The notes under the pieces: model-generated
Told to the model about the DNA's origin: nothing
Seen by the model: only the letters and a program-made list of their open reading frames with translations
The model's database searches: none
Shown: positions 1-64,000 of the stretch, piece after piece
How positions within the stretch are numbered: the first letter of the stretch is position 1
Layout: each line of letters begins with the position of its first letter
Source: Candidatus Lloydbacteria bacterium RIFCSPHIGHO2_02_FULL_50_18
GTDB taxonomy: Bacteria > Patescibacteriota > Minisyncoccia > Phycocordibacterales > UBA6899
Direction of reading: 5' to 3'
Length of the DNA stretch: 64,000 nucleotides
Assembly: GCA_001821395.1 (NCBI GenBank)
Contig: MHLM01000001.1
Span: 128,001 to 192,000, forward strand
Made by a program: the position numbers and the translations under genes

Positions 1-157
1 TCCCGTCAGAAAAACCGTTCAGAAATCCGGAGACAAACATCAAATTGAAGAATGAGAGAGATAAAATAAATACAGTGAAGACTGCCGTAGACTTATTGCC
101 CCTCGTGATAGTTTTATAAGCAACAAAAAATGCTGTTTTCAAGTCAGTTCCATTCAT
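1..157 (-). CDS. ABC transporter permease (FtsX/MacB-like), N-terminal fragment; continues beyond window start
   Basis: Minus-strand ATG at 157-155, 4 nt after the TAG stop of the adaptor gene. Translation MNGTDLKTAFFVAYKTITRGNKSTAVFTVFILSLSFFNLMFVSGF has a hydrophobic N-terminal helix as in FtsX-type permeases. Sits in an operon with the periplasmic adaptor. Confidence 0.35.
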   Translation of the reverse strand, partial: MNGTDLKTAFFVAYKTITRGNKSTAVFTVFILSLSFFNLMFVSGFLNGFSDG

Positions 158-160
158 GAT

Positions 161-1720
161 CTATTTTTGCTTTTTCTCAGCACCAAGAATAACCTGATCT
201 CCATCGAAAAGACCCGAAATGATCTCGATCATACCGACATCGTTCTCGATGCCCGTATGTACCTCTGTCTCTGTCACCTGACCATCCGTAAGCGTCTGCA
301 CTATCTTTTTTCCATCCTTGCTTTGTACGGCACTCGCGGGGACAAAAAGTGCATCTTCTGAAATTGCAGTGTTGATCCACACATTAGCCGTCATCCCCGA
401 TCGAATGCGTTCGTCCACCTTGTCGAACAATATCGTTGTCTGATAATACACGGCACCGCCAATAATTGTCTCAACGGGATCAATAGTAACGACCTTTCCG
501 CTAAATTCCTCATCTTCAATGGCATCAAACGTGATCCTCGCCTTCTGTCCAATACGTACATTCACAATCTTGTCTTCGACGACATTTAATTGTATTTGCA
601 ATGCACCACCTGCGGCAAGTGACACTACAATTATGTCTGCACCAACAACCTCACCAACCTCACCCCGGACGTTCGTTACCATGGAGGATACCGGTGCAGA
701 GATCGTCAAATCCCTCCTCTGTGCTTCTGTCCTCGTAAGGGAAGCTTCTGCTTGTATGATTTGCGCCTGATACACGGCAATATCCGACGACCTTGCCGGG
801 GCAGTCTTTAGGGTGAGCTGATTCTCTGCGATGTGGAGGGCTGATTCTTTCATTTGGAGATTTTCTTCCGCAAGAAGAAGGTTTGACAGCGCAATGTCAA
901 CATTCGTTCGCGCTGTGGAAATATCAGTCTTCCACTTATCGATTGTCGCTTGAGTAATCTTGGAACTTGGAGTAAGCGCGTTTACCATCAAGGCCTCATT
1001 CACAAGAAATGCCTTTACCTGTGAGGTATTTTTTTTAGCAAGAGTTGTTGCCAGAACAAGATCGCTCTCCGCTGAAACCTCCGCGAGACTTCCAGCCCAC
1101 TCATTGAGTGTCACCTCGATCCCAACCCTCGCCTCTAGTACCGCGCGCTCAAGTTGCATATCGAACGGAAAACTAAAGAGTAATTGTGGATTAGATGTTT
1201 TAGGATTATCGAACAATTGGTCAGACCTTGCTCGCACTGCGTCATCGGACCGAGTATAGGCACCTTGTAATCTATCAATCATATTCTTCTTTGCATCAAG
1301 AAGTGACTGCTCGGCATTATACACTGCAGTCTCAGAGATACTCACGTCTTCGGGTGACGCTCCACTTAATAGCTGACTTAATTTTGCCTTCTGAAGGTCT
1401 ATTCCCGCTTGCATTTCTTTTACCTGTGCATCGAGCTGAGTGGTATCTTGTTTGGCGAGAAGTTTGCCTGCTGAAATCTTGTCACCAACACGCGCATTCA
1501 AAAAAACAAGCTTGCCGCTTCCCTTGAAGCGCAAGTCAATCTGTGTTGGAGATTCGACTTTTCCACTTGCAGAAACCTCCTGAACAATATCCCCTCTTTT
1601 TGCAACCGCAAGAGTGTAGGAAGGAGCATTCAAACGCTGCATCAAAAAAATGCCGCTAATAGCCAGGGCAATCAGGGTTCCCAATGCGGTAAATAAGATT
1701 TTCTTGTTCATAAAATACAC
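161..1720 (-). CDS. efflux pump periplasmic adaptor subunit (HlyD/MacA family)
   Basis: 519-aa ORF with an N-terminal TM anchor (ILFTALGTLIALAISGIFL), long coiled-coil segments and C-terminal beta-barrel/lipoyl-like segments typical of membrane-fusion proteins. Followed by an overlapping permease gene. Confidence 0.7.
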   Translation of the reverse strand: MYFMNKKILFTALGTLIALAISGIFLMQRLNAPSYTLAVAKRGDIVQEVSASGKVESPTQIDLRFKGSGKLVFLNARVGDKISAGKLLAKQDTTQLDAQVKEMQAGIDLQKAKLSQLLSGASPEDVSISETAVYNAEQSLLDAKKNMIDRLQGAYTRSDDAVRARSDQLFDNPKTSNPQLLFSFPFDMQLERAVLEARVGIEVTLNEWAGSLAEVSAESDLVLATTLAKKNTSQVKAFLVNEALMVNALTPSSKITQATIDKWKTDISTARTNVDIALSNLLLAEENLQMKESALHIAENQLTLKTAPARSSDIAVYQAQIIQAEASLTRTEAQRRDLTISAPVSSMVTNVRGEVGEVVGADIIVVSLAAGGALQIQLNVVEDKIVNVRIGQKARITFDAIEDEEFSGKVVTIDPVETIIGGAVYYQTTILFDKVDERIRSGMTANVWINTAISEDALFVPASAVQSKDGKKIVQTLTDGQVTETEVHTGIENDVGMIEIISGLFDGDQVILGAEKKQK

Positions 1721-1824
1721 AAATAATAAAGAGTAAAAAAGACGCAGTCATTTCATTCCACTGCAATTCATCATAATATAAAATATCTTTACAAGCAAGT
1801 TACTTTATGATAAAGTAAACCAAA

Positions 1825-2280
1825 ATGGAACGTAAGGAAACGATAGAAAAACTCATCGCCTCAATACACAAGGAGACTCGGGCTGCGGGGCTTTTTGTGC
1901 ACACTATATCCGAGATCACTGGGATACATTCTACCGACATACGCTGTTTAGAATTTTTAAGTGAGGCACACTCCGCGACTGCCGGAGAACTTGGGAGGGC
2001 TACGGGGCTTACGACAGGGGCAGTCACTGCGATGATCGACAGGCTTGAAAATGGGGGCTTTGTAAAGCGCGAAGCGGATAAAAAAGACCGAAGAAAGATC
2101 ATCATCAGACTCCTGGGAATTCCGAAAAAGCTCAAATTGGTACGGGAAATGTTCTCAAAGCAAATACCCGACATTCTCGCTGAGTACAATACGGCGGAAT
2201 TACTATTGATTGCGAACTGGAACATAAAAATGGCCGCCGTATTTCACGAAAAAATAAGTAAACTCAAAGCAAAAGACTAA
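1825..2280 (+). CDS. MarR-family transcriptional regulator
   Basis: 151 aa with a winged-helix segment (TGIHSTDIRCLEFL..ATAGELGRATGLTTGAVTAMIDRLENGGFVKREADKKDRR) characteristic of MarR. Divergently placed from the efflux operon. Confidence 0.75.
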   Translation: MERKETIEKLIASIHKETRAAGLFVHTISEITGIHSTDIRCLEFLSEAHSATAGELGRATGLTTGAVTAMIDRLENGGFVKREADKKDRRKIIIRLLGIPKKLKLVREMFSKQIPDILAEYNTAELLLIANWNIKMAAVFHEKISKLKAKD

Positions 2281-2586
2281 CATCGCTTATATCTTTATTA
2301 TATACGTCTCCGCCATGCAGCGCTTCACAACAAAAACGACATGCGACGTATCTCTTGAATTTATAGGCAACTGAGCCCATTGATCGGGTAATGCCTCGTG
2401 AGACCTCGGAAGCGTATTCTCGCATCGGTTTCCCGTCTTTTGTGCTAAGGTGTCTCGGTTGAGGCCCTCTTGGACGAAATGGGCTTCTGCACAAATGCTG
2501 AAAACCACGTGTGCTCGGTGCGACAAATTGCTATCTTGGCAAAAAAACGATAGCCTTCGAACAGAGCCTGCTGACTGGGGTCATCA

Positions 2587-2822
2587 TGTCATCAATGAAA
2601 TCGGAGTTCCTCAATCATGCAAAATCAATGCTGGAACAGAAGCATGGGAATGTGCTTACGGACGTCGAAAAGCAACTAGTGCTTCAAGCATTTACGGCAT
2701 GGGAGTCACGGTGGAACGATAAGTCGCCGTCATGCACGCTTGATTGCCAGTGGCCGACATTTTCTCAAGAGGAAAAGTGCTCTACAGTGGAACGATTTTG
2801 CAATTCGTATATAAATCCGTAA
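2587..2822 (+). CDS. small hypothetical protein (about 78 aa from internal Met MSSMKSEF...)
   Basis: Only open frame in the 2.3-3.1 kb gap; a weak terminator-like hairpin follows at 2825-2860. No recognisable domain. Confidence 0.2.
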
Positions 2823-2916
2823 ACGAAAGCCGCCGCACAAGAGTGTGGCTTTTTATTTATTTGCTTAATTCAAAAAATAAACATCGTGTCGTGCTAATCG
2901 GTCACTTACGATTTCA

Positions 2917-2946
2917 TGAACGGCCTCTCGGTCATACGAACCTATT
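2917..2946. repeat. 28-bp direct repeat, copy 1 (gcctctcggtcatacgaacctattctcg); copy 2 is at 3867-3896 next to tRNA-Gln
   Basis: 25 of 28 nt identical between the copies. Each contains a T-arm-like hairpin (TCGGT-7 nt-ACCGA). The copies flank the gene at 3147-3815. Confidence 0.55.
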
Positions 2947-3146
2947 CTCGCACTCTGCCTTTCGAAGTGCTGGATGACTCGGTCGCGGATAATTCCTTGT
3001 GAGACGTTGTAAGGATATTCTCACACCCCCTTCACCTCTTGTGCTGATGGGAGTCGGTCAGTAAATATCCCAGAGATTCTTGCTTGCTAAACACAGTGAG
3101 TTCGAGTAGTCTTTGACGCAGAACATTGTTGAGGTAAGGGGTAGTC

Positions 3147-3815
3147 ATGTTGATATATGCCGTAATTGGTACGCTTGTGGTCGCACTGCTCATCTTCTTG
3201 GCGTGCCGTTATTTTCGAAATCATTGCCTCGAGTGCAAAAAGAGGACTGACTGGGACAAATATGACTCCTGCAAAGCGTGCAATGCGGAGCACGAAGCAC
3301 GGGTGTCAAAGCACCGAGAAGAAATGACGGGGCGCATGATTGCGGTCACCCATGAAGTACTTGCACAATCAAGGGCAGAAACGGAAGAATTCGGTTTTAG
3401 TGATTACGATTTCCTCGATAGACCCTGCATGGTCTGTTCGCCTGGCCGGACTACTAGTCACCGAGAACTCTTTCGAGAGCGTGGTCTCGCGGGTAATCCG
3501 CAAGCATGCCAAGATTATTATTGGAACACTCACGTTCCCCTTGCAAGAAAGGCGCACAAAGATCGCGAGTCAAAGAAATTTTGGAAGCGCTGGCTGTACA
3601 TCCCACCGACAAAAGAGGAGGAGGAAGCGGTCAGTCGAGTGAGCTGGTGGCTAAAGAATGCACTCAGTGCGGGTCGTGACGATCTTGCCCAGCTACGCGA
3701 GTACCGGACGTATCACGAAAAGCCTGACCATTGGATGGACATGACTACCAAACAACTCATGGAGCGCCGACTCTCGCGCGCAAAGAAGGCACTAGATTTA
3801 AATATTGATCGGTAA
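3147..3815 (+). CDS. hypothetical protein with N-terminal TM helix and CxxC-x14-CxxC zinc-ribbon-like motif
   Basis: 222-aa ORF; MLIYAVIGTLVVALLIFLACRYF is a TM helix, followed by CLECKKRTDWDKYDSCKACN. No family recognised. Confidence 0.5.
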   Translation: MLIYAVIGTLVVALLIFLACRYFRNHCLECKKRTDWDKYDSCKACNAEHEARVSKHREEMTGRMIAVTHEVLAQSRAETEEFGFSDYDFLDRPCMVCSPGRTTSHRELFRERGLAGNPQACQDYYWNTHVPLARKAHKDRESKKFWKRWLYIPPTKEEEEAVSRVSWWLKNALSAGRDDLAQLREYRTYHEKPDHWMDMTTKQLMERRLSRAKKALDLNIDR

Positions 3816-3866
3816 TGTTTATTTCGGGGCCATTAGCGCCCCTTTTTGTTATACAAAATATCTTAT

Positions 3867-3896
3867 GCCTCTCGGTCATCCGAACCGATTCTTGAT
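3867..3896. repeat. 28-bp direct repeat, copy 2 (tRNA-Gln-proximal)
   Basis: gcctctcggtcatccgaaccgattcttg lies immediately 3' of tRNA-Gln on its coding strand. It matches the copy at 2917-2946. Confidence 0.55.
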
Positions 3897-3899
3897 AGC

Positions 3900-3968
3900 T
3901 GCGGGACTTGGAGTCGAACCAAAATTGACGGATTCAAAGTCCGCTGTCCTACCATTAGACGATCCCGC
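3900..3968 (-). tRNA. tRNA-Gln (anticodon TTG)
   Basis: Reverse complement reads GCGGGATCG..GCGGA-CTTTGAA-TCCGT..TTTGG-TTCGACT-CCAAG-TCCCGC-A. Cloverleaf has a 7-bp acceptor, anticodon loop CTTTGAA and T-loop TTCGACT. Confidence 0.8.
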
Positions 3969-4046
3969 AATAACAGGATAATAGCATTTTATATACGAAA
4001 GACAAAAAAACCGCCGTTACTACGGCGGTGACTGCTTCAACCGATA

Positions 4047-4475
4047 TCACGAATCGCACAATGTCCATTTTGCAGGATTATTCGTATGCTTTGATTGCGT
4101 AATTACCGCCCATTGTGGATCACCATGATTGTGAACGGGGGTAATCGTCTGCAGTGTGTATTCACCCATTTTCTGACTCATGTCTGACCTAAAAACATCA
4201 TCATTGGTGATAGTGCTCGGGTCCCTCTCCGGATGAATACTCGCAAAGAATTCCCTTCGCCAGCCGCGGAGGTCCCCTGTCACAATTGTTCTCTGTACAA
4301 AGATGAATTCGGGACCTGCATTGCAAATGAAATTATAGCGGTGGCCCGTCCCGTCTTCGATCAGGGAAGCATAGGGCGGCAGATTCAGGAAGATGTCTCT
4401 ATTGATCACGGGGTACTCCCCTAGGATGGTGTTTGCATCTCCAGAAACCATAATACCAAATATGTATTTTGGCAA
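4047..4475 (-). CDS. hypothetical protein, paralog A of a tandem pair
   Basis: 142 aa. Shares a motif block (FxFVQRTIVxxxxxGW ... GxPxAVITQ) with the next gene. A hairpin plus T-run terminator lies at 3988-4020 on the minus strand. Confidence 0.5.
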   Translation of the reverse strand: MPKYIFGIMVSGDANTILGEYPVINRDIFLNLPPYASLIEDGTGHRYNFICNAGPEFIFVQRTIVTGDLRGWRREFFASIHPERDPSTITNDDVFRSDMSQKMGEYTLQTITPVHNHGDPQWAVITQSKHTNNPAKWTLCDS

Positions 4476-4545
4476 CTATATATAAAAAATTCACCGCCGA
4501 AATTCGGAGGTGAATGGAGGGTGAAAAGTAAAAAATTAAGAGTGC

Positions 4546-4920
4546 TCAACTCTTAAACCAATCGCGGGGATCGTTCACCATGAACTTCTGAGTGACGATC
4601 ACCGCTTCCGGATTTCCTTCTCGATCACGGACGATTACTTCAACATAAAAAGCACCATAATTTTCCCGCACATCCATCTTGAGCATATCCCCTTGTTTCA
4701 AAGCACGAGGATCTGCATTCACGAGACAAGCATTTTCTTGCTTCAGCCAACCGTTAAAGTGGCGGATAACAATAGTGCGCTGTACATACAGCCGCTGCTC
4801 GTCGATGAACGCCAGGACCGCAAGTTCTTCTCGAGTACCGATTTTACAAATAGTATCGAGCGCAAATACACCGCGAAATGATTCCATCTTTGCCTCTTCT
4901 TGAGGTGGAACAAACAACAC
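4546..4920 (-). CDS. hypothetical protein, paralog B of a tandem pair
   Basis: 124 aa. LYVQRTIVIRHFNGW ... GNPEAVIVTQ aligns with paralog A. A terminator hairpin (TTAAGAGTtgagcACTCTTAA plus T-run) follows the stop. Confidence 0.5.
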   Translation of the reverse strand: MLFVPPQEEAKMESFRGVFALDTICKIGTREELAVLAFIDEQRLYVQRTIVIRHFNGWLKQENACLVNADPRALKQGDMLKMDVRENYGAFYVEVIVRDREGNPEAVIVTQKFMVNDPRDWFKS

Positions 4921-4958
4921 CTAAATACCGTTATAGAGGGTGTTGGCAAGAACGTCAA

Positions 4959-6032
4959 CTACTTCCCTTCTCCGGCAACTTTAATAAGCGCTAATTCTAT
5001 CGGGAGCGTCGGTACCGTACTAAATCCGATCTCACGGGTCGCATCGAGAAATGCATAGAGTACATGAGAGTTGATCTTCTTTTCGGGAGAATTTGCCAAT
5101 CGCAACAGAAAAACGAGATCATCAGGAGTGAACTCATCTTTGTAATGACCTTCGGCGTTTTTGTCATAACGCAGCATGAGCGTCGCACGCATCTTTTCAA
5201 GAATGAGTCTCAAGTAGACCTTCATATCAACGTGTTCATCTTTGGCACTTTGTATCGCCGACAAACCGTCGGAAATATTTCCTGACTCGATGGATCCCAG
5301 AACGCGGTTCACAAGATCATGCGTCGGTGCTCCGACGATGCGAGAAACGGTGTCGACATCAAGCCGTCGGTCCTTCGCGGCTACCAGCACTTTTTCAAGT
5401 ACCGAAAGCGTATCGCGAAACGAGCCGTCGCCAAACATCGCAATGATGTCTGCTGAAGGACTGTCGATTGTTACCTGCTCCTTTTTCGCCGTATCGAGCA
5501 CATATTTTTTTAATTCATCGAGAGTCGGATCACGAAACACAAACGACTGGCATCGTGAGATTATGGTATCGGGGAGCTTATCTCTATCGGTGGTCGCAAG
5601 AATAAATACCGCATGCGCGGGAGGTTCCTCCAGAGTCTTGAGGAGTGCATTGAATGCTTCCTTGGTGAGCATGTGTACCTCATCGATAATGTAGACCTTG
5701 TACGGGGATTCGAATGGCATCGAGCGTACCGACTCACGAAGCTCGCGAATGTCGTCAATAGAACGATTTGAGGCACCGTCCATCTCATAGAGATCCGACG
5801 GTTTACACCCAATTTCGGCGGCAAAGATACGCGCAACGCTTGTCTTGCCCGTTCCTCGGCCTCCCGAAAAAAGATAGGCATGAGAAATAGATTTATCCTC
5901 AATCTCACGCAAGAGTATAGAAACAACCTCGTGCTGTCCCTGCACGTCTTCAAACTTACTGGGTCTATATTTCCGATATAAAGCGAGCTCGCTCATGTGA
6001 AGAGTATAGCCTGTCTGATACACCTTCTGCAA
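4959..6032 (-). CDS. dnaX: DNA polymerase III clamp-loader subunit (gamma/tau DnaX-like, possibly delta-prime); true start probably the internal Met at about 5996
   Basis: YRKYRPSKFEDVQGQHEVV N-terminal motif, Walker A GGRGTGKTS, Walker B YIIDEVHML and sensor region ISRCQ are all typical of DnaX. Confidence 0.6.
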   Translation of the reverse strand: MQKVYQTGYTLHMSELALYRKYRPSKFEDVQGQHEVVSILLREIEDKSISHAYLFSGGRGTGKTSVARIFAAEIGCKPSDLYEMDGASNRSIDDIRELRESVRSMPFESPYKVYIIDEVHMLTKEAFNALLKTLEEPPAHAVFILATTDRDKLPDTIISRCQSFVFRDPTLDELKKYVLDTAKKEQVTIDSPSADIIAMFGDGSFRDTLSVLEKVLVAAKDRRLDVDTVSRIVGAPTHDLVNRVLGSIESGNISDGLSAIQSAKDEHVDMKVYLRLILEKMRATLMLRYDKNAEGHYKDEFTPDDLVFLLRLANSPEKKINSHVLYAFLDATREIGFSTVPTLPIELALIKVAGEGK

Positions 6033-6104
6033 AGGGATATGCTCGGTCGCGGGGGTGCAACAAAATAGCCCCGACCGTACTGGCGGGGCTATGTTGATGA
6101 AATA

Positions 6105-6323
6105 CTAACAAACGTCAGGGCCGTGGCTTCCGCAACAAAGCTCACCGAGCGCCTCATTCGTTGACGCCTGAATAGCGTCTTTGTGACAGCATGATTCTGC
6201 AGTTTTGCCGCACGGGCATTTTCCATGCTCATCAAGCACCACTTTTTTTTCGTCAGCGGAACATGCGGCAACGCCCTTTTTATCAGACCCTGCACATGCG
6301 CAATCTCCTCCGCAGCCTCCCAT
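6105..6323 (-). CDS. cysteine-rich small protein (13 Cys in 72 aa; metallothionein-like or metal-binding?)
   Basis: MGGCGGDCACAGSDKK..CSADEKK..HGKCPCGKTAESCCHKD..LCCGSHGPDVC. Start overlaps the upstream gene stop (ATGA at 6323), indicating translational coupling. A terminator hairpin lies downstream at 6062-6100. Confidence 0.45.
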   Translation of the reverse strand: MGGCGGDCACAGSDKKGVAACSADEKKVVLDEHGKCPCGKTAESCCHKDAIQASTNEALGELCCGSHGPDVC

Positions 6324-6817
6324 TATGATTTTTTCTTCTTAGCTGGAGCCTTCTTGACCGACGCCTTTTTAACAGAGACTTTCTTGGCAACACCTTTCTT
6401 TGCGACGACCTTTCTTACCGTCTTCACTGCTTTCTTTACAGTTTTTTGAACCGCCTTCTTGGCGACTGATCCGCCCTTCTTTGCGGTGCGTGTAAGCTCG
6501 CGCTCGACGTTCTTCCAGTTCTTTTTGAGTTCCACTGCAGCACGATCGAGGTCACTCGCCTTGATCGAGGTCATATTCCCGTAAACCTCTGTCGCGTTAT
6601 CAATGATGGCTGCGTATGCCTTCTGATCAAGCTTCTTCATTTTCTTTGCCGCCTTCATGACATCAGCCTCCAGGTCTCCAACCCACTTTGCCGCCTTTTT
6701 GCGATGAGCTCCTGCATCCTTACTGCCATAAAAATAATACCCCGCTCCGGCCGCGGCCGCTGCTGCGAGCCCCAGACCGACTCCGACTGCTACTTTCTGC
6801 TTATTGACCTTTGCCAT
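6323..6817 (-). CDS. YtxH-like membrane-anchored protein with lysine-rich (histone H1-like) C-terminal tail
   Basis: N-terminal Gly/Ala-rich TM (VAVGVGLGLAAAAAAGAGYYFYGSKDAG) followed by a coiled coil. The C-terminus is AKK/VKK repeats. Confidence 0.45.
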   Translation of the reverse strand: MAKVNKQKVAVGVGLGLAAAAAAGAGYYFYGSKDAGAHRKKAAKWVGDLEADVMKAAKKMKKLDQKAYAAIIDNATEVYGNMTSIKASDLDRAAVELKKNWKNVERELTRTAKKGGSVAKKAVQKTVKKAVKTVRKVVAKKGVAKKVSVKKASVKKAPAKKKKS

Positions 6818-6847
6818 ATATTTAAAATTAAATGAATAACACTCATG

Positions 6848-7153
6848 CTACACACCAGCGTCATGCTTATGCTTGCCGCGGGCTTTTTTATTACGTGATA
6901 CAACAGAAGCGAAAAAATCACTCACGTGCTTCACCTTCATTCCCTCTTCGCGAACCCTTGCTCGCAATATCCGGATATCATCACGAATATCGTTGCTCTC
7001 CAAAGTGACATTTTTCATCACCTCGTCAAAGCTTTTGAGAATTCGGATCACATAGAATAATGCAACGATGAGCAATACTCCGAGAGCGATGACCACTCCC
7101 GTAGTTGCAACGAAGAACACATCCATCTTGAAAAAATCATCCATATGATGCAA
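6848..7153 (-). CDS. DUF948/YtxG-like small membrane protein
   Basis: N-terminal TM (VATTGVVIALGVLLIVALFYVI) followed by a charged coiled coil. First gene of a three-gene operon resembling Bacillus ytxGH. Confidence 0.45.
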   Translation of the reverse strand: MHHMDDFFKMDVFFVATTGVVIALGVLLIVALFYVIRILKSFDEVMKNVTLESNDIRDDIRILRARVREEGMKVKHVSDFFASVVSRNKKARGKHKHDAGV

Positions 7154-7208
7154 CTATTATATACCACCCCGCTTTCAGTGCAAACAAAAACCCCTCAACA
7201 ATGAGGGG

Positions 7209-7520
7209 TCAGCGATGAATGATGAGGCGCAGGGCGGCTTTGATCATGACCAGCCCCATGATACATGAGAGGAGCGGAATGATGAGCATAAACGAGAATT
7301 TGATGTCGTAGATCACTACGATAGAGAAGTAGGCACACCCGGCAAGCAAGTGCAGCATGCCCCAGATCATGAGACAAAATCCCGCCTTACGCCGAGACTT
7401 TTCAAGGCGGAACGCACGCACGAAGGACTCTGCGAGGTCAACAACGAGCTTCATTGAATGAACTCCTTCTACGAATACGGATATCTGTTCATAGCATAGT
7501 ACGAGTGGTACTAATGTCAA
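7209..7520 (-). CDS. hypothetical small membrane protein (2 TM)
   Basis: Hydrophobic segments GFCLMIWGMLHLLAGCAYFSIVVIY and FMLIIPLLSCIMGLVMI. A terminator hairpin lies at 7185-7208 on the minus strand. Confidence 0.4.
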   Translation of the reverse strand: MTLVPLVLCYEQISVFVEGVHSMKLVVDLAESFVRAFRLEKSRRKAGFCLMIWGMLHLLAGCAYFSIVVIYDIKFSFMLIIPLLSCIMGLVMIKAALRLIIHR

Positions 7521-7521
7521 T

Positions 7522-8481
7522 TCAACGATCCGTATCAGACAAAAAATCAGTCACGATGGATTCTATCTCCGCCGCCCCACCGGCCTCCATAAGTCTGACG
7601 CGTAATTCCTTTGCGCCGTCGAAGCCATTCACATACGCTTTGTAATGCTTCTTCATCACGGCAAAATTCTTCACATCGCCCAATAGTTCCACGAAGAGCC
7701 TAGTGTGTTCGAGCATGATGGCAAAGCGCTCTGCTAATTTCATTTCATCCAACGATCTGCCGGCAAACAAAAATGGATTACCAAAGATCGCACGGCCGAG
7801 CATGATGCCGTCCGCGCCTGTTTCTTCTGCTTTCTTTTGTGCATCATCGAGATCTTTCACGTCACCGTTGCCGATGATGAGCGTACCCGTTCCTTTCGCC
7901 ATTCGGACCGCTTCCGCTATGTGCTCCCACCTGGCCGGAACATCGGACATTTCTTTTCTCGTTCGTGCGTGTACGGTGATTGCCGCAGGCTTCGCATCAA
8001 GGAGTGCAGAAAGCCACGTATCAAGTTCAACAGCGTTATACCCCACACGCGTCTTCACTGACACGGGGAGCTGGGGTGCACCCTCTTTTGTTGCGGCAAT
8101 GATCTCTTGCGCAAGTTTTGGATGCTTCATCAGACTTGCCCCACCGCCTTGCTTCTCGACGTTCTTATCGGGACAACCCATATTGATATCGATACCATCG
8201 AACCCGAGTTGTGCGATCAATGCTGCAACCTTAAAAAAATGATCGGGCTTTGACCCAAAGACCTGTGCAACGATAGGGCGCTCTTCCTCCGTATACAAGA
8301 GGTCCTTCAAGAGCACTGCGCTTCCCGGCGACAAAAGACCGTCCACGGCGACGAACTCAGTCCAGAGCACATCGGGCTTTCCGTACTTTGCAACAATACG
8401 TCGAAGGGCGGCATCGGTGACATCGGCCATCGGCGCAAGAGCAAAAAAAGGTTTCGGGAGTTGTGCCCAGAAGTTTGACAT
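7522..8481 (-). CDS. dus: tRNA-dihydrouridine synthase
   Basis: FALAPMADVTDAALRRIV, DINMGCP and VHARTR motifs of the Dus TIM-barrel family. Start taken at MSNFWAQ. Confidence 0.75.
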   Translation of the reverse strand: MSNFWAQLPKPFFALAPMADVTDAALRRIVAKYGKPDVLWTEFVAVDGLLSPGSAVLLKDLLYTEEERPIVAQVFGSKPDHFFKVAALIAQLGFDGIDINMGCPDKNVEKQGGGASLMKHPKLAQEIIAATKEGAPQLPVSVKTRVGYNAVELDTWLSALLDAKPAAITVHARTRKEMSDVPARWEHIAEAVRMAKGTGTLIIGNGDVKDLDDAQKKAEETGADGIMLGRAIFGNPFLFAGRSLDEMKLAERFAIMLEHTRLFVELLGDVKNFAVMKKHYKAYVNGFDGAKELRVRLMEAGGAAEIESIVTDFLSDTDR

Positions 8482-8560
8482 TATGGAACTATAAGGTAGT
8501 TCGCAGGGTGGCGTCAACCACATTACTCCTTAATAAACAGACGTCACAAGACGATCGCAT

Positions 8561-11239
8561 TTACTGAACCGGAGGCTGATCAGGCAAACGGAGAAGCGCC
8601 TGATCGAATGCGGAGAGCGGTTCATCTTTCTTTTCCTCTGTCATCAAGCGCGGAAAATCTGCACGCGTGAAAACGAGTGTCGAACCCTGCTCGAGCTTAC
8701 CGCCGATGATCTTCTCGGCGACCTTTTGCTCTATCACCTCTTGGACAGCGCGTGTCATCGGGCGCGCACCCATGTCGGGATCGACACCATCAAGCATGAC
8801 CGCATCGATGACCGTATCATTGATGACCAAATTGATACTTTTTTCACGAAGACGCTTTTGCAGCTTTTTCAGCATGAGTTCTGCTATGCGACGATAATCG
8901 GGAACGGTCAACGGATGGAACAAAATAATGCCGTCGAAACGATTGAAGAGTTCGGGCTTCAGCTTTCCCTGACCGATGATAGTATCAATGATCTCTTTTT
9001 TAACGCTTTCGAGTTCTTTTCCCTCGTGCATTGCCTCGCGTATCTGCGGCGCACCTGCATTCGATGTCGCGATAAAGATCGTATTGCGCGCATTCACCTT
9101 CTTCCCCTGTGCATCATGAAAGACTCCTTCGTCCAAGACCTGAAGAAAGAGATCGAGCACCTTGGTATTCGTCTTTTCAAACTCGTCGAGCAGAAGGACT
9201 CCGTAGGGCTGTTCCTTGAGCAATATTGTAAGTGCTCCGGGTGTTCCATCCATTCCGCCGATCATGCGATCGAGCCCATCATCACCCTGATATTCACTCA
9301 TATCGAGACGCGCCATCGCATTCTCGTTCCCAAAGAACACCGTCGCTAGGGCTTTTGCCGTTTCCGTCTTTCCCACTCCGGTCGGTCCCAAGAAAAGGAA
9401 TGCACCGATCGGTCTGTTCATGTTACGCACACCCGCTCGGGAGCGACGCATGGCATTCGCAATAACTTGAAGCGCCTCCTCCTGACCAACAACGAGTTTT
9501 TGCATAATCGTCTCAAGATTGAGCAATCTATCCCGCTCTTCCTCGCTAATATCACCAACGGGAATACTGGTCTTTTCGTGGATGAATCGCAGCACATCCA
9601 CTTTCTTGACGATGTGCCCTCCGTGCGCAAGCATGCTTGGCGTCAGTTCAACCAAGATATCGATCGCCTTGTCCGGCATGACCCCTTCGCTGAAATAGTG
9701 CTGCGCCCCGCTGATGATCTCAGTGATCGCGGGATAGGTGAAAAAGATGGGATTTCTCCGTTCGGTCTCCTCAGCGACCTCCTCGATGATGCGAACGAGT
9801 GACGCTTCAGCCGGCTCCGTAAGCATCACCTTCTCAAAACGTTTCATGATCGCATTGTTCGGCTCAATGAATTGATGAAATCGGGAATTATCCGCAGTCG
9901 CGATGACTTGAATGAAATCCCCGGAGAGATACGGATCGAGAATGCCGACCACGTCCGCATCAATTGCGAGCGCACCCTGAATAAATCCCGGCAGGTCATC
10001 AATGACGAGAATAATATTCCCCGCCTTTACGGCGTCATTCATGATACGGATAAAAGACGTTTCAAGTTCCTGCTTTGTTTTCATCGTCGCGATGAACGCA
10101 TTCGCATCAAAAGCCATGACCCGCTTGTGCATTAACGTCGGATTGATGTATCCGTTCATGATATCCCGTGCAAAATCCAAGATCACGTCCATTTTACCTG
10201 TGCCTTCTTCACCAACAAGAATAGCATTCGCTTCCTTCGAGCGGGACAAAACGACCTCGAGCTGCTTGATCTGCTCGCTTCCGTAAATGAAGTTAAAACT
10301 CGAACCTCCTCCGATCGCTTCTTTAGTGAGGTCATGACTGAACCGACTGAGCGCATATGCGGAACCGTACGCAAAGTCTGCACCGAACGACGGCGACTGT
10401 CCGAGCGACACCTTACCCCAATAACGTTTTTTCTGTTTTCTTTTTTTGATCTGTCGCTCCACCCACTCGGTCGCTCCGACAAGTTCGCGCTTTCTCACTC
10501 CGAGTCCAAAGAGAAACTGGTAGAAATCCGGATCCAATTCGGTTATTTTGTTTGAAAGATCAAACAGCGTGAAAACTTCACGAAGCTCAGATTCCTTTTC
10601 TGCAAAATTCACGATGGTTGTTCTGTTCTTCAAATACTCTCTGACCGATTCCTCGCCGATGCCGCAACGAGTGAGAATATGCCGTCCATATCGTGAGGTG
10701 GCAAATGCAAAGAGGAGGTCTCCGTGTGCAACGACATAATATATTTCCGCTACCTCGTAATTTGGGATCGTATATGGGGTCTGCGCCCCCACAGCGCCAC
10801 GCTCGAGGAGTGCCTCGACATAATAATAGTAAGAATTGCCGTAGAAGCGAAGCATCTTCATTGTAAGCCAGACCGCAAAAGCCATGAGAAAAATGCCATT
10901 TCCGATAGGATTTTTTGTATCAAGCGGAATACGAGTTCCGCCGACAAAAGGAATGAGGTTCGGAATCGGGGCACTCGTAGGTATCGCGACCTGATCGGCA
11001 CTTGGGACGGTCACCGTATCACCGAAAAACTGCTGATATTGCGTGGGGATAGCGACACCACTCAAAAGCTTCGCCCTGATAAGGGGGGCACAGAGTATTC
11101 CGAGATAGATGATAACGATCGTTCCGCTCAAAACAGAAACCCATCCGCGGATTTTTCTTGATAATACTGCGTCAAGAACGATCGTTTTGTGATAACGCTC
11201 TGCCGGTTCTTTAAAAAAACTGTTATTGAATCCAAGCAT
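8561..11239 (-). CDS. membrane-anchored Hsp100/Clp-family AAA+ ATPase with degenerate D1 and intact D2; no M-domain and no obvious ClpP-binding loop
   Basis: D2 has Walker [10 protein letters not shown], Walker B LLLDEFEK and sensor/arginine-finger regions. D1 Walker A is GEEGTGKM and Walker B is ILVIDDLPG (both degenerate). Two N-terminal TM helices. Start ATG at 11239 lies 2 nt after the TGA of the upstream gene. Confidence 0.6.
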   Translation of the reverse strand: MLGFNNSFFKEPAERYHKTIVLDAVLSRKIRGWVSVLSGTIVIIYLGILCAPLIRAKLLSGVAIPTQYQQFFGDTVTVPSADQVAIPTSAPIPNLIPFVGGTRIPLDTKNPIGNGIFLMAFAVWLTMKMLRFYGNSYYYYVEALLERGAVGAQTPYTIPNYEVAEIYYVVAHGDLLFAFATSRYGRHILTRCGIGEESVREYLKNRTTIVNFAEKESELREVFTLFDLSNKITELDPDFYQFLFGLGVRKRELVGATEWVERQIKKRKQKKRYWGKVSLGQSPSFGADFAYGSAYALSRFSHDLTKEAIGGGSSFNFIYGSEQIKQLEVVLSRSKEANAILVGEEGTGKMDVILDFARDIMNGYINPTLMHKRVMAFDANAFIATMKTKQELETSFIRIMNDAVKAGNIILVIDDLPGFIQGALAIDADVVGILDPYLSGDFIQVIATADNSRFHQFIEPNNAIMKRFEKVMLTEPAEASLVRIIEEVAEETERRNPIFFTYPAITEIISGAQHYFSEGVMPDKAIDILVELTPSMLAHGGHIVKKVDVLRFIHEKTSIPVGDISEEERDRLLNLETIMQKLVVGQEEALQVIANAMRRSRAGVRNMNRPIGAFLFLGPTGVGKTETAKALATVFFGNENAMARLDMSEYQGDDGLDRMIGGMDGTPGALTILLKEQPYGVLLLDEFEKTNTKVLDLFLQVLDEGVFHDAQGKKVNARNTIFIATSNAGAPQIREAMHEGKELESVKKEIIDTIIGQGKLKPELFNRFDGIILFHPLTVPDYRRIAELMLKKLQKRLREKSINLVINDTVIDAVMLDGVDPDMGARPMTRAVQEVIEQKVAEKIIGGKLEQGSTLVFTRADFPRLMTEEKKDEPLSAFDQALLRLPDQPPVQ

Positions 11240-11241
11240 GA

Positions 11242-11703
11242 TCAGAAGGTCAGTGAATGAATTCCGGTAATGAAAAAATGTCCGACAAGAATAGGGAGGA
11301 TCGTCCACAGCAAGATGATCGCCATACCAAGAAGCAGTACGATAAAAAAGCAAATAATGGCAATACCGATGAGCGCACTACGGAGCACAAAGCCGACCAT
11401 CCGCATGATAAAATTGACGACCATGTTGCCAAAAAACTCTCCTGGATCAATGATCAGACTTACTTTTTTCTCCTGAAGCCTCTTGAACGGAGCGACCCAG
11501 CTTCGCACGACGTCAGGAAAAGAAAAAAGATGATTCACATACCAAAGATAGTTCCACCAAATGTGGACAATATCCACATAGGCCAGTGAATAGTGCCAAA
11601 CAAAGTAATCTCGCATGAGCGCCAATAGGGGCATATAGTAAAAGTATATCATGGAGCGGGCAACAACGAATAGCGAGTAGCAAATATGTATAAAAAACCG
11701 CAA
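11242..11703 (-). CDS. hypothetical membrane protein, translationally coupled to the Clp-like ATPase
   Basis: Aromatic-rich N-terminus and two C-terminal TM helices (ALIGIAIICFFIVLLLGMAIILLWTILPILVG). Its stop lies 2 nt before the downstream start. Confidence 0.4.
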   Translation of the reverse strand: MRFFIHICYSLFVVARSMIYFYYMPLLALMRDYFVWHYSLAYVDIVHIWWNYLWYVNHLFSFPDVVRSWVAPFKRLQEKKVSLIIDPGEFFGNMVVNFIMRMVGFVLRSALIGIAIICFFIVLLLGMAIILLWTILPILVGHFFITGIHSLTF

Positions 11704-11737
11704 ACCATTAATGGCGTGCGGTTGTTGTTCAACGGAT

Positions 11738-12391
11738 CTACCTGTACTTATTACACCGAATGAGCTGAGTAAAGTCGTTTTGGTCTTTTATAGCCAGGCA
11801 CATGCCACTCTCATAAAATTCAAATCCATCTCTAGTGATCGCACCGTCAGCACTGTCGGTATCGAGTCTAAAAAAATAACCAGAGACAAATCCATCATTT
11901 GCAGTCTTTAACAGAACACTGTGTCCCTCAGGTTCCACCCTTCCACGATCACGTGCGCGATACTTGATTGTCAGCAATAGTTCGCGTGCTCCTCTATATT
12001 CATGTTTCGCAATAAGTTTTGCCGCCGCAAGCATATCCGTTTCATTGCGGAGCAACGCCAGTGCATGATCCAATTGCTCATATCGTTTAGAGTTCCCCTG
12101 GCAAGAACGATATGCGAAAGTATCGGCATAGACGAGGGCGCCCACTGCCTCGCTAACATCCCCTGACTTGATGGCAAGCGCCGCGTACTTCTCGAACACA
12201 GCGATCTGCCGTTTCATTTTTTGCATTTGCGGCGCACTCATCGAATCGCAGCGCTCTGTGAGTGGCGCGGCAAAGGAAATTTCGGGTAACGCGATAGCAA
12301 GCACAGCAAAAAATATTTTGACAAAATTCATGATTATCCTTTTCTGCGTGGTCCTAAAACATGGTACCATAAAAACGATAGAAGTCAACAT
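11738..12391 (-). CDS. secreted hypothetical protein (likely start MNFVKIFFAVLAIALPEISFA at 12331)
   Basis: Signal-peptide-like N-terminus. A terminator hairpin lies at 11706-11736. No recognised domain. Confidence 0.45.
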   Translation of the reverse strand: MLTSIVFMVPCFRTTQKRIIMNFVKIFFAVLAIALPEISFAAPLTERCDSMSAPQMQKMKRQIAVFEKYAALAIKSGDVSEAVGALVYADTFAYRSCQGNSKRYEQLDHALALLRNETDMLAAAKLIAKHEYRGARELLLTIKYRARDRGRVEPEGHSVLLKTANDGFVSGYFFRLDTDSADGAITRDGFEFYESGMCLAIKDQNDFTQLIRCNKYR

Positions 12392-12412
12392 AATGCTACC
12401 AATAGATGGCGG

Positions 12413-13255
12413 CTACTTATAGAATATTTTATTGCCAAAACGCAAGTCGATCGACTTCACCGTTGTTGTCCCCTTCTTTGTACGCGCGATCTCCTCTTCA
12501 GCAAGCTTCAAGTTTGCAACACTTGCGCTCGGATCCTTCGATGAGGTCCATGAAAAAATCCATGGCTTGTCACTCGTGAAGGAGTAATCATGCTCATCAA
12601 GCTGGTCGATCTCATGCACGAAAATTCCCTCCTTTTCCAGCTCAGCAATAACGGCATACACTCTTTCGAGTTCTTCTTTCGGAAGCATAAATAATCCGAT
12701 CGGAGTATCCTGTTCGCTTTCACCCGCAATATTGGTGCGATAAATATCGAACGGGTAACCGGAGTACTCCGGAGCAAGCGCAAATACATAACCCTCACTG
12801 TCGGCGAGATAACAAATACCGCGGTCAGTCGTCGAGGCCTCAGCGCCACTCATGCACCAGAGATGCTTTGGCAGATACTCTATTATATTGATCTTCAGTA
12901 TCTTTTTTGCCTCAACGTTCATGTCGACCGCTTTGATGTGCGCATCAAAAGCGAGTAACGCAAGTGAAAGTTCCGAGCTTGGGTAAAAGAGTGCATTGTT
13001 GCGGTCTATCCTCCAAAGGATCTTTTCGGAAAGTAGTTTTTGTGCGATATTCCTGATCTCATCTGCACTACTTGCTACCGCTCCGGAGACCTCGATCGTA
13101 CTGATGCGAATAGCCTCCCGCTCCGCCCCCCAACTCACCGCGAAAAAAAGAAAATACCCAATCAATAAAAACTGACAGAGCCGTTCGAACGCGAGATCAA
13201 TGCGACGCATCCGGGCTCGTCCTGATTTAAGTGTTTTACGCGAGAGAAAGGCCAT
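12413..13255 (-). CDS. ftsQ: cell-division protein FtsQ/DivIB-like (TM plus POTRA-like domain)
   Basis: Short cytoplasmic N-terminus, TM (FLLIGYFLFFAVSW), then IRISTIEVSGAV..SADEI, a POTRA-like segment. C-terminal beta domain ends ...SIDLRFGNKIFYK. Confidence 0.45.
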   Translation of the reverse strand: MAFLSRKTLKSGRARMRRIDLAFERLCQFLLIGYFLFFAVSWGAEREAIRISTIEVSGAVASSADEIRNIAQKLLSEKILWRIDRNNALFYPSSELSLALLAFDAHIKAVDMNVEAKKILKINIIEYLPKHLWCMSGAEASTTDRGICYLADSEGYVFALAPEYSGYPFDIYRTNIAGESEQDTPIGLFMLPKEELERVYAVIAELEKEGIFVHEIDQLDEHDYSFTSDKPWIFSWTSSKDPSASVANLKLAEEEIARTKKGTTTVKSIDLRFGNKIFYK

Positions 13256-13264
13256 ACGCAGAGT

Positions 13265-14530
13265 TTAACCCCCGATGACACTTTTGCCCATGAATTGCTG
13301 CAGCGCTTCCGGAACACGGATCGTACCGTCGGACTGCTGATAGTTCTCAACAATAGAAACAAGGATGCGCGGTGTCGGAATGGCGGTGCAATTAAGCGAG
13401 TGCACAAATCGTAATTTCCCCTCCTTATCGCGATAACGCATATTGAGTCGTCTCGTCTGGAAATCATGAAAATACGACGCGGAACTGATCTCGCGATACT
13501 TCCCTTCACCGGGTACCCACAATTCGATATCATACTTCTTTACCTGACCGAGACCGAGATCTCCTCCGCAATTAACGACCGTGTGATACGGGATACCCAA
13601 GAGCTCAATGAATTCTTCGGTATTGCGGTTGATCTCCTCGTGAAGACGCACCGATTCTTCATGGCTCCCCTCGCACAGTACGACCTGCTCCCATTTAAAG
13701 AATTCATGGACACGGATAAGTCCGCGCGTGTCTTTCCCGTGCGCCCCCGCTTCGCGTCGGAAACATGGAGAGAAAGCGAGGAACTTGATCGGACCGCCCG
13801 AAATATCGATCGTCTCGTCCATATAGTAACCCATCGTGGCAACCTCACCTGTTCCGGCGAGAAAATCGCCGTCTTGGGTCTTATACAGGTCATCTTCGCC
13901 CTGAGGAAGATATCCGGTGCCGAGAAATGTTTCACGCCGTACGAGTGATGGGACGAGCATCGGCATGAAGCCTTTTGCGCCCCAGTGCTTGATCGCGAGT
14001 TGCCAAACCGCATTCGCGAGCATGAAGCCGTCACCCTTGAGAAAATAGCCGCGAAAACCGGACACTTTTGTCCCTCGCTCGAAATCGACCATGTCGTGCT
14101 TTTCCATGAGGTCGATGTGGCTTTGCGCAGGGAAAGGAAATGCGGTCGGTTCACCCCAGCGTTTCACCTCCTGATTCTCTGCATCGCTCTCGCCGTCCGG
14201 AACAGAGATGTCGGGCACGTTCGGTACCTGCAGCATCTCAAACCGCCAGCCCTCCATCACTCCCTTTAATTCTTCTTCTTTTGCCATGAGCGTATCCTTC
14301 AAGAGCTTCATCTGATCGATCATTGACTGTCGTTCGGTCTGATCGCTCGCACGCGCGATCTTGTCGGTATATGAATTCTGCTCAGCGCGCATTGTCTCAA
14401 CCTCAGTGAGCAATGCGGAGCGCCGGCCTTCCAAACGCAACAGTTCATCTACATTAAAATCAATACGCTTCTTTTTGGCCGCCGCCTTGATGAGGTCGGG
14501 GTTTTCTCTTATGAATTTTATATCAAGCAT
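13265..14530 (-). CDS. serS: seryl-tRNA synthetase
   Basis: N-terminal coiled-coil arm (MLDIKFIRENPDLIK...) and class II core motifs (FRREAGAHGKDTRGLIRVHEF, GLGQVKKYDIELW, REISSASYFHDFQTRRL). Confidence 0.9.
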   Translation of the reverse strand: MLDIKFIRENPDLIKAAAKKKRIDFNVDELLRLEGRRSALLTEVETMRAEQNSYTDKIARASDQTERQSMIDQMKLLKDTLMAKEEELKGVMEGWRFEMLQVPNVPDISVPDGESDAENQEVKRWGEPTAFPFPAQSHIDLMEKHDMVDFERGTKVSGFRGYFLKGDGFMLANAVWQLAIKHWGAKGFMPMLVPSLVRRETFLGTGYLPQGEDDLYKTQDGDFLAGTGEVATMGYYMDETIDISGGPIKFLAFSPCFRREAGAHGKDTRGLIRVHEFFKWEQVVLCEGSHEESVRLHEEINRNTEEFIELLGIPYHTVVNCGGDLGLGQVKKYDIELWVPGEGKYREISSASYFHDFQTRRLNMRYRDKEGKLRFVHSLNCTAIPTPRILVSIVENYQQSDGTIRVPEALQQFMGKSVIGG

Positions 14531-14587
14531 GGAAACATCATAGCAAAACTGCGGGAAAAAGAAAAAAGTACAAAAAAAGCCGGATGT

Positions 14588-14899
14588 TCATCCTGCTTTC
14601 TTGTCGTAACGATTTGGCTTCATATAACGTTCCGCATCCTTTTCACCGAACAAATTGCAAACATCAAGAACATCAAGCGCGTAAAGAAATTTCTTCCATG
14701 CAAATTTCACAACTGTGAATGCGCCAATCGTTGCGCAAGTATAGGCAATCAGCTGCGGGTGAAAAAAATGAGCGCTCAATGTGACCCACAATGACTGAAT
14801 GGCATTTGTACCGAAATGATATACACAGACAATACCGAGCAGTGCAGTCACGACAGAAACAACGACAACTACATATAATCTGAATCTAATGTTGCTCAA
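14588..14899 (-). CDS. hypothetical small membrane protein
   Basis: Three hydrophobic helices. No recognised family. Confidence 0.35.
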   Translation of the reverse strand: MSNIRFRLYVVVVVSVVTALLGIVCVYHFGTNAIQSLWVTLSAHFFHPQLIAYTCATIGAFTVVKFAWKKFLYALDVLDVCNLFGEKDAERYMKPNRYDKKAG

Positions 14900-15007
14900 T
14901 TTCTATACCCCTTATACGGTGTCGCATTTCTTGCAAAAGAATATCACTGGATTATCATCTGTCAACTTTCCTGCGATTGCGTTACTTGATCTATAATAGA
15001 ATGCATC

Positions 15008-15880
15008 ATGGGATATACAATCAGACAACTTTCCGACCAGGAGTTCCCTCCCCAGCTTCTCGAAATACCCGAGCCCCCGAAAGAATTATGGCTCGCCGGT
15101 GAACTCCCATCACCCGATACAGTGCTCCTTACCGTCGTCGGTGCACGCAAGCACACCTCGTACGGAAGAGAAGCATGCGAGGAAATCATTGCGGGGCTTG
15201 CGGGATACGACATCACCATTGTCTCCGGACTCGCCATTGGCATTGATGCGATCGCGCACGAGTCGGCGATACGCGCAGGACTTATGACCATCGCTGTTCC
15301 GGGATCGGGACTTGACCCTCGTGTGCTTTATCCGCGCACCAATTACCAACTTGCCGAGCGGATTCTTGAAGCAGGCGGTGCGCTGCTTTCTGAGTTTGCA
15401 CCCGATACCCCTCCTGCTCCGTGGACGTTCCCAAAGAGGAATCGCATCATGGCGGGTCTTGCCCGCGCGACACTCCTTATCGAAGCACAAGAAAGATCCG
15501 GTACGCTCATCACCGCGCGACTTGCCACGGACTATAACCGAGAGCTTCTCGTTGTGCCTGGAAGCATCTTTTCTCCGCTTTCAAAAGGAACGAATCAATT
15601 CATCGCACTCGGGGCAACGCCGGTGACCTCCGCCGCCGACGTGCTCCGAGCGCTTGGATTTAACACTGAGGATATGGCGGAAAAAGTAGAGATCGATCTT
15701 TCACAATTCCCTTCCGATGAGCGAGCAGTGCTTGAGCTCCTCACCGAGCCACTGGAGCGTGAGCGGCTCATTACGCAAATGGGGGTAAGCGCGAGCGATG
15801 CGAATGTGCTTTTGATGAGACTCGAGATCAATGGATACATATCGGATACACCGGAGGGCATTCGCAGGAACTATATATAA
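15008..15880 (+). CDS. dprA: DNA-processing protein DprA (Smf)
   Basis: Rossmann-like DprA core: LTVVGARKHTSYGREA, VSGLAIGIDAIAHESA, TIAVPGSGLD and SGTLITARLA. Confidence 0.8.
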   Translation: MGYTIRQLSDQEFPPQLLEIPEPPKELWLAGELPSPDTVLLTVVGARKHTSYGREACEEIIAGLAGYDITIVSGLAIGIDAIAHESAIRAGLMTIAVPGSGLDPRVLYPRTNYQLAERILEAGGALLSEFAPDTPPAPWTFPKRNRIMAGLARATLLIEAQERSGTLITARLATDYNRELLVVPGSIFSPLSKGTNQFIALGATPVTSAADVLRALGFNTEDMAEKVEIDLSQFPSDERAVLELLTEPLERERLITQMGVSASDANVLLMRLEINGYISDTPEGIRRNYI

Positions 15881-16044
15881 TAGCAATGGTAATTACTGCG
15901 TAAGGAAGTCTGCGCAACGTGTGCCAACGTTGCATTTTCACTATTCACAACGCGAAGAAACATGATGATAGCGGTGCTCTTTTTGAAATTTATTTTTTAT
16001 CCACGATTTGCAAATTATTTTTTGGCATGATACTTATTGAAAGC

Positions 16045-18243
16045 ATGTCAGTAGCAATGAAAAACAAAACGCTGGTCATTGTCGAGTCACCGACAAAGAT
16101 CAAGAAGCTTGAAGCCTACCTTGGCGATGACTACATCGTCCTCGCTTCCGTTGGACATATTCGCGACCTCCCAAAATCCAATAAGGTCGCTATCGATATC
16201 GATGGCGGTTTTGTACCGCATTATGAAATTGTTCCGGGGAAGGACAAGGTGGTTCGCGAACTCAAGGAGGCGGCGAAGGTCGTCAAAGAAGTCCTCCTCG
16301 CAACCGACCCCGACCGCGAAGGCGAGGCTATCGCCTGGCACATCGTCGAAGTCCTCGGCCTAAAAAATGCAAAACGTATCGTATTTCATGAAATCACTGA
16401 ATCTGCAATACAAGAAGCGGTGAAACACCCCCGTCCAATCGATGAAAACCTCCGCCAGGCACAGGAAGCACGACGCATCCTTGATCGTCTCGTAGGATAT
16501 GACCTTTCGGGACTTATCTGGAAAAAAGTTCGCTATGGCCTCTCTGCGGGACGCGTGCAATCCCCGGCGCTCCGTATCATCATGGAGCGGGAACGAGAGA
16601 TCCGTGCGTTCATTCCGGAAACATTCTGGAGACTGACCGCGGACGTTGCGACCGCAAAAAAAGAACCATTCACGCTCACCTGTAGCGAGGAGCCGAGAGA
16701 CAAAGAACTTGTAGACAGGATCCTCAAAGAAGGAAAGATGAATGACTGGTATGTCCTCGAAGTGAAAGAAACCCAGGTTGCGCGCACGCCGAAGACTCCT
16801 TTTACTACCTCAACACTCCAGCAGTCCGCATCAACTCGACTCGGACTGTCCCCCTCGCGCACGATGCAGATCGCACAGAAACTTTATGAGGCCGGACTCA
16901 TCAGTTATATGCGTACCGATAGCACCAATCTCGCGCAAGAGGCGCAGAAAGAAATTCTCGCTATGATCGAAAAGACCTATGGCAAGGAAAAGGCGATGGC
17001 ACGTACCTACAAAACGAAGAGCAAGAATGCACAAGAAGCACATGAAGCAATTCGTCCCACGAGCGCATCAAAGAAAAAGGCGGGACTAACTCCAGAGCAG
17101 CAAAGTCTCTATGCCCTGATATGGGAGCGCACGATCGCATCGCAGATGATCGATGCCACCACATTGCGTACAAAAATAGTGGCGAATATAGAGGGAGCAA
17201 AGCAGCCAATTCCCGATTTTCATGCGAACGGATCGCGTATCATCGCAAAAGGATGGCTCGAAGCGGATCCCGATGCCGCTGGCGAAGAAGTCACTCTTCC
17301 AAAAGTTTCATCCGGAGATAAGCTCATACTAAAACAGCTCGACGCCCTCGAGAAGCAAACCGAACCGCTTCCCCGTTACACCGAGGCGGGTCTCATTAAG
17401 GAGCTCGACAAACGCGACATCGGTCGACCGTCGACCTATGCTTCCATCCTCCGGACCATCACCACGAGAGGTTACGTGAATAAAGAAGGCAAGACGCTCA
17501 TACCGACTGATACCGGGGATGTCGTCAGTTCATTCCTCGAACAACACTTTGCCAAATACATCAGTGACACATTCACTGCAGAGATAGAGCAAAAACTCGA
17601 TGATATCGCCCTCGGGAAACGAAAATATGCAAAGACGCTGAAAGAATTTTATGATCCATTCAAAAAAGATGTGAAATCGAAAGATAAAATTGAGAAGATT
17701 ACCAACCTTGGTGAGGCACCGATGGGACTGCTTTGTCCAAAGTGCGGCGGCAATATGATCATCAAGCTCGGCAAGAACGGCAAGTTCTTATCATGCGCAA
17801 AATTTCCGGATTGTGACGGATTGCGCGGTATCGACGGACAAGAGATCGAGGGCCCCCGTCTCACCGGAGAAAAATGCCCCGACTGCGAGAAGGGTGACCT
17901 CATCGAGCGCGAGGGTAAGTTCGGACGATTCATTGCTTGTGCAAACTATCCGAAATGCAAATACATCAAAAAAGATGCCAATCTTAACCCGGTCACCTCA
18001 AGCGGAGTCAAATGTAATATCTGCAACGAGGGCGACATGATCGAGCGACGTGGCAGATTCGGGATATTTTGGTCATGTTCGAACTATCCGAAATGCAAAC
18101 ATGCGATCAAGGCGAAACCGACGGGGAAATTATGCCCAATGTGCCAAGCACTCATGATGGAAGGTACGAAAACAATTCCCGAGAGATGTTCAAAAAAGGA
18201 GTGCCCCAACCATAACCCGCACAAGCTCAATAAACCCAAATAG
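16045..18243 (+). CDS. topA: DNA topoisomerase I with three C-terminal zinc-ribbon repeats
   Basis: TOPRIM segment (LVIVESPTKIKKLEAYLG, EGEAIAWH) and active-site region (GLISYMRTDST). Three C4 zinc ribbons (CPKCGG..C..C, CPDCEKG..C..C, CNICNEG..C..C). Start taken at MSVAMKNK. Confidence 0.85.
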   Translation: MSVAMKNKTLVIVESPTKIKKLEAYLGDDYIVLASVGHIRDLPKSNKVAIDIDGGFVPHYEIVPGKDKVVRELKEAAKVVKEVLLATDPDREGEAIAWHIVEVLGLKNAKRIVFHEITESAIQEAVKHPRPIDENLRQAQEARRILDRLVGYDLSGLIWKKVRYGLSAGRVQSPALRIIMEREREIRAFIPETFWRLTADVATAKKEPFTLTCSEEPRDKELVDRILKEGKMNDWYVLEVKETQVARTPKTPFTTSTLQQSASTRLGLSPSRTMQIAQKLYEAGLISYMRTDSTNLAQEAQKEILAMIEKTYGKEKAMARTYKTKSKNAQEAHEAIRPTSASKKKAGLTPEQQSLYALIWERTIASQMIDATTLRTKIVANIEGAKQPIPDFHANGSRIIAKGWLEADPDAAGEEVTLPKVSSGDKLILKQLDALEKQTEPLPRYTEAGLIKELDKRDIGRPSTYASILRTITTRGYVNKEGKTLIPTDTGDVVSSFLEQHFAKYISDTFTAEIEQKLDDIALGKRKYAKTLKEFYDPFKKDVKSKDKIEKITNLGEAPMGLLCPKCGGNMIIKLGKNGKFLSCAKFPDCDGLRGIDGQEIEGPRLTGEKCPDCEKGDLIEREGKFGRFIACANYPKCKYIKKDANLNPVTSSGVKCNICNEGDMIERRGRFGIFWSCSNYPKCKHAIKAKPTGKLCPMCQALMMEGTKTIPERCSKKECPNHNPHKLNKPK

Positions 18244-18375
18244 GTAGCTTGCAATCTGCATTGCAAGCGGAAAATTGTTTTTGTGAGACGGAGCATTGTT
18301 TCGCCAGCAGGCGAAACGCGAGTCGGGGTCGCGAGCGTTTTCGTTCGACGGAACGAAAACGACTTGTGACCAAAA

Positions 18376-18447
18376 ACTATTCCCGAACGATGCAGCAAGA
18401 AGGAGTGCCCGAATCATAACCCCCACAAACTGAACAAGCTCACATAA
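18376..18447 (+). repeat. duplicated copy of the last ~70 bp of topA (encodes TIPERCSKKECPNHNPHKLNKLT*), separated from the gene by a 132-bp hairpin-rich insert
   Basis: 18168-18243 (the real topA end) and 18376-18447 align nearly base for base, with mostly synonymous differences. The intervening 18244-18375 contains three strong hairpins. Confidence 0.6.
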
Positions 18448-18543
18448 CACAAATACCACCCGCTCCAGAGAGCGGGTGATTGATTCTTGCTCAACTACCT
18501 ACTTTTTCATCTGTACACAGTTGCACAAATCTGATTTTTCGTT

Positions 18544-27530: not shown

Positions 27531-27637
27531 GGCAGGATTCGAAGCCGTTCTCCCATGTTTTTGAGCGATGGCTTTGCATCGTGAAAAAATGGGCGACATT
27601 GTTTACTTGCGAACAAACCGACCCTATGGTCGGTTTT
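27531..27637 (+). repeat. tRNA-3'-end-derived repeat unit (Tyr locus, copy 2, ending in a terminator-like hairpin)
   Basis: The first 33 nt (GGCAGGATTCGAAGCCGTTCTCCCATgTTTtTGA) are nearly identical to the unit after tRNA-Lys at 40785. The unit ends with aaaccgaccctatggtcggtttt. Confidence 0.55.
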
Positions 27638-27663
27638 ACGTATGGTGTCCAGATATATGCCCT

Positions 27664-29778
27664 CTAAATAGCACCACTCTTACATTGCTTACATAAGTCA
27701 CGTACATTCTCGGGAACATAATCACACGACGGTGCGAGTTTGAAATTCTCGCAGACATTTGCGGGCATTCCGCCACCCGACGCGCCAGCAGGAGGCATCA
27801 TACCGGTCGGAATTCCTGCGGGAAGCTCTCCGCTCTTTGGAACTCCCTCGGGACGATAACCTGCTTCGGGGATGCCCTCCTTAGGAATACCCGCTGGCAT
27901 TCCGGCAGGTCTAAAACTCTGCATGCACTCAGCGATAAACGGCTGTACGTCTTCCGGTCCTCGTATTGTAGAAACATCACCGATCTTCGACTTGATACAG
28001 TCACGCATTTCCGCTGGCGCCTGCTCGAGCATCTTATCCATTATTGCAGTCGCATTAGCCGCACATGATTGAAATGCATTCCCCATGTCGGGAGAAAGCT
28101 CGATGCCGTCTCCATTCATGATCTTTTCTACGACATCTTTTCCAAGTTTCTCTTCGATACATGCGCGCATTTCCGGCGGCATCTTCTCAAGACCTTCGCG
28201 CGCCTGTTGCATTCCGCTCTCACGCATGGACTCAAAACACTTTCTCACGATATCTCCGCTTTGCGCATCCATTTCCCCACCCGAAAGCATCTTATCGAGC
28301 CCGCTCGACCCAAGCCCTTTTTCGATACAGGCTTTTGCCTCGGGTGTTGCGATATCCATCGCTGCACTTATCTTTTCTTTTATCTTAGGCATCATATCTG
28401 CCATGCAACCCTTGATCAACTGACCCATATTTTGTGTGGGCATGAACGTACCTTCTGATATCTTTGCCAGCGCTTCTTCTCCTAATTTTTCCTTTAGGCA
28501 TACACGCGCTTCTTCAGGAAGCTGCGGCAAACCGGCACGCAATTGACCCATTCCATCTTTGATCTCTTTCAATTGCTCGGCTGGAATGAGGCCATACTTT
28601 TCGGCAAACTTAAAACATTCTTCCTGGTGCGACGTATCATTACAATACGCCTCACAAGTTTCACGAGAACGGCACCCACCGGGACCCTCTCCGCCGGTCT
28701 TCCTCGCCATCTCGGCATCTTCCTTTGAAATGAGCCCTGCTTTCTCGGCGAAGTTCACACATTCATCGGCATGATCACTTTCGGAACAATATGCTTCACA
28801 AAGCGCTTTTGTTGTGCACTTTCCGGGAGTTTCACCCGACTTCATAAATGGGAGTACTCTGCGCGACTCTGCGACATCTTTTGGATCAATGAACCCTGCT
28901 TTCTCGGCAAACGTGAGACATTCATCAGCATGGGTCGTATCAGCGCAATATGATTCACATGATTTTTTGTCTGTGCAGCCACCCGGAAGCGTCGCGCCTT
29001 CTGCAAGTACTCTGGATATCCGTTTCGCGTCCTGCAATACATCTTTCGGTATCAGGTTGTGTCGTTCTGCAAATAAGAGGCATTCATCCAAATGCGCGAC
29101 TCCATTGCAGTACGCCTCGCATGTTTTTTGGTCCTTACATGCACCGGGACCGTCTCCTCGGAGAACATCGGCAAACTCCCTCGCGCGAGCAGCCTCTTCC
29201 TTTGAGATCATGCCATTTTCTTCCGCATAATCCGTACACGCTACGATGTGCGCCTTGTCATCACAGTACGTCTTGCAGGACGACTGGTCCTTACAATTTC
29301 CGAGCTTAGTGATGGGAAATTTATTCTTCTCAGTTTCCGATCGCTGCAGATGCCCGACCGCACCAAACACACTATCGGTCACGACACCGTCATTGGTGAA
29401 CGTATACACGCGCCCCCACAAATTCAACCTCATATCATCGGGACGCTGCGTCTGATACGAAGTGGAATATATCCCTTTTGTACCCTCGTTGAAACCACTG
29501 ACGCTCCAGTTCATGTCGGCGGCAGTGTATCGAATCGTATATATTTTTCCTGCCATGAGCGTTCCCATGGGGTCGCTCGAACCCTTCCAGCCGGAATCAT
29601 CAAAATTGGCTGTATCAAAATTCACGTAAAATGTTTTTCCCGACTTGATGTACGACTGCCATGGCCCGAGTTCGGGTGCCGCAAACGCAACGATCACCGA
29701 GCTCATGAATATTCCCGCACAAACGATCAGCACTGCAATGTGTCCTGCGAGCACATTCTTCATGTGAAAATTTTTCAT
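27664..29778 (-). CDS. secreted cysteine-rich repeat protein (705 aa): signal peptide, beta-rich domain, six Cys4-His repeats, four helical Cys repeats, Pro/Gly-rich tail
   Basis: Six roughly 45-aa repeats of the form C-x5-C-x3-YC-x4-H-x3-EC-x2-FAEK..LI. Then four EMRxCIExKLG-type repeats. The C-terminus is PAGIPxEGxP-rich. Start taken at MKNFHMKNVLAGHIAVLIVCAG. Confidence 0.6.
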   Translation of the reverse strand: MKNFHMKNVLAGHIAVLIVCAGIFMSSVIVAFAAPELGPWQSYIKSGKTFYVNFDTANFDDSGWKGSSDPMGTLMAGKIYTIRYTAADMNWSVSGFNEGTKGIYSTSYQTQRPDDMRLNLWGRVYTFTNDGVVTDSVFGAVGHLQRSETEKNKFPITKLGNCKDQSSCKTYCDDKAHIVACTDYAEENGMISKEEAARAREFADVLRGDGPGACKDQKTCEAYCNGVAHLDECLLFAERHNLIPKDVLQDAKRISRVLAEGATLPGGCTDKKSCESYCADTTHADECLTFAEKAGFIDPKDVAESRRVLPFMKSGETPGKCTTKALCEAYCSESDHADECVNFAEKAGLISKEDAEMARKTGGEGPGGCRSRETCEAYCNDTSHQEECFKFAEKYGLIPAEQLKEIKDGMGQLRAGLPQLPEEARVCLKEKLGEEALAKISEGTFMPTQNMGQLIKGCMADMMPKIKEKISAAMDIATPEAKACIEKGLGSSGLDKMLSGGEMDAQSGDIVRKCFESMRESGMQQAREGLEKMPPEMRACIEEKLGKDVVEKIMNGDGIELSPDMGNAFQSCAANATAIMDKMLEQAPAEMRDCIKSKIGDVSTIRGPEDVQPFIAECMQSFRPAGMPAGIPKEGIPEAGYRPEGVPKSGELPAGIPTGMMPPAGASGGGMPANVCENFKLAPSCDYVPENVRDLCKQCKSGAI

Positions 29779-29782
29779 ATCG

Positions 29783-30070
29783 CTAGAAAGGATTCTGATA
29801 AGTGTCGGTATACGGATTGACCGTTTTTTCGAACGGATTCGTATCAGGCATCTTTTCGACTGGATTGGATGCACCAGTTTTTTGATAAATATCTCCACCA
29901 AAAGATTCGGCGGGTACCGCCTCTGCCGGTGTGGCATTTGTATCACTTCCTGATAATGTGTTGTCGGTCCCCTTTTGAGAAGTACCGAAATAAAACCAAA
30001 ACATAAACCCTAAAATGACGGCGAACACGAGCGCGGCAAGCGCAAGTAGTACATTTTTTTTCATGATCAA
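29783..30070 (-). CDS. small secreted/membrane-anchored hypothetical protein
   Basis: N-terminal hydrophobic helix MKKNVLLALAALVFAVILGFMFWFYF, with a low-complexity Thr/Pro/Asn-rich remainder. Its stop lies 4 nt before the start of the repeat-protein gene. Confidence 0.4.
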   Translation of the reverse strand: MIMKKNVLLALAALVFAVILGFMFWFYFGTSQKGTDNTLSGSDTNATPAEAVPAESFGGDIYQKTGASNPVEKMPDTNPFEKTVNPYTDTYQNPF

Positions 30071-30227
30071 ATTTTATCATATCAAAAAGTATAGTGCGAA
30101 CAGCCGGACTCCACTATGTCGTACCTGATCGACAACATATCGTTACAGAGACACATCTTTACCAGGATCTCGATCATCAATTCAAAACGATGAGCTGTGA
30201 CCATAATGACCCAGCGACTCTGCTCAA

Positions 30228-30258
30228 AGAAAAACCGGCGTTCGCCGGTTTTTCTTTA
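30228..30258 (-). terminator. bidirectional hairpin terminator immediately after the clpB stop
   Basis: aaagaaaaaccggcg-ttcg-ccggtttttctttatt. Confidence 0.55.
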
Positions 30259-32943
30259 TTACACCTTCACATTGGACTTCACTCTCACTTTTGAGCGAAT
30301 GGGTTCTCTCTTTTTGTCCACCTTGATGTCGATCTCTTCGCCTTTCATTCCGACAGTGACTAACCCCCCGGACATCATACGTTCTCTGATGATCGCTGAA
30401 GCGACCGGAGTGAGGATCTTGTCTTGGATCAGTCTGCGAAGCGGCCGCGCACCATACTGCGGATTGTATCCGGCCTTTGCAAGATAGCCGAGCGCATCAT
30501 TCGAGATGACCAGCTTGATTTCTTTCGTGAGCAATCGTTCACGAAGTTTTTCAACCTGTAGCGTGACAATATTCTTCAGCGCTTCAGGAGAAAGAATATC
30601 AAACATGATGATGTCATCGAGACGATTCAGAAACTCGGGTCTGAAGTAATCTTTCAACCGAAGCATCACCTTGTCCTTGGTCTGGGTATATTCCTCCGCA
30701 TCGTTCGCATTACCAAAGCCGATCGTCTGCATCTTGTCGATGAATTCGCTTCCGATATTGGAAGTCATCACAATGACGGTATTCTTAAAGTTGACAACGC
30801 GACCCTTGGAATCAGTGAGTCGTCCATCGTCTAAGACTTGAAGCAGGATGTTGAATACCTCAGGATGGGCTTTTTCTATTTCGTCGAAAAGAATGACGGA
30901 GTACGGGCGATGGCGCACCATTTCAGTCAAATTGCCTGACTCTTCATAGCCCACATAGCCGGGAGGAGCTCCGATCAGCTTGGAAACGGCAAATTTCTCC
31001 ATGTATTCGGACATATCAACACGGATCATCGACTTCTCATCGTCGAAGAGAAATCCCGTAAGCGCCTTGGTAAGTTCGGTCTTACCGACTCCTGTTGGAC
31101 CCAAAAAGAGGAACGATCCAATCGGTCGACCCGGGTCGGCGATGCCGACACGCGAACGCTTGATAGCATCGGCGATCTTTTGGATGGCCGCATCCTGCCC
31201 GACCACGCGCTTGCGCAGCTCGTCCTCGATGCGGTTCAGCTTGGATGCCTCTTCCTCAAGCATGCGCGACAAAGGAACTCCGGTCCATTTCGAAACAACT
31301 TTGGCGATGTCCGGCTCGGTCACCTCCTCGTGCAATATCCGCCGTGAGCTTTGCAATTTTTTTAACTTGGCGGTTTTCTCGATCAGCGATTTTTCCAGTG
31401 CGGGAATTTTCCCATAACGGATCTCTGCCGCCTTCGCAAGATCACTACGCAATTCAGCATTTTCAGCCTCGAGTCGAAATGTTTCAAGCTCTTTTTTGAT
31501 ATTGCGGAGTGCTAACACAAGCTCTTTTTCATTCTTCCATTTTAATTCAAATTCACGCGTTTCTTCTTTGAGATCAGCAATCTCCTTGCTGATGATCTTC
31601 ATGCGGTCCTTTGCCTTTTTCCCCGCAGCGCCTTCGGACTCCTGTTTCAAGGCTTCATTTTCAATTTCCAGGCGCATGATCTTGCGATGTGTCTGCTCAA
31701 GGATCGTTGGCTTGTTTTCCAATTCGATGCGCAGTGACGATGCGGCTTCGTCGATAAGATCGACCGCCTTGTCGGGAAGAAAACGATCGGAGATATAACG
31801 GCTCGACAGATTCACTGCCGCCAAGATAGAGTCATCGGTGATCTTCACGCCGTGAAATATCTCGTATTTCTCCTTGAGTCCGCGCAAAATAGCCACCGCA
31901 TCCTCGATCGAGGGTTCGTTGATATAGACCGGCTGAAAACGTCGCGTAAGCGCCGGGTCCTTTTCGATATATTTTTGATACTCCTTAAGTGTGGTCGCAC
32001 CGATCGCGCGAAGTTCCCCTCGCGCAAGTGCAGGTTTCAGCATATTTGAGGCATCCATTGCCCCTTCTGCCGCACCGGCTCCGACGATAGTATGGATCTC
32101 ATCGATGAAAAGAATGATCTTTCCTTCAGACCTCTCGATCTCCTTCATGATGGCCTTCAGGCGCTCCTCGAATTCTCCGCGGTATTTCGTACCCGCGATC
32201 AGGAGACCAAGATCAAGTGAAACAAGCTCCTTATCCCGCAAAAATTCGGGAATATCTCCTTTTGCGATACGTTGTGCAAGACCCTCAACGGCTGCGGTCT
32301 TTCCCGTTCCTGCCTCACCGATGAGTATGGGATTATTTTTTGTACGACGAGAAAGAATCTGAATGATACGGCTGATCTCTTCGTCTCGGCCAACGACGGG
32401 ATCGAGCTTGTCTTCCTTGGCAAGCTTCGTGAGCGAGCGCGTGTACTTTCCGATAGCGCGCATTTTCTTTTGCCCTTCGCCTTCGCCATTTCCGCTATCA
32501 CGCAGCTCATAGAGTACGCGCAAAACACTTTCTTTATCGATGCGAAATTTCGCTATGATCTCCTGCGCACCTGACGGGACGTTCATGAGCGAAAGAAAAA
32601 GATGCTCGGTTGAAATGAATTGATCGCTCAACTCCTTTGCAACCGCTTGCGACGCTTCAAGTGCTTGTGCGAGCTCGGGAGTAAGATACAGCTGATAGGA
32701 CGAGGCGGTCTGACTGCTCGGCTGATTTCCCTCCTCAAGAGTCTCGATGATCGTCTCCGTCATGATGACGGGATCGATATCGAGCTTCTCGAGAATAGAC
32801 AGAACCATACTCTCATCCTGGAGCACAAGACCCGCCAAAAGATGGACTGGTGTGACATGAGTCTGCCCACGCTCAATGGCGAGCTCGTGGGCACGCCTAA
32901 TCGCATCTCTCGCTTTTGTGGTGAAATTATTGAATGGTGGCAT
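30259..32943 (-). CDS. clpB: chaperone ClpB (two AAA+ modules plus coiled-coil M-domain)
   Basis: N-domain, D1 ([16 protein letters not shown]), long coiled-coil M-domain, D2 ([18 protein letters not shown]). Size is typical at 894 aa. Confidence 0.9.
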
Positions 32944-33017
32944 ATGAGTTTACGGTTGAATATAATACTTTTTGTCTGATAACCGCTACAATACAATATA
33001 TCTTTCTATTGTCAACA

Positions 33018-33929
33018 CTACGATGCGCTCACGATATCCTTGGGTTCCCCCGAAGTGGGTGTGGACTGTGCAACACCTGATGAAACTGCGGTAACAAGCT
33101 CAAGGATGCGCGATGCCGGATAGATTGCCAGACCTGTCCCCACCAGAGGATTCACCACAATACCAACCGCCTGTGCATCGAGATTGACCACGAGAGCGCC
33201 GGCATAATCCTCCGGAATCTTTGGATTCGTGTCTATCGCGGTGACGTGGTCGGGGGTCGTCGTGCTTTCGCTTTTCGTATAATGGAATTTCGAAAGTGTC
33301 CCCTTAAAAACCCCCGCTCCGTCCGCTCCACCCAACGCAATGATCGTTTGCGCTATTTTCGCATCAGTCTGCCGCCCAAAGGTCACGGAATCGAATATAT
33401 CGGAAGGTATCGTGTCACTGATCTTGAGCAACGCGAGCGGAGTCTTCCCGATCGCATCGTGCTTGATCGGTACCGCCAGATAGGATCTCTCTCCGATGGT
33501 AATGCGATAGCTGGCGAGTACAACAGACTCAACGGAGATGCTCTTTTGGTCTGCAACAATCACACCATCACGAGATACCACAAATCCCGTTGCGAGCGGA
33601 GGAGTGCCTGTCGCCTCTGCCGCAGCAAAGATGAGCGCGATACGAGGCTGATTTTTTTCCACAGCAGCAACAATAAAATCGTCTTCCTTGGCATAGATGG
33701 TTACCTCCTTCGTGATAGTTGTGACCGGCCTTACCGTCGAACTTTCCGGGGTACTCGATCCTGTTACGACACGTTCGATCGTGCGCTCTACTACGCGATT
33801 GACTGTTTGCGTCAGCGTCGGCGGTGCCTCTTCGAGCATAGCAACGGTGATCACTCCCGTGCCAACAGAAACCACGAATGAGGTAAGCATCGTGAGAAGG
33901 ATCATCTGTTTGTTATTGAGCTCATCCAT
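33018..33929 (-). CDS. membrane-anchored protein with weak HtrA/trypsin-like fold resemblance; catalytic His and Ser apparently absent
   Basis: N-terminal TM (MILLTMLTSFVVSVGTGVITVAML). Segments GFVVSRDGVIVAD and IIALGGADGAGVF sit where HtrA has the catalytic His and the GNSGG Ser; both are replaced. Confidence 0.35.
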   Translation of the reverse strand: MDELNNKQMILLTMLTSFVVSVGTGVITVAMLEEAPPTLTQTVNRVVERTIERVVTGSSTPESSTVRPVTTITKEVTIYAKEDDFIVAAVEKNQPRIALIFAAAEATGTPPLATGFVVSRDGVIVADQKSISVESVVLASYRITIGERSYLAVPIKHDAIGKTPLALLKISDTIPSDIFDSVTFGRQTDAKIAQTIIALGGADGAGVFKGTLSKFHYTKSESTTTPDHVTAIDTNPKIPEDYAGALVVNLDAQAVGIVVNPLVGTGLAIYPASRILELVTAVSSGVAQSTPTSGEPKDIVSAS

Positions 33930-34013
33930 GAGAACAGTATATCGTATTATAAATAAAGTATCGAGTACAAAAATCCGCCCCCATGGTGGGACGGCTTATG
34001 CTAAAAAGACAGC

Positions 34014-34589
34014 CTAGAGACGACGAGAAACGACTTCCCAGTCGATCGAAGCCCAGAATGCCTCAATATAATCAGCACGCTTTACCCCGTAATCAAGCAC
34101 GAACGCATGTTCAAAAACATCCATCACCAAAAGCGGTGTCGCGCCGGCCAAATGCCCCGTATCGTGTTCATTGATCCATACGTTGAAGAGCGCATCGGAC
34201 TCCTTATCGTGAACGAGCATTGCCCAACCAATACCTCGCATTGCACCCGTAGCCTTGAAATCTTTTTCCCATGCACCCACACTTCCCCAGGTTGAGATAA
34301 TCTTTTGCATGAGAGGATGCCCTTCGGCTATCATCTTTCCCATGGAAGCCATATTTCCGAAATAAAGTTCGTGCAAACGCATGCCATCATACTCCCACCC
34401 GAATCTCCGCTTGAGTTCAGCATATTCGGGAGTTGTGAATGCTCCATCTGCAGATAATGAATTTAATTTCTCAACAAGCGCATTCGTATTCTTGACATAA
34501 CCCTCATAGAGACCAAAATGATTTTTCAGTAATGCGTCGCTAAAACCCTTTGTCCCCAAAAGATACTCGAACTTTTTTGCTGTGTACAT
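34014..34589 (-). CDS. sod: Fe/Mn superoxide dismutase
   Basis: C-terminal DVFEHAF (the D-x-W-E-H metal-ligand motif) and LHELYFGNM. Typical length. Confidence 0.7.
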   Translation of the reverse strand: MYTAKKFEYLLGTKGFSDALLKNHFGLYEGYVKNTNALVEKLNSLSADGAFTTPEYAELKRRFGWEYDGMRLHELYFGNMASMGKMIAEGHPLMQKIISTWGSVGAWEKDFKATGAMRGIGWAMLVHDKESDALFNVWINEHDTGHLAGATPLLVMDVFEHAFVLDYGVKRADYIEAFWASIDWEVVSRRL

Positions 34590-34642
34590 AATTGCTCTGT
34601 TAATTATAAAAATATTTTAATGATCATACCGATTCTAACATA

Positions 34643-35392
34643 CTATTCGGTCATGACTTTTCCCCACAATTCGCGATCAAGACTTTCTTTCCCGTGTGTC
34701 AAAATAAAATAATTAAGGTACATGAACGGGATGTTGAGCAATCCCACGACCCACTTGAGTACGAGCTGCCCCCAGATCAGCGCCAACATAAGTTCCATAC
34801 TCACACCAACATATGCAATAAAAACAAAAAGCACACTATCAATCGTTAGTGCGGGAATCGTCGAGATAACGTTGCGTAACCATAAATGTTTTCCATGGGT
34901 ACGTTCTTTGAACCACGCATAGATATACGCATCGATATTTTCCGAGATGAAAAAGGCGACCCATGATGCGATGGTCATCTGGGGAACAACGACAAAGAGG
35001 CTATCCCAATATTTTCCTTGTTCACTCCAAAACGGATGAGGTTCGAACTGTGCACCAAGCCAGAGAAAGAAGACCATCGCCATCTGAGCAATGAGCGCAA
35101 TGAAGATCATGCGCTGCGTTGCCTTGCGTCCGAATCGTTCATTGACGATATCGGTAAGCAGAAATGTCACAGAAAATACCAATACTCCCGCTGAGGTGGT
35201 GAACAAACCCATGCTGCCGAGATCGAACGAAGCAACTTTGGTCGCGAGTATTTGTGACATCAGTACGAACGCAACGTACAGTCCGACCAAGAGGTCCGAA
35301 CTTCCCAGCCTGCGTGCATACAAGCTTCCGAGCAACGTAAAGCTCGTTACTCCTATGACCCAATACGCAAAAAGAGGAATCAGCATATGCAA
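34643..35392 (-). CDS. queuosine-precursor transporter (YhhQ/DUF165 family) membrane protein
   Basis: Polytopic membrane protein carrying the family-typical TDIVNERFGRK and FISENIDAYIY segments. Confidence 0.55.
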   Translation of the reverse strand: MHMLIPLFAYWVIGVTSFTLLGSLYARRLGSSDLLVGLYVAFVLMSQILATKVASFDLGSMGLFTTSAGVLVFSVTFLLTDIVNERFGRKATQRMIFIALIAQMAMVFFLWLGAQFEPHPFWSEQGKYWDSLFVVVPQMTIASWVAFFISENIDAYIYAWFKERTHGKHLWLRNVISTIPALTIDSVLFVFIAYVGVSMELMLALIWGQLVLKWVVGLLNIPFMYLNYFILTHGKESLDRELWGKVMTE

Positions 35393-35406
35393 CCATTATA
35401 CGATTC

Positions 35407-36621
35407 CTATACCAATGCAACAACGAGTGTTTTACGGATCTCCAGAAGCGCGAAAAGAAAGAGGTCGATATCTTTTTTTGTTGTGCTCCGCCCAAGACTG
35501 ATGCGCAGACCGCTTGGCTCTCCGTCATGCCCTGCGGCCTGAAGCGCCATCAGTACGTGAGAATGTTCCGCATCTGCTTCATTGCATGCACTCTTGGTTG
35601 AAACGGCTATACCCTTCGCATCGAGTGCGATCGTAACAAATTCATGATCGGCACCACGGAGAGCAATATTTATATTATTGGGAAGTCGTGACGTAAGACT
35701 GCCGTTAATGGTCACATCTTCCTGCGTTTGAAGTTCCGCGATCAAATAATCTTGAAGTTGCATGAGGCGGTCGCATTCATTCCTTCTTTCGGACGCAGCG
35801 ATCCGTAGCGCCTCCGCGAATCCGACGATGAGCGGAATGTTCTCAGTCCCTGCACGTAATCCCCTCTCCTGACCTCCACCCGTGATCAACGGATAAACGG
35901 GGATCGTTCGTCCGACAAAAAGGAGCCCAATCCCCTTCGGTCCGTAAATTTTTGCCGCATTCAATGTCATAAGATCGACGCCAAGCTGCGGAACTCGAAG
36001 CTCAAGATAATTTGTCGCCTGGCACGCATCGGTATGAAACAGGGGGTAGCAATCATCGCCCTCCGCACGCACGTCGCGAGACGTCCCTCGTACTTCTTTT
36101 TTCCAATTGCGTATCGCACGTGCAATTGCTCGGATCGGCTGCACAACGCCGATCTCATTGTTCGCGTACCCGATTGAAATGATCACCGTATCCTTGGTTA
36201 TCGCACGAAGCAATTCATCAATGTCGATAATACCCTCTTTATCAACGGAAATAATGGAAAGCGTTGCACCTTCCCTCTCCAATGCGCGTGCCGCAGCGAG
36301 CACGGCATCATGCTCGATCGCGCAGACGACAATATGAGGGGTTTGCTCGGGATGATTCTGCCTCCACGACATCACCGTTCCCCTGAGCGCCAAATTACAG
36401 GATTCTGTTGCACTTCCCGTGAAAATTATTTCATCGGCATGCACCCCAAGTTCTTCTGCAATAGACCTTCGGGCATTCGCCATGGCACTCTTAGCAAGAA
36501 CACCCTCCTCGTGGATCGATGATGGGTTACCGAACGTTTCTCCCCAGTATAGGGCCATTGCTTTCTGCACCTCGGTTGAGACAGGTGTCGCGGCGGCATG
36601 ATCAAGATAAATGCGTTTCAT
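35407..36621 (-). CDS. iscS: cysteine desulfurase (class V aminotransferase, IscS/NifS-like)
   Basis: MKRIYLDHAAATP N-terminus, PLP-lysine region and C-terminal SxGSAC-type segment (STKSACN). Confidence 0.85.
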   Translation of the reverse strand: MKRIYLDHAAATPVSTEVQKAMALYWGETFGNPSSIHEEGVLAKSAMANARRSIAEELGVHADEIIFTGSATESCNLALRGTVMSWRQNHPEQTPHIVVCAIEHDAVLAAARALEREGATLSIISVDKEGIIDIDELLRAITKDTVIISIGYANNEIGVVQPIRAIARAIRNWKKEVRGTSRDVRAEGDDCYPLFHTDACQATNYLELRVPQLGVDLMTLNAAKIYGPKGIGLLFVGRTIPVYPLITGGGQERGLRAGTENIPLIVGFAEALRIAASERRNECDRLMQLQDYLIAELQTQEDVTINGSLTSRLPNNINIALRGADHEFVTIALDAKGIAVSTKSACNEADAEHSHVLMALQAAGHDGEPSGLRISLGRSTTKKDIDLFLFALLEIRKTLVVALV

Positions 36622-36715
36622 GTATTTTTCAGTCTATGATGCAACGCCTTGTTTGACAATATATTTTGAATACGTAACCTGAGGCAAGGATACTTCTTTC
36701 ATTTCAAGGAAATTT

Positions 36716-36973
36716 ATGATTTGGTCAATCGTGATTACGCTCGTGGTTGCACTTTGCGCAGGGTTCTGGCTCAAGTCCTCGGCACTTGCATGGCTTTCGG
36801 TATGCGCTGTCATCATCACGTTGATCCGCACCAACAAAAACGGTGACGCGTTAGCATTTGTCTACGCAATTATCGCAATCATCATCGCGTGGACTACGTT
36901 CTATTTTTCGACATACCAGCACTGGGTCGGCGATCTCTTTGGATATTTTATGAAAGAGTTCGTACTTCGATGA
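36716..36973 (+). CDS. small hypothetical membrane protein (85 aa, 3 TM)
   Basis: Entirely hydrophobic helices. A strong terminator lies at 36985-37010. Confidence 0.3.
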   Translation: MIWSIVITLVVALCAGFWLKSSALAWLSVCAVIITLIRTNKNGDALAFVYAIIAIIIAWTTFYFSTYQHWVGDLFGYFMKEFVLR

Positions 36974-37279
36974 GACACGAGGACGGCATGCCGTCCTTTT
37001 TATTTTTTTGCATAATAGTCCGCAGTTGATAGCATTGGGGTAGGACAAAATAGTACGAGGAGTTTCAGTGAAAGCACTCAAAAGTGAGCGAGCAAAAAGG
37101 ATATTGAGCGGCTGCAATGGTGCACACCAGGGGATGATGCGGACGCCCACACGCGGCGGGAGCGCAAAAGGTGAGTTTGATTGTCCGGTATGTCGTCAAA
37201 CCTTCAGGTGGGTGAAGGTACCCAAAGCCAAGTAGCACCCGAAAGGGTGTTTTTTGCAAATTTGGGAAGCTGGGCTATT

Positions 37280-37732
37280 ATGTACTGCATGACACCATCA
37301 CTCATCACCATTGTAATTCTGGGAATAGCAATTATCGTCCTCGTTGTATGGCTTATCTTGCTCGAGCGACGCATTGCCAAACTCGTCGGAGGGAGTGACG
37401 CATCTTCACTCGAAGACACTATCACCAAGAATCAGAAAGATCTCGGCGAACTGTTCGCATTCAAACAAGCGGTGGAAACCGAGATCAATGAGATCGACAA
37501 GCGAATGAAGAAAAAGCTTCACGGCGTGCGCATGCTCCGCTTCAACCCATTTCATGGCACCGGCTCCGGAGGAAACCAGAGCTTTGCCACTGCGTTTCTT
37601 GATGAAGAAGGCAACGGAGCAGTACTTTCTTCTCTCTACTCACGTGAAAAGGTCAGCATTTTTGCAAAACCGGTTGTCAACCGAACATCTGAGTTCGAAT
37701 TGAGCGAGGAAGAGAAAGAAGTACTCAAATAG
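37280..37732 (+). CDS. DUF4446-like small membrane protein
   Basis: N-terminal TM (LITIVILGIAIIVLVVWLILL), then a coiled coil and the segment RFNPFHGTGSGGNQSFATAFLDEEGNGAVLSSLY typical of this family. Confidence 0.4.
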   Translation: MYCMTPSLITIVILGIAIIVLVVWLILLERRIAKLVGGSDASSLEDTITKNQKDLGELFAFKQAVETEINEIDKRMKKKLHGVRMLRFNPFHGTGSGGNQSFATAFLDEEGNGAVLSSLYSREKVSIFAKPVVNRTSEFELSEEEKEVLK

Positions 37733-37807
37733 CTGAATAAGTTTGTTGTTGAGCCGTGGTTTCTCGACACTATTAATATTGTGTGGTAGTATCGCCATAT
37801 TGCAATT

Positions 37808-39313
37808 ATGGCTGAAAAAAACACAACATCATCCGTAGAACGCTCGCCAATCGTCGTCATTATGGGTCACGTTGACCACGGAAAATCGACGCTTTTGGAC
37901 TACATCAGGAAAACGAATATCGTAGCTACTGAAGCGGGTGGTATTACCCAGCATATTTCCGCATATGAGGTAACCCACAAGGACGCAAAAGAAACGGAAA
38001 AGAGGATCACCTTCTTGGACACGCCGGGGCACGCAGCATTCCAAAGTATGCGCTCACGCGGGGCACGCGTTGCCGACATTGCCGTACTCGTCGTATCTGC
38101 GGAAGATGGAGTAAAGACTCAAACGATAGAGGCGCACAAGGCGATCGTAGAGGCGAAGATCCCCTACATCGTAGCAATCAACAAGATTGACAAGCCAAAT
38201 GCGAATATTGAGAAAACGAAACAGACACTCGCAGAAGCTGAGATATATATCGAGGGATACGGCGGCGACATTCCCTTTGTCCTGATCTCCGCAAAAACAG
38301 GGCAAGGAGTTCCGGAGCTGCTCGACATGATGCTGCTCATCGCAGAAATGAACGAACTCACCGGTGATACAAGCATCCCCGCAAAAGGTGTGATCATTGA
38401 ATCTAAGATGGATCCTAAAAAGGGTATTATTGCGACCGTCGTGATCACTGACGGCACATTAAACAAAGGGATGTTCGTCGTTGCCGAAGGGGCAATGACG
38501 CCCGTACGCGCGATCGAGAACTTCTTGGGAAAACCTCTGGAATCGGCAACATTCTCGTCCCCAATTCTCCTTTCAGGATGGACTGCCGTACCGAACGTCG
38601 GGGCAGAATTCACTGCACTGGAAAACAAAAAAGGGGCGGAGGCCTTGGTGGGACAAGCAAATCTCGTTAAAAAGATCGTTGTCAAAGACTCGTTACCGGC
38701 TGATGGAGTGCTCTTTCCCATCATCATCCGTGCCGATGTTGCTGGGTCGCTTGAAGCTATTGTTTCCGAGATAGGAAAACTGAAACATGAGCGGGTCATA
38801 TTAAAGGTCATCCAAAAGGGCGTCGGGGCCGTCAATGAAAGCGACATCAAACTTGCCTTTGGAACGAACAATCCCGTCGTGATCGCTTTTCACACAAAGG
38901 CTGACACGCCTGCGATCGATCTCGCTGCACGCACCGATGTCACCATCCATCAATTTGACGTCATCTATAAGCTAACCGAATGGCTTGAGGAAGAGATCAA
39001 GCGTCGCGCGCCGCATATCGAAATGGAAGAAAGACTCGGAGAATTCCGCATCATTCGCTGTTTCAGCCAACAAAAAAATCTTCAGGTTGTCGGTGGCGCC
39101 GTTCTATCGGGAAAAATGGTCAACGGTGCGAGGGTGAAGATCATGCGCCGCGAGGTTGAGATTGGGGAAGGAAAGGTCGTTGAACTGCAGTCACAAAAAG
39201 TGAAGGCGGCCGAAGTTCTTGAGGGCCATGAATGCGGGCTTCAGGTAGAATCCAAATTCACCCTTGCTGAACGCGATGTGCTTATCCCCTATATTATTGT
39301 CAAAAAACAATAA
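37808..39313 (+). CDS. infB: translation initiation factor IF-2 (short form lacking N-terminal extension)
   Basis: G-domain [25 protein letters not shown]; C-terminal beta-barrels. Confidence 0.9.
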
Positions 39314-39451
39314 CATGATGGAACTTTCCCAAATGGCGAACTTCTTTGTTGCGGGTCCCCAGCGACTCGGTCAACATATCGGAATATGTCTTCCTCGTCC
39401 CCTTCCCCGCGTCGCGAATTTCATCCATTTGAGTAAGTTCCACTGCAAAAT

Positions 39452-39811
39452 ATGAGTAAGCTCAAACATCAGCGTGAGGAATTCATGCTCAAGGATCTCG
39501 CCGCGGATTTCCTTTCGCGTCAATCGAACAGAACTTCACTTATCACCGTCACGCGCGTGATTCTTTCTGACGACCAGAAACGCGTCGACATACTGTTATC
39601 TGTTCTTCCCAAAGAAGCAGAAAAGGCGGCACTCATTTTTGCTAATCGCATGACGACAGAATTCAAAGAATACATCAAAGCACACAGCAGAATCCGCATT
39701 CTTCCGAAGATACATTTTTCACCTGATTTCGGCGAGCAAAATCGACAGCGCATCCAAGAGCTCCTCGAACTTGTTGACGGTGAGCAAGAAACTGGAACTT
39801 CGCAAAAATAA
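39452..39811 (+). CDS. rbfA: ribosome-binding factor A
   Basis: KH-like fold motif ITVTRVILSDDQKRVDILLSV. Conserved infB-rbfA gene order. Confidence 0.8.
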   Translation: MSKLKHQREEFMLKDLAADFLSRQSNRTSLITVTRVILSDDQKRVDILLSVLPKEAEKAALIFANRMTTEFKEYIKAHSRIRILPKIHFSPDFGEQNRQRIQELLELVDGEQETGTSQK

Positions 39812-39830
39812 TTGGTATAGTTTGCGCTAT

Positions 39831-39902
39831 GGCGTAGTGGCGAAGTGGTAACGCATAGATCTGCAAAATCTACATGCACCGGTCCGATTCCGGTCTACGC
39901 CT
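39831..39902 (+). tRNA. tRNA-Cys (anticodon GCA), discriminator U73, unusual T-loop TCCGATT
   Basis: GGCGTAG..TAGAT-CTGCAAA-ATCTA..ACCGG-TCCGATT-CCGGT-CTACGCC-T. Confidence 0.65.
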
Positions 39903-39975
39903 CCCTAAAACATTTTGTTGCAAAATGTTCGGGCGATCATTTTGCAACAAAATGATTTAGCCATGAACAAATGCT

Positions 39976-40056
39976 GCCCGGGTGGTGAAATGGTATACAC
40001 AGGAGACTTAAAATCTCCCGTCGCAAGGCATGTGGGTTCGACTCCCACCCCGGGCA
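39976..40056 (+). tRNA. tRNA-Leu (anticodon TAA), long variable arm
   Basis: GCCCGGG..GGAGA-CTTAAAA-TCTCC-long arm-GTGGG-TTCGACT-CCCAC-CCCGGGC-A. Confidence 0.8.
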
Positions 40057-40118
40057 CAAAGTAAATAAATCCCTGATGGGATTTATTTACTTTGTGCCCG
40101 GGAGAAAGCAAGCTGCCT

Positions 40119-40221
40119 TGCTTTCGCGTGGGAGTCGAAGCCCGTTTCGTTATTTGCGAAGAATTCCTATTCTGAGAAAATCGAAATGGGGTGCTGACCC
40201 AGCAAAGATCGAACCTCCCAC
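40119..40221 (+). repeat. tRNA-3'-end-derived repeat unit (Leu-TAA locus)
   Basis: Starts GTGGGAGTCGAAGCCC, has internal AAGAATTCCTATTCTGAGAAAATCGAAATGGGGTGCTGACC and ends GATCGAACCTCCCAC. The ends GTGGGAG and CTCCCAC are complementary. Confidence 0.55.
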
Positions 40222-40643
40222 GTTAATAGTGTAAAATGAGTCAATGAATAAAAAGATCGTCGCATCACTGACTCTCTCAATCGTTGTTTCATTTCTGATA
40301 ATAGTTACTGTTTCGAATTATTTTGCTGAGAAAGAAATAGCGAACCAGCGCTCTGAATACACAACTCGAGGAATAGCCTTTGGCGAAACTCTTGCCCCGT
40401 AGGCATACCTTTTCCATATGCATGCATGGGGCTTTGTGTTCGTGAAACCAATATAAAAAATTTGCTTGTAGATGTGGTGATCTTTTGCATTCCCACATAC
40501 ATTCTTGTCTATGCTTTACTTGTTTTGATAGCCAAAAGAAGATCTCGAATAGGTGACGTTTCATCAAACGTAAATTAGCCCCAGTGTTCGAATCTATTGC
40601 GAATCTTCCTTGATTTGCTATGATAGCGAAGTTAGGGAAAATT

Positions 40644-40719
40644 GCCTTCGTAGCTCAGTTGGTAGAGCAGCTCGCTCTTAACGAGACGGTCGCAGGTTCG
40701 AATCCTGCCGGGGGCACCA
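40644..40719 (+). tRNA. tRNA-Lys (anticodon CTT), CCA encoded
   Basis: GCCTTCG..CTCG-CTCTTAA-CGAG..GCAGG-TTCGAAT-CCTGC-CGGGGGC-ACCA. The acceptor 3' end lies in a long palindrome that contains a terminator hairpin. Confidence 0.85.
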
Positions 40720-40784
40720 TAAAAAAATCCGCGACAAGCGGATTTTTTTATGGTGCCCCCGAAGAAGTGCCCTGCGGCACTTCT

Positions 40785-40881
40785 GGCAGGATTCGAAGCC
40801 GTTCTCCCATATTTCTGAATGATTCATATCATGAGGAAATGGGAAACGGGTACTGACGCAGTAGGCGTCGAAACTCCTGCC
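40785..40881 (+). repeat. tRNA-3'-end-derived repeat unit (Lys locus)
   Basis: Starts GGCAGGATTCGAAGCCGTTCTCCCATATTTCTGAA, has internal GGGTACTGACGCAGTAGGCG and ends TCGAAACTCCTGCC. Terminal inverted repeats are about 17 nt. Confidence 0.55.
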
Positions 40882-41090
40882 GTGAGATTTCAAAAGACTG
40901 AGTATATTTCGCATGCCTGCGCATGCAGGTCTTCAAAATACGAAACCCAACATGCAGAGCTTGTCTTCGTGTCCCCAATGGCATCGGTGTGATTTCGCAC
41001 TTGCGAACAAGTCTATGAGAACCCAACTGATGTCGGTTTATTCTTCCACTTCCCTTTTATCCAAATTCCAGTACTATAGCCCTACACCCT

Positions 41091-41172
41091 GCCCAGGTGG
41101 CGTAATTGGTAGCCGCGCCAGTCTTAGGAACTGGTCTCGCAAGAGGTGGAGGTTCAAGTCCTCTCCTGGGCA
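41091..41172 (+). tRNA. tRNA-Leu (anticodon TAG), long variable arm
   Basis: GCCCAGG..CCAGT-CTTAGGA-ACTGG-long arm-GGAGG-TTCAAGT-CCTCT-CCTGGGC-A. Confidence 0.8.
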
Positions 41173-41226
41173 CAAAGAAAACCGCGTAAGCGGTTTTTGT
41201 GTGCCCAGAGCGACTGAATACTACAA

Positions 41227-41333
41227 AGAGTACTTCATTTTTCTAAAGCAGAATACTGCTAAGAAAAATTGGTCGCACCACAGAGAGTACTTCATTTTTC
41301 TAGAGCAGAATACTGCTAAGAAAAATTGGTCGC
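41227..41333 (+). repeat. tandem direct repeat, 2 x 50 bp (period 57 bp), nested inside an 8-bp inverted repeat (cgactgaa / ttcagtcg)
   Basis: agagtacttcatttttcta[a/g]agcagaatactgctaagaaaaattggtcgc occurs twice with a single mismatch. Confidence 0.7.
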
Positions 41334-41347
41334 TGCTTCAGTCGCGC

Positions 41348-41430
41348 GAGAGGACTTGAAGCCGTTCTCCTGTATTTTTGAAGATTTCTTAATCTGACAG
41401 GTAGCCCAAATCTTGCACGCCAGTCTCTAC
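41348..41430 (+). repeat. tRNA-3'-end-derived repeat unit (Leu-TAG locus)
   Basis: Starts GAGAGGACTTGAAGCCGTTCTCC (shares the GAAGCCGTTCTCC core with the Lys and Tyr units) and ends GCCAGTCTCTAC. Confidence 0.5.
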
Positions 41431-41458
41431 GTAATCATCATGGATAGATTCATGATGA

Positions 41459-44400
41459 TCATTCATTTCCCATCAATTCGTTTATTTTAGCCGAAGTGGT
41501 TTTACCAACATATCCGGTCCCCCTAACAAGACCCCAGGGCGCTAAAACATCTTCGGTATATTTTTCTTGGAATTTTATAACTGCTTTATAAGTCAAGAGG
41601 CCGAAATAATCAGTTTCCTTACCCGGAGAGCCAACACCCGAATCAGCCAATCGAGTATCGGGGTCGGAATTGAGGAAAATTTGCAAGCGTTTTATGTCTG
41701 CATTTGTTTGTCGGTATTGTCGGTATTGAGTAAATGGGTTAGTAAATGGCAAAATATTTATTCGCAAATTTTCCGTTACAGTAGTACCCGATCTTAGAAC
41801 GATTATGCTTGAAGCAGTATCTGATGATCTGCCGTAGGCAGTGTAAAATTTAACATAAACGGTATATTGTCCATCCGGACAGATTAGATTTTTAAGTGTA
41901 CCGCCAAATTTTGAGCATAAGTCCCATAGCTTGAAGGCGACATAATCTTCTCGGCTGGCATCAGTGAAATCTCCAGTCATTGAAATCGCCAATTGCTTGA
42001 TGTCCATTCCCGCATTAAAACCAAGTATGACATTTCTATTTGACGTTGTGCTTGATCCGGAATTTACAAAAACCTTAAATCCACCTGTCGGCGTTATCGG
42101 CAAATTACTCCAACCTGCTGGCATACCACCTCCCCCACTTGAAGTTACAGCAGGAGTTACTAAGACGGCGTCCCAAATCAAAGTAAAATTATGAGAGTTG
42201 GAATTTCCGACGTTATCTGAGGCAGTAAAACTGATTACATAAGTTCCGTTAGTATCGACTGAGATAGTTGTGCTCGACGCGGTACCGTCTCCAAACGTTA
42301 CCGCACCAGGTCCTGAAACTTTTGCCCACTGATAAGTTGAAGCGTTCATATCGCTCCCGGAATCTGAAGCTGCAGCGACTTGAGTAAATGTAGCTCCTTT
42401 ATTTTGATCATCTCCAGCACTAATGGTGGGATTTTGTTTATCAATTTTTATGATATTTGACGATTCTGTGTTCTCAATATTCCCTAAATTATCTACTGAG
42501 TAGTACCTTATATATTGCTGACAACTAGAACCTGAGTCACACGACAAACTAACACTTGTTCCTTCAGTGGTTGGCACGCAGCTATTATTAGTGTCAACGC
42601 AATAATATGTATGCGCTATTCCGCTTCCGCTATTATCAGACGGGTTCAAATTAATAGTAAGATCTGAACTATGCCAATTATCATCAGCATTATCGGTTGT
42701 AGTTGGAGACGTATTTCCCACTACAATCGATTCATTAAATGAAACGCTCCAATCGTAAAGGGGCAGTCCGGTACTGCCTGAAGATGGCGATACGCTCGTA
42801 TCTGTATCTCGAATATTACCACCTACGGCAGTAGCATCGCCGGCTTGTGCGCACCAAGATGCAACAACATAGCAACTCCAGGCGTATCTCAAATGTTGAT
42901 CTGTGCCAGTCGGCGTATCACTTAGAGTAATTTTTACTTGACTGTTATTATTTATAAGTTCTACTGAATCTATTGAAACACTATTGCCACCAGCCTGTGT
43001 AAATTCAAACCCATAATCAGGACGCTCCGCAACGTTGGCAGTATCAATAGCTAATGTTCCATAAGGGATATTATAATTGGCGATTATTACGTTACTCGAT
43101 CTCAAAATCGATGATGGCATGAGGGGATTCCAAGTCTGTCCCTCAAACAATACTTTATCCATAACTTTTGCAAACATCTCTCCCATTTTTTTTCTTGGGT
43201 ATTCACGTCCATATGGAGCTTGTCCGACCGATAATGATATTGATACTTTGGCTGGACCAAAATAATTTTTCCGGGATTATCTATATGCGCGTTTAATTGT
43301 GCTTCAGCTATTTCCCCCGTTGGCGCGGAATTCATTTGATTTATAAATAATGGGATAGTGTCGTTACGGCTAGTCAGAGTATTAAGATCGGTTTCATAAT
43401 CCAACTGCCATTCTTCAAGATAACTTTTATAATTTGCTCCGGCACCACCCACATAATCACTTTCTCCGTGAATTGAAGTAACTGCGATGGGTCGATACAG
43501 CTCGCCTAGCGTACTCTCAACGTAAGTTTTAGTTACACTTGCCTGTGTCATACCCTTGTTATACCAAGATGTCCCCTTTTTTAAACCACTGTAGTTAGTT
43601 CCACCATGTGCATGGAGGCCAACGACAATTGGACTGAGAAGATCTTCATACGCATGAAGGCTATTGGCCATTCCTGATGAGATTGTTTCCACATTACCGC
43701 CCTCTCCTTGCCCAGACTCAATTAATGGTATGAGCGGAGCAGCTGTTCCTTCAACTCCGGGGGTAAGCATAAGATTATTATAAGGCTGCGTAACGCTTAT
43801 AGGCGGTGAAGCATAATAAACTACGGCCAGACTTTGCCCCGTTGACAATATCTGATAGTAGGTTGTTTGCTCATTTACCGCGAAGGAAACAGTCCCGGAA
43901 TTATTTGTAAGAGCAGGAGTTGCTGACACGCTTATTATATGAGGAGACCCACTCGTACTTGTAGGTGTATAGGTGAATGTTTTTGCATCTGACGAACCGG
44001 ACCACGACAACGAAGTTGGCGCAAACGTTCCGGCACCAGTTGATGACGATGTAATCGTGCCGGTATATTCGCCATCAGGCGTCACAATAAAATTACCGGA
44101 TGCTGTAGCCATCGTGCCAGACGACGGGCCGGCAAAAGTAAATGATGTAGCGGGTGGCGCAAGGGTGACGACTGAAAATTCAGAACTGTCTGCGGTTGCA
44201 GGGACGCCATCGGTAACCCTGAGCTTGTAATAATAAATCGTAGCGGGAGATAGTCCGGTATCTGATAATGTGAGCGATGTTTGTCCGCTTAAAATATTCC
44301 CAACACCCGGCGTAAAACCGCTGCTTATGCTACGGTACCACTGATAAATATAGGGTGCTATTCCTCCTGTTGCTTCCGAAGATGAAAGATCGATACTTGA

Positions 44401-45189
44401 ATCTGTTTTCTCCATTAAACTAATTGAGCCGGCGCTAAAAGTAGAAAACGGATATTCAAGCCCTGTGCCCGAATTGTATAAACTCGTGATCTCATCTGGA
44501 GTTAGTATTTTTTTCCAAAAACCAACAGAATCAATGCGCCCGTCCAAATACATTGTAGCACCAGAAGCCTGAAATCTCCCGATTGTAAATGCTGCGCTAG
44601 TATTTGCCGGCTCGGAACCGGCGACGCTTGTATTGGTATACGTATTATTAACAGTTATGGTATTAGTATGAGTGGTAGCATTGTGGCTACATGTGAGAAA
44701 ATACCATTGGCCAATCTGGACTCCCCCCGTTGGAGTCACATATGCATCTACCGATGGAAAAGTAGAACAGCGAAACGTGTCGGAACTAACACCGTAATAC
44801 AAAGCATATTCTCCGGTGCTGCCATATTTTCCAACAAACGTCATATTTGTTGATTTGGTATCAAGATAGACCCATGCAGAAATAGTAAAATCTATACCGC
44901 CTATACTCAAACTGGGATTATCAACGATGCTTAAATATTCTGAGTTAGCCATAGTTAACTGCGCAGAATTTCCAAGTTTGCCAACTCCTTGAGTCACCGT
45001 ATTGTTGTCGGTCAGATTATTTGAACTAACACTATCTGCTCGCGTACCACTTACCTCATCTAATTTCCAATAAGAAATAAGTGATGTGGATAAATCCGTT
45101 GCAAAAACATGAGAGAAAAATTGTGTGTACAACGACACCGAAATTAAAAGCAGGGCAAATATTTTAAAATTTTTTCGAAAGGTTTTCAT
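41459..45189 (-). CDS. large secreted surface protein (about 1250 aa if read through): signal peptide, LamG-like lectin domain, Ig/FN3-like region, SASA/sialate-O-acetylesterase-like (SGNH) domain, beta-rich repeats, C-terminal peptidoglycan-binding domain. Interrupted by a frameshift at an A8 tract at 43186-43193, giving ORFs 43102-45189 and 41459-43186.
   Basis: N-terminus MKTFRKNFKIFALLLISVSL is a signal peptide. LamG segments FTISAWVYLD and GRIDSVGFWKKILTPDEITSLYNSG. Esterase motifs GQSLAV, HGESDY and DKLHMD. Adding one A to the coding-strand A8 run joins ...DKLHMDVNTQEKK to MGEMFAKVMDKV..., restoring the SASA C-terminal consensus. C-terminal PG_binding-like segment DIKRLQIFLNSDPDTRLADSGVGSPGKETDYFGLLTYKAVIKFQ. 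Confidence 0.55.
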
Positions 45190-45523
45190 AATTCGTTACT
45201 CTTTCGCCATTGAAGATATATCATAAAATGATGGTTTTTAAAAAAATATTTTGTAAACACTTTCCAAAAAATCACCACCAACACAACCAACGATGAACCA
45301 CCACCACCCGGCTTACGCCGCAAAGTATTGTAGGGCGAATAAAAGCTAAGGCCGTGGTGAATTCACCAAGCCCGAAAAAAATTAACCCCTTGCTCATTTT
45401 AGCCCAAAATATTTCGTATTTTGTTTCTAATCTTGTATCTCTTGTTCGTATTGTACCATATTTTTCCAAGTCAAAGACAAAATCGCCAATATTGAATTAG
45501 CCGCTTACCTCCTCTCAAAACCC

Positions 45524-45551
45524 TTGACTTTTCCCCTATTTTTGCTATAAT
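45524..45551 (+). promoter_or_regulatory. sigma70-like promoter (TTGACT, 16-nt spacer, TATAAT) upstream of the 45620 gene, with AGGAG RBS at 45607
   Basis: cccTTGACTtttcccctatttttgcTATAATgctgac. A consensus -35/-10 pair of this quality is rare in the window. Confidence 0.55.
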
Positions 45552-45619
45552 GCTGACAGATATTTTCGTACTATCCGTAAGGGTAGATTGACACTTTCAT
45601 AGTTTTTTTAGGAGCTACC

Positions 45620-46606
45620 ATGACTATTTCTGAAAGCACCTTAGACAAGGTCGGCGCAATGGGCGCTGCATTCTCTCTCATTGACCTCATTCGCGGGTTC
45701 AGCCATGGAGGCGTTCACGTCGGCGGAGGCACGGGCGGAGTAGGTTTTCTTACTTCTCTTCTCACTGTGCTCGTCAGAGTATGGGAAGAAAAAGGCGGGA
45801 GCATGAAAGACGAAAGCGAAATGCTCGAGTCAATGTTTGCAAACCCGCAAGCAAAGAATGAAAAACTCACACCGCAGGAACGTACCAAGATCGCGGCCGT
45901 CATCAAGGCGATGACTCCGGCAGAGCAGAAAGTGTTCCGCATCGCAATTTTTGTGATGGACCCCGATGTGACGACGATCGAAGTACCGGAGAAAAAAGAC
46001 AAGGACGGCAAAGTCATCGCTGTAGCCGGAAAACGAACCGAAAAAACGGGAATTGATCCTCGGGTCAATGTCCTGCACGGTATCGCCGAGCACGTCCATG
46101 ACAACCTCGATAACGTCACCGAAGTGGCCGAATTACTTCGCGGTACGGGGGCGCTGGGTGGAAACAACGAGGCACTTAAGTTTCTCGTCAAGGTACAAGT
46201 AGAGCTCAAAAAGCTTCTTTGCACGTTCTTCGGGGTCGAATCCGTCGATCTTATCACCTTCGACATGGTCAAAGAAAAGGCAACCGTGCTCATCGGAAAT
46301 ATCGGTGTGCCGAATGCCAATTTGCCGGGACCTCCGGTCGGTCCGCTCATGCGAGTGGGTCGCCTCATCACGCCGGGGAGTTATCGCAATGCTCCTGCAT
46401 CGAAAAGCGTGAAGTCCAAGAAAGAGGTAAGGTCGACGAGCCTGCTGAAGATGTTTGCAGTGGTAGCATGTATCACCGGCATCCTCGCTTACGGCTTGTA
46501 CTTCGGAGCTTCAAAGTACCGAGCGTACCAAAGAGATACTGAGATTGACAACATCATCAACGCGTATCAACCGACCAAAACGTCGGCTGAGCAGCCGATG
46601 AAATAG
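45620..46606 (+). CDS. hypothetical protein (328 aa) with Gly-rich N-terminal hydrophobic segment and C-terminal TM anchor
   Basis: No recognisable domain. Its stop lies 18 nt before the next gene, consistent with an operon. Confidence 0.5.
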   Translation: MTISESTLDKVGAMGAAFSLIDLIRGFSHGGVHVGGGTGGVGFLTSLLTVLVRVWEEKGGSMKDESEMLESMFANPQAKNEKLTPQERTKIAAVIKAMTPAEQKVFRIAIFVMDPDVTTIEVPEKKDKDGKVIAVAGKRTEKTGIDPRVNVLHGIAEHVHDNLDNVTEVAELLRGTGALGGNNEALKFLVKVQVELKKLLCTFFGVESVDLITFDMVKEKATVLIGNIGVPNANLPGPPVGPLMRVGRLITPGSYRNAPASKSVKSKKEVRSTSLLKMFAVVACITGILAYGLYFGASKYRAYQRDTEIDNIINAYQPTKTSAEQPMK

Positions 46607-46624
46607 GTCTCAAGGAGAAATCTC

Positions 46625-48247
46625 ATGAGTTTATGGAAAAAAGCAGGCTACGGCCTTTTGGGAATTTCGGCCATTCTCGGTCGAAGGACCCTCTCGTCCG
46701 CATACGACCGCCAGATCGAGGGCATTACCGACGCGCATATCAAATATGTCGGCGGCGCAATGCTCTTCGGAGTTTGCGGTCTCGTGCTTAACTTCATCTT
46801 TTTGATGAATGGGATGCACGGCATGCAAACAGCGCTCTTCGGAGTTATCTGTCTTGCGTCACTGTATTACATGATCGCGCCAAAAATGAGCATTCCGCTC
46901 ATCATCGCGGCCGCAGCGGTTCATGCCGGAGAGGCGAAAGATCAAGCGAAGCTCAAACTGCTCGGCGACGGAGTGAAAGACATTGTCAATCTGGCAAGTC
47001 TGGCACTCTTTTGGATCGGTGTGTACATCGTCGGAACGATCATTGCCCCATGGGACTTGAGTTGGGAATTCTTTCTTTTCCTTCACATGTTCATCATCAT
47101 GGCACTACTGCTCTTTGTGAGCGGCAAGGCATCGGTCAGCACGAAAGTGTACGATAATTGCTTCAAGTTCACCATTGCTGTGATCGTTGTCAGCGTACTC
47201 ACGATCGCAATCGGACGTGAGCACGTAGGACCATTATGGGCGCAATTCTCCGCAAGCAAAACTTCTCGTATCGAGGCCAAGTTGAACGCAAGTTCGATTA
47301 AGACCGCAGACGAAGCGTCAGCCGAGTGGATTGAGAAGAATGTTCACATCGATAAGCGGACCGGTGAGCAATTCGTCATCGTTACCGACAAGGTCACCGG
47401 CAAACAAAAACCGGTCGCCGCACAGCCCTACATTGAGAGGGAGAAGCAACGCAGGAACGAAACCATCCGCTCGGTCACGGAAAAAGGCGGAAAGACCAAT
47501 GCGACAAACACGAGACAGGATAATAAGGGAGGTTACTTCTCTTATGAATACTGGAACGCAAAAGCGCATGAATGGTCGGAATCCTGGGGGGTACCACTCT
47601 TCGTCGGCATCATTGCAGTATTGGCAATGGTCGTGGCACACTTCATTCCCGTCATCTGGGGAGGAAAGAAACTCTTTGGAAAGTCAGGTACTGAAACGGC
47701 AAAGGTTGTTAGTACGCCGAAGGAGTCCGGAAACGGACTTGTTGCCACATTACTCGTTGCGGGTGCTCTCGTGTATATTGGCTTTCAGTATACGCAAGGT
47801 GAACGAGGAGCAAAAGCCAATATGGCACCGCAAACAAGCGTTGCGACATATGCCACACTAAAGAAAGGAGATGCCGGTCTGTGGATGGCCTACTGGAGTG
47901 ACATGAACGGGCACTCCATTTACAGACTTCCTCAAGATAGATGGCATGGGCGAACTGTTTCGCTTTTGCCAGGCAGCTCTGTTTCGAATGTGTCCGACAT
48001 CACGCTTGTTTTTGATCCTAATGATCCAAGTACCAATATCTCATTTAACGGAGATTGCGTTGCCGGTAGCTACGATATTCAAAAAGAGTGCGTCGGATAC
48101 TGGAGAACAGAAGTGGGGTCCGGTACTTTCAGGCTTGAATGGTGGGGAAGCCAGGAAACATTCCACATTGCACTGTTTCCGGGACAACTGCCGGCAAAAG
48201 GACAGGCACAAGCCATCAAGGAGATACGCTTCGTAAAAAAACAATGA
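46625..48247 (+). CDS. hypothetical polytopic membrane protein (540 aa; about 6 N-terminal TM, soluble insert, 2 more TM, C-terminal beta-rich domain)
   Basis: Hydrophobicity pattern only. Followed by a bidirectional terminator at 48278-48312. Confidence 0.5.
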   Translation: MSLWKKAGYGLLGISAILGRRTLSSAYDRQIEGITDAHIKYVGGAMLFGVCGLVLNFIFLMNGMHGMQTALFGVICLASLYYMIAPKMSIPLIIAAAAVHAGEAKDQAKLKLLGDGVKDIVNLASLALFWIGVYIVGTIIAPWDLSWEFFLFLHMFIIMALLLFVSGKASVSTKVYDNCFKFTIAVIVVSVLTIAIGREHVGPLWAQFSASKTSRIEAKLNASSIKTADEASAEWIEKNVHIDKRTGEQFVIVTDKVTGKQKPVAAQPYIEREKQRRNETIRSVTEKGGKTNATNTRQDNKGGYFSYEYWNAKAHEWSESWGVPLFVGIIAVLAMVVAHFIPVIWGGKKLFGKSGTETAKVVSTPKESGNGLVATLLVAGALVYIGFQYTQGERGAKANMAPQTSVATYATLKKGDAGLWMAYWSDMNGHSIYRLPQDRWHGRTVSLLPGSSVSNVSDITLVFDPNDPSTNISFNGDCVAGSYDIQKECVGYWRTEVGSGTFRLEWWGSQETFHIALFPGQLPAKGQAQAIKEIRFVKKQ

Positions 48248-48277
48248 ACGTTCTTTTGCTCACAAGAGCAAAGACCA

Positions 48278-48312
48278 AGGCATGATTGCCTTGGTCTTTT
48301 TTTTAAAAAACA
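48278..48312. terminator. bidirectional intrinsic terminator between convergent genes
   Basis: aaagaccaaggcaatcatgccttggtctttttttt. The stem is perfect and flanked by A-run and T-run. Confidence 0.6.
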
Positions 48313-48331
48313 AAGTATTCAGACCTACGCC

Positions 48332-48688
48332 CTAAATAGGAACAGTTGTTTGAATAGTAGGCGCGGTACCCAGTCCGCCGAGCGGTGCAAGTCCCAATTC
48401 TGTTTGGATGAATCCGATGATCGACCAGAGCGCTACAATCACAAAAATACCCACCATGCCCCATACGAGAAACATCCTCCCCTCCTGCACCGCCTTCTCA
48501 TCATCGGCATGCCAAATGAATTTTACGACACCCCAAAAAAATACCGCAACCGCACAACCCAACAGTACGGGCATGATGGTCTGCATGAGATTAATGAGAT
48601 CATCCATGATGGTGATCACCGACGTCTGAGCAAGTGCAAATGTTGGTAAGAAAAAAAACGTACCGAGAATAAAAGATCGTTTAGACAT
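48332..48688 (-). CDS. VirB2/TrbC-like (T4SS-pilin-like) small membrane protein, paralog 1 of 8
   Basis: Signal peptide ending AQT, then two TM helices joined by a charged loop (AVAVFFWGVVKFIWHADDEKAVQEGRMFLVWGMVGIFVIVALW) and a short Gly/Thr-rich C-tail. Confidence 0.5.
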   Translation of the reverse strand: MSKRSFILGTFFFLPTFALAQTSVITIMDDLINLMQTIMPVLLGCAVAVFFWGVVKFIWHADDEKAVQEGRMFLVWGMVGIFVIVALWSIIGFIQTELGLAPLGGLGTAPTIQTTVPI

Positions 48689-49001
48689 AATTCATCAGCG
48701 TCATATCGCCGCCTATTGAGCTAATAAGGAATCGCATGATACCAAACACGGCAACCATGATGAACATGCCAATGATACCCCATATCATACCGAGACGCCC
48801 CTTATCGCGCATCTCCGCATTATCCGGATTCCAGATATACGCGACCACTCCGTAGATAAAATAGACGGTCGCGAGTGCAAAGAGCAAAGCGATGATAGGA
48901 TTCAAAATATACGTCGAGATGTTGCCGACGAAAGTGAGCACCGATGCGGGAATCGGGGGCGCAGCTGCTTCTGCTACGCTTGGAAAAAAAATGTTTAACA
49001 T
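48681..49001 (-). CDS. VirB2/TrbC-like small membrane protein, paralog 2 (start MLNIFFPSV at 49001)
   Basis: Same architecture: LFALATVYFIYGVVAYIWNPDNAEMRDKGRLGMIWGIIGMFIMVAVFG. Overlaps paralog 1 by 8 nt. Confidence 0.5.
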   Translation of the reverse strand: MLNIFFPSVAEAAAPPIPASVLTFVGNISTYILNPIIALLFALATVYFIYGVVAYIWNPDNAEMRDKGRLGMIWGIIGMFIMVAVFGIMRFLISSIGGDMTLMNYV

Positions 49002-49104
49002 GAATAAATTATAGCATCTCAATAAAAATTGACTATCCGAATGAGCAAACAAAAACCCCCGAGAACATTCTCGGGGGGTTTTTGTAATCCTATTTTTATC
49101 AGGA

Positions 49105-49461
49105 CTAGACTCCAGGAACAGCAAATGCTGGTGGTGTTGACGTGGTTATTGTCCCAGTCAATCCAAGCTGAGTCTGAGCCCAACCAAGAATACCCCAGAG
49201 AGCGACCATGACAAAGATCGCAACCATACCCCAGATCATAAGCGTCTTACCCTGCTCCTTTGCGGCTTCATCGCTTGCATTAGCGATATATTTGACCAAG
49301 CCCCAAAAGAACGCAACGACCGCAAGACCCATGAGTAATGGGATCAAAAGCGAGATAATACCCTGAACGCTGTTTACGAGATCGGCGATACCGGTGAGCA
49401 CGGTTGCTGCAGAAGCAACTGCGGGACCCACAAGCATCATTCCGATGATAAATTTCTTCAT
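49105..49461 (-). CDS. VirB2/TrbC-like small membrane protein, paralog 3 (start MKKFIIGMML)
   Basis: Signal peptide AVASAAT, then LAVVAFFWGLVKYIANASDEAAKEQGKTLMIWGMVAIFVMVALWG. Confidence 0.5.
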   Translation of the reverse strand: MKKFIIGMMLVGPAVASAATVLTGIADLVNSVQGIISLLIPLLMGLAVVAFFWGLVKYIANASDEAAKEQGKTLMIWGMVAIFVMVALWGILGWAQTQLGLTGTITTSTPPAFAVPGV

Positions 49462-49635
49462 AGATTTGATAATAATTAATAAATACACCGCCAAAACTAT
49501 AACTTAATGCTATCGCACAAACCGATGTCAAGCAATAGAAAAAAAAGATACCTGTGGATTACTGTTTCCGTTACCCGGAATCACAAAAATCGACCTCTTC
49601 ACATGCCTGATGATCATATTTTTGTACGATAAGAG

Positions 49636-49998
49636 CTAATGGATGCCGCCAGTCGAATCCACATAATCCGGTGCGCCTCCCGGCATAATCCCAAATGTAT
49701 CAACAAGAAGAATTCGCACTATTCCCCATACGGAGAAGAGCACGACGAACGCGATAATCCCCCAAATGATGAATTGCTTTCCTTTTTCACGTTCAACGGG
49801 ATCGTTCGCATTACCGATAAATTTTACGACGCCCCAGAAAAAGAACATGATGGCAGCGATCCAGAAAAATTGTCCGGCCTTCACCAAAATATTGTAGACA
49901 AGCACCTCGAGGTCAAAGACGTCCGTGACTTGCGCGAAAACAAGGGATGGAGTGCCAAGAAGCGTCGCAATACCGAACTGTTTGTTTATTGTTCTCAT
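49636..49998 (-). CDS. VirB2/TrbC-like small membrane protein, paralog 4
   Basis: Signal peptide VFAQVT, then FWIAAIMFFFWGVVKFIGNANDPVEREKGKQFIIWGIIAFVVLFSVWG. Confidence 0.5.
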   Translation of the reverse strand: MRTINKQFGIATLLGTPSLVFAQVTDVFDLEVLVYNILVKAGQFFWIAAIMFFFWGVVKFIGNANDPVEREKGKQFIIWGIIAFVVLFSVWGIVRILLVDTFGIMPGGAPDYVDSTGGIH

Positions 49999-50013
49999 GA
50001 AAATAAAAAATAA

Positions 50014-50358
50014 TTATGAGGGCGTACTCAAAAAAGGAATACCGAACGAACCTCCAAAGAGTGTTGAATTCAAGATACCGATGAGTCCCCACATCCCAAG
50101 CACAACCGCGATACCGATGATGGCCCACAGCAGATAGGGCTTGATCTCTTCGCGCCTTTTCTCATTATCTGAATTCATCATATAGAGCGCGATACCATAT
50201 ACGAGTCCGGCGATAAGCGCGGCAAAGAAAATGGAGATAATGTTCTTTAAGACTCCCAAGAGCAACTCGACGAAACTCTTGAAGTCCGTCGGCGTAGTAG
50301 CGGCAAAAGTAATAAGGGGGGAACAGAAGACTAGCGTCGCAAAGATGAATTTTTTCAT
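50014..50358 (-). CDS. VirB2/TrbC-like small membrane protein, paralog 5 (start MKKFIFATL)
   Basis: Signal peptide ITFAATT, then FFAALIAGLVYGIALYMMNSDNEKRREEIKPYLLWAIIGIAVVLGMWG. Confidence 0.5.
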   Translation of the reverse strand: MKKFIFATLVFCSPLITFAATTPTDFKSFVELLLGVLKNIISIFFAALIAGLVYGIALYMMNSDNEKRREEIKPYLLWAIIGIAVVLGMWGLIGILNSTLFGGSFGIPFLSTPS

Positions 50359-50365
50359 ATACATA

Positions 50366-50704
50366 TTAAAATAATATCGCCGTACCATATACCATGTCTG
50401 CGATGACTTTTGCACCAAGGATAATGAGCCCGCCAACGAGTGTCCACGTGAGCCAGATCTTCGCCTTCGTCACCTGCGCTTCATCCCCCCCCGCGGTGAC
50501 GAACTGAAAACCAGCATAAATAATACAGCACGCGAGCGCGGGTATGCCGACCAGCTGCATGATCTCGATCAGCCAATAGATAAAATCCTGAAGCGTAAGA
50601 ATTGAGGGAGCCGGATTTGATAGCAGTGTCCATGATGCAGCAAGTGAAATTCTTGGTTGCGAGAGGGTGAGTGTGGCGAAAGATACTAAGGCTGTTTTTT
50701 TCAT
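50366..50704 (-). CDS. VirB2/TrbC-like small membrane protein, paralog 6
   Basis: Signal peptide ISLAASW, then GIPALACCIIYAGFQFVTAGGDEAQVTKAKIWLTWTLVGGLIILGAKV. Confidence 0.5.
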   Translation of the reverse strand: MKKTALVSFATLTLSQPRISLAASWTLLSNPAPSILTLQDFIYWLIEIMQLVGIPALACCIIYAGFQFVTAGGDEAQVTKAKIWLTWTLVGGLIILGAKVIADMVYGTAILF

Positions 50705-50723
50705 AAAGGTATTGGGATTCAGA

Positions 50724-51083
50724 TCACAATGAGCTAATAGTCGCCTGTATCGCTGCGGCGATCACTTTCGCACCGAGCAGCACGAGTGCCCCCAACAGTG
50801 TCCACTTGAAGGTGGTACGAGCCTTCGCAATCTGCGCCTCATTGTCCCCCGCGGTCACAAAGAGAAATCCGCCATAAATGATGAACATCACAATAATGGG
50901 CACTCCGATAAGAAAAACGAGGTCGACGATAGCGAGCAGGAGATCGGGAATAGAGGTAATCCCACCGTAAGTGATCGGGTTTACATAGCTTGACGAAGCA
51001 GCAGACGCCGTATGCGTACCCATTAAAAGTCCGAGCGTTGTCAGGTTTAATGGTTTTGTTATGTAGTGTTGCATAAGTATCAT
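50724..51083 (-). CDS. VirB2/TrbC-like small membrane protein, paralog 7
   Basis: Signal peptide HTASAASS, then GVPIIVMFIIYGGFLFVTAGDNEAQIAKARTTFKWTLLGALVLLGAKV. Closest relative of paralog 6. Confidence 0.5.
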   Translation of the reverse strand: MILMQHYITKPLNLTTLGLLMGTHTASAASSSYVNPITYGGITSIPDLLLAIVDLVFLIGVPIIVMFIIYGGFLFVTAGDNEAQIAKARTTFKWTLLGALVLLGAKVIAAAIQATISSL

Positions 51084-51087
51084 GAAT

Positions 51088-51561
51088 TTATGGCCCCAAG
51101 AAATTAAATGACGATCCGGTACCAAGGAAGAATTCGAGGATGAAATTAACAGTCACCCACGCCGCAAGTGCGATAATGAGTCCCCAGAACACATTCAAGA
51201 AAACGTCGTGCGCCTGTTTGACTTGGCCTTCATTGCCACGATTGGTCACGTAGAGAAAACCGGCATAGGCGAACATGACCGCACCCAATGGTGCTGCGAT
51301 CTTGAAAATGAGGAAATTGATCACATTCTGCGCAGTCTCGATCACGTCGTTAAAATAACATTCCTCATGATTACCCGGGGTGGTAGCATTTGATGCCCAG
51401 ACCAAGGGGCTCGGATCTTTGACCGCACCGTCTCCATTAATGTCAAATCCGCAAGGAATGATCGTTGACGGTGAAGCTGCGAATACAGAGAATGGGGTCA
51501 CGAGTATCAAAACACCGAGGAATATCGCAGAAACAAATCGATGAGTGACACTGTTGTGCAT
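51088..51561 (-). CDS. VirB2/TrbC-like small membrane protein, paralog 8, with extra Cys-containing N-terminal module
   Basis: Signal peptide SVFAASP, extra segment CGFDINGDGAVKD..NHEECYF, then AAPLGAVMFAYAGFLYVTNRGNEGQVKQAHDVFLNVFWGLIIALAAW. Confidence 0.5.
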   Translation of the reverse strand: MHNSVTHRFVSAIFLGVLILVTPFSVFAASPSTIIPCGFDINGDGAVKDPSPLVWASNATTPGNHEECYFNDVIETAQNVINFLIFKIAAPLGAVMFAYAGFLYVTNRGNEGQVKQAHDVFLNVFWGLIIALAAWVTVNFILEFFLGTGSSFNFLGP

Positions 51562-51576
51562 AGCAATAAGTGAAGT

Positions 51577-52896
51577 TTAGTAGCGAGACAAAGCAACGTC
51601 AAGTTCCGTGTTCAATTTTGCAACAGCCGTAGCGGTGTCATTCCTCCCTGACGAGACTGATTCGACCATCGCTTGGAATGCTTTGTCGGAAATTTCCGGC
51701 TTTGGATCAAGCCAGGTACGTGCACGAATGGCCGCTTCGAAAAATACCGCCATCGCCGCATCGGTCGGAGGAACCGCGAGCAGGTCTCTTCGAACGGGGG
51801 GCAGATTGTACGCCGCAGCAAAGTCTTTTGCGGGATTCGCATCAAAGAGCAGTTTCTGCATAGCAACAAAGGCGGTGCTTTTATTTTTGGAGGTCTTCAG
51901 CACAGCGAGACCATGCACCTTTGCAAATGTTACCTCAGCCGTCGTTCCTCGCGGTTCCGGAACCTGTGCGACCGCAAAATTCAGGTGTGGATTTTTTGCC
52001 TTGATCTCGCTATATGCACTCGCGTAATCGAAATATACCGCGAGATTTCCGTTGATGAATTCATTGCGCGAATCACTGCGCGCACGACTCCATGTAAAAA
52101 TATTTTTGAGCGGATTCGAAAAATCCATAAAGAAACGGAGGGCAGAAACAACATCCTGATCGGCAACAAATTGACCGGCATCGGATTTTGCAACCATGCT
52201 CTTGGGTGTTTTCCCATTCATCTTGACGATAGGGTTACCCACCTGAAGAAAGAGCATCGCAAGAATGTCTTTCGCATGGGTCACATTGACATACTCCCCA
52301 AATGAAATTGCGCTCTGAACAAGTTCGGAGGTACGTACGTCGCGTTTTGTGAATTTGGGGGTAAGCGTCAAGAACTCATCCCAGAACTTGGGCACTTCGG
52401 TAACCGATGCATTGGTAAAAATATCTCTGTTCCAATACATGACCATCGGGTCGATCGCAAACGGGAGCGCGACCAGCCCCTCATCGCGCATATATATCTC
52501 CGATGCCTGAATGAAGCTCGATGAAAAAAGACCCGGTGAAACAGCAGTGTACGGTACCAGCTCGATCTTATCGAAATGGCGCAGAATGAGATCATCGGGC
52601 AAAAGCAGAACATCGGGGCCCGTTCCGCTTGCGAGCGCCTCAACGATATCACTATCGAAATTTTTCGGATCATGAAATTGATACGAAATACTAAAATTCT
52701 TTTTATATATATCGTTAAATTTCTTGATCGTCTCCGAAAGACCCGCGGTGTCCTGAAAAGTACCCCATATGACGACGTTCCCCTGAGCCCCAGGAACGGT
52801 CGTGTCACCCTTTTTAGGATCCGACGTTGCAAACACAAGAAGACCGACAACGGCCATTATTCCAAAAAAAGTAAGAAGAATCGTCTGAAATTTCAT
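51577..52896 (-). CDS. extracellular solute-binding protein (ABC transporter substrate-binding, cluster 1 / sugar-type)
   Basis: N-terminal TM/signal, then GNVVIWGTFQDT, with two-lobe SBP fold segments throughout. 439 aa. Confidence 0.5.
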   Translation of the reverse strand: MKFQTILLTFFGIMAVVGLLVFATSDPKKGDTTVPGAQGNVVIWGTFQDTAGLSETIKKFNDIYKKNFSISYQFHDPKNFDSDIVEALASGTGPDVLLLPDDLILRHFDKIELVPYTAVSPGLFSSSFIQASEIYMRDEGLVALPFAIDPMVMYWNRDIFTNASVTEVPKFWDEFLTLTPKFTKRDVRTSELVQSAISFGEYVNVTHAKDILAMLFLQVGNPIVKMNGKTPKSMVAKSDAGQFVADQDVVSALRFFMDFSNPLKNIFTWSRARSDSRNEFINGNLAVYFDYASAYSEIKAKNPHLNFAVAQVPEPRGTTAEVTFAKVHGLAVLKTSKNKSTAFVAMQKLLFDANPAKDFAAAYNLPPVRRDLLAVPPTDAAMAVFFEAAIRARTWLDPKPEISDKAFQAMVESVSSGRNDTATAVAKLNTELDVALSRY

Positions 52897-52911
52897 AGGT
52901 ACAACGTAGCG

Positions 52912-53472
52912 CTATGCCCGCATCTCCGTACTATTCACCTGATAAAGACCTTTCCGAAATATAAGACCATAATGAAAATTTCCCGCATTGACTGTTTTTT
53001 CAAAGGTGAAATTCAGCGATTCAACGAGCTTTCGCGCTTCTGTTTCAGGAAACACTTGTTCGGTCGTCGGTCCCATATTATTGAAAGACGCCGTCCAGTC
53101 GATCAGCATGAGTCTTCCACCCTGCTTGAGTACTCGGCGTGCCTCATCCAGAACGTTTTTTTTATCGGATGCCTGAAAGAGCACGTTCGAAACAACGACG
53201 ACATCGCATACCCCATCGCTCAATTTCGTCCCGCCCAAAAGTTCGACATCTCCCCAGAGAAATGAAACATTGCCGATGTGCTTTTCTTTACAGGTATTTT
53301 CGAGGCGCGTAAGCAAGTCCTTTTGCACCTCGATCGCGTACACCTTCCCTGTTCCGTGCATGGCTTCTGCCGCAGCGATTGTATATGCACCCGACCCCGC
53401 GCCAAAATCTGCAACCACCAAATTATCGGCTAACCCTAATTGTTCGATATTCTTCTCCGGTGCTGAAAACAT
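52912..53472 (-). CDS. class I SAM-dependent methyltransferase
   Basis: Motif I VVADFGAGSGAYT, motif II VYAIEV, post-I acidic residue, and motif IV region DVVVVSNVL. Confidence 0.65.
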   Translation of the reverse strand: MFSAPEKNIEQLGLADNLVVADFGAGSGAYTIAAAEAMHGTGKVYAIEVQKDLLTRLENTCKEKHIGNVSFLWGDVELLGGTKLSDGVCDVVVVSNVLFQASDKKNVLDEARRVLKQGGRLMLIDWTASFNNMGPTTEQVFPETEARKLVESLNFTFEKTVNAGNFHYGLIFRKGLYQVNSTEMRA

Positions 53473-53561
53473 TCGTCAATTATAGCATTTTCTGAAGATA
53501 TACGGGAAGCGCACAATCCCCACCTACATTGCTCCTGCTCTTTGGGGGCGTAGAACTTACC

Positions 53562-53816
53562 CTATCGATAGATATCATGAGTACCCACATCAAGATAATA
53601 GATGGCATCCTTTTCTTTTTTAATGATCACCCGATAGGTAAAGTTTGCGGAAAAGGCATACCAAGATCTGAATTTTCCATGAAGTTTGTGAAACTTCAAA
53701 GATTCAGCGTCTTTTTCTTTCTCAAATAAAGATACCGCGCGAAAGACGTCATTTTGCACTTCCTCGTCGCATTTTTTGAGTGAGCGAAGGAAGCGTGCCG
53801 TATAGAGATACAGCAT
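53562..53816 (-). CDS. parE: type II toxin, RelE/ParE superfamily
   Basis: 84 aa; KFHKLHGKFRSWYAFSANFTYRVIIKKEKDAIYYLDVGTHDIY is the canonical RelE/ParE C-terminal core. Lies immediately downstream of the antitoxin with a 1-nt gap. Confidence 0.7.
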   Translation of the reverse strand: MLYLYTARFLRSLKKCDEEVQNDVFRAVSLFEKEKDAESLKFHKLHGKFRSWYAFSANFTYRVIIKKEKDAIYYLDVGTHDIYR

Positions 53817-53817
53817 A

Positions 53818-54036
53818 TTAGAATTTCTTAAATAATTTCTTCAGGTCTCCTCTATACACGCGTCCGGCCTTAATGTCCGCCTCTGCTTCGTTGAGACGGC
53901 TCAGTGCGCGCTCCTCCTGCAATCGCCCAAGCGCAAAACGCACGAGATGTGCTTTCGACTCACTCGTCCCCGCTCGTAACTCTTCTTCAATGAACGACTC
54001 CAGCTCTTTGGTGATCGGTACGGTAATTGTTGACAT
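53818..54036 (-). CDS. parD: type II antitoxin, ParD/CopG ribbon-helix-helix family
   Basis: 72 aa; N-terminal beta strand plus two helices, VPITKELESFIEEELRAGTSESKAHLVRFALGRLQEE, typical of RHH antitoxins. Confidence 0.65.
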   Translation of the reverse strand: MSTITVPITKELESFIEEELRAGTSESKAHLVRFALGRLQEERALSRLNEAEADIKAGRVYRGDLKKLFKKF

Positions 54037-54048
54037 GTACTATATCCT

Positions 54049-54067
54049 AGTACTATCTGATAGTACT
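54049..54067. promoter_or_regulatory. perfect 19-bp palindrome (agtactatc-a-gatagtact) in the spacer of the parDE promoter (TTGACA / TAGGAT on the minus strand); putative autoregulatory operator
   Basis: The palindrome sits between minus-strand -35 (54072-54067) and -10 (54049-54044) elements, directly upstream of the antitoxin start at 54036. Confidence 0.5.
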
Positions 54068-54296
54068 GTCAATATCACCTTAACTTTACTTTCATTCTTC
54101 ACCAAACATGAATGAAGCGATCTGTGCGAGGAATTGGAGAATCTTTATATCGGCCAAATTATCTCAAGCTTGCAGATAGAGATGCAGTGCGAGGCAAAAC
54201 AGAAATACGCAAGCAAGCCTTACTCAGAGTAAGGTGCAGCGCATATTTTTGTTTTAACAAAGCAATGCGCTCTATGTGCAAGCTTTTCTCTCCTGC

Positions 54297-56774
54297 TTAC
54301 AGGGTTATTAGGGAAGCGATGGAATCGCCTTCCCGCAGCTTCATGATCCGTACCCCCTGTGTCTGACGACCAAGGATCGGCACTTCTTTCAGTGTCACAC
54401 GAATGACCTGGCTATTCTTTGAGATCGCAACAATCTCCCCATCGCGATCGGCGACCACAAGTCCCGTCATAATTTTTCCCGTCTTTGGTGTCACTTTTGC
54501 AGTTTTGATCCCTGACCCGCCGCGTTTCTGCACTTTATACTCTGAGAGTTTACTCATTTTACCGTAACCCTTTTCTGAGAGCACGACAAGAAGCGGATCG
54601 GCATCGGTTTTCTTGATGACATCGGCGGTCACGATCTTATCTTTGCCCTTCAGGTTCATACCGCGCACCCCTCCGGCGCTCCTTCCCATTTCGCGCACGT
54701 CAGAGTGCTTAAAACGGATAGACTGACCCTCTTGCGAAACAAGGGAGATATCATCGCCCGTTTCAACAAAACGTGCGGTGAGGAGCTGGTCGTTCGGCTG
54801 AAGCTTGATCGCAATGAGTCCGCTGCGGCGCACATCGCGGAAACCGTCTGCGGCGACCTTTTTGACCACTCCGCACTCGGTCACCATAACTAAGGAGAGT
54901 TTTTCTGCTGTCTTCATCTCCTTCGGCATCGCGAGCATCGAGGTCACCGACTCGTCTCCTCCGAGCGACAGATAATTCATGATGGATTTCCCCTTTGTTG
55001 CCCGCCGCCCCTCCGGAAGCTCATAGGCTTTTATCTGGTACGCTTTACCCTTGTCCGTAAAAAACAGGATGTCGGCGTGCGTTGATGTCGTCAAGAACAT
55101 CTTCACGAAATCTTCTTCTTTCGTATCGAGATCCATCACGCCCACTCCGCCGCGTTTCTGCGTATGATATTCCACGGGATCGGTACGCTTAATGTATCCG
55201 CCATCAGAAAAAACAAGTACGGTTTCCTTCTCCGGAATGGTGTCCTCGATGGAGATCGTCTGCACTCCGCCTTTCATGATCTTTGTACGACGCTCATCTC
55301 CATACTTCTCTTTCATTTCTATCATCTCCGCCTTGATGACGCCCATCATCTTCTTCATACTTGCGAGGATCGACTCAAGCTCTTTGATGATCTCACTAAG
55401 TGCCTTCAGTTCATCATCGATCTTCTTGCGCTCAAGGCCTGCAAGTTTTGCAAGTTTCATTTCAAGAATTGCGGCAGCTTGCTTATCAGAGAACTTGAAT
55501 TCCTTCATCAGATTTGCATGAGCGGTCGGAGTATCTTTTGAGGCCTTGATGAGTTTGATAATCGCATCAATATGGTCGAGTGCCTTTTTAAGCCCAAGTA
55601 AAATGTGCTCGCGGTCTTTTGCTTTTGCAAGATCAAACTCTGTGCGTCGCTTCACTACCGCTTTGCGATGTTTGATGAAGACCTCGAGAATACTCTTGAT
55701 CGAAAGTGTCTGGGGGACTCCGTCAACAAGCCCGACCATATTGTAGTGGAACGTTGTTTCGATCTCGGTATGTTTGTAGAGATAGTTCAAGACTTTCTGC
55801 GGAGGTACGCCCTGCTTCAAATATACGGCAATACGAATATCGCCCTTTGCGGACTCATCACGAAGATCTTTGATGCCTTCAAGTTTTTTCTCACGCACAA
55901 GGTCGGCGATCTTCTCGAGAAGCATCGCCTTGTTCACGCGGTACGGTAAGCTCGTGATAATGATTTCTGTTTGCCCTGCCTTCTGCTCCACGATCTCCGC
56001 CTCACCGCGGCAAACGACTCCCCCGCGCCCTGTTGCATATGCATGACGGATATCTAACTTATTGTAGGCAACTCCACCGGTCGGAAAATCCGGACCTTTG
56101 ATGAATTCGAGCAGATCCTCTCCCGTTGCCTCTGGGTTATCGATGAGATGAGTCAATGCATCAACGACTTCACCGAGATTGTGCGGAGGGATAGAGGTCG
56201 CCATACCAACCGCAATACCCAGCGTACCGTTCAAAAGAAGATTCGGGACAACCGACGGCAATACCGAAGGTTCTTTTTTTGAACCGTCATAGTTCGGACG
56301 GAAGTCAACGGTATCCTTATCGAGGTCACGAAGTACCTCCCCCGCAATACGCGACATCTTTGCTTCCGTATAACGATATGCAGCAGCGGAGTCTCCATCG
56401 ATCGAGCCAAAGTTCCCTTGACCCAAGACCAGAGGGTAGCGCATCGAGAAAAGCTGGGCCATCTTGACCATCGCATCATAGACAGATGAGTCTCCGTGGG
56501 GATGGTACGATCCGAGCACCGCACCAACCACCGTCGCTGATTTTTTGAATCGCGCAGAGGAGGAAAGCCCCATTTCATGCATCGCATAGAGGATGCGACG
56601 ATGGACGGGCTTCAGTCCATCACGCACATCGGGAAGTGCGCGGTCCACAATAACAGACATCGCGTAATCAATGAATGACTCTCGCATCTCTGTGACGATG
56701 TTGACCGGCAATACTCCAACCGTACCGATCTCCGGAGTTGGGCTTTCTTCTTTTTTTTCTACTGCTTTGCTCAT
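54297..56774 (-). CDS. gyrA: DNA gyrase subunit A
   Basis: Active-site region [14 protein letters not shown] and AAMRYTEAKM with catalytic Tyr. C-terminal beta-pinwheel repeats with GyrA-box-like QKRGGVG. Confidence 0.85.
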
Positions 56775-56789
56775 AATGATGAAATAATT

Positions 56790-57134
56790 TTATGGGTTGG
56801 TATTCAATGATCCTATATCAATGGCGCTCGTTGTTGCTACGTCACTTGCTCCAACGCTCGCCACAAGCTGGTTTTGTTCAGCGGCATATTGCAACTGCCC
56901 GGTAGTTTCGCTCCATTGCGAAAGTGCGCTGTTTTTCATGTCAGCAAATATGTTGCCAACTACTTCCGTCGGCGATACTTCCTGCACGCTCTTGTCGGAT
57001 GCTCTTACCTCAGAGTTCCGCCCCTCCCACCAGACTGAAACGATCAGCACCGACAGAAGCACCGTCGTTACCACAGCAATCTGCTGGCGAACATGACGGG
57101 GTTTTGCTTTTAATGTATCTAAATAATCAAGCAT
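56790..57134 (-). CDS. hypothetical membrane-anchored protein
   Basis: Single TM (IAVVTTVLLSVLIVSVWW) with an extracytoplasmic tail. No recognisable domain. Confidence 0.35.
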   Translation of the reverse strand: MLDYLDTLKAKPRHVRQQIAVVTTVLLSVLIVSVWWEGRNSEVRASDKSVQEVSPTEVVGNIFADMKNSALSQWSETTGQLQYAAEQNQLVASVGASDVATTSAIDIGSLNTNP

Positions 57135-57142
57135 AAATATAG

Positions 57143-57811
57143 TTACGCATGGAGAAGCGGTTCAAGGACGATAACGTCCCCTTCCTTTCCTTCAAGGTCT
57201 TTCTTTTTCAATATCAATTTTTCTATTTGTACGACATCTTCCGCTCCTGCTTCTTTCAAAAATGCTTTCAGTTGCTTGTCGTTCTTATCTTCAAAATCAA
57301 CGGGAATGATAAGCTTGGCGTCGAGCATGACCGCGATCTTGCCGGCATCAGAAGGGGTCAACACATCACCTCCCGATATCGGAACAACGAGAATATCAAC
57401 TTCCCCGATACCCTCGATGGTCTCAGGCGATAGCTCTGTCCCCGCAAGCGCTCCAAGGATGCAGATCCGGATGCCTTCGAGCTCTACTGTATATATAGTA
57501 TTCAACAGACCGGCCTCTCCGACGGATTTCGGTGATAAAAAACCGGAGACGGCGACTCCGCCTATCTCATACTCCCCCGGACCGGACACAACGAACGGCA
57601 CCTTGTCGCCATGCGAAAGGTTTTCTACTCCGTTCAATTCCGGGTGATTCATCGATACCAAACCGATGCGTGCAGCAAAACGGATCGGCTTCATGCGCGA
57701 CTGTTTTCCAAAAGGATTCGCAGCAATAACAGTATCTCCTTGAGCGATCTTTATGAACTGGCCTCCATGGTACGTGATTATCATGCGGTTGAGTATAACA
57801 ATTTCATTCAA
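57143..57811 (-). CDS. MBL-fold metallo-hydrolase (UlaG-like); the start at MIITYHGG (about 57784) is possible
   Basis: ITYHGGQFIKI..., HGDKV, and Asp/His-containing beta-lactamase-fold segments. Confidence 0.55.
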   Translation of the reverse strand: MNEIVILNRMIITYHGGQFIKIAQGDTVIAANPFGKQSRMKPIRFAARIGLVSMNHPELNGVENLSHGDKVPFVVSGPGEYEIGGVAVSGFLSPKSVGEAGLLNTIYTVELEGIRICILGALAGTELSPETIEGIGEVDILVVPISGGDVLTPSDAGKIAVMLDAKLIIPVDFEDKNDKQLKAFLKEAGAEDVVQIEKLILKKKDLEGKEGDVIVLEPLLHA

Positions 57812-58389
57812 AAAGGGAAAGACAAAAACAGTTGAAAAATAGCGACATATTGTGTGTAATGCACTAGTCTAATGGGTATTGACATTATACACATATAATG
57901 CTATTACTCTAGAAGAGGTGATTGGAATTCCCACAAGGGTTGCTGGCAAAAGAAGGACGAGCATGATGCTCATCTGTGCCGTGCAAACCATCGACTGCCG
58001 CGTATGACGCGCCCCGTCCCCGACAACATGTAGGGATGCGGCCAAAGACTGCGGCGCGCGGGTTCATATCCGTCACCATTTCGTCGCCGTCGGGCGACAG
58101 CACGGACCAAGGGAGTTGCCTTCCCCTGGTCCACAACAATGAAAGGGGCAGGATGCACCACATTCGCGATCCCACCTGATCTTTCCCACCTCCCCCAAAC
58201 CGCTCGCGAACCCCATTCAATTGGTAACGCATATGAGCTTCAAAAAAAGCTGATCATCAATCAGCACTGCGCCGAGTCGACTGCATGGAAAGAGATGAGC
58301 CCCGAAAGGATAGTAAAGAGAAACGCTTCGTAAAAAGCAGATCTCCTGGCCGAGCTCCACACCAAGTGCAAAGATTCACAGCAGACAGG

Positions 58390-58423
58390 CCACGCCATAA
58401 AAACGCGTGGTCTTCTTTTATTT
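58390..58423 (+). terminator. plus-strand intrinsic terminator inside the rpsA upstream region
   Basis: ccacgcc-ataaaaa-cgcgtgg followed by tcttcttttattt. Confidence 0.5.
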
Positions 58424-58431
58424 ACCAAAAC

Positions 58432-58460
58432 TTGACAGTATTTGAGGAGATGGATAGATT
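58432..58460 (+). promoter_or_regulatory. sigma70-like promoter (TTGACA, 17-nt spacer, TAGATT)
   Basis: aaacTTGACAgtatttgaggagatggaTAGATTaagg. Lies about 515 nt upstream of the rpsA ATG. Confidence 0.5.
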
Positions 58461-58633
58461 AAGGCCTCGTGGTAAGCACTGAGCAATCAGACACAAACCT
58501 TGTTCATTCCCTTTGCTAAGGAGAGAGTATCGATGAAACGCAGTCAACAGAGTTTTATTTAAACGCCAGCCGGCCGGTGCTCGAAATAGGTTTGTCCCCA
58601 AAAGGACTCCCGTATTGAGCGCGAAAGCCCAAA

Positions 58634-58666
58634 GCCCCCACCCTAAAAGTGGGGGCCAATTTTTTA
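58634..58666 (+). terminator. plus-strand intrinsic terminator/attenuator in the rpsA leader
   Basis: gcccccaccc-taaaa-gtgggggc followed by caatttttt. Confidence 0.55.
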
Positions 58667-58975
58667 CATAGGGTACCCCTCTGTACATAGGGTACTCCTA
58701 TGTAGCAGTGACTTGCATAATTGGGACTCATTTGATAGTCTTTTGGCACAACTGAATATTAACAACACTATTGGGATTAACCCGTCATCAAGTAAGGGGG
58801 TTCCTCAAAATGGATGAAGTTCGAGACGTGGAGAAAGGGACGAGGAAGACATATTCATATATGTTGACCGAGTCACAGAGGCTCCACAACGAAGAAATTC
58901 GCCATTTTTAGAAACACTCACTGAGACGACCCCCAAGAGGAACAGTTATCTGCCCTCACGCAGATTTTTATTTTT

Positions 58976-60100
58976 ATGACTACAATAGAAGAAGATGAAG
59001 TGATCATCATTGGCGGCGAGCAAGTGCTCGACCCTGGCCACGTGATGACGAAGTATATGGCGGAGATCGTGAAGCGCCCGGAGCCGGGTGAGATTGTTGA
59101 AGGTCCCGTCATCAAAGTAGACAAGAAGGCTGTGTATATCAACATGCCTCCTTACGGCATCGGTATCATCTATGGCCGTGAGTACATGAACGCGCGCGAC
59201 CTCGTGAAGCACATGAACATCGGTGACGTCATCACCGCAAAGGTCGTTGAGAGCGAGAATGAGAATGGTTACGTCGAGCTTTCACTCAAGGAAGCACGTC
59301 AGTCGCTTATCTGGGCCGAGGCGGAAGATTACGTACGCAAGAAAACCGTACTGGACCTTATGGTAAAGGATGCGAACAAGGGCGGACTCATGCTCGACTG
59401 GCAGGGTATCTCAGGATTCCTTCCCGCATCACAACTCTCGGGAGATCATTACCCTCGCGTCACGGATGGTGACAAGGATAAGATCCTCGAGGAATTGAAG
59501 CGACTCGTTGGAGAGAAGCTTTCGGTCGTGATGATCACCGCGGTTCCAAAGGAAGGCAAACTCATCTTCTCGGAGAAGGAGCAGAATCAGAAAGAGAAGG
59601 AAGAGATCGTCGCGAAGTATCGACTCGGCTCGATTGTCGAAGGAGAGATCACCGGCATCGTCGACTTCGGTGCATTCATGAAGATTGAGGAGGGTCTCGA
59701 GGGGCTCATCCATATCTCAGAGATGGATTGGGGTCTTGTGGACGATCCACGCAAGCTCTTCAAGGTTGGTGAGCATGTGAAAGCGCAGATCATCGAGATC
59801 AAGGATAATAAGGTTTCGCTTTCCGTAAAGGTTCTAAAAGAAAACCCATGGAAAAGTGCTGAGAAGAAATATAAGAAAGGTGATGTCGTGAAAGGTGTTG
59901 TTATCAAATTCAACAAGTACGGCGCACTTGCCTCCATTGAGGAAGGTGTTGCGGGACTCGTCCATGTTTCGGAATTCGGCACAGAAGAGAAGCTTCGCGC
60001 CGCGATCGAACTTGGCAAGGTCTATCCGTTCACCATTACCCTCTTTGAGCCAAAGGACCAGCGCATGACGCTCTCGTTTACGACAGAGAAGAAGGCATAA
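58976..60100 (+). CDS. rpsA: 30S ribosomal protein S1 (four S1 domains)
   Basis: Repeated S1 OB-fold motifs (GEIVEGPVIKVD, GDVITAKVVES, GSIVEGEITGIVDFGAFMKI, GDVVKGVVIKFNKYGALASI). 374 aa. Confidence 0.85.
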   Translation: MTTIEEDEVIIIGGEQVLDPGHVMTKYMAEIVKRPEPGEIVEGPVIKVDKKAVYINMPPYGIGIIYGREYMNARDLVKHMNIGDVITAKVVESENENGYVELSLKEARQSLIWAEAEDYVRKKTVLDLMVKDANKGGLMLDWQGISGFLPASQLSGDHYPRVTDGDKDKILEELKRLVGEKLSVVMITAVPKEGKLIFSEKEQNQKEKEEIVAKYRLGSIVEGEITGIVDFGAFMKIEEGLEGLIHISEMDWGLVDDPRKLFKVGEHVKAQIIEIKDNKVSLSVKVLKENPWKSAEKKYKKGDVVKGVVIKFNKYGALASIEEGVAGLVHVSEFGTEEKLRAAIELGKVYPFTITLFEPKDQRMTLSFTTEKKA

Positions 60101-60127
60101 GCTCGCTCTCGGTATTGCTTGTCGAAA

Positions 60128-60178
60128 GAAAACACCACCCACTTGGCCTGCCTGCGCAGGCAGGGTGGTGTTTTCGTT
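60128..60178 (+). terminator. intrinsic terminator after rpsA
   Basis: aaaacaccaccc..ggcctgcctgcgcaggcag..ggtggtgttttcg, a long stem. Confidence 0.55.
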
Positions 60179-60242
60179 CGGGAATTGACAACACTATCGC
60201 AGTTGATAGCATGAGTATCAGCAATGTTGTTTGGAGGGAAAA

Positions 60243-60476
60243 ATGGCTGAGATCAAACGTGAACCCACGGGAATTCGCTGCAAACTTGAAAACTGTGAGG
60301 ACGGGATCATCATCAAGAAAACGGTCATCGAACTCGCTATCCCAAAAAGTGAGATTCGCATGGGAGGAGGACCCTTACCGATGCAGCATGTTGTGACCTG
60401 CTACTGCAATTCATGCGGGACCGTCTACGAGCCCGAAGTCATTCTCAAGAAGATGGGTTCCATGTCTCACCCATGA
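60243..60476 (+). CDS. small hypothetical protein with two CxxC-like pairs (zinc-ribbon-like)
   Basis: MAEIKREPTGIRCKLENCEDG...VVTCYCNSCGTVYEPE; 77 aa from the second Met. Confidence 0.3.
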   Translation: MAEIKREPTGIRCKLENCEDGIIIKKTVIELAIPKSEIRMGGGPLPMQHVVTCYCNSCGTVYEPEVILKKMGSMSHP

Positions 60477-60529
60477 ACTGGCAAAATTTTTTGCAAAAAA
60501 ACCGTACCAATTGGTACGGTTTTGCTATT

Positions 60530-61042
60530 TCAAAAGAGTTCTCTGCGCCAAAGATAGGCCGGTATCGCGAGTCGTTCGCGGAACGTGAACGATGAGCGGG
60601 AGCGAACCCACCATTCGTCAGCATCGAAATGATAACCGATCGATGGGTCGGTCATTCCCTTTGCGCCGGGGAATCTGGCATTACGGAGACACCGTATGCA
60701 GCGTTCCACATGATCCGGATGAGCCGCGGCATAAACCTGAGAAACCAAGTGGCGTCGTGCTGACAGAAAACCTGCTGCTGCGTCGGCGACATCGCGCGAA
60801 GAGAGATAGCCTCTTTCTTTCAGCGGAACGGTGTAATGGACCTGCGCACCGAGCGACCGGAGCTCTATAGCGACTTCCCACTGCGCGATCACATAGCAAC
60901 CTTCTTGGTCACCGCGTACGTATGACGCGACCATCCTCGCGATCTCCCGAGAACTGAGCGAGGGCTGGGTCTTTCCGATTCTGCCGAAAGAAAATGCAAC
61001 AATAGCCTTCAAGGAACACCTCCGTGTATCACGATGCTGCAT
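60530..61042 (-). CDS. DUF218 (YdcF/ElyC/SanA-like) domain protein; GC-rich relative to neighbours
   Basis: AIVAFSFGRIGKTQPSLSSREIARMVASYVRGDQ...VYAAAHPDHVERCIRCL resembles the YdcF fold motifs. Assignment is tentative. Confidence 0.4.
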   Translation of the reverse strand: MQHRDTRRCSLKAIVAFSFGRIGKTQPSLSSREIARMVASYVRGDQEGCYVIAQWEVAIELRSLGAQVHYTVPLKERGYLSSRDVADAAAGFLSARRHLVSQVYAAAHPDHVERCIRCLRNARFPGAKGMTDPSIGYHFDADEWWVRSRSSFTFRERLAIPAYLWRRELF

Positions 61043-61146
61043 CCAGACTACTTATTCATAAGCATGTCTGCAAGTGCCGAGCAATGAGCCGATGTAACAA
61101 CTGCAATTCAGGTATCTCGACCGAAGAGCGAATTTTCCGAGCGTTC

Positions 61147-61749
61147 TCAGCTCTTCAGGTCCTGCGATCTTACTTTTTTGATCGTATCTTTAAATTTTTC
61201 ATGACCATTAGTGATCAAAAAGACAATACGTTCCGCAATACCGATACTCCGACTTTTTATCGTGGACAATTCTTCAACAGTAAATTTTTCCAATACAAAA
61301 TCCCCTGCTTTTCTCCGTGGTGCGTCCAAGGTGATTGCTGGCGCGACTCCGACGCGGAAGCGGTAGAAATCGCGTGTCTTAATAGCGGCAATAATAGACA
61401 CCACCCCATTCTGTCCTCCTGCCCCACGGTCGCGTGCCGAACGCCAGTCTCCGGTTGGAAGATCGGCGTCGTCATGAATAACGATAAGCTGTGCGGCCTG
61501 ATCGGGACTTTTCACGAGCGTAAGAAGACTTTTGCCGGACTGATTCATATAAGTCTCCGGCTCGAGAAGGACAACCTCGTTCCCCGCGATCTCACCGTAT
61601 GACGCTAATGCATCATATGTTTTTTTATATTCCCAAGAAGAAAAGTTATATTTTTTTCGAAATTGCTCGATTACGATGCGTCCGGCATTATGACGCGTCT
61701 TTGCATATTCTCCTCCGGGATTTCCCAACCCTACGATAATCCATTTCAT
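61147..61749 (-). CDS. pth: peptidyl-tRNA hydrolase
   Basis: MKWIIVGLGNPGGEYAKTRHNAGRIV N-terminal signature, with conserved Asp/His region VIHDDADLP. Confidence 0.85.
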   Translation of the reverse strand: MKWIIVGLGNPGGEYAKTRHNAGRIVIEQFRKKYNFSSWEYKKTYDALASYGEIAGNEVVLLEPETYMNQSGKSLLTLVKSPDQAAQLIVIHDDADLPTGDWRSARDRGAGGQNGVVSIIAAIKTRDFYRFRVGVAPAITLDAPRRKAGDFVLEKFTVEELSTIKSRSIGIAERIVFLITNGHEKFKDTIKKVRSQDLKS

Positions 61750-61880
61750 TCCTGCATTGTAACGTAAATTCCTTTTTTTCATAGCATTGTATTTTCCGCG
61801 ACGTAAATGACGAGCGCTTCGCGGCGTGTCACACTTATTGCTATTGTGTCAAGGGGTTTTTTCCCGTATGATAAGCGGAA

Positions 61881-62531
61881 ATGAGCACCCAAAATAACCC
61901 CGTTTCAGATCAGCAAGACACGCACAACATCAACACAGAGAGCACAGAGGGGACGAACAGGAATGAGGGGAAAATTTCTACACTCAGGGTCATTTGGGAA
62001 ACCGTGCGCTACGCGATCATCGCCGCACTCATCATCATCCCCATTCGCACCTTCGTCGCACAGCCGTTTGTCGTATCCGGTAACTCTATGTATCCCACCT
62101 TTGAGAATGGGCAATATCTTATCGTCGATGAAACAGCAAAATACATCGGTGAATATCATCGTGGTGATGTGGTCATTCTTCGCTACCCCAATGATCCGTC
62201 AAAATTCTTCATCAAGCGCGTAATCGGACTCCCCGGAGAAACGGTGACCATTCAAAATGGCAAGGTTTCAATCACCAGCGCAACACAGAAAGAACCGTTG
62301 CTGTTGGATGAGCCCTATGTGAAAAATCCAAAGTTCGACAGCTCTTCACGCACGCTCGATAACGAAGAATTCTTCGTGATGGGCGACAATCGCGCACAAA
62401 GCTCCGACTCGCGTGTATGGGGCCCGGTACCAAGACGGCTCATGGACGGCAATGCGTTACTCCGACTGTATCCCCTCACGCTCGTCGCTCTCCATCCGGG
62501 AGGAATTCAAAGCTTTGGGGTCACCTATTGA
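61881..62531 (+). CDS. lepB: signal peptidase I
   Basis: TM anchor, catalytic Ser in VVSGNSMYPTF, Lys box KRVIGLPGE, and GDNRAQSSDSR. Confidence 0.8.
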   Translation: MSTQNNPVSDQQDTHNINTESTEGTNRNEGKISTLRVIWETVRYAIIAALIIIPIRTFVAQPFVVSGNSMYPTFENGQYLIVDETAKYIGEYHRGDVVILRYPNDPSKFFIKRVIGLPGETVTIQNGKVSITSATQKEPLLLDEPYVKNPKFDSSSRTLDNEEFFVMGDNRAQSSDSRVWGPVPRRLMDGNALLRLYPLTLVALHPGGIQSFGVTY

Positions 62532-62566
62532 TTATTTTTATTATTTATTCATTTAGTCTTCACGCT

Positions 62567-63958
62567 ATGACAAAGAAAGAGTCCGAAAAGAAAGAGATAC
62601 CGACAGCCCTCAAGGGAATGAGAGACCTGATCGGTGATGAATCACACAAGTACCAGGGCTTTTTTGAAAAGGCAGCGGAGGTTGCTATCTATTACGGATT
62701 TCAGCCGATCGATGTGCCGATCATGGAGCGCGAGGAGGTGTTCCTCTCTACGCAAAGCGAAGACACCGATCTCGTGGGGAAAGAAATGTACTCACTCAAG
62801 ACAAAGAGCGGGGAAAAACTCGCGTTGCGTCCCGAGGGTACCGCTCCCGTGATGCGCGCGTATCTTGAGCATGGCATGCAGTCACATCCGCAGCCCGTAA
62901 AATTCTACTACTACGGCTCATTTTTTCGTCACGACAATCCTCAACGCGGTCGCTATCGTGAATTCAAGCAGTTTGGCATTGAGATGATCGGCTCATCGAA
63001 ATCGATCAGTGACGCAATGGTGATCTATTTGAACGCTACCATCCTAAAAGAGGTCGGTCTCACAAACATCATGATTGATGTGAACTCGATCGGAGACAAG
63101 GAATCACGCGCGCCATATCTTCGTGAACTCACCGCATACTACCGAAAACATATCAATCACCTGTGTGCGAACTGTAAGCAGCGCATCAAGACGAACCCCC
63201 TGCGCCTGCTCGATTGTAAAAGTCCCGAGTGCCAACCATTCAAAGAGAAAGCTCCGCAATCGATCGCCCATCTTTCACCTGCAGCAAAACAGCACTTCAA
63301 GGAGGTCCTCGAGTTCCTTGATGCGCTCAAGCTCACCTATCGCATCAATACTAATCTCGTTCGCGGTCTCGACTATTACACACATACGGTCTTTGAGATC
63401 ACCGAGATCCCCGACGACCGACCGGCTGAGATCTTTGCCGAGAACGCAACACAGCTCGAAGCCACAGATAAGGAGAAGGACGACAAGAAAAAGAAGCATG
63501 AGCGTGAAGACGCGGAAAATGCGCCGATGTCCATCGCCGGAGGAGGTCGTTATGATTACCTTGCGAAACGCCTCGGAAGCAAAAAAGACATTCCCGCAGT
63601 CGGAAGCTCCATCGGTGTCGATCGTGTGCTATTGTCCCCCAACTACAAAGGCTCGGCACCACGCATCGTAAAGAAGCCGAAGATCTATTTCATCCAGCTT
63701 GGTTTCGAGGCAAAACTAAAGTCACTCGAGATCATTGAAGTACTGCGTAACGCACGTATTCCCGTTGTTCATGCACTCAACAAAGATTCGCTCGGAGCAC
63801 AGCTTGGTATCGCCGAGAGAATGCAGGTTCCCTATGCGCTCATCTTTGGACAGAAGGAAGCGCTTGAAGGCACGGTGATTGTGCGCAACATGCTCACCCG
63901 CTCACAGGAGACAATAAAGATCGCAAAGCTGGCGGATTATATAAAAGCCATCAAATAG
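62567..63958 (+). CDS. hisS: histidyl-tRNA synthetase (with a Lys/Asp/Glu-rich insertion)
   Basis: Class II motif 1/2 region LRPEGTAPVMRAY..FRHDNPQRGRYREF, motif 3 GGGRYD, and C-terminal anticodon-binding domain. Start taken at MTKKESEKKE to avoid overlap with lepB. Confidence 0.85.
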   Translation: MTKKESEKKEIPTALKGMRDLIGDESHKYQGFFEKAAEVAIYYGFQPIDVPIMEREEVFLSTQSEDTDLVGKEMYSLKTKSGEKLALRPEGTAPVMRAYLEHGMQSHPQPVKFYYYGSFFRHDNPQRGRYREFKQFGIEMIGSSKSISDAMVIYLNATILKEVGLTNIMIDVNSIGDKESRAPYLRELTAYYRKHINHLCANCKQRIKTNPLRLLDCKSPECQPFKEKAPQSIAHLSPAAKQHFKEVLEFLDALKLTYRINTNLVRGLDYYTHTVFEITEIPDDRPAEIFAENATQLEATDKEKDDKKKKHEREDAENAPMSIAGGGRYDYLAKRLGSKKDIPAVGSSIGVDRVLLSPNYKGSAPRIVKKPKIYFIQLGFEAKLKSLEIIEVLRNARIPVVHALNKDSLGAQLGIAERMQVPYALIFGQKEALEGTVIVRNMLTRSQETIKIAKLADYIKAIK

Positions 63959-64000
63959 AAACCGCTCGGCATTGCTTTTTGAGGGCACGCATAAAAGTCT

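Follow-up and report, generated by a model that had tools for sequence, protein, structure and literature searches.

Two adjacent genes in the stretch of Candidatus Lloydbacteria DNA analyzed here (64,000 nucleotides, called the window below) are the two parts of a single ancestral gene whose reading frame breaks at a run of eight A's. We think it probable that the break is a genuine and young frameshift in this one gene, that it has abolished or strongly reduced the gene's function, and that slippage rescues the full-length product at a low level at most. In kind, it resembles any ordinary recent frameshift, and we found no evidence for an evolved on/off switch.

Two overlapping reading frames meet at an A8 tract

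On the minus strand, open reading frames (ORFs) at 45189-43102 (695 aa) and 43186-41459 (575 aa) lie in different frames and overlap by 85 nt, exactly as a preliminary description of this DNA had placed them (43102-45189 and 41459-43186). Both meet at eight A's on the coding strand at 43193..43186 (T8 on the plus strand), where that strand reads ...GAC AAG CTC CAT ATG GAC GTG AAT ACC CAA GAA AAA AAA TGG.... Because K668 (43188-43186) and M669 (43186-43184) have base 43186 in common, the step from the upstream to the downstream frame is -1. Adding one A to the tract yields one ORF of 1243 codons that has no further stop and reads ...DKLHMDVNTQEKKMGEMFAKVMDKV..., which bears out the earlier expectation that a ninth A would give one protein of ~1250 aa; a -1 slip at the tract likewise leads to the 1243-aa protein. 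We found no second lesion across the 1243 codons, and both halves are intact apart from the shift. The parts of the gene are as follows.

41459..45189, minus strand: whole ancestral gene, 1243-codon frame with a -1 shift at the tract (ORF repair and alignment with the orthologue L010, described below)
43102..45189, minus strand: upstream ORF, 695 aa, with signal peptide, LamG, Ig/Fn3-like region and esterase core to K668
43186..43193, minus strand: A8 tract, site of the 1-nt deletion, with the zero-frame slippery heptamer A_AAA_AAA
41459..43186, minus strand: downstream ORF, 575 aa, -1 frame, with the rest of the esterase helix, beta-sandwich, OmpL47-type domain, PKD domain and C-terminal peptidoglycan (PG)-binding region

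After K668, the upstream ORF runs into a 27-aa out-of-frame tail (WERCLQ...HHRF) and a TGA stop; its 695-aa product is deposited as OGZ05239.1 / OGZ10391.1. The downstream ORF, which has no signal peptide of its own, is given as 575, 567 or 553 aa depending on the pipeline (NCBI OGZ05238.1). An alternative genetic code was rejected, as homology carries on in the -1 frame and not past the TGA of the upstream frame.

Homologues and orthologues read through the junction

When a 385-aa query spanning the junction was compared with databases, ~100 homologues matched 97-99% of it, and all were unbroken there. These proteins conserve D-x-x-H ... G-E-x-x-[AG]-K-V across the junction and so support the earlier placement of the break in a SASA-type esterase, between the DxxH histidine and the GE..AKV helix.

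Two close orthologous loci, L009 and L010, show what was lost. In L010 one uninterrupted ORF encodes 1350 aa; the alignment covers the N-terminal ~830 aa and the C-terminal ~200 aa. The junction codons are GAA AAA CAG ATG in L010 and GAA AAA CAA ATG in L009 (EKQM), both in frame; the equivalents of the tract are A5-C-A3 in L009 and A5-C-A (then G) in L010. The DNA alignment of the window with L009 contains a single indel in 240 nt, within the tract (GAAAAA-AAATGGG versus GAAAAACAAATGGG), and with the sole indel located there, chance does not account for the junction. After repair, the predicted sequence QEKKMGEMFAKV agrees with QEKQMGEMFAKV and QEKQMGEMYAKV of the orthologues. Since the orthologues carry AAA-CAA/CAG-ATG (K-Q-M), the window has lost the C, and this one 1-nt deletion in the genome of the Lloydbacteria population has given rise to both the frameshift and the homopolymer. 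Annotating two ORFs (OGZ05239.1 + OGZ05238.1) is thus misleading, as had been proposed: there was one ancestral gene, and its orthologues are continuous.

Further searches were made for the junction. In a collection of genome contigs, a scan with a degenerate junction pattern gave no match, and of 55 pattern matches to the 385-aa module none was confirmed, which suggests that the collection includes neither the species nor its relatives. A scan of metagenome contigs found one locus alone, L010; the collection is a subset (JGI contigs known to carry the gene were not returned), and the scan is no census of tract lengths. From a 147-aa junction-centered protein search for in-frame alleles came four candidates and no matches, with an index that also missed the 695-aa ORF of the window itself. 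Another locus (P0133/L011) was discarded as a second split orthologue, its upstream part having a 100-N scaffold gap and no N-terminal similarity.

Domains and fold of the repaired protein

The gene product would be a secreted, cell-wall-anchored multidomain protein, with, in order, a signal peptide, LamG, an Ig/Fn3-like region, a SASA/SGNH esterase plus beta-sandwich, an OmpL47-type domain, PKD and a peptidoglycan-binding C terminus.

45100..45189, minus strand: predicted Sec signal peptide (MKTFRKNFKIFALLLISVSLYTQFFSHVFA/TD), read from the sequence by eye; conserved in L010
44488..44937, minus strand: Laminin_G_3 (PF13385; LamG / concanavalin-like), aa 85-234; E 2.8e-17, 63.7 bits, cut-off 27.6
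43145..43872, minus strand: SASA/SGNH-type carbohydrate acetylesterase domain, aa 440-682; motifs, homologues and fold
42719..43123, minus strand: beta-sandwich, aa 690-824, together with the esterase in all ~100 homologues; homologues and model
42455..42661, minus strand: OmpL47-type beta-barrel domain, aa 844-912; NF047446, E 3e-11, 43.6 bits, cut-off 40
42179..42406, minus strand: PKD / K319L-like PKD, aa 929-1004; PF22352 31.5 bits (cut-off 27), PF00801 24 bits (cut-off 23.5)
41462..42073, minus strand: conserved C-terminal region, aa 1040-1243; homologues
41558-41653, minus strand: PG_binding_1-like domain (PF01471), aa 1180-1211; 20.0 bits, E 7.7e-4, below the 23-bit cut-off

The profile search confirmed the LamG domain named in the preliminary description, and its two other domains scored below their profile thresholds. 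Against the SASA profile (PF03629), the repaired protein scored 22.3 bits (E 1.1e-4), below the gathering threshold of 24.8 bits, and L010 scored 23.9 bits; the match nevertheless crosses the junction (residues 502-677, model positions 63-224 of 226), and homologues and fold agree with it. A precomputed PF03629 match is present in ~40 of 120 homologues. The motifs are STGQS (S453), IHGESD (HGESD at 574-578) and SDKLH (D656, H659), and among 51 homologues G12, G136, E137, D139 and H220 (module numbering) are invariant and S14 is at least 90% conserved. As for peptidoglycan binding, PG_binding_1 reached 15.1 bits with the whole protein and 20.0 bits with the C-terminal 213 aa, both under the cut-off of 23, but among the homologues of the last ~80 aa, at 50-75% identity, ~40 have a PF01471 match or are named as peptidoglycan-binding proteins. 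A sequence search of the PDB with this domain returned nothing relevant, only spurious chitinase-like matches.

An AlphaFold model of the repaired esterase module (pLDDT 96.6, pTM 0.94) matched, by Foldseek, SIAE (E 1e-12), 1zmb (9e-11), 2apj (8e-10), NanS (6e-7) and XAC1771. On this model we confidently assign the module a SASA/SGNH carbohydrate acetylesterase fold followed by a beta-sandwich. With the SASA/sialate O-acetylesterases (PF03629: SIAE 8f9o/8f9p, NanS 3pt5, 1zmb, 2apj) and with XAC1771 (7kmm), it shares the SGNH-type fold, GQS, [QH]GESD and DxxH; it differs from them in its low identity (13-18%) and in its setting, as one part of a LamG/PKD/PG-binding surface protein of 1243 aa. 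For the arrangement of an esterase with a C-terminal beta-sandwich, the best match is the tailspike of cyanopodophage Pan3 (9vyh; TM 0.8, E 1e-22), and this modeled likeness to a phage tailspike deacetylase may be a lead to an action on surface polysaccharides of a partner cell. The last esterase helix comprises aa 663-682 and is cut after K668; in the model the junction falls between module residues 229 and 230, within helix 224-243, with the beta-sandwich next (251-382).

The position of the cut bears on whether the two ORFs might be separate functional genes, the second starting at the ATG inside the tract. That ATG (43186-43184) does open the downstream frame and is followed by GGGAGAG. 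However, the homologues and both orthologues have a single ORF across the junction, the split would lie inside a helix of one folded domain according to the model, and the downstream product would bring wall-binding and Ig-like extracellular domains without a signal peptide. We found nothing resembling a promoter near the junction, and no ribosome-binding site at a suitable distance before the downstream ATG. Two independent genes are thus extremely unlikely.

The A8 tract is present in every assembly inspected

To what extent the A8 is real can be judged from contigs of the ENA, JGI and Logan assemblies, which represent at least six Illumina samples and several pipelines. Fourteen contigs carried the downstream ORF, and the tract was A8 in all eight of the loci inspected. 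These contigs are 100% identical over 4.7 kb, save for an in-frame 21-bp deletion in one of them (L006) and one intergenic SNP, and contigs of up to 256 kb cross the tract unbroken. The same 695-aa product is found under two NCBI metagenome-assembled genome (MAG) accessions, and a protein from another run (P0123) has two amino acid changes and the same frameshifted tail. The A8 allele is therefore common to at least three haplotypes, which implies that the lesion has lasted for some time.

A sequencing or assembly artifact, with nine bases (A9 or A5CA3) and an intact gene in the true genome, was one of the two readings first proposed. Indel errors typically occur in homopolymers, and several of the public contigs may re-assemble overlapping sets of reads, so that not all of them need be independent. 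On the other hand, the presence of A8 in every assembly inspected, across samples and pipelines, makes a one-off assembly error unlikely. The window contains 11 A8/T8 runs, of which just the one at 43186-43193 joins two long open frames; four of the others, at 1029-1036, 19906-19913, 53156-53163 and 56751-56758, sit within intact long ORFs, and thus there is no general signature of homopolymer error. Illumina HiSeq has a low indel rate at 8-mers. This would have been the platform (150-bp reads, assembled per sample) if the samples are from the aquifer study that named the phylum, their probable source (PMC5079060). With the same state in eight contigs, two MAG proteins and one further run, we regard an artifact as very unlikely.

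The tract shows no sign of an evolved switch

The preliminary description had also suggested reversible phase variation, in which replication slippage would switch the gene between A8 (OFF) and A9 (ON) and the consensus assemblies would all happen to be OFF. In favor of this reading, the gene encodes a surface protein, the tract is a homopolymer, a ninth A makes the 1243-aa ORF whole again, and there is neither a second lesion nor any detectable loss of constraint. A frame-setting repeat inside the ORF, as in contingency genes, is present, with a marginal length of 8; A8 ranks among the shorter A/T phase-variable tracts. The origin may also have had two steps, a change of CAA to AAA giving an in-frame A9 and then A9 to A8. 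Among the closest known systems is inlA of Listeria monocytogenes (Orsi et al. 2010, PMC2831843), likewise a gene for a cell-wall-associated surface protein truncated by a 1-nt change in poly(A), in which tracts of similar length mutate ~1000-fold faster than by point mutation and an added A can revert the lesion.

What we observed nonetheless argues against such a switch. No variation in tract length was seen among the consensus assemblies (eight contigs, two MAG protein records and one further run, covering the haplotypes above), including the long contigs that pass through the tract, and the exact 1243-aa in-frame product was absent from a collection of ~15 billion proteins. Looked for in relatives, the same tract was A8 in all assemblies inspected of the same population, but it was interrupted and in frame in L009 and L010, and their A5-C-A3 and A5-C-A mean that no contingency element has been conserved here. 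It also sits in the middle of the gene, at codon 668 of 1243, whereas the poly(A)/poly(T) tracts that accompany gene inactivation tend to lie near the 5' end (PMC2831843). In inlA the tract occupies the very 5' end of the gene (leaving an 8-aa product), has recurred independently in strains and has a measured length polymorphism (PMC2831843); in the window, by contrast, the deletion itself gave rise to the tract, and its length is the same throughout the available assemblies. We found no positive evidence for phase variation and consider it unlikely.

Constraint on the two sides of the lesion

We then compared the halves for signs of decay. Relative to L010, dN was 0.107 in the upstream esterase part and 0.106 just downstream, and dN/dS was 0.088 upstream and 0.092 in the C-terminal region, with synonymous sites saturated. 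Saturation extended to both L009 and L010 (pS 0.65-0.79), which left two usable measures, the comparison of dN and a relative-rate count on few changes, neither of them significant. In that count, lineage-specific changes at outgroup-conserved columns numbered 5 versus 2 downstream and 3 versus 5 upstream, with no significant excess (Fisher p ~0.3, calculated by hand). Equal constraint on both sides fits a very recent lesion and, equally, a gene kept functional by slippage or reversion.

Predicted products and the contribution of slippage

Under standard decoding, the A8 allele would yield a secreted 695-aa fragment that retains Ser453, Asp656 and His659. It would lack most of the last esterase helix (with the conserved G-E-x-x-x-K), the obligatory beta-sandwich, the downstream domains and the wall anchor, and the 575 downstream codons would lack a signal peptide. 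Given these losses, the gene has most likely become a young pseudogene, with its function abolished or greatly diminished, and a recent origin would accord with the intact halves. Occasional slippage of RNA polymerase (+A) or -1 slippage of the ribosome on A_AAA_AAA would still produce some full-length protein, probably at a low level.

A different reading makes A8 the working state, with a useful fraction of full-length protein obtained through transcriptional slippage (+1 A), -1 frameshifting or both. The heptamer A_AAA_AAA, present in the zero-frame sequence GA_A AAA AAA_TGG, is a classic slippery site for -1 frameshifting, and nothing but the shift disrupts the gene. To restore the frame, one A must be inserted; insertions of this type are the commonest transcription error in A/T runs and become exponentially more frequent as runs lengthen (PMC5574713). 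Precedents exist in reduced-genome symbionts, where genes that are intact but for a single poly(A) indel are retained (PMC3017870), and in tssM1, whose A11 tract gives ~20% full-length product (PMC4256274). Recoding of this kind might provide two useful products, a free 695-aa fragment and an anchored full-length form.

Several observations stand against it. The tract has just eight A's, whereas documented bacterial cases of slippage have 9-11 or more (PMC5009743, PMC4256274), and E. coli RNA polymerase slips on runs of at least seven T's and needs more still for A (PMC6260861). No 3' stem-loop or pseudoknot was found: for the 80 nt past the tract the folding energy is -13.7 kcal/mol (z +0.80), a stability that 154 of 200 shuffles reached, and a 75-nt stretch across the tract (folding z +0.09) has no stable structure. 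Nor is there a GGAGG-like (Shine-Dalgarno-like) stimulator 10-14 nt upstream of the tract. The frameshift occurs in neither orthologue, the ~100 homologues are in frame too, and the same genome keeps A8 runs in ordinary intact genes, which argues that slippage at A8 is infrequent in this organism. We therefore judge functional recoding to be quite unlikely.

Like the slippage-rescued genes of Blochmannia and Buchnera (PMC3017870; PMC5009743), the window gene belongs to a reduced-genome bacterium of symbiont type, has a single indel in an A run, is otherwise intact and shows no accelerated evolution. In those endosymbionts, however, genome GC content is ~26-30%, the tracts usually have 9-12 nt, and certain frameshifts are shared between populations or species (PMC3017870, PMC5009743), whereas the window gene has A8 in a 48% GC genome and both orthologues in frame. 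In tssM1 of Citrobacter rodentium (PMC4256274), too, a poly-A run puts a C-terminal domain out of frame, so that truncated and full-length products are both possible; there, the run has 11 A's, ~20% frameshifting was measured and both products were shown to be needed (PMC4256274).

It is also conceivable, though quite improbable, that the deletion has just created a switch, so that a minority of cells (A8 to A9) or of transcripts makes the wall-anchored full-length product while the majority secretes the LamG-containing fragment. If so, a constitutive surface esterase/adhesin gene would have become variable through one deletion in an ultra-small, host-dependent bacterium of the candidate phyla radiation (CPR), and the case, caught at its origin, would be the first on record in which a homopolymer makes the expression of a CPR surface protein heterogeneous.

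Annotation and the groundwater population

As a frameshift in a single gene, the case holds nothing surprising in kind, and its practical value lies mainly in annotation. The "hypothetical proteins" OGZ05239.1 and OGZ05238.1, and their duplicates, should be flagged as frameshifted halves of one 1243-aa protein; counting them as two genes inflates the numbers of genes and protein families for the lineage. In a clonal groundwater population of Lloydbacteria, across several samples, a LamG/acetylesterase/PG-binding gene that is intact in relatives is disrupted, which hints that the surface protein is dispensable, or its loss favored, in that setting.

The frameshift at the A8 tract

The two ORFs of the surface-protein gene (minus strand, 41459..45189) lie exactly where the preliminary description placed them, at 45189..43102 (695 aa) and 43186..41459 (575 aa), in different frames with an overlap of 85 nt. 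The coding strand at the junction reads GAC AAG CTC CAT ATG GAC GTG AAT ACC CAA GAA AAA AAA TGG GAG, in which the eight A's are window positions 43193-43186. Codons K668 (43188-43186) and M669 (43186-43184) overlap by a single base, which puts the downstream frame at −1 with respect to the upstream one. As had been predicted, adding one A gave an unbroken ORF of 1,243 codons (junction, ...DKLHMDVNTQEKKMGEMFAKVMDKV...), and residue numbers below refer to this repaired protein. Among the 11 A8/T8 runs in the window, only this one sits at the meeting of two long frames; four others lie inside intact long ORFs.

Architecture of the repaired protein
aa 1-30, predicted Sec-type signal peptide, read from sequence
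aa 85-234, Laminin_G_3, E 2.8e-17
between LamG and the esterase, Ig/Fn3-like region, UniRef name fibronectin type-III
aa 440-824 (window 42719-43872), esterase module plus beta-sandwich, from motifs, model and structure matches
aa 844-912, OmpL47-type barrel, NF047446, 43.6 bits
aa 929-1004, PKD domain, profile match
aa 1040-1243, conserved C-terminal region, PG_binding_1-like match and homologues

The profile checks proposed at the outset bore out LamG on the repaired translation; the Pfam SASA match (residues 502-677) crosses the junction but, at 22.3 bits, falls just below its threshold of 24.8. The motifs GQS (S453), HGESD (574-578) and DKLH (D656, H659) vary little or not at all among homologues. 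A structure model of the module built with 50 homologues (pLDDT 96.6, pTM 0.94) matched best in the PDB the tailspike of cyanopodophage Pan3 (9vyh; TM 0.8, E 1e-22), followed by the carbohydrate/sialate O-acetylesterases XAC1771, SIAE, 1zmb, 2apj and NanS. Phage receptor-modifying enzymes may have this two-domain module in common with CPR surface proteins. The last ~80 aa gave a subthreshold PG_binding_1 match (20 bits) and share 50-75% identity with many proteins from Parcubacteria that either carry PF01471 or bear a peptidoglycan-binding name.

A single ancestral gene

A junction-spanning query of 385 aa (residues 440-824) matched 120 proteins, ~100 of them with 97-99% query coverage. In a MAFFT alignment every one of these was continuous across the junction, with D-x-x-H-[LM] conserved on its N-terminal side and G-E-x-x-[AG]-K-V on its C-terminal side. 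The preliminary description had suggested looking for the same tract in relatives; instead of A8, the close orthologues L009 (JGI 3300045377) and L010 (Ga0172367_10027034) have an interrupted, in-frame sequence. L009 reads GAA AAA CAA ATG GGA (E-K-Q-M-G), and its only indel against the window in 240 nt is GAAAAA-AAATGGG (window) versus GAAAAACAAATGGG (L009). L010 is one ORF of 1,350 aa with GAA AAA CAG ATG at the junction, and K-Q-M-G-E is also present in the more distant homologues P0019, P0021 and P0023. Because the homologues and both orthologues read through in frame, we infer that the ancestral state is a single gene with an interrupted A-rich sequence. Loss of the C in the window lineage would have created the frameshift and the A8 homopolymer in one event; a two-step origin, C to A and then A9 to A8, is possible.

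The single-gene reading is thereby borne out, and the two-ORF annotation is indeed misleading: in two Candidatus Lloydbacteria MAGs, NCBI lists the halves as separate proteins (OGZ05239.1/OGZ10391.1 and OGZ05238.1/OGZ10390.1). The downstream ORF does have an ATG, inside the tract, as two true genes would require, but that arrangement is extremely improbable given the continuous homologues and a search of this ORF that found no signal peptide and, near the ATG, no properly spaced ribosome-binding site or promoter-like site.

One homologue from ENA, P0094, leaves the family alignment just ahead of the DxxH motif (QPPMPLGEACAC...), which looks like an independent frameshift at another position. 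L009 and L010 have the N-terminal ~830 aa and the C-terminal ~200 aa in common with the window protein. In the middle (window 42100-42700), where the window has the OmpL47-type barrel and PKD domain, they instead carry Flg_new_2 repeats of InlB B-repeat-like type (L010 shows four matched stretches), a domain-cassette swap between conserved ends.

The A8 allele across assemblies

The downstream product was found on 14 contigs. Eight were fetched (L001-L008; ENA, JGI and Logan assemblies covering at least six samples, though some public contigs may reuse the same reads), and all eight carried A8. Across 4.7 kb they were 100% identical to the window, except for one intergenic SNP in L008 and an in-frame 21-bp deletion in L006 (ENA ERZ28563591, SAMN03842435; window ~44007-44027, L006 ~2187) that takes FAPTSLS out of the Ig/Fn3-like region and leaves an upstream product of 688 aa (P0122). 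A further protein match, P0123 (SRR3989338), has P145T and D327E yet an identical out-of-frame tail. The exact 1,243-aa in-frame product was not found in a protein collection of ~15 billion sequences, whose index is not exhaustive. The study naming the phylum used Illumina HiSeq 150-bp reads assembled per sample with IDBA-UD (PMC5079060).

A8 is thus the assembly consensus in every data set inspected and is common to at least three haplotypes, and for this reason a one-off assembly error, the alternative first raised, is unlikely. With the same consensus in eight of eight contigs, the two MAGs and P0123, a sequencing or assembly artefact of any kind is very improbable. The lesion, a 1-nt deletion in one ancestral gene, is genuine and population-wide.

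L002 and L003 (both JGI 3300002502) are ~34.6-kb contigs that each include the gene in full. Their overlap of ~6.7 kb is 100% identical, and one starts and the other stops near the locus, a pattern suggestive of a break in that assembly, either strain-level or repeat-induced. The initial 199 nt of L006 did not match the window. A 57-bp tandem repeat (41223-41333; 1.9 copies, 96% identical) is situated between the surface-protein gene's stop codon and tRNA-Leu; Logan contigs L005 and L007 terminate within it, at window position 41305.

Consequences of the frameshift

In the model, the junction falls between module residues 229 and 230, six residues into the last esterase-domain helix (224-243). 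Truncation there costs the product the nearly invariant G-E-x-x-x-K and the beta-sandwich (251-382) found alongside the esterase in every homologue, together with each later domain and the putative wall anchor. The 695-aa product retains the catalytic triad residues, ends in 27 unrelated residues and, from its predicted signal peptide, would still be exported. The A8 allele would be null or strongly reduced in function.

A_AAA_AAA is the classic −1 slippery heptamer and stands here in the zero frame. The run is also a site at which RNA polymerase slippage could add A's; this is the predominant transcription insertion error, and it climbs exponentially as the run lengthens (PMC5574713). Several facts weigh against efficient rescue: the runs of documented bacterial cases have 9-11 or more A's (PMC5009743; PMC4256274), A11 giving about 20% (PMC4256274); E. 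coli RNA polymerase requires at least 7 T's, and more for A (PMC6260861); there is no stable structure 3′ of the tract (z +0.8 and +0.09); the orthologues lack the frameshift; and A8 runs are kept in ordinary genes of the genome. Neither structure 3′ of the tract nor conservation in orthologues gave a sign of programmed frameshifting. On these grounds low-level rescue is plausible, though with no sign of being programmed, and functionally relevant rescue is quite improbable. The phase-variable switch proposed in the preliminary description is unsupported, since every assembly inspected has A8; phase variation is unlikely, and a homopolymer switch newly arisen in a surface protein of the CPR quite unlikely.

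In the comparison with L010, the esterase part upstream of the break had a dN of 0.107 and the stretch just downstream one of 0.106; dN/dS, with dS saturated, came to 0.088 for the upstream part and 0.092 for the C-terminal region. At outgroup-conserved columns, window-specific versus L010-specific changes numbered 3 versus 5 upstream and 5 versus 2 downstream (Fisher p about 0.3, hand calculation). None of these measures gave a signal separating a very young pseudogene from a gene in use. The locus is probably a fixed frameshift or young pseudogene, a further example of a well-known kind of event.

Neighboring features

Features flanking the surface-protein gene
39831-41173, plus strand, four tRNA genes (Cys-GCA, Leu-TAA, Lys-CTT, Leu-TAG), directly 3′ of the gene
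45620-48247, plus strand, two adjacent ORFs (328 aa and 540 aa), next to the gene
48332-51561, minus strand, tandem array of eight small paralogous genes (112-157 aa), PF18895 T4SS_pilin, E 3e-6 to 8e-10

Long palindromes at 39905-39960 and 40041-40108 gave matches on both strands to microRNA hairpin models, with scores far under the threshold. The 328-aa and 540-aa ORFs had no Pfam match at E ≤ 0.01; the 540-aa ORF has many hydrophobic segments, and the order of the pair beside the surface-protein gene is kept in all contigs extending there. The product of each of the eight T4SS_pilin genes has two hydrophobic helices besides its signal peptide, and for two of them there is also a weak match to TrbC/VirB2. 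Of the A8/T8 runs in the window, four fall within this 3-kb stretch, as does a C8 run.

What the first reader, a model, noticed from the sequence alone, without database searches (positions are those of the whole stretch)
45524..48247. Two-gene operon of large uncharacterised membrane proteins under a near-consensus promoter, convergent on the pilin array
A promoter (TTGACT, 16-nt spacer, TATAAT) with an AGGAG RBS drives a 328-aa protein with a Gly-rich N-terminal hydrophobic segment and C-terminal TM. This is followed 18 nt later by a 540-aa protein with about eight TM helices and a C-terminal beta-rich extracytoplasmic domain that ends in a Trp-rich module (YWRTEVGSGTFRLEWWG).

Neither resembles a family I can name. 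Their position is suggestive: the shared bidirectional terminator with the pilin array links them to it. The polytopic protein has the general shape of a VirB6/TrbL-type channel component.

They could be an uncharacterised surface-structure or secretion module.
Basis: inference. Interest (0 to 1): 0.5.

Follow-up and report, generated by a model that had tools for sequence, protein, structure and literature searches.

The report
Swappable membrane-protein operon beside pilin array
Two real but uncharacterised membrane-protein genes of a Candidatus Lloydbacteria genome form a fast-evolving, cassette-swapping operon that almost always sits tail-to-tail with a VirB2-like pilin gene array; it shows no detectable relation to the VirB6/TrbL channel protein, and its function is still unknown.

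Summary
A near-consensus promoter, a leader, two ribosome-binding sites, a 328-aa ORF, a 540-aa ORF 18 nt later and a strong terminator are all present. All are conserved in relatives.

The genome is a Candidatus Lloydbacteria MAG (Patescibacteria, class Paceibacteria). The neighbouring "pilins" are eight PF18895 VirB2-like genes.

ORF1 reads as a cytoplasmic protein anchored by one C-terminal transmembrane (TM) helix. ORF2 reads as a 7-TM protein with a ~120-aa loop and a ~150-aa two-cysteine beta domain outside the cell.

Neither protein matches Pfam, NCBIfam, PHROGs, PADLOC or PDB sequences. Profile comparisons with VirB6 (TrwI family), PrgH and other R388/pCF10 T4SS parts score at most 1.6% probability.

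Both families are tiny: 33 ORF2 representatives among 1.84 billion proteins, and ORF1 in 6 of 185,579 species genomes. In all ~15 distinct loci with full-length ORF2 homologues, the pair converges on a pilin array.

ORF2 is the fastest-evolving gene of the block and is mosaic. In sister loci the same promoter and leader drive an SPFH/Band-7 protein plus a shorter membrane protein with the same C-terminal domain.

My best reading is a variable membrane scaffold-and-partner module, probably working with the pilins. It is not a detectable VirB6. Both structure models failed.

The parts
45524..45551 (+). Sigma-70-type promoter: TTGACT, 16 nt, TG-extended TATAAT.
   Evidence: scores it 11/12. The TTGAC and the -10 are invariant in an alignment of 11 loci. 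The same promoter also precedes SPFH-first alleles in L034 and L035.
45552..45619 (+). 5' leader. It contains a small hairpin (CTATCC/GGGTAG, 45571-45586), a conserved GATTGACAnTTT element (45586-45597) and the RBS AGGAG (45610-45614).
   Evidence: Read from the sequence. TTGACAA-TTT is conserved across 11 loci, while the hairpin loop length varies. The element is also present in L034 and L035. Its function was not tested.
45620..46606 (+). ORF1, 328 aa. It has a variable Gly-rich N-terminus, a strongly conserved core (VRVWEEKGGSMKDESEMLES ... RTEKTGVDPRxNVL ... GALGGNNEAL), a single C-terminal TM helix at about residues 275-297, and a short conserved tail (NxYxPT..SA..P).
   Evidence: There is no signal peptide, K/R-rich sequence precedes the TM helix, and some homologues lack the TM helix. 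From this I infer that the bulk of the protein is cytoplasmic.
46607..46624 (+). 18-nt intergenic spacer with the RBS AAGGAG (46612-46617).
   Evidence: Read from the sequence. A GGAG precedes the ORF2 homologue in all 12 loci, and the gap ranges from -1 to 87 nt.
46625..47215 (+). ORF2 N-terminal module: a cytoplasmic N-terminus followed by TM1-5 (residues 42-62, 67-85, 121-142, 147-166, 177-197).
   Evidence: Hydropathy and positive-inside counts. The module is exchangeable: L002 and L010 show no similarity here although the flanks are 81-86% identical at DNA level.
47216..47584 (+). ORF2 central hydrophilic loop, residues 198-320 (helix, beta-hairpin, helix). Predicted to lie outside the cell.
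   Evidence: This is the only stretch of the AF2 model with pLDDT 70-79. The topology is inferred from the K/R distribution.
47585..47791 (+). ORF2 TM6 (322-344), a K-rich cytoplasmic loop, and TM7 (371-389).
   Evidence: The architecture is conserved across the family.
47792..48247 (+). ORF2 C-terminal beta-rich domain, residues 390-540, plus the stop codon. Conserved motifs are LPQxxWHG and GxC...CxGxW...G.FrLEW, with two conserved cysteines (C478, C489).
   Evidence: Most family members have exactly two Cys in the tail. The domain is homologous to the C-domain of the shorter proteins that follow SPFH genes in L030, L032 and L112.
48256..48271 (+). Small hairpin (GCTC-ACAA-GAGC) preceded by the conserved 3' motif GTTCTTTTGC.
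   Evidence: Present in most related loci, with the stem kept through changes (GCTC/GAGC, GCGC/GCGC, GTGC/GCAC). Function unknown.
48270..48307 (+). Intrinsic terminator: a 13-bp stem with a 4-nt loop and a T8 run, lying between the ORF2 stop codon and the stop codon of the last pilin gene.
   Evidence: An equivalent hairpin with a T-run is found in 12 of 12 loci.
48332..51561 (-). Array of eight VirB2/TrbC-like pilin genes (PF18895 T4SS_pilin), convergent on ORF2.
   Evidence: All eight are above the Pfam cut-off of 26.6 bits. The array is conserved next to the pair in relatives.
51577..53472 (-). Context: a solute-binding protein (SBP_bac_1/8, 439 aa) and a small SAM methyltransferase (186 aa). 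They lie upstream of the pilins on the same strand, separated by 15-nt gaps, so they are probably part of the same operon as the array.
   Evidence: The gyrA-MTase-SBP-pilin synteny is seen in most loci.

Best explanation
**What is shown**
- ORF1 and ORF2 form one transcription unit with a strong promoter, a conserved leader, two ribosome-binding sites and a terminator.
- The unit is confined to Lloydbacteria-type Paceibacteria.
- The operon occupies a fixed slot, tail-to-tail with the VirB2-like pilin array.
- The slot behaves as a replaceable cassette. The N-terminal membrane module and the C-terminal domain of ORF2 are exchanged independently between genomes.
- In sister genomes the same promoter and leader drive an SPFH/Band-7 protein followed by a shorter polytopic protein that ends in the same C-terminal domain.

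**What is inferred from sequence features**
- ORF1 is a cytoplasmic protein anchored by a C-terminal TM helix.
- ORF2 is a 7-TM protein, N-terminus inside, that displays a ~120-aa loop and a ~150-aa probably disulfide-bonded beta domain on the cell surface.

**What I propose from this**
- The pair forms a membrane complex in which ORF1 is the cytoplasmic organising partner. It sits in the place an SPFH protein holds in other alleles, although it is not homologous to SPFH.
- ORF2 is the partner that presents a rapidly diversifying ectodomain.
- The complex acts together with the adjacent pilins, for example in anchoring or assembling them or in contact with the host cell.
- It is not a detectable VirB6-type channel subunit.
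For: **Operon signals**
- They are present in the window and conserved in relatives.

**Topology**
- Hydropathy, positive-inside counts and two conserved Cys in the C-terminal tail.

**Restricted orphan families**
- 33 ORF2 representatives in 1.84e9 proteins.
- 14 ORF1 clusters.
- ORF1 in 6 of 185,579 species genomes.

**Linkage to pilins**
- The pair converges on the pilin array in every full-length locus examined, despite four different upstream contexts. It stays next to the three nearest pilins where the SBP/MTase/gyrA part is gone (L001, L013).

**Fast evolution**
- ORF2 is 30-55% identical to its homologues in loci where SBP is 58-77%, MTase 67-77%, IF-2 62-88% and ClpB 85-96%.

**Mosaicism**
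- L002 and L010 share 79% identity in the C-domain, but their N-modules show no similarity.
- L006 and L021 share 61% in the C-domain, again with no N-module similarity.
- L003 and L006 share 65% in the N-module but only 31% in the C-domain.
- At DNA level, a 1.56-kb tract running from about ORF1 codon 212 to ORF2 codon 405 has almost no similarity between L002 and L010 (one 41-nt island), while the flanks are 81-86% identical.

**Sister alleles**
- The upstream gene of the convergent pair matches PF01145 Band_7 in 14 of 18 loci. Four of the scores listed exceed the curated cut-off, and hhalign against E. coli QmcA gives 97% probability.
- The downstream gene in L030, L032 and L112 carries the ORF2 C-domain.
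- The promoter and leader are shared between ORF1-first and SPFH-first loci.
Against: - No expression, localisation or interaction data exist. Every functional step is inferred.
- Housekeeping genes such as gyrA are also syntenic with the array, so adjacency alone is weak evidence of shared function.
- One SPFH-type pair (L112) is followed by a lytic-transglycosylase-like gene rather than pilins, within the 1.4 kb of contig available.
- ORF1 is not detectably SPFH: hhalign gives 1.8% against the SPFH neighbours and 0.7% against QmcA.
- The ORF2 C-domain is not detectably NfeD: 0.5% against E. coli YbbJ, and no PF01957 hit.
- Both AlphaFold models were unusable (pLDDT 53 and 41), so no fold-level test was possible.
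- The pair and the pilins are on opposite strands, so they are not co-transcribed.
Confidence: 0.42

Rival explanations
1. ORF2 is a highly diverged 'extended VirB6' and ORF1 is an accessory subunit. Together they would form the membrane platform on which the neighbouring VirB2-like pilins are extracted and polymerised, powered by a VirB4 encoded elsewhere.
For: - The architecture fits the description of extended VirB6 proteins in PMC12857230: five or more TM helices plus a central and a C-proximal hydrophilic domain.
- The pair is adjacent to VirB2-like pilins in all full-length loci.
- VirB6 and VirB8 homologues are often undetectable in Patescibacteria (PMC12102498).
- The likely source genome, GCA_001818945.1, is listed as VirB4-positive.
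Against: - No TrbL/VirB6 hit in Pfam or NCBIfam for any of 27 family members.
- hhalign gives 0.3% against a 7-sequence MPF_T VirB6 seed and 0.1% against PrgH. It gives at most 1.6% against all other R388/pCF10 T4SS proteins tested.
- No virB4-like ORF in the window.
- The 5-TM N-module, the part that would correspond to the VirB6 core, is swapped for unrelated sequence or absent in sister alleles.
- The family is confined to a tiny clade, whereas pilin arrays occur across the phylum.
Confidence: 0.12
2. The pair is a general membrane-organisation or quality-control module of the SPFH-partner kind, with gene order like qmcA-ybbJ in E. coli. It would have nothing specific to do with pilins, and the adjacency would be inherited synteny.
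For: - Sister alleles encode a true SPFH protein followed by a small polytopic protein with a C-terminal beta domain, the same order as E. coli qmcA-ybbJ.
- The whole gyrA-MTase-SBP-pilin region is syntenic, so neighbours need not be functionally related.
- L112 shows the SPFH-type pair without pilins in the sequence available.
Against: - The pair stays next to the pilins where the rest of the synteny is broken (L001, L008, L009, L013).
- ORF1 is not SPFH and the C-domain is not NfeD by any sequence test.
- Extreme diversification and cassette exchange are unusual for housekeeping scaffolds and mirror the diversity of the pilins themselves.
Confidence: 0.3
3. The pair is a membrane-tethered regulator and sensor (ToxR/ToxS or TcpP/TcpH logic). 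ORF1 would be a tail-anchored cytoplasmic regulator and ORF2 its sensing partner, controlling the convergent pilin operon.
For: - Weak PHROG matches of ORF1 residues 73-107 to a sigma-factor and a repressor family, E about 0.1.
- The low-confidence AF2 model shows a helix-helix-beta-hairpin arrangement at residues 85-142.
- ORF1 is cytoplasmic and membrane-anchored.
Against: - No DNA-binding domain in Pfam, NCBIfam or PDB sequence searches of 14 family members.
- The PHROG E-values are not significant.
- An SPFH protein is the alternative first gene, which does not fit a regulator.
Confidence: 0.05
4. ORF2 is a pilin-modifying enzyme, such as a polytopic oligosaccharyltransferase or O-antigen-ligase-like protein (TfpO/PglL logic) or an acetylase, encoded next to its substrates.
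For: It is a polytopic membrane protein with outward-facing domains, encoded beside pilin genes.
Against: - No Wzy_C, GT-C, TraX or other enzyme family hit in 27 members.
- No conserved polar or acidic residue in the membrane module across the family. Only Cys478 is at least 90% conserved.
- The membrane module is replaced wholesale between close relatives.
Confidence: 0.04

Closest known systems
SPFH/Band-7 protein plus small membrane partner operons (e.g. E. coli qmcA-ybbJ; SPFH-NfeD pairs)
   Same: - Two tightly spaced genes for a membrane-anchored organiser and a polytopic partner ending in a beta-rich domain.
- In sister loci, behind the same promoter and leader, the first gene really is an SPFH protein (PF01145; 97% hhalign probability to QmcA). 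The second gene carries the same C-terminal domain as ORF2.
   Different: - ORF1 in the window has no detectable SPFH domain and is anchored by a C-terminal, not an N-terminal, TM helix.
- The ORF2 C-domain (~150 aa, two Cys, predicted outside) shows no similarity to NfeD.
- ORF2 has an extra 5-TM module and a 120-aa loop.
VirB6/TrbL and 'extended VirB6' T4SS inner-membrane subunits (TrwI of R388, PrgH of pCF10)
   Same: Polytopic protein with at least five TM helices plus large central and C-proximal hydrophilic domains, encoded beside VirB2-type pilin genes.
   Different: - No sequence or profile similarity.
- Not in a virB4 cluster.
- The membrane core is exchangeable between close relatives.
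VirB2-like pilin arrays of Patescibacteria (PF18895; essential array in Southlakia epibionticum; 441 arrays reported in PMC12102498)
   Same: The neighbouring eight-gene array is a typical member of this kind. The pair shares its hallmark of high sequence diversity.
   Different: The published surveys were centred on virB4 neighbourhoods. I found no description of a convergent membrane-protein operon flanking arrays that lie away from virB4 in the papers read.

Membership tests
VirB6/TrbL (Pfam PF04610; MPF_T VirB6) | Significant match to the family profile | tested here: not met
   No hit for ORF2 at E<=0.1, nor for any of 27 family members at E<=0.01 in Pfam or E<=0.05 in NCBIfam. hhalign of the family against a 7-sequence TrwI/TraD-type seed gives 0.3% probability.
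VirB6/TrbL (Pfam PF04610; MPF_T VirB6) | Polytopic inner-membrane protein with at least 5 TM helices and a large hydrophilic loop or domain | tested here: met
   7 TM helices, a 120-aa loop and a 150-aa tail. The architecture is conserved in the family. This feature is generic and not diagnostic.
VirB6/TrbL (Pfam PF04610; MPF_T VirB6) | Encoded in a T4SS cluster near virB4 | tested here: not met
   None of the 30 window ORFs scanned against Pfam (28 with hits, all of ordinary housekeeping or surface-protein kinds) is VirB4- or VirD4-like. The 760-aa ORF at 27664-29946 has no hit at all. The relatives' 20-kb loci show no VirB4 either.
VirB6/TrbL (Pfam PF04610; MPF_T VirB6) | VirB6 fold, compared with solved T4SS structures | not testable with these tools
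   The AF2 model of ORF2 has mean pLDDT 40.7, so a fold search would be meaningless.
PrgH / MPF_FATA VirB6-like (Gram-positive T4SS) | Profile similarity to PrgH | tested here: not met
   hhalign of the ORF2 family against pCF10 PrgH gives 0.1% probability. The template was a single sequence, so sensitivity is low.
SPFH/Band 7 (PF01145), considered for ORF1 | SPFH domain detectable by profile | tested here: not met
   No hit in 14 ORF1 family members at E<=0.05. hhalign gives 1.8% against 18 SPFH-type neighbours and 0.7% against E. coli QmcA, while the control (neighbours against QmcA) gives 97.2%.
SPFH/Band 7 (PF01145), considered for ORF1 | N-terminal membrane anchor followed by the SPFH domain and a coiled coil | tested here: not met
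   The only clear TM helix in ORF1 is C-terminal (residues 275-297). The N-terminal segment is below the TM threshold.
NfeD (PF01957), considered for ORF2 | NfeD C-terminal domain detectable by profile | tested here: not met
   No PF01957 hit in 27 plus 25 proteins. hhalign of the C-domain alignment against E. coli YbbJ gives 0.5%.
NfeD (PF01957), considered for ORF2 | Encoded immediately next to an SPFH gene | tested here: inconclusive
   Not true in the window, where ORF1 is not SPFH. True for the C-domain homologues in L030, L032 and L112.
T4SS_pilin PF18895 (the neighbouring array, not the finding itself) | Score above the Pfam gathering threshold; signal peptide plus two hydrophobic helices | tested here: met
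   All eight ORFs score 27.6-39.1 bits against a cut-off of 26.6. The alignment shows the A-x-A signal end and two hydrophobic helices.
Anti-phage defence systems (PADLOC) | Match to any defence-system protein model | tested here: not met
   The only hit is a chance-level homing-endonuclease match to ORF1 (E 0.0067, 13 bits). There is nothing for ORF2 or the L032 pair.

The most novel reading that the evidence does not exclude
The slot next to VirB2-like pilin arrays in Paceibacteria may encode a previously unrecognised pilus-associated membrane complex: a cytoplasmic organiser (ORF1 or an SPFH protein) plus a polytopic protein with a hypervariable surface domain. Such a complex would anchor or nucleate the monoderm T4SS-type pilus, or act as its host-recognition adaptor. 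Cassette exchange would then tune which host cell the epibiont can attach to.
Probability: 0.2. Interest if true: 0.7.

Novelty: new variant of a known kind. Interest (0 to 1): 0.4.

Why it matters
VirB2-like pilin arrays and the T4SS are essential for epibiotic growth in the one Patescibacterium tested genetically (PMC10633639). How a monoderm cell would assemble or anchor such pilins is unknown, and VirB6/VirB8-type parts are often missing from these genomes (PMC12102498).

A conserved, strongly promoted, rapidly diversifying membrane operon that sits next to the arrays in nearly every locus examined is a concrete candidate for a missing accessory. Its SPFH-containing sister alleles suggest a testable scaffold mechanism.

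If instead the pair is only a variant SPFH-partner module kept nearby by synteny, it is an ordinary lineage-specific membrane operon. The families are very small, so the direct reach is limited to Lloydbacteria-like organisms.

Tried and rejected
**Structure**
- AlphaFold2 on ORF1 with a 14-sequence alignment gave pLDDT 53.
- AlphaFold2 on ORF2 with a 3-sequence alignment gave pLDDT 40.7.
- I ran no fold search on the ORF2 model because its confidence was too low for any match to mean anything.

**Sequence libraries**
- Pfam, NCBIfam, PHROGs, PADLOC and PDB sequence or profile searches gave nothing significant.

**Searches that returned little**
- A third word-based homologue search with alignment A3 returned only the same three proteins.
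- A metagenome scan with ORF1 motifs found no relative.
- A 15-pilin alignment was too diverse for a pattern scan.

**Profile comparisons**
- hhalign against R388 and pCF10 T4SS proteins, Tn916 Orf13, E. coli QmcA and E. coli YbbJ was negative for both ORFs.

**RNA**
- Rfam found only tRNAs plus sub-threshold matches. One of these, STnc250 at 30 bits against a gathering score of 42, lies over the terminator.

**Ideas rejected**
- ORF1 as an ATPase: there is no Walker A motif in the sequence.
- ORF2 as an enzyme: no conserved polar residues in the membrane module.
- A defence system.

**Not obtainable**
- The T4SS component table of PMC12102498 is truncated in the held copy, so the position of virB4 in this genome could not be read.


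Full report
**1. What is there**

The window comes from a Candidatus Lloydbacteria MAG from the Rifle aquifer (locus tags A2845_02915 and A2845_02920). It is probably GCA_001818945.1, class Paceibacteria. This follows from the 48% G+C of the window and the genome list in PMC12102498.

- Promoter: TTGACT-16-TATAAT at 45524-45551, 11 of 12 consensus positions, with a TG extension.
- ORF1: AGGAG, then 45620-46606 (328 aa).
- ORF2: 18 nt further on, after AAGGAG, at 46625-48247 (540 aa).
- Terminator: a 13-bp hairpin with a T8 run at 48270-48307.
- Pilin array: eight minus-strand ORFs at 48332-51561. All pass the Pfam cut-off for PF18895 T4SS_pilin, the VirB2/TrbC-like pilin family of Patescibacteria.

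**2. The operon is real**

In 11 of 11 related loci with upstream sequence, a TTGACW-N16-18-TAYART promoter lies 88-115 nt before the ORF1 homologue.
- The -35 and -10 are invariant in the alignment.
- A leader element, GATTGACAAnTTT, is conserved.
- GGAG precedes both genes.
- A strong hairpin with a T-run follows the second gene in 12 of 12 loci.

**3. Anatomy of the two proteins**

ORF1:
- It has no signal peptide.
- Its Gly-rich N-terminal segment falls below a TM threshold and carries R or E in homologues.
- Its core is very well conserved.
- It has one C-terminal TM helix preceded by a K/R-rich stretch. Some homologues lack this helix.
- I therefore read it as a cytoplasmic, tail-anchored protein. 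This is an inference.

ORF2:
- It has seven hydropathy peaks.
- The K/R distribution fits an N-terminus inside, with the 120-aa loop (residues 198-320) and the 150-aa C-terminal domain outside.
- The C-terminal tail carries exactly two cysteines in most family members, which fits an extracytoplasmic disulfide.
- The architecture is conserved even where sequence similarity is gone: about five TM helices, a 100-180-aa loop, one or two TM helices, and a 150-200-aa tail.

**4. Family size and known families**

The families are very small.
- The word-indexed search found 3 ORF2 and 14 ORF1 clusters.
- An exhaustive HMMER scan of 1.84 billion representatives found 33 ORF2 relatives.
- A scan of one genome for each of 185,579 species found ORF1 in six, all Lloydbacteria or Paceibacterota MAGs.

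**5. Test of the VirB6/TrbL idea**

I built a 7-sequence VirB6 seed from R388 TrwI and plasmid homologues. I also took PrgH and other T4SS proteins from pCF10.
- hhalign of the 27-sequence ORF2 family gave 0.3% probability against VirB6 and 0.1% against PrgH.
- It gave at most 1.6% against every other R388 or pCF10 component tested. ORF1 behaved the same way.
- None of the 30 window ORFs scanned against Pfam is VirB4- or VirD4-like, although the genome is listed as VirB4-positive elsewhere.

Only the gross shape agrees with 'extended VirB6' as described in PMC12857230. Membership is therefore not supported. The small seeds and missing structures make this a moderate negative, not an absolute one.

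**6. Co-localisation with pilins**

- I searched all fetched loci with HMMs built here. Every distinct locus with a full-length ORF2 homologue has the order ORF1-like, ORF2-like, then a convergent pilin array.
- These loci are the window, L001, L002, L003, L006, L008, L009, L010, L013, L014, L018, L021, L038 and L111, plus the truncated L033.
- Upstream contexts differ: IF-2/RbfA, a MacB-type ABC transporter, a recombinase with ribosomal protein genes, and an LDcluster4 gene.
- In L001 and L013 only three pilins remain and the SBP/MTase/gyrA part is absent, yet the pair is still adjacent.
- The most distant member looked up (P0046, E 1.7e-6) shows the same arrangement.
- In L018 the upstream 274-aa protein is a remote ORF1 homologue (hhalign E 6e-5).

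There is a caveat. The wider region gyrA-MTase-SBP-pilins is itself syntenic across many loci, so adjacency is suggestive rather than proof.

**7. Hypervariability and mosaic structure**

Identity to the window proteins in related loci is as follows:

| Protein | Identity to the window protein |
|---|---|
| ORF2 | 30-55% |
| ORF1 | 47-72% |
| Pilins | 40-75% |
| SBP | 58-77% |
| MTase | 67-77% |
| IF-2 | 62-88% |
| ClpB | 85-96% |

The two halves of ORF2 have different histories:

| Locus pair | N-terminal module | C-terminal domain |
|---|---|---|
| L002 vs L010 | no detectable similarity | 79% |
| L006 vs L021 | no detectable similarity | 61% |
| L003 vs L006 | 65% | 31% |

At DNA level, L002 and L010 are 81-86% identical in three stretches:
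- the promoter and leader;
- the ORF1 core;
- everything from the ORF2 C-domain through the pilins to the MTase.

In between, a 1.56-kb tract from about ORF1 codon 212 to ORF2 codon 405 has almost no similarity, apart from one 41-nt island. This is cassette replacement inside a conserved frame.

**8. Alternative cassettes: SPFH**

A metagenome scan with a pilin alignment returned 80 loci with pilins 36-66% identical to the query pilin (the third pilin of the window array).
- By my count from the listings, about 30 of about 32 informative loci have one to three membrane-protein genes convergent on the array end.
- The upstream gene of that pair matches PF01145 (SPFH/Band 7) in 14 of 18 cases. 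Four of the scores listed exceed the curated cut-off.
- The set matches E. coli QmcA with 97% hhalign probability.
- In L030, L032 and L112, the gene after the SPFH gene is a shorter polytopic protein. Its C-terminal domain is homologous to that of ORF2: 27% identity over 153 aa, E 1e-12, and HMM E-values from 1e-25 to 1e-28.
- L034 and L035, which have the SPFH-position gene first, carry the same promoter and leader as ORF1-first loci: AAATACTTGACT-N18-TATAAT ... TTTTTGACAAYTTT ... AGGAGG. The L034 gene is 46% identical to the L032 SPFH protein, and the L035 gene is 48% identical to it. The L035 gene has no Pfam hit of its own.

ORF1 and an SPFH protein are therefore alternative first genes of one operon slot. 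They are not homologous by any test: 1.8% and 0.7% probability. The ORF2 C-domain is not detectably NfeD either: 0.5% against YbbJ, and no PF01957 hit. The gene order, SPFH first and then a small membrane protein, is that of E. coli qmcA-ybbJ.

**9. Interpretation**

Three things are shown:
- a real operon;
- a strong and nearly invariant association with pilin arrays;
- extreme diversification by cassette exchange, with an SPFH-containing alternative allele.

Three things are inferred:
- the topology;
- a complex between ORF1 and ORF2;
- a role with the pilins.

I favour a membrane organiser-plus-partner complex that displays a variable ectodomain and acts with the pilins (confidence about 0.4). 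The main rival is a general SPFH-partner-type membrane module kept nearby by synteny (about 0.3). A diverged VirB6 platform remains possible but is disfavoured (about 0.1).

One counter-example to strict linkage is L112. There an SPFH-type pair is followed by a lytic-transglycosylase-like gene, with no pilin in the 1.4 kb of contig available.

**10. Novelty and score**

Both proteins are orphan families annotated as hypothetical. The papers I read on Patescibacteria T4SS centre on virB4 neighbourhoods and do not describe this flanking operon.

I rate it a new variant of a known kind (SPFH-partner-type two-gene membrane operons). The window's own genes fail the membership tests for SPFH and NfeD.

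Interest is moderate (0.4). It is a concrete, testable lead on how monoderm ultrasmall bacteria handle VirB2-like pilins. It is restricted to a small clade and has no functional data.

Noticed in passing
window 51577-53472 (-), with gyrA at 54297-56774 (-): A small SAM methyltransferase and a membrane-anchored solute-binding protein lie directly upstream of the eight pilin genes on the same strand, with 15-nt gaps. This looks like a single MTase-SBP-pilin operon. The gyrA-MTase-SBP-pilin order recurs in dozens of metagenomic loci. Whether the MTase or the SBP acts on or with the pilins is unknown.
   Followed up: partly
window 41459-45189 (-): Two large predicted surface proteins sit between the tRNA cluster and ORF1: 575 aa with a PKD domain, and 695 aa with a Laminin_G_3/ConA-like domain, overlapping by 85 nt. 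The relatives L003, L006 and L010 have no large genes at this position, so this looks like an insertion specific to this genome.
   Followed up: partly
window 39831-41173 (+): A cluster of four tRNA genes (Cys-GCA, Leu-TAA, Lys-CTT, Leu-TAG) lies just upstream of the inserted surface-protein genes. It is a possible integration hotspot.
   Followed up: no
window 45571-45597 (+): The leader of the operon has a small hairpin with variable loop length across relatives, followed by a conserved GATTGACAAnTTT element about 25 nt before the RBS. The element is also conserved in SPFH-first alleles. It may be a regulatory site. There is no Rfam match.
   Followed up: partly
window 48248-48271 (+): A GTTCTTTTGC motif sits right after the ORF2 stop codon, followed by a 4-6-bp hairpin that is kept through paired changes in relatives, just ahead of the main terminator. 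A sub-threshold Rfam match (STnc250, 30 bits against a gathering score of 42) lies over this region and is probably chance.
   Followed up: partly
window 27664-29946 (-): A 760-aa ORF with no Pfam hit at E<=0.001 and no PADLOC hit. It was not examined further.
   Followed up: no
window 8561-11353 (-) and 30259-32943 (-): Two ClpB-like AAA+ genes in one 64-kb window. The first (930 aa) matches only the second AAA module and the D2-small domain well, so it may be a diverged paralogue.
   Followed up: no
L003 13506-14327, L111 3748-4548, L006 13276-13896: In several relatives the pilin array is interrupted after the second pilin by a membrane-enzyme gene: FA_hydroxylase, or a PEMT/ICMT-like methyltransferase. 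These enzymes could modify lipids or proteins.
   Followed up: no
L112 2611-6298: An SPFH protein plus an ORF2-type C-domain protein is followed by a convergent gene for a coiled-coil, lytic-transglycosylase-like protein (weak SLT_2 hit) instead of pilins. This is either a VirB1-like hydrolase or an unrelated cell-wall enzyme.
   Followed up: partly
window 48332-51561 (-): The eight pilins fall into two sequence classes. One class has an FFWGxVKFI...WGxxxxFV core (the five nearest ORF2). The other has a YAGFxFVTAGG...K core (the three farthest). Several adjacent genes overlap by a few codons.
   Followed up: no

What the first reader, a model, noticed from the sequence alone, without database searches (positions are those of the whole stretch)
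48332..51561. Tandem array of eight VirB2/TrbC-like (T4SS-pilin-like) paralogs
Eight consecutive minus-strand genes (107-157 aa) share one architecture. Each has a signal peptide ending in an A-x-A-like site, a hydrophobic helix, a short charged loop (often containing WG..VK.I...D.E), a second helix and a small Gly/Thr/Pro tail. Adjacent genes overlap or sit 5-20 nt apart.

Pairs 6/7 and 1/3 are closest, suggesting repeated local duplication. Paralog 8 has an extra Cys-containing N-terminal module.

Arrays of this type are a hallmark of episymbiotic CPR genomes and are thought to form surface filaments or contact structures. The copy number and divergence here suggest diversification, for example antigenic variation or host specificity.
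Basis: partly seen in the sequence, partly recalled or inferred. Interest (0 to 1): 0.6.

Follow-up and report, generated by a model that had tools for sequence, protein, structure and literature searches.

The report
Eight-gene T4SS-type pilin array, Lloydbacteria
Eight neighbouring genes in an ultra-small (CPR/Patescibacteria) bacterium encode small two-helix "pilin-like" membrane proteins of a family already known to form such arrays in these bacteria, so the finding is real and correctly named but mostly ordinary for this group.

Summary
Window 48332-51561 (minus strand) carries eight consecutive genes of 106-157 aa. All eight score above the Pfam gathering threshold for PF18895 (T4SS_pilin), and none reaches it for PF04956 (TrbC/VirB2). 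AlphaFold models give a confident two-helix hairpin behind a signal peptide.

The window matches Candidatus Lloydbacteria (class Paceibacteria). Tandem arrays of 2-11 divergent VirB2-like pilins in Patescibacteria are already published (2020, 2023, 2025), so this is a new member of a known kind.

Comparison with 23 related loci adds four points:
- **Old array.** It is positionally orthologous across Lloydbacteria species, and pilin types keep a conserved order across Paceibacteria. Non-synonymous divergence matches that of neighbouring genes. This argues against recent duplication or antigenic variation.
- **Binding-protein partner.** A MalE-like solute-binding protein gene sits immediately upstream in 20 of 20 loci, usually 4 nt overlapping to 17 nt apart.
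- **Variable loop.** The first pilin type has two invariant cysteines bounding a hypervariable loop.
- **Fusions.** Some homologues join several pilin modules in one polypeptide.

No VirB4, VirB6 or VirD4 gene lies within about 80 kb. A published table lists VirB4 as present in the likely source assembly. Assembly into a pilus is inferred, not shown.

The parts
51088..51561 (-). P8: first pilin of the array (157 aa). Signal peptide, then a segment bounded by C37 and C68, then the two-helix hairpin.
   Evidence: PF18895 32.4 bits, PF04956 21.9 bits (below threshold). AF2 helices 70-106 and 111-146. C37 and C68 are invariant in 67 homologues. The loop between them is 3-31 aa long and 19% identical, against 73% for the hairpin core.
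50724..51083 (-). P7: TrbC-like pilin type (119 aa) with the motif YGGFLFVTAGDNEAQ.
   Evidence: PF18895 37.1 bits. Orthologs at position 2 of four Lloydbacteria arrays, 70-76% identical. A P7-type gene is the first or second gene (third in L022) in most Paceibacteria arrays recovered.
50366..50704 (-). P6: paralog of P7 (112 aa).
   Evidence: PF18895 30.7 bits, PF04956 22.3 bits (below threshold). 38% identical to P7 over 105 aa. Fastest-evolving member, pN 0.28 against L007.
50014..50388 (-). P5: pilin of the 'WG..K.I' group. The start is ambiguous: ATG at 50358 gives 114 aa, ATG at 50388 gives 124 aa as in the public gene call.
   Evidence: PF18895 29.5 bits. Best sub-threshold match to NCBIfam NF045849, the Mycoplasma ICE pilin-like protein (33.4 bits against a cutoff of 40). 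Gene call of 124 aa.
49636..49998 (-). P4: pilin (120 aa), last gene before the 174-nt gap.
   Evidence: PF18895 39.1 bits. The exact protein is found on 19 public contigs.
49105..49461 (-). P3: pilin (118 aa), flanked by the 174-nt gap and a terminator. It is the type present in several copies in other Paceibacteria arrays and is a candidate major subunit (inference).
   Evidence: PF18895 30.6 bits. AF2 hairpin with block-mean pLDDT 93-95 over residues 41-90. 81% identical to the L007 ortholog. P3-type genes are repeated in arrays L013-L029.
49056..49077 (-). Intrinsic-terminator-like hairpin after P3.
   Evidence: 9-bp stem with 7 G-C pairs, 4-nt loop, followed by TTTTTGTTTG.
49008..49035 (-). 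Promoter-like site before P2 (TAGTCA, 16 nt, TG-extended TATAAT). The P2 ATG lies 6 nt after the -10 box (-10 ends at 49008, ATG starts at 49001), so the mRNA may be leaderless (inference).
   Evidence: Best promoter match in the region, 10 of 12. Sequence read directly.
48681..49001 (-). P2: pilin (106 aa) with a very short uncharged leader. It overlaps P1 by 8 nt.
   Evidence: PF18895 27.6 bits. A P2-type gene is the last or next-to-last gene in nearly all related arrays. Most constrained member, pN 0.10.
48332..48688 (-). P1: last pilin (118 aa), closest paralog of P3, with a Gly/Thr/Pro tail.
   Evidence: PF18895 33.4 bits. 48-50% identical to P3. A clear P1 ortholog occupies the last array position only in the Lloydbacteria loci L007-L012.
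51577..52896 (-). MalE-like solute-binding protein (439 aa, N-terminal hydrophobic anchor or signal). Its stop codon lies 15 nt before P8. Probable first gene of the operon.
   Evidence: SBP_bac_8 E 1e-19, SBP_bac_1 E 5e-16. Distant PDB and NCBIfam matches to sugar-binding proteins and MalE. A homologue sits directly upstream of the first pilin in 20 of 20 related loci, with gaps of -4 to +17 nt in 18 of them, while identity falls to 29-39%.
48270..48299 (.). Hairpin between the end of P1 and the convergent 540-aa gene. It scores as a terminator on the + strand only.
   Evidence: 13-bp stem followed by a T run.
45620..48247 (+). Two convergent genes of unknown function: 328 aa, and 540 aa with several hydrophobic stretches. 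Possible accessory genes of the P3-P2-P1 part of the array. The link is weak.
   Evidence: No Pfam or NCBIfam hit. Homologues follow the P3-P2-P1-type genes in L007, L011 and L012, including loci where the first five pilins are absent. The word-indexed search returned only 3 proteins, one of them the query itself.

Best explanation
The eight genes encode small envelope proteins of the T4SS_pilin (PF18895) family, which is remotely related to VirB2/TrbC conjugative pilins.

**Proposed steps, and the basis of each**
1. Each protein is exported by the Sec pathway and probably cut by signal peptidase I after an Ala-x-Ala-like site. This is inferred from the sequences; a signal peptidase I gene lies at 61881-62531.
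2. Each inserts in the membrane as a two-helix hairpin, with both ends outside and the short charged loop inside. The fold is predicted; the topology is inferred.
3. The subunits are then taken up by the Patescibacteria-type (monoderm, MPF-FATA-like) type IV secretion machinery, which is encoded elsewhere in the genome. They build a surface pilus-like or conduit structure used in contact with a host cell. This step is inferred from homology and from the essentiality of the pilin series in Ca. Southlakia.

**A fixed set, not alternatives**
The eight proteins are a fixed, ancient set of differentiated subunit types made together, not interchangeable variants.
- A P8-type subunit carries a hypervariable disulfide-bounded loop and is the likely exposed specificity element.
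- P7 and P6 are TrbC-like types.
- P5, P4, P3 and P1 are 'WG..K.I'-type copies. P3 stands apart between the 174-nt gap and a strong terminator, and is the best candidate for the major subunit.
- A P2-type gene sits last or next to last in nearly all arrays compared; in this window and the other Lloydbacteria loci P1 follows it.

The first five pilin genes are probably co-transcribed with a MalE-like binding protein.
For: **Family and fold**
- All eight score above the PF18895 threshold.
- The hairpin is predicted with high confidence.
- A 92-aa protein in the T4SS cluster of Bacillus mycoides plasmid p124 links the two Pfam families. It hits PF04956 at 47.7 bits and PF18895 at 26.1 bits. It aligns to the array profile with hhalign probability 63%, E 7e-5.

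**Organism and machinery**
- The identical proteins are deposited from Ca. Lloydbacteria under locus tags A2845_02950 to 02965.
- Table S1 of PMC12102498 lists the likely source assembly, GCA_001818945.1 (the link to it rests on G+C, as stated under evidence against), as having VirB4.

**Published context**
- Arrays of 2-11 VirB2-like pilins occur in 383 Patescibacteria assemblies.
- The pilin series is essential in Southlakia.

**Fixed set of types**
- Best hits of P8 to P1 fall at collinear positions in four Lloydbacteria arrays, at 40-82% identity against 18-50% between paralogs.
- The order P8-type, P7-type, several P3-types, P2-type recurs in Vogel-, Kaiser- and Nomurabacteria loci.
- pN against L007 is 0.10-0.28 with pS saturated (0.62-0.88), like the flanking genes.
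- There are no recent DNA repeats in the array.
- Single polypeptides with 2-19 modules exist. One of them, L015:5074-6087, is an uninterrupted ORF under code 11.

**Specificity loop**
- C37 and C68 are invariant. The loop between them is 3-31 aa long and 19% identical, against 73% in the core.

**Operon**
- The binding-protein gene is adjacent in 20 of 20 loci.
Against: - No VirB4, VirB6, VirB3 or VirD4 gene is in the window. None is in the 8 kb beyond either end, and none is near the array in any of the 23 related loci. The link to a T4SS therefore rests on family name and literature.
- The PF04956 threshold is not met.
- Fold searches do not discriminate.
  - Foldseek finds nothing significant; a conjugation pilin (8dfu) appears only at rank 9 with E 1.3.
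- No pilus of this family has been seen experimentally, according to the papers read here.
- Covalently fused multi-module homologues fit poorly with extraction of single subunits into a classical helical pilus.
- Assignment of the window to assembly 49_22 rests on G+C (about 48%), because the source names were cut off. The other 'RIFCSPHIGHO2_01_FULL' Lloydbacteria assembly in Table S1, 54_11, is also listed as VirB4-positive.
Confidence: 0.6

Rival explanations
1. Variant repertoire. The eight paralogs are alternative versions of one pilin. They are kept for antigenic or phase variation, or to match different host strains, and are used one or a few at a time.
For: - Identity within the array is low, 18-50%.
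- Multiple VirB2 paralogs in Bartonella and Anaplasma are interpreted this way in the literature.
- At least two separate transcription units would allow differential expression.
Against: - Positional orthologs are kept in the same order in four other species, and type order is conserved across the class.
- Every copy is constrained about as much as its neighbours.
- There are no near-identical tracts or cassettes for recombination.
- Fused multi-module homologues force co-expression.
Confidence: 0.1
2. Not a pilus. The hairpin proteins stay in the membrane and form a hetero-oligomeric channel or platform. This might work together with the co-transcribed MalE-like binding protein as an uptake or sensing device, with or without the T4SS.
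For: - The binding-protein gene is translationally coupled to the first pilin in most of 20 loci, across deep divergence.
- No T4SS gene is nearby in any Paceibacteria locus examined.
- Fused 6- to 38-helix polypeptides look like polytopic membrane proteins.
- Monoderm conjugation systems carry related small proteins without a known pilus, as in the Bacillus p124 cluster. The reviews read here state that Gram-positive T4SSs generally lack pili.
Against: - The whole neighbourhood (gyrA, methyltransferase, binding protein, array, rbfA, infB) is syntenic. Adjacency could therefore partly reflect general gene-order conservation.
- No ABC permease or ATPase gene lies beside the binding protein.
- The family's only functional data place it within a T4SS cluster.
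Confidence: 0.22
3. Unrelated small two-helix membrane proteins, for example holin-like or immunity proteins, that match PF18895 only through hydrophobic composition.
For: - Pfam scores are modest, 27.6-39.1 bits.
- Hydrophobic hairpins attract weak matches to many unrelated families.
- Fold searches are non-specific.
Against: - All eight pass a curated threshold, with alignments that cover most or all of the model: 5-71 of 71 positions for P1, 20-71 for P4.
- Conserved non-hydrophobic motifs (GNE.Q..KA; D/N-D-E in the loop) are shared with tens of thousands of homologues.
- There is no phage or toxin context.
Confidence: 0.03

Closest known systems
VirB2-like pilin arrays of Patescibacteria (Quinonero-Coronel et al. 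2025, PMC12102498; 441 arrays of 2-11 genes in 383 assemblies)
   Same: - Same Pfam family (PF18895) and same phylum.
- Tandem arrangement.
- Intra-array identity in the published range: here 18-50%, published mean 25% and maximum 54%.
- The likely source assembly, GCA_001818945.1, was in that study's dataset.
   Different: - That study centred on the virB4 neighbourhood and reports arrays as most abundant in Microgenomatia and Saccharimonadia.
- This array is in Paceibacteria, more than 12 kb (downstream) and more than 48 kb (upstream) from any T4SS ATPase gene, at a conserved gyrA to infB locus.
- It is coupled to a solute-binding-protein gene, which is not mentioned in the main text of that paper.
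Essential pilin series in the T4SS cluster of Ca. Southlakia epibionticum ML1 (Wang et al. 2023, PMC10633639) and the array of 4-6 small Sec-secreted proteins in Nanosynbacter lyticus TM7x (McLean et al. 2020, PMC7427843)
   Same: Several sequence-divergent, structurally similar small secreted hairpin proteins encoded in a row in an epibiotic CPR bacterium.
   Different: - Those arrays lie inside the T4SS gene cluster (SEML1_0006-0019; next to VirB4/VirB6 in TM7x) and have 4-6 members.
- This array has eight members and is unlinked to the machinery.
- Essentiality is shown there and is untested here.
TrbC/VirB2 conjugative pilins (Pfam PF04956; A. tumefaciens VirB2, RP4 TrbC, F TraA)
   Same: Signal peptide followed by two hydrophobic helices and a short polar loop, at about 100 aa. 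There is weak profile similarity, with P6 and P8 at E about 1e-4.
   Different: - The Pfam threshold is not met.
- No diderm-type partners (VirB5, VirB7, VirB9, VirB10) were found: none of the scanned ORFs in the window gave such a Pfam hit, and these subunits are not among those reported for Patescibacteria T4SSs.
- Cyclisation or acetylation is unknown.
- Canonical systems usually have one pilin gene.
Multiple VirB2/TrwL paralogs in Bartonella Trw and Anaplasma T4SS loci
   Same: Tandem amplification of divergent VirB2-type genes, as cited in PMC12102498.
   Different: Those are diderm, host-cell-targeting pathogens, and the copies are interpreted as surface variants. Here the copies are anciently fixed types in a conserved order.
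Small TrbC/VirB2-family proteins of monoderm conjugation systems (Bacillus mycoides p124, pXO2-like cluster; NCBIfam NF045849, Mycoplasma ICE pilin-like protein)
   Same: - Same hairpin size.
- The p124 protein scores on both PF04956 and PF18895 and aligns to the array profile.
- P1-P5 and P8 give sub-threshold hits to NF045849.
   Different: Those are single-copy, have no Cys-loop type, and are embedded in a conjugative element that encodes a VirD4-like coupling protein and is typed as carrying a MOBP relaxase. The NCBIfam cutoff (40 bits) is not reached here; the best score is 33.4.

Membership tests
Pfam PF18895 T4SS_pilin | Whole-protein HMM score at or above the gathering threshold (26.6 bits). 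| tested here: met
   All eight pass: 33.4, 27.6, 30.6, 39.1, 29.5, 30.7, 37.1 and 32.4 bits for P1 to P8.
Pfam PF18895 T4SS_pilin | Leader peptide followed by two hydrophobic helices joined by a short polar loop. | tested here: met
   Hydrophobicity segments. AF2 hairpins for P3 and P8. P2's leader is atypically short. SignalP was not run.
Pfam PF04956 TrbC/VirB2 pilin | Whole-protein HMM score at or above the gathering threshold (27.9 bits). | tested here: not met
   The best scores are P6 at 22.3 and P8 at 21.9 bits. P5 scores 15.6 and P2 13.5. The others have no hit.
Pfam PF04956 TrbC/VirB2 pilin | Detectable remote homology to a bona fide family member. | tested here: inconclusive
   hhalign of the 124-sequence array profile against the Bacillus p124 TrbC/VirB2-family protein gives probability 63%, E 7e-5 over 57 columns. 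That protein itself scores 47.7 bits on PF04956 and 26.1 bits on PF18895.
Functional T4SS pilus subunit (VirB2 in the strict sense) | Encoded with, or dependent on, a VirB4-type ATPase and VirB6-type platform. | tested here: not met
   None is in the 64 kb window, in the 8 kb beyond each end, or beside the arrays of the 23 related loci. VirB4 is listed as present elsewhere in the probable source assembly. Dependence is untestable here.
Functional T4SS pilus subunit (VirB2 in the strict sense) | Fold matches solved conjugative pilins specifically. | tested here: inconclusive
Functional T4SS pilus subunit (VirB2 in the strict sense) | Polymerises into an extracellular filament. | not testable with these tools
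   This needs microscopy or biochemistry.
Patescibacteria VirB2-like pilin array (PMC12102498) | Two or more tandem genes matching PF18895 or PF04956 in a Patescibacteria genome, with low identity between the copies. | tested here: met
   Eight genes, at 18-50% identity, in Ca. Lloydbacteria, class Paceibacteria.
Type IV pilins (T4P, class III signal peptide) | Short basic leader ending in Gly, followed by F/M-x-x-x-E and a single long N-terminal hydrophobic helix, processed by a PilD-type peptidase. | tested here: not met
   None of the eight sequences has this motif. They have ordinary Ala-x-Ala-type leaders and two hydrophobic helices (sequences). T4P machinery genes (PilB- and PilC-like) do lie 6-9 kb upstream of the window but are a separate system.
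NCBIfam NF045849 (Mbov_0395 family pilin-like conjugal transfer protein, Mycoplasma ICE) | Score at or above the curated cutoff (40 bits). | tested here: not met
   P1-P5 and P8 score 18.5-33.4 bits. P6 and P7 have no hit.

The most novel reading that the evidence does not exclude
The unit conserved across Paceibacteria may not be 'a pilin array' but an operon. In it, a MalE-like binding protein is translationally coupled to an ordered set of distinct hairpin subunit types, which in some lineages are fused into one polytopic polypeptide. These would together build a heteromeric surface conduit that captures host-derived carbohydrate or another ligand. The hypervariable Cys-bounded loop of the first subunit would set host specificity. 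Such a device might work away from, or even without, the VirB4 machinery.
Probability: 0.15. Interest if true: 0.75.

Novelty: new member of a known kind. Interest (0 to 1): 0.3.

Why it matters
Patescibacteria make up a large share of uncultured bacterial diversity and appear to live attached to host cells. In the one genetically tractable member, the T4SS and its pilin series are essential. What the structure is and what passes through it are open questions.

This locus does not change that picture. The comparative details could help in designing experiments:
- The set of subunit types is fixed and ordered, which predicts a heteromeric assembly with defined roles.
- One subunit type carries the variable, probably exposed loop.
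- A sugar-type binding protein is consistently co-encoded with the array in Paceibacteria.
- Naturally fused multi-module versions could serve as constructs for structural work.

Tried and rejected
**Searches that gave nothing useful**
- PDB sequence search with the family profile: no meaningful hit.
- Pfam scans of the larger ORFs across the window, looking for VirB4, VirB6, VirD4 or VirB11 (30 of the ORFs of 150 aa or more; a few 150-280-aa ORFs were not scanned): none found. The 760-aa ORF at 27664-29946 is a secreted Cys-repeat protein, not an ATPase.
- Extending 8-10 kb beyond both window ends: type IV pilus genes upstream and ftsA/ftsZ downstream, but no T4SS genes. Two earlier look-ups failed because my ORF starts differed from the called genes.
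- The large ATPase ORFs near arrays in L021 and L028: these are ClpB.
- The 540-aa multi-helix neighbour as a possible VirB6 analogue: no family hit, and only 3 proteins returned including the query. Left as unknown.
- Fetching R388 by accession to obtain a canonical VirB2: record not in the collection. A Bacillus plasmid homologue was used instead.
- First attempt at a related-locus search with all eight paralogs: failed because no stretch was conserved enough. It was repeated with the P1/P3 subgroup.
- Rfam scan: only tRNAs.

**Readings rejected**
- Recent duplication or gene conversion: rejected on the repeat scan and positional orthology.

**Limits**
- dN/dS values are not reliable because synonymous sites are saturated. 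Only pN and pS are used.

Full report
**1. What is there**

The minus strand of window 48332-51561 holds eight consecutive ORFs, here called P1 (48332-48688) to P8 (51088-51561), of 106-157 aa. Public gene calls on the same contig (ENA ERZ27254752 k141_760951, 190 kb) give the same eight genes, each already tagged PF18895.

I ran Pfam myself. All eight exceed the gathering threshold of PF18895 T4SS_pilin (27.6-39.1 bits against 26.6). None reaches the threshold of PF04956 TrbC/VirB2; the best scores are P6 at 22.3 and P8 at 21.9 against 27.9. A profile built from 124 family members finds exactly these eight ORFs in the 64 kb window and nothing else.

The shared architecture is real. Each protein has a leader that ends in an Ala-x-Ala-like site, two hydrophobic stretches and a short acidic/basic loop. 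Several also have a Gly/Thr/Pro tail. P2 is the exception: its leader is only 12 uncharged residues.

AlphaFold2 with family alignments predicts a two-helix hairpin.
- For P3 the helices are 12-60 and 65-99, with block-mean pLDDT of 93-95 over residues 41-90.
- For P8 the helices are 70-106 and 111-146, behind a low-confidence segment at 28-69.

**2. Corrections to the description**

Junctions are 4, 19, 7, 15, 174, 103 and -8 nt. The 103-nt gap after P3 contains a strong terminator-like hairpin (49056-49077). It also contains the best promoter-like site of the region (49035-49008, TG-extended TATAAT). The -10 box ends 6 nt before the P2 start codon. The array is therefore at least two, probably three, transcription units:
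- the binding-protein gene with P8 to P4;
- P3 alone;
- P2 with P1.

Two sequence groups are visible.
- P6, P7 and P8 carry a 'Y-A/G-G-F-x-F/Y-V-T-x-G-x-x-E-x-Q' motif and give the weak TrbC hits.
- P1 to P5 carry 'F/Y-W/Y-G-x-V/A-K/L-F/Y-I/M'. Together with P8, they give sub-threshold hits to NCBIfam NF045849, a pilin-like protein of Mycoplasma integrative conjugative elements (18.5-33.4 bits against a cutoff of 40).

**3. Organism and surroundings**

The identical proteins are deposited as hypothetical proteins A2845_02950 to 02965 of a Candidatus Lloydbacteria MAG from the Rifle aquifer. The window's G+C of about 48% fits RIFCSPHIGHO2_01_FULL_49_22 (GCA_001818945.1, class Paceibacteria). 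Because the source names were truncated, this assignment is an inference.

The rest of the window is ordinary chromosome: gyrA, topA, infB, rbfA, serS, hisS, clpB, parB, dprA, relA/spoT, a signal peptidase I gene and eight tRNAs.

No VirB4, VirB6, VirD4 or VirB11 homologue is in the window or in the 8 kb beyond either end. Upstream lie type IV pilus genes (PilB- and PilC-like), which belong to a different system. Table S1 of Quinonero-Coronel et al. lists VirB4 as present in this assembly and in the two other Lloydbacteria assemblies I read in the table. The same paper reports that in Paceibacteria virB4 usually lies near dnaA and dnaN.

**4. Comparison with related loci**

A genome-collection scan with the P1/P3 subgroup returned 23 loci. 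Nearly all are labelled as Paceibacteria-type lineages: Lloyd-, Vogel-, Kaiser- and Nomurabacteria, plus unclassified Patescibacteria. Four records are labelled Saccharibacteria and one Gammaproteobacteria; because they share this synteny, I take those labels to be doubtful bin names. Every locus holds 3-9 tandem family members. Three results follow.

(a) *Positional orthology.* The best hits of window P8 to P1 fall at array positions 1 to 8 in L007, L009 and L010. In L008 they fall at positions 1-6, 8 and 9, because L008 has one extra P3-type copy. Identities are 40-82%, far above the 18-50% between paralogs.

Outside Lloydbacteria, the order of types is kept: P8-type, P7-type, one or more P3-types, then a P2-type. 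The duplications therefore predate the divergence of these lineages.

Against the L007 orthologs, non-synonymous differences are 0.10-0.28 per site, while synonymous sites are saturated (0.62-0.88). The adjacent binding-protein gene (0.14) and methyltransferase gene (0.15) fall in the same range.

The array has no DNA repeats better than 76% over 62 nt. In the ortholog alignments, conserved columns cluster in the two helices and the loop, and are sparser in the leaders and tails (by inspection).

(b) *A conserved partner.* The neighbourhood S1 protein, MBL-fold hydrolase, gyrA, methyltransferase, solute-binding protein, array, variable genes, rbfA, infB recurs across the loci.

The solute-binding-protein homologue lies directly upstream of the first pilin in 20 of 20 loci that cover that side. 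The gap is -4 to +17 nt in 18 of them, even where its identity to the window protein has fallen to 29-39%.

It is a distant MalE-type, sugar-class binding protein. No permease or ATPase gene lies beside it.

(c) *Modularity.* L011 and L012 carry only P3-, P2- and P1-type genes, followed by homologues of the two convergent unknown genes (window 45620-48247). This suggests that part of the array can be separated from the rest.

**5. The family at large**

A profile of the eight window proteins matches 61,882 representative clusters at E <= 0.001, and 10,082 at E <= 1e-10.

The top hits are single polypeptides with 2-19 tandem modules joined by Gly/Ser/Thr/Pro linkers. One such protein, with three modules, is encoded by DNA I hold (L015:5074-6087). 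It is an uninterrupted ORF under the standard bacterial code. The Gly/Thr/Pro tails of P1, P3 and P4 correspond to these linkers.

The P8 type is a tight subfamily: 67 sequences that are 51-90% identical to P8. It has invariant C37 and C68. The loop between them varies from 3 to 31 residues and is 19% identical on average, against 73% for the hairpin core.

**6. How it probably works**

*Shown:*
- family membership;
- the predicted hairpin;
- operon-like packing with the binding-protein gene;
- a conserved ordered set of types;
- purifying constraint.

*Inferred from sequence:*
- Sec export and cleavage by signal peptidase I;
- N-out/C-out membrane topology;
- exposure of the P8 loop and of the C-terminal tails.

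*Inferred from homology and literature:*
- uptake by the Patescibacteria T4SS into a pilus-like or conduit structure that contacts a host cell.

The literature behind the last inference is as follows. The pilin series is essential in Ca. Southlakia and lies inside its T4SS cluster. Reviews treat a pilus as a possibility, not a fact.

The conserved order, the equal constraint on all copies and the natural fusions argue that the paralogs are made together and fill different positions in one assembly. They do not look like interchangeable variants. P3 is a reasonable candidate for the major subunit: it lies between the 174-nt gap and a strong terminator, it is one of the two most conserved members (81% identical to its L007 ortholog, with P2 at 82%), and it is the type repeated elsewhere. 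This is speculation.

**7. Rivals**

- *Variant repertoire (0.10).* This is weakened by the points in sections 4 and 5.
- *Membrane-resident channel or platform, possibly working with the binding protein and not as a pilus (0.22).* This cannot be excluded. No T4SS gene is near the array in any Paceibacteria locus, and long fusions look like polytopic membrane proteins. Related small proteins also exist in monoderm conjugation clusters that are not known to make pili. The example is Bacillus mycoides p124, whose 92-aa protein scores on both Pfam models and aligns to the array profile at hhalign probability 63%.
- *Spurious family match (0.03).* This is unlikely given the conserved polar motifs and the thresholds passed.

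**8. Comparison with what is known, and novelty**

This is a member of the published class of Patescibacteria VirB2-like pilin arrays. It is not a member of PF04956 by the curated threshold. It is not a type IV (T4P) pilin either, because it lacks a class III leader.

Fold searches cannot decide anything, because a helical hairpin is too generic.

The following were not found in the main text of the papers read here:
- positional orthology and conserved type order;
- coupling to the binding-protein gene;
- the hypervariable Cys-bounded loop;
- fused multi-module homologues.

These refine a known kind rather than define a new one.

**9. Verdict**

Novelty: new member of a known kind. Interest: 0.3.

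Noticed in passing
window 51577-52896 (-); homologues in L007-L010 and L013-L029: A MalE-like solute-binding protein gene, with no adjacent permease or ATPase gene, lies directly upstream of the first pilin gene in 20 of 20 related loci. The gap is -4 to +17 nt in 18 of them, although the protein has diverged to 29-39% identity. This looks like a conserved operon partner of the array.
   Followed up: partly
proteins P0129, P0130, P0132, P0150, P0154, P0164, P0259; L015:5074-6087: Single polypeptides carry 2-19 tandem pilin modules joined by Gly/Ser/Thr/Pro linkers, usually with one N-terminal signal peptide. The three-module example in L015 is an uninterrupted ORF under code 11. For the longer ones, the DNA was not checked for genetic code or frame.
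   Followed up: partly
window 51088-51561 (P8), residues 37-68; alignment A4: The first pilin type has two invariant cysteines that bound a loop hypervariable in length (3-31 aa) and sequence (19% identity). The hairpin core is 73% identical across 67 homologues. The pattern resembles a receptor-binding loop.
   Followed up: yes
L027:8637-9719 and L027:9767-10813: Pilin-family proteins of about 350 aa carry long C-terminal extensions with repeated Cys-rich units (YSCTDHSQCASGFCDPADGTCS). This fits a C-terminus displayed outside the cell. The second ORF contains a run of N/X from assembly masking.
   Followed up: no
window 45620-46606 (+) and 46625-48247 (+): Two genes convergent on the array (328 aa; 540 aa with several hydrophobic stretches) match no Pfam or NCBIfam model. 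The word-indexed search returned only 3 proteins for the 540-aa one, one of them the query itself. In Lloydbacteria loci L007, L011 and L012, homologues of both travel with the P3-P2-P1-type genes.
   Followed up: partly
window 27664-29946 (-): A 760-aa ORF with no Pfam hit has an internal hydrophobic segment that could be a leader for a shorter gene. It carries repeated 'C..K..CE.YC....H..EC..FAE' units followed by repeats rich in Met, Lys and Glu. It appears to be a secreted Cys-repeat protein of unknown function.
   Followed up: no
window 41459-45189 (-): Two large, probably surface-exposed proteins lie between the array region and a cluster of four tRNA genes: 695 aa with a Laminin_G_3 (ConA-like lectin) domain and a signal peptide, and 575 aa with a PKD domain. 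No match to either was found in any of the related loci, so they may be a lineage-specific insertion in the otherwise conserved gyrA to infB block.
   Followed up: no
L030:678-3470 (record positions about 102-105 kb, 6-9 kb upstream of window start): Type IV pilus machinery genes (T2SSE/PilB-like and T2SSF/PilC-like) lie next to a response regulator and a dCache/HAMP sensor. This is a separate surface-filament system in the same genome.
   Followed up: no
window 49001-49035 (-): The P2 start codon lies 6 nt downstream of an extended -10 box (TGCTATAAT), which suggests a leaderless P2-P1 transcript.
   Followed up: no
L032:11908-12186 (Bacillus mycoides plasmid p124, NZ_CP036020.1): A monoderm pXO2-like conjugation cluster encodes a 92-aa protein that scores on both PF04956 (47.7 bits) and PF18895 (26.1 bits). 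The published statement that Gram-positive T4SS classes lack VirB2 homologues may need qualifying.
   Followed up: partly

What the first reader, a model, noticed from the sequence alone, without database searches (positions are those of the whole stretch)
57812..58975. 1.1-kb ORF-poor, partly GC-rich region upstream of rpsA with its own promoter and two plus-strand terminators: candidate ncRNA(s)
Between the divergent MBL-hydrolase gene and rpsA there is no credible ORF. The only long one, 57909-58232 minus, translates to a W/C/R-rich implausible protein.

Segment 57930-58250 is conspicuously GC-rich relative to the rest of the window. A hairpin plus T-run terminator at 58390-58423 closes it, implying a plus-strand transcript of up to about 500 nt.

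Then comes a TTGACA-17-TAGATT promoter at 58432-58460, followed by a second strong terminator at 58634-58666. This delimits a potential sRNA of about 200 nt, or an attenuated leader, still 300 nt before the rpsA ATG.

I looked for RNase P (P4 GGAAAGTCCGG / AGAACCCGG), SRP (GGAAGCAGCC) and tmRNA ends and found none.
Basis: seen in the sequence. Interest (0 to 1): 0.5.

Follow-up and report, generated by a model that had tools for sequence, protein, structure and literature searches.

The report
Two unclassified RNA genes upstream of rpsA
The gap before the ribosomal protein S1 gene of this uncultured Lloydbacteria (CPR) bacterium holds two self-contained RNA genes, about 510 and 200 bases long, that match no known RNA family. 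Both carry ribosome-binding-site-like tiny reading frames, and their function is unknown.

Summary
The region 57812-58975 has no credible protein gene. It contains two plus-strand units, each with its own promoter and terminator, followed by the rpsA promoter and leader.

Unit A (RNA about 57914-58423) is real and under selection:
- It is 84-88% identical to its counterpart in the nearest relative, as conserved as rpsA itself, while its flanks are only 41-45% identical.
- All eight indels are not multiples of three, and substitutions show no codon periodicity.
- Alignment folding gives z = -4.6.
- A three-tier hairpin (58202-58238) recurs, with compensatory changes, in 8 Lloydbacteria sequences. 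In every one the unit sits at this locus.

Unit B (about 58467-58666) has no close homologue. It does share a 14-base composite motif (GGAG...TATCG.TGAAA) and an architecture with units upstream of rpsA in about 15 relatives. That architecture is a Shine-Dalgarno (SD) site, a start codon, an 8-52 codon reading frame, a GC palindrome and a strong terminator.

Rfam 15 and ARAGORN find nothing. The units are missing from some Lloydbacteria, so they are accessory rather than RNase P, tmRNA or 6S RNA.

Best reading: these are lineage-specific structured RNAs that engage ribosomes through tiny reading frames. The mechanism is inferred, not shown.

The rpsA leader also carries an inserted ~100-base hairpin repeat.

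The parts
57879..57907 (+). Promoter of unit A. It reads -35 TTGACA (57879-57884), a 17-nt spacer ending in TGC (extended -10), and -10 TATTAC (57902-57907).
   Evidence: Read from the sequence. TTGACA-N14-TGC-TAnnnT recurs, with variable spacer sequence, at about 14 homologous units. The promoter block is 69% identical to L001, while the flank upstream is 45%.
57914..58423 (+). Unit A RNA, about 510 nt, GC-rich and structured. The 5' end is inferred from the promoter.
   Evidence: It is 84.3% identical to L001 (88% ungapped), against rpsA 83.3%, the MBL-fold hydrolase gene 75.8% and gyrA 77.1%. All indels are non-3n and there is no codon periodicity. Single-sequence folding gives z -3.73. Alignment folding gives z -4.57. 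RNAalifold predicts 134 pairs with none broken.
57917..58077 (+). 5' domain of A. It is closed by the predicted helix GGUGAUUGGA (57917-57926) with UCCGUCACC (58069-58077).
   Evidence: RNAalifold on window+L001. This is a prediction only. The domain is not conserved outside window and L001.
58083..58098 (+). Hairpin H1: GUCGCC-gucg-GGCGAC.
   Evidence: Predicted. The equivalent hairpin is AGUCGC-cauu-GCGACU in L016 and L104 and GUCGCC-agcuc-GGCGAC in L007.
58142..58179 (+). Internal RBS-like module of A. AAAGGGG is followed after 4 nt by ATG (58153) and an 8-codon frame MHHIRDPT with stop TGA at 58177-58179. The frame overlaps hairpin H2, GAUC (58168-58171) with GAUC (58178-58181).
   Evidence: An AAAGGAG-like tract plus an ATG 3-11 nt downstream lies upstream of H3 in all 8 H3-bearing units, and also in L007, which lacks H3. 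In L016 and L104 the shared bases GCGAUCC are read in a different frame. This argues against a conserved peptide.
58202..58238 (+). Hairpin H3, the signature of the A family. It has an outer stem GCUC/GAGC, a middle stem GCG/CGC, an inner stem CCA/UGG and a loop UUCAAU.
   Evidence: The MFE structure matches this model. A covariance model recovers it in 8 distinct sequences at E of 1e-10 to 1e-19 and finds no other hit below E 0.01 in 35 sources. 91% of cells are paired and 3 pairs change on both sides; slid controls give 26-44%. The manual register shows UA to CG, CG to UA and AU to GC changes.
58249..58265 (+). Hairpin H4, GCUGAU-cauca-AUCAGC, preceded by a run of seven A.
   Evidence: A hairpin of different sequence sits at the same place in L013, L122, L124, L127, L016 and L104. 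On the minus strand it reads as a terminator-like site.
58387..58423 (+). Intrinsic terminator of unit A.
   Evidence: -14.3 kcal/mol, z -4.45. It is conserved in L001. Sequence similarity to L001 ends here: the downstream flank is 41% identical.
58432..58460 (+). Promoter of unit B: TTGACA-17-TAGATT.
   Evidence: Best promoter-like match in the scan, 10 of 12.
58467..58666 (+). Unit B RNA, about 200 nt. The 5' end is inferred from the promoter.
   Evidence: Folding z -2.55. No close homologue exists in any locus fetched. Family assignment rests on the composite motif and the architecture.
58493..58595 (+). Predicted long-range helix ACAAACCUUGUUC (58493-58505) with GAAAUAGGUUUGU (58583-58595). 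It encloses the RBS, the tiny frame and the palindrome.
   Evidence: Inverted repeat I2, 85% complementary, and part of the MFE structure. The mean unpaired probability of the RBS region is 0.21. Conservation could not be tested.
58518..58562 (+). RBS module of B. AAGGAG (58518-58523) is followed after 9 nt by ATG (58533) and the 9-codon frame MKRSQQSFI with stop TAA at 58560-58562.
   Evidence: The motif GGAG-N3-8-TATCG-N0-1-TGAAA occurs once in the window, against 0 expected. Among 140 loci it occurs in only 7, at positions inside the rpsA-upstream units described for those loci. An SD+start module is present in 22 of 23 units, against about 0.07-0.65 per unit in shuffles.
58570..58577 (+). 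GC palindrome CCGGCCGG, 7 nt after the stop codon.
   Evidence: A GCCGGC-type palindrome lies 2-19 nt after the stop of the first frame in most units, whatever the frame length (8-52 codons). In L136 it overlaps the end of the frame.
58634..58666 (+). Intrinsic terminator of unit B.
   Evidence: -16.9 kcal/mol. CCCCC...GGGGG terminators close most B-type units.
58665..58704 (.). Tandem and inverted 19-20-nt repeat TACATAGGGTAC...
   Evidence: D1, I1. Related ACATAGG palindromes lie next to units in L013, L001, L003 and L004.
58713..58741 (+). Probable rpsA promoter TTGCAT-17-TAGTCT. An alternative is TTGATA-17-AATATT at 58732-58760.
   Evidence: cTTGCaA-N17-TAGtCT recurs with a variable spacer in 16 or more relatives, including those without any unit. 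The alternative comes from the scan. The transcription start was not mapped.
58748..58975 (+). rpsA leader. Its conserved 5' part is ACAACUGAAUAUUA...GGGAUUAACCCG, and it has no SD.
   Evidence: These blocks are conserved across Lloydbacteria. Folding z -4.58.
58807..58907 (+). Inserted hairpin-forming repeat of about 100 nt inside the rpsA leader.
   Evidence: It is absent from the leaders of L001-L005. A second copy lies at 39331-39430 on the minus strand (85% identical) and a third at L007:7556-7659. Energy -37.5 kcal/mol, z -5.14. 6 of 36 pairs are compensatory.
58948..58975 (+). Hairpin AUCUGC-ccucac-GCAGAU plus a U-rich run, ending at the rpsA ATG.
   Evidence: z -3.19. It is conserved, with CUGC/GCAG changing to CCGC/GCGG in L136 and L017.

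Best explanation
**What is there.** The region holds two tandem RNA genes that do not encode a protein of ordinary size. Each is transcribed on its own from a promoter and ended by a Rho-independent terminator. They are followed by the rpsA gene's own promoter and leader.

**Unit A.** This ~510-nt RNA belongs to a structured RNA family restricted to Candidatus Lloydbacteria. Eight distinct members were found, all between the MBL-fold hydrolase gene and rpsA. Its conserved core is:
- hairpin H1;
- an SD-like tract plus ATG with a 6-15 codon frame running over a small hairpin;
- the three-tier hairpin H3;
- hairpin H4;
- a closed 3' domain and the terminator.

**Unit B.** This ~200-nt RNA belongs to a looser set of RNAs upstream of rpsA. 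They share a CU/CA-rich leader, a strong SD, an ATG or GTG start, a first frame of variable length and sequence (8-52 codons), a GC palindrome near the stop codon, and a strong terminator.

**Proposed mechanism (inferred, not shown).**
- The conserved parts are the ribosome-loading modules and the helices they overlap, not the peptides.
- Ribosomes are therefore proposed to load on the nascent RNA and translate the tiny frame. This would transiently melt the adjacent helix (H2 in A, the palindrome and enclosing helix in B) and decide which fold the finished RNA adopts.
- In the finished RNA the SD tends to be paired.
- The RNAs would thus report or depend on translation capacity. They would act in trans, or on local rpsA expression.
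- The units are accessory and sit at an insertion-prone site.
For: **Independent transcription units**
- Promoters and terminators were found by scan and folding.
- The promoter hexamers are conserved while spacers vary, at about 14 homologous units.

**Selection on A as RNA**
- A is 84-88% identical to L001, equal to or above the neighbouring genes (rpsA 83%, MBL 76%, gyrA 77%). Its flanks are 41-45% identical.
- All 8 indels are non-3n and substitutions show no codon periodicity.
- Indels coincide with whole hairpins: the 14-nt insertion in L001 forms UGCC...GGCA.
- Alignment folding z on the forward strand is -4.6, -5.7 and -4.3 for three independent pairs. The reverse strand gives -4.2, -3.6 and -2.6.
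- RNAalifold finds 11 of 96 pairs compensatory in L016/L104 and 3 of 134 in window/L001, with none broken in window/L001.
- H3 is supported by covariation and by specific covariance-model hits.

**Family and linkage**
- H3-bearing units were found only at this locus, in a genome scan, a metagenome scan and look-ups of S1 homologues.

**RBS modules**
- They are present in 22 of 23 units, against about 7-65% per unit in shuffles.
- The composite motif is unique in the window and, among the loci, occurs only in 7 loci, at positions inside their rpsA-upstream units.
- Frame length and sequence vary while the SD, the start and the palindrome stay.
- The same bases are read in different frames in different lineages.
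- L016 and L104 keep a 10-codon frame although the distal codons are unalike.

**Not a known RNA**
- Rfam 15 finds nothing, at gathering threshold or at E up to 10, in the window or in 27 relatives' loci.
- ARAGORN finds nothing.
Against: - No expression data exist. Transcription, RNA ends and translation of the tiny frames are all unverified.
- Unit B has no close homologue, so its structure cannot be tested by covariation.
- A profile HMM of the B-type RBS module did not recover the window's copy.
- The SD-to-ATG spacing of the internal module of A is short, 3-5 nt in most members. This is poor for initiation and could mean it is an RNA motif rather than an RBS.
- The A family is small: 8 sequences from about 4-5 lineages. 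The covariation statistics are therefore modest, with 12 of 500 shuffles reaching the observed score.
- L124 has an S1 protein 95% identical, yet its A unit is barely alignable outside the core. This points to fast turnover or cassette exchange.
- The units are absent from L011, L130, L134/135 and L139/140. Whatever they do is dispensable.
- No target for the H3 loop was found in the window.
Confidence: 0.6

Rival explanations
1. **Cis-acting leaders of rpsA.** Under this reading the units are upstream parts of a long rpsA leader with several promoters. Translation of the tiny frames, acting like leader peptides, would set read-through of the two terminators and so tune S1 synthesis to translation capacity.
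For: - The units always lie upstream of rpsA and point the same way.
- B-type units stay attached to rpsA when the upstream gene differs: a membrane-protein gene (TerC family by gene call in the related locus L136) in L003 and L004, TerC in L136, and a YgjP-like gene in L129.
- A tiny frame followed by a terminator is the layout of classical attenuators.
- The U-tract of terminator B is separated from its stem by CAA, so termination may leak.
Against: - A promoter with conserved hexamers and a fixed 17-nt spacing lies between the units and rpsA in every relative. It alone serves rpsA in genomes without units.
- By inspection, no sequence complementary to the 5' half of the terminator stem lies upstream that could form an antiterminator.
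- The tiny frame ends about 70 nt before terminator B in the window. In relatives the distance is 100-700 nt, too variable for direct ribosome-terminator interplay.
- Both terminators are strong hairpins.
Confidence: 0.15
2. **Accessory cassettes at an insertion hot spot.** The units would be small selfish or accessory genes, for example relatives of type I toxin mRNAs or small-peptide genes. Their linkage to rpsA would reflect the insertion site, not function. In this genome the reading frames have shrunk to remnants.
For: - The MBL-rpsA gap ranges from 86 to 2184 nt across 67 loci and holds unrelated ORFs.
- L138 and L139 have identical S1 proteins but differ by two inserted genes.
- Units are present or absent among close relatives, and turnover is fast.
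- Palindromic repeats flank the units.
- The longest first frames have hydrophobic Gly/Ala-rich tails: 52 aa in L127 and 45 aa in L012.
- The SD is often paired in the full-length fold, and the pyrimidine tails pair with the SD in RNAalifold. This is reminiscent of fold-back inhibition in hok mRNA (my own knowledge).
Against: - No antisense promoter was found.
- Most first frames are 8-17 codons long and hydrophilic.
- The 52-aa ORF has no homologue among 5.8 billion proteins and no Pfam match.
- Unit A is as conserved as rpsA between the window and L001. That is not expected of a decaying remnant.
- No copies were found in viral contigs.
Confidence: 0.15
3. **Remnant of a decayed protein-coding gene.** This is the first reader's own refutation scenario.
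For: GC-rich DNA gives long spurious ORFs on both strands: 107 aa here and 120-128 aa in L001.
Against: - No relative has an intact conserved gene here.
- There are no Pfam hits.
- Indels are non-3n, substitutions show no periodicity, and conservation is high.
- The promoter and terminator exactly bracket the conserved block.
Confidence: 0.03
4. **A highly divergent copy of a housekeeping RNA.** Candidates are RNase P RNA, tmRNA, 6S RNA and SRP RNA, missed because CPR sequences are unusual.
For: The size and GC-richness of A are in the range of RNase P RNA or tmRNA. Only tRNAs were detected in the 64-kb window.
Against: - There is no Rfam match even at E up to 10 on either strand.
- ARAGORN finds no tmRNA.
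- The units are absent from several Lloydbacteria with an otherwise identical locus.
- The sequence outside the core turns over quickly.
Confidence: 0.02

Closest known systems
Dual-function sRNAs (SgrS/SgrT, RNAIII/delta-haemolysin, SR1/SR1P)
   Same: Each is a self-contained transcript with its own promoter and terminator. Each combines a structured RNA body with a small reading frame that has its own SD.
   Different: In those RNAs the peptide is conserved and functional. Here peptide length and sequence are free (8-52 codons, and different frames on the same bases), and only the initiation module is kept. No base-pairing target is known. This comparison is from my own knowledge.
Leader-peptide attenuators (trpL, thrL, pyrL; ermCL-type translation attenuation)
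   Same: They have a very short frame with a good RBS placed just upstream of stable RNA structure and an intrinsic terminator. The peptide sequence matters less than the ribosome's position.
   Different: No alternative antiterminator pairing is evident. The distance to the terminator is variable and long. The downstream gene has its own conserved promoter, and the units are dispensable. The weak Rfam hit to Thr_leader (E = 2) covers only the terminator.
hok/sok-type type I toxin mRNAs
   Same: They are highly structured, GC-rich transcripts of 200-500 nt with the SD sequestered in the full-length fold, possible pairing of the 3' tail to the SD, patchy distribution and fast turnover.
   Different: The window has no hydrophobic toxin frame, no antisense RNA promoter was found, and there is a single copy at one locus.
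Large structured bacterial ncRNAs found by comparative genomics (OLE, GOLLD, ROOL, raiA, HEARO)
   Same: They are several hundred nucleotides long, richer in GC than their surroundings, multi-helix with covarying stems, and were of unknown function when discovered.
   Different: None of their Rfam models matches. The A family is far narrower (one candidate order-level lineage, 8 sequences), evolves faster, and contains RBS-like modules.
tmRNA
   Same: It is a structured RNA of a few hundred nucleotides with an internal short reading frame of about 10 codons. H3 has a loop (UUCAAU) that resembles a T-loop.
   Different: tmRNA has no SD or start codon, has a tRNA-like acceptor end, and its tag ends in hydrophobic residues. 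ARAGORN and Rfam find none here.
Autoregulated rpsA leader of E. coli
   Same: This applies to the third part, 58748-58975. It is a long structured leader without an SD and with U-rich single-stranded RNA just before the ATG.
   Different: There is no sequence similarity. Here a conserved terminator-like hairpin abuts the start codon, and a mobile hairpin repeat is inserted. Binding by S1 is untested.

Membership tests
Any Rfam 15 family (including RNase P, tmRNA, SRP, 6S, T-box, OLE, GOLLD, ROOL, raiA, HEARO) | The covariance-model score reaches the family's gathering threshold. | tested here: not met
   Nothing reaches threshold in 57700-59100. At E up to 10 there are only two matches (COG2827 at 18.8 bits, Thr_leader at 18 bits), and both are driven by terminator B. 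Nothing was found in the homologous regions of 27 relatives' loci.
tmRNA | A tRNA-like domain plus a tag reading frame, as detected by ARAGORN. | tested here: not met
   0 genes in 57000-59500.
Housekeeping RNA (essential, universal within the lineage) | Present in every genome of the lineage. | tested here: not met
   L011, L130, L134/135 and L139/140 have only the rpsA promoter and leader in a gap of about 165-350 nt.
Lloydbacteria A-type RNA (family defined here) | The three-tier hairpin H3 (outer stem / GCG:CGC / CCR:YGG), detected by covariance model R1. | tested here: met
   The window scores 61.7 bits, E 5e-19, and 7 other distinct sequences score E 1e-10 to 1e-18. The model was built from these same sequences, so this shows specificity only: there is no other hit below E 0.01 in 299 kb.
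Lloydbacteria A-type RNA (family defined here) | A shared order of modules (H1, SD-like+ATG frame over H2, H3, H4, closed 3' domain, terminator) and a shared position between the MBL gene and rpsA. | tested here: met
   The position is given.
Lloydbacteria B-type RNA (set defined here) | The composite motif GGAG-N3-8-TATCG-N0-1-TGAAA downstream of a promoter and upstream of the rpsA promoter. | tested here: met
   One match in the window at 58520-58538, against 0 in 100 shuffles. Among 140 loci only 7 match, at positions inside their rpsA-upstream units.
Lloydbacteria B-type RNA (set defined here) | Statistically significant sequence homology of the whole unit. | tested here: not met
   BLASTN and nhmmer find no homologue of 58424-58735. 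The module HMM does not recover it. It does not align with the L001 unit.
Leader-peptide transcription attenuator | Mutually exclusive antiterminator and terminator pairings coupled to the leader frame. | tested here: not met
   Inspection finds no upstream segment complementary to the 5' half of the terminator stem. The frame ends about 70 nt before the stem.
Leader-peptide transcription attenuator | The regulated gene depends on read-through, with no promoter of its own downstream of the terminator. | tested here: not met
   The conserved TTGCaA-N17-TAGtCT promoter lies at 58713-58741 and in all relatives.
Type I toxin-antitoxin | A hydrophobic toxin peptide of about 20-60 aa. | tested here: not met
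   The window's frames are MKRSQQSFI and MHHIRDPT. Only L127, L012 and L010 have longer, partly hydrophobic frames.
Type I toxin-antitoxin | An antisense or divergent antitoxin RNA with its own promoter. | tested here: not met
   The scan found no promoter-like site on the minus strand within 57812-58975. The scan is consensus-based, so weak promoters could be missed.
Dual-function sRNA | The small frame is translated and the RNA also acts by base pairing. | not testable with these tools
   This needs ribosome profiling and target identification. A search for complements of the H3 loop in the window found none.
Chromosomal replication origin | A cluster of DnaA boxes and a minimum in cumulative GC skew. 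| tested here: not met
   There is one 1-mismatch box in the region, and the 16 in the whole window do not exceed chance. The skew shows no turning point at window scale.
Miniature hairpin repeat (REP/MITE-like), for 58807-58907 only | Several dispersed copies that form a long hairpin, with presence or absence varying at a given site. | tested here: met
   Three copies were found. The element is absent from the leaders of L001-L005. Hairpin z -5.1, with compensatory changes. No terminal repeats or target-site duplications were looked for.

The most novel reading that the evidence does not exclude
The A-type and B-type units may be a previously undescribed class of ribosome-engaging structured RNA in CPR bacteria. 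In this reading they are hundreds of nucleotides long and built around strong initiation modules with disposable tiny reading frames. Co-transcriptional translation of those frames would set the RNA's final fold. The RNAs would thereby act as sensors or buffers of translation capacity, genetically tied to the S1 gene. In a reduced genome with few protein regulators, this would be an RNA-only regulatory device.
Probability: 0.2. Interest if true: 0.75.

Novelty: new variant of a known kind. Interest (0 to 1): 0.55.

Why it matters
- **Little is known about RNA genes in CPR bacteria.** My two full-text searches found nothing on regulatory or structural RNAs at this locus in CPR/Patescibacteria bacteria beyond rRNA and tRNA. 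Their genomes are small and compact, so a 1.1-kb noncoding stretch that is as conserved as its neighbouring genes is unlikely to be idle.
- **It adds a candidate RNA family that current annotation misses.** The region provides a large structured RNA family absent from Rfam, with a usable signature (H3 and the composite RBS motif) for finding more members.
- **It suggests an unusual design.** What seems to be selected is the loading of a ribosome rather than the peptide made. If confirmed, this would be a compact way to couple RNA folding to translation status next to the S1 gene.
- **It marks a hot spot.** The rpsA upstream region appears to be a site of cassette gain and loss in this lineage.

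Tried and rejected
- **Rfam** at gathering and E-value thresholds, on the window and on 27 relatives' loci, found nothing relevant.
- **ARAGORN** found no tRNA or tmRNA in the region.
- **Pfam and NCBIfam** on all ORFs of 46 aa or more in the region, and on the longer first frames of relatives, gave nothing convincing. The 52-aa ORF of L127 has no homologue in the 5.8-billion protein set.
- **Replication origin** was rejected.
- **Metagenome scan with the H3 loop motif** gave 43 hits, of which only 5 are true homologues representing 2 new sequences. The rest are chance matches in unrelated contexts.
- **Viral contigs** gave 4 chance matches and no homologue. The scan with the composite B motif failed on the server.
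- **A loose structural descriptor for H3** found no extra members and many false hits. Covariance model R1 also found no extra members.
- **Pairing of the H3 loop with the conserved rpsA leader motif ACAACUGAAU** was considered. It gives 8 of 9 pairs in the window and 9 of 9 in L013, but the pairing is poor in L122, and the leader motif is conserved in genomes without H3. It was rejected as unsupported (sequence inspection).
- **A GNRA hairpin around the B start codon (UCGU-GAAA-ACGA)** fits L104, L129 and L008, but not the window, L006 or L016. The register is inconsistent, so it was not adopted.
- **CsrB-like GGA-motif sponge:** a hand count of GGA triplets in unit A (about 8) is close to the roughly 8.6 expected from its base composition, a rough estimate with no tool run, so this idea was dropped.
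- **T-box:** the resemblance of UGGUAACGCG to the T-box sequence was noted, but the T-box model does not match.
- **The small unit of L001 (3690-3810) as a truncated B** does not align.
- **Profile HMM of the B-type RBS module** was too weak to find the window's copy.
Full report
**Source and setting**

- The S1 protein encoded at 58976-60100 is identical to one from Candidatus Lloydbacteria bacterium RIFCSPHIGHO2_01_FULL (P0002).
- The nearest other genomes are Parcubacteria GW2011_GWA2_47_7 (L001, S1 93% identical) and several Lloydbacteria metagenome-assembled genomes.
- The gene order is gyrA, a small hypothetical gene and an MBL-fold hydrolase gene, all on the minus strand, then a gap, then rpsA on the plus strand. 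This order is kept across 67 of 80 Paceibacteria loci.
- The gap ranges from 86 to 2184 nt. The short state is common, and the long gaps are lineage-specific additions.

**Check of the observation**

- The ORFs in 57812-58975 are short and have no convincing Pfam match.
- GC in 57930-58250 is 0.579, in the top 0.3% of same-sized windows.
- The first terminator is a 9-bp stem at 58387-58413 followed by a U-rich tail: -14.3 kcal/mol, z -4.45.
- The promoter at 58432-58460 is the best consensus match in the region. The terminator at 58634-58666 has 7 GC pairs.
- Terminator-like sites number 8, against 2.7 ± 1.6 in shuffles. Promoter-like sites do not exceed chance.
- The promoters are therefore accepted on comparative grounds, not on the scan.

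**Unit A (57879-58423)**

- *Extent of conservation.* Against L001, conservation starts at a TTGACA box at 57879 and ends at the terminator tail. Identity is 45% upstream, 69% over the promoter, 84% (88% ungapped) over the RNA and 41% downstream.
- *Comparison with neighbours.* The RNA block is as conserved at the nucleotide level as rpsA (83.3%). It is more conserved than the MBL gene (75.8%) or gyrA (77.1%).
- *Not coding.* The eight indels are 1, 1, 1, 2, 1, 4, 14 and 1 nt, and the 60 substitutions fall 24/17/19 by codon position. This excludes a conserved coding frame.
- *Promoter.* It reads TTGACA, then 17 nt ending in TGC, then TATTAC. The same TTGACA-N14-TGC-TAnnnT layout, with unrelated spacer sequences, heads the homologous units of about 14 relatives.
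- *Folding.* The single sequence gives z -3.73 on the plus strand and -2.12 on the minus strand. Column-shuffled alignment folding gives -4.6, -5.7 and -4.3 on the plus strand for three independent sequence pairs. The minus strand gives -4.2, -3.6 and -2.6.

**The A family**

- A nearly invariant block, GCGAACCCCATTCAATTGGTAACGC, led to homologues in L016 and L013.
- A metagenome scan then added L104 and L122. Look-ups of contigs encoding close S1 homologues added L124 and L127.
- In all eight, the unit lies between the MBL gene and rpsA, on the rpsA strand.
- The block forms a three-tier hairpin, H3, at 58202-58238. The outer stem varies as GCUC/GAGC, AGCCU/GGGCU, GUCCU/AGGAC and CCCU/AGGG. 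The middle stem GCG/CGC is invariant. The inner stem is CCA/UGG, becoming CCG/CGG in L127.
- On a model-based alignment 91% of cells pair and three pairs change on both sides. Slid controls give 26-44% pairing, and 12 of 500 shuffles reach the covariation score.
- Other modules recur in the same order but with different sequences: H1, a small hairpin H2 (GAUC/GAUC), hairpin H2b in some lineages (GUCGU/ACGAC, GCCGU/ACGGC, ACCGU/ACGGU), H4, and a CUGC...GCAG stem closing the 3' domain.
- Indels tend to be whole hairpins. An example is the 14-nt insertion in L001.
- L007 has an A-like unit with H1 and the internal module but no H3.
- L013 and L122 are about 900 nt long and contain an internal duplication.

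**Tiny reading frames**

- *In the A-type units.* All eight H3-bearing units, and L007, carry an AAAGGAG-like tract and an ATG 3-11 nt downstream, placed 60-100 nt before H3. A frame of 6-15 codons follows and ends at or just after H2. In the window this is 58142-58179, encoding MHHIRDPT.
- *Evidence on peptide conservation in A is mixed.* The window, L124 and L007 share I-R-(D/S) with third-position changes. L016 and L104 read the same conserved bases GCGAUCC in another frame. What is common is therefore a frame crossing H2, not a peptide.
- *The short SD-to-ATG spacing* (3-5 nt in most) leaves open that this is an RNA motif rather than an RBS.
- *In the B-type units.* A second type of module starts the B-type units and the longer units of L016, L104 and L127, which combine both features. 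It has a CU-rich then CA-rich stretch, AAGGAG(G), 6-12 nt, then ATG or GTG (usually followed by AAA). A first frame of 8-52 codons follows, then a GCCGGC-type palindrome 2-19 nt after the stop; in L136 the palindrome overlaps the end of the frame.
- *The peptides are unrelated in sequence and length.* Their T/N/Q/S/K-rich make-up follows from an A/C-rich, G-poor stretch of RNA. The 52-aa frame of L127 has no homologue anywhere.
- *L016 and L104* keep exactly ten codons although the last five are unalike.
- *Enrichment.* SD+start modules occur in 22 of 23 units, against 7-65% per unit in shuffles.

**Unit B in the window (58432-58666)**

- No fetched locus has a close homologue, and a short profile HMM fails to pick it up.
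- It does contain the composite motif GGAG-N3-8-TATCG-N0-1-TGAAA. This occurs once in the 64-kb window, with none in 100 shuffles. Among 140 loci it occurs in 7, at positions that fall inside the rpsA-upstream units described for those loci.
- B also has the full B-type layout, including CCGGCCGG 7 nt after the stop and a CCCCC/GGGGG terminator.
- A 13-nt helix (58493-58505 with 58583-58595) encloses the RBS, the frame and the palindrome.
- The mean unpaired probability of the RBS region is 0.21. In the finished RNA the SD is therefore predicted to be largely hidden.
- Across units the RBS is no more exposed than the rest of the RNA.
- In two independent alignments RNAalifold pairs the purine tract with the C-interrupted U-tail after the terminator. 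This suggests, but does not show, that initiation is possible mainly on the nascent chain.

**The rest of the region**

- 58665-58704 is a tandem and inverted 19-nt repeat. Similar palindromes border units in relatives.
- 58713-58741 is the likely rpsA promoter, TTGCAT-17-TAGTCT. It is supported by the same hexamers at fixed spacing in all relatives, including those with no unit. The scan prefers an overlapping TTGATA-17-AATATT, and the start site is unmapped.
- The leader begins with the conserved ACAACUGAAUAUUA...GGGAUUAACCCG.
- It ends with a hairpin plus U-run abutting the ATG, with no SD. That hairpin covaries, CUGC/GCAG becoming CCGC/GCGG in L136 and L017.
- Between them, 58807-58907 is an insertion absent from the closest relatives' leaders. 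It is a ~100-nt hairpin repeat with a second copy at 39331-39430 on the minus strand (between infB and rbfA) and a third in L007. Its energy is -37.5 kcal/mol, z -5.1, and 6 of 36 pairs are compensatory.

**Distribution**

- Several Lloydbacteria (L011, L130, L134/135, L139/140) have only the promoter and leader in the gap.
- L138 and L139 encode the same S1 protein but differ by two inserted genes.
- L124, whose S1 is 95% identical, has an A unit that aligns with the window's only around the internal module and H3. L001, at 93%, has a near-identical A.
- B-type units remain next to rpsA when the upstream gene differs. In L003 and L004 it is a membrane-protein gene, in L136 it is TerC, and in L129 it is a YgjP-like gene.
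- The units are thus accessory and exchangeable, but anchored to rpsA.

**Interpretation**

- *Shown.* There are two cassettes, each with a promoter and a terminator. Unit A is under purifying selection that is not protein-coding, and it belongs to a small family with a covarying signature hairpin. RBS-like modules are a conserved and enriched feature. No known family matches.
- *Inferred.* I infer that the RNAs are made as discrete transcripts and that ribosomes initiate on the modules. I also infer that translation of the disposable frames remodels adjacent helices, and that this relates to S1 or translation status.
- *Confidence.* I give 0.6 to the core reading: lineage-specific structured RNAs carrying ribosome-loading tiny frames. 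I give about half of that to the specific remodelling mechanism.
- *Rivals.* These are a cis-acting rpsA leader (0.15), hot-spot accessory cassettes related to toxin or small-peptide genes (0.15), a decayed gene (0.03) and a divergent housekeeping RNA (0.02).

**Novelty**

- Nothing in Rfam 15 matches. Two full-text literature searches returned nothing on RNAs at this locus in CPR bacteria. Absence from that library is weak evidence.
- The kind of object is familiar: a bacterial structured or dual-function RNA.
- The particular design and family are new, hence "new variant of a known kind".

Noticed in passing
window 58807-58907 (+), window 39331-39430 (-), L007:7556-7659: A hairpin-forming repeat of about 100 nt. 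One copy is inserted in the rpsA leader and is absent from the closest relatives' leaders. A second lies between infB and rbfA on the opposite strand, and a third is in another genome. Compensatory changes keep the hairpin. A 33-aa ORF in the first copy is not kept in the third.
   Followed up: partly
window 58665-58704; L013:3268-3340 and 3660-3720; L001:~3820-3850; L003:~3470-3500: Tandem and inverted TACATAGGGTAC-type repeats sit right after terminator B. Related ACATAGG palindromes flank unit B on both sides in L013 and adjoin units in other relatives. They could be insulators, protein-binding sites or recombination sites.
   Followed up: partly
window 58948-58975 and the last 40 nt before rpsA in about 25 loci: rpsA has no Shine-Dalgarno sequence. 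Instead a conserved, covarying hairpin plus a U-rich run that resembles a terminator ends exactly at the ATG. A CCCY...RGGG mini-hairpin lies about 40 nt upstream. This may be an S1 autoregulation or attenuation site.
   Followed up: partly
L138 versus L139/L140; gaps listed: Contigs encoding an identical S1 protein differ by two genes (140 aa plus a GNAT acetyltransferase) inserted between the MBL gene and rpsA. Across Paceibacteria the gap holds unrelated small ORFs. The site is an insertion hot spot.
   Followed up: partly
L007:~3380-3500, L008:~3620-3650, L009:~600-650, L011:~3735-3775, L127:~2795-2820: Repeated AAGGACAT-like motifs lie upstream of the rpsA promoter in several relatives, and L007 and L127 share the palindrome GTCAAGGTTTAACCTTGAC. 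These may be operator sites. They are not present in the window.
   Followed up: no
L104:1540-1860; L012:~3130-3790; L014:~3100-3740; L122:4150-4525; L077:1449-2599: Other small units with their own promoter and terminator occupy the same gap in relatives. They encode orphan proteins of 35-190 aa, for example a basic 60-aa protein in L104, a 74-aa membrane protein in L122, and Ala/Gly-rich peptides in L077 and L012 that share an N-terminal (Q/N)-x-A/G-P-P motif.
   Followed up: no
Terminator tails of the units, e.g. window 58413-58423; L001, L003, L012, L013, L124: Many unit terminators have U-tracts interrupted by C (CUUCUUUU). These are complementary to the AAAGGAG tracts, and RNAalifold pairs the two in independent alignments. 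This may be a fold-back that hides the SD in the full-length RNA.
   Followed up: no
window 58976-60100: The "rpsA" product is a 374-aa, four-domain S1 homologue. It scores below the curated cut-offs of all NCBIfam S1 equivalogs; the best fit is the 391-aa Firmicute-type model (209.6 bits against a cut-off of 368). Its role as a true ribosomal S1 is not certain.
   Followed up: partly
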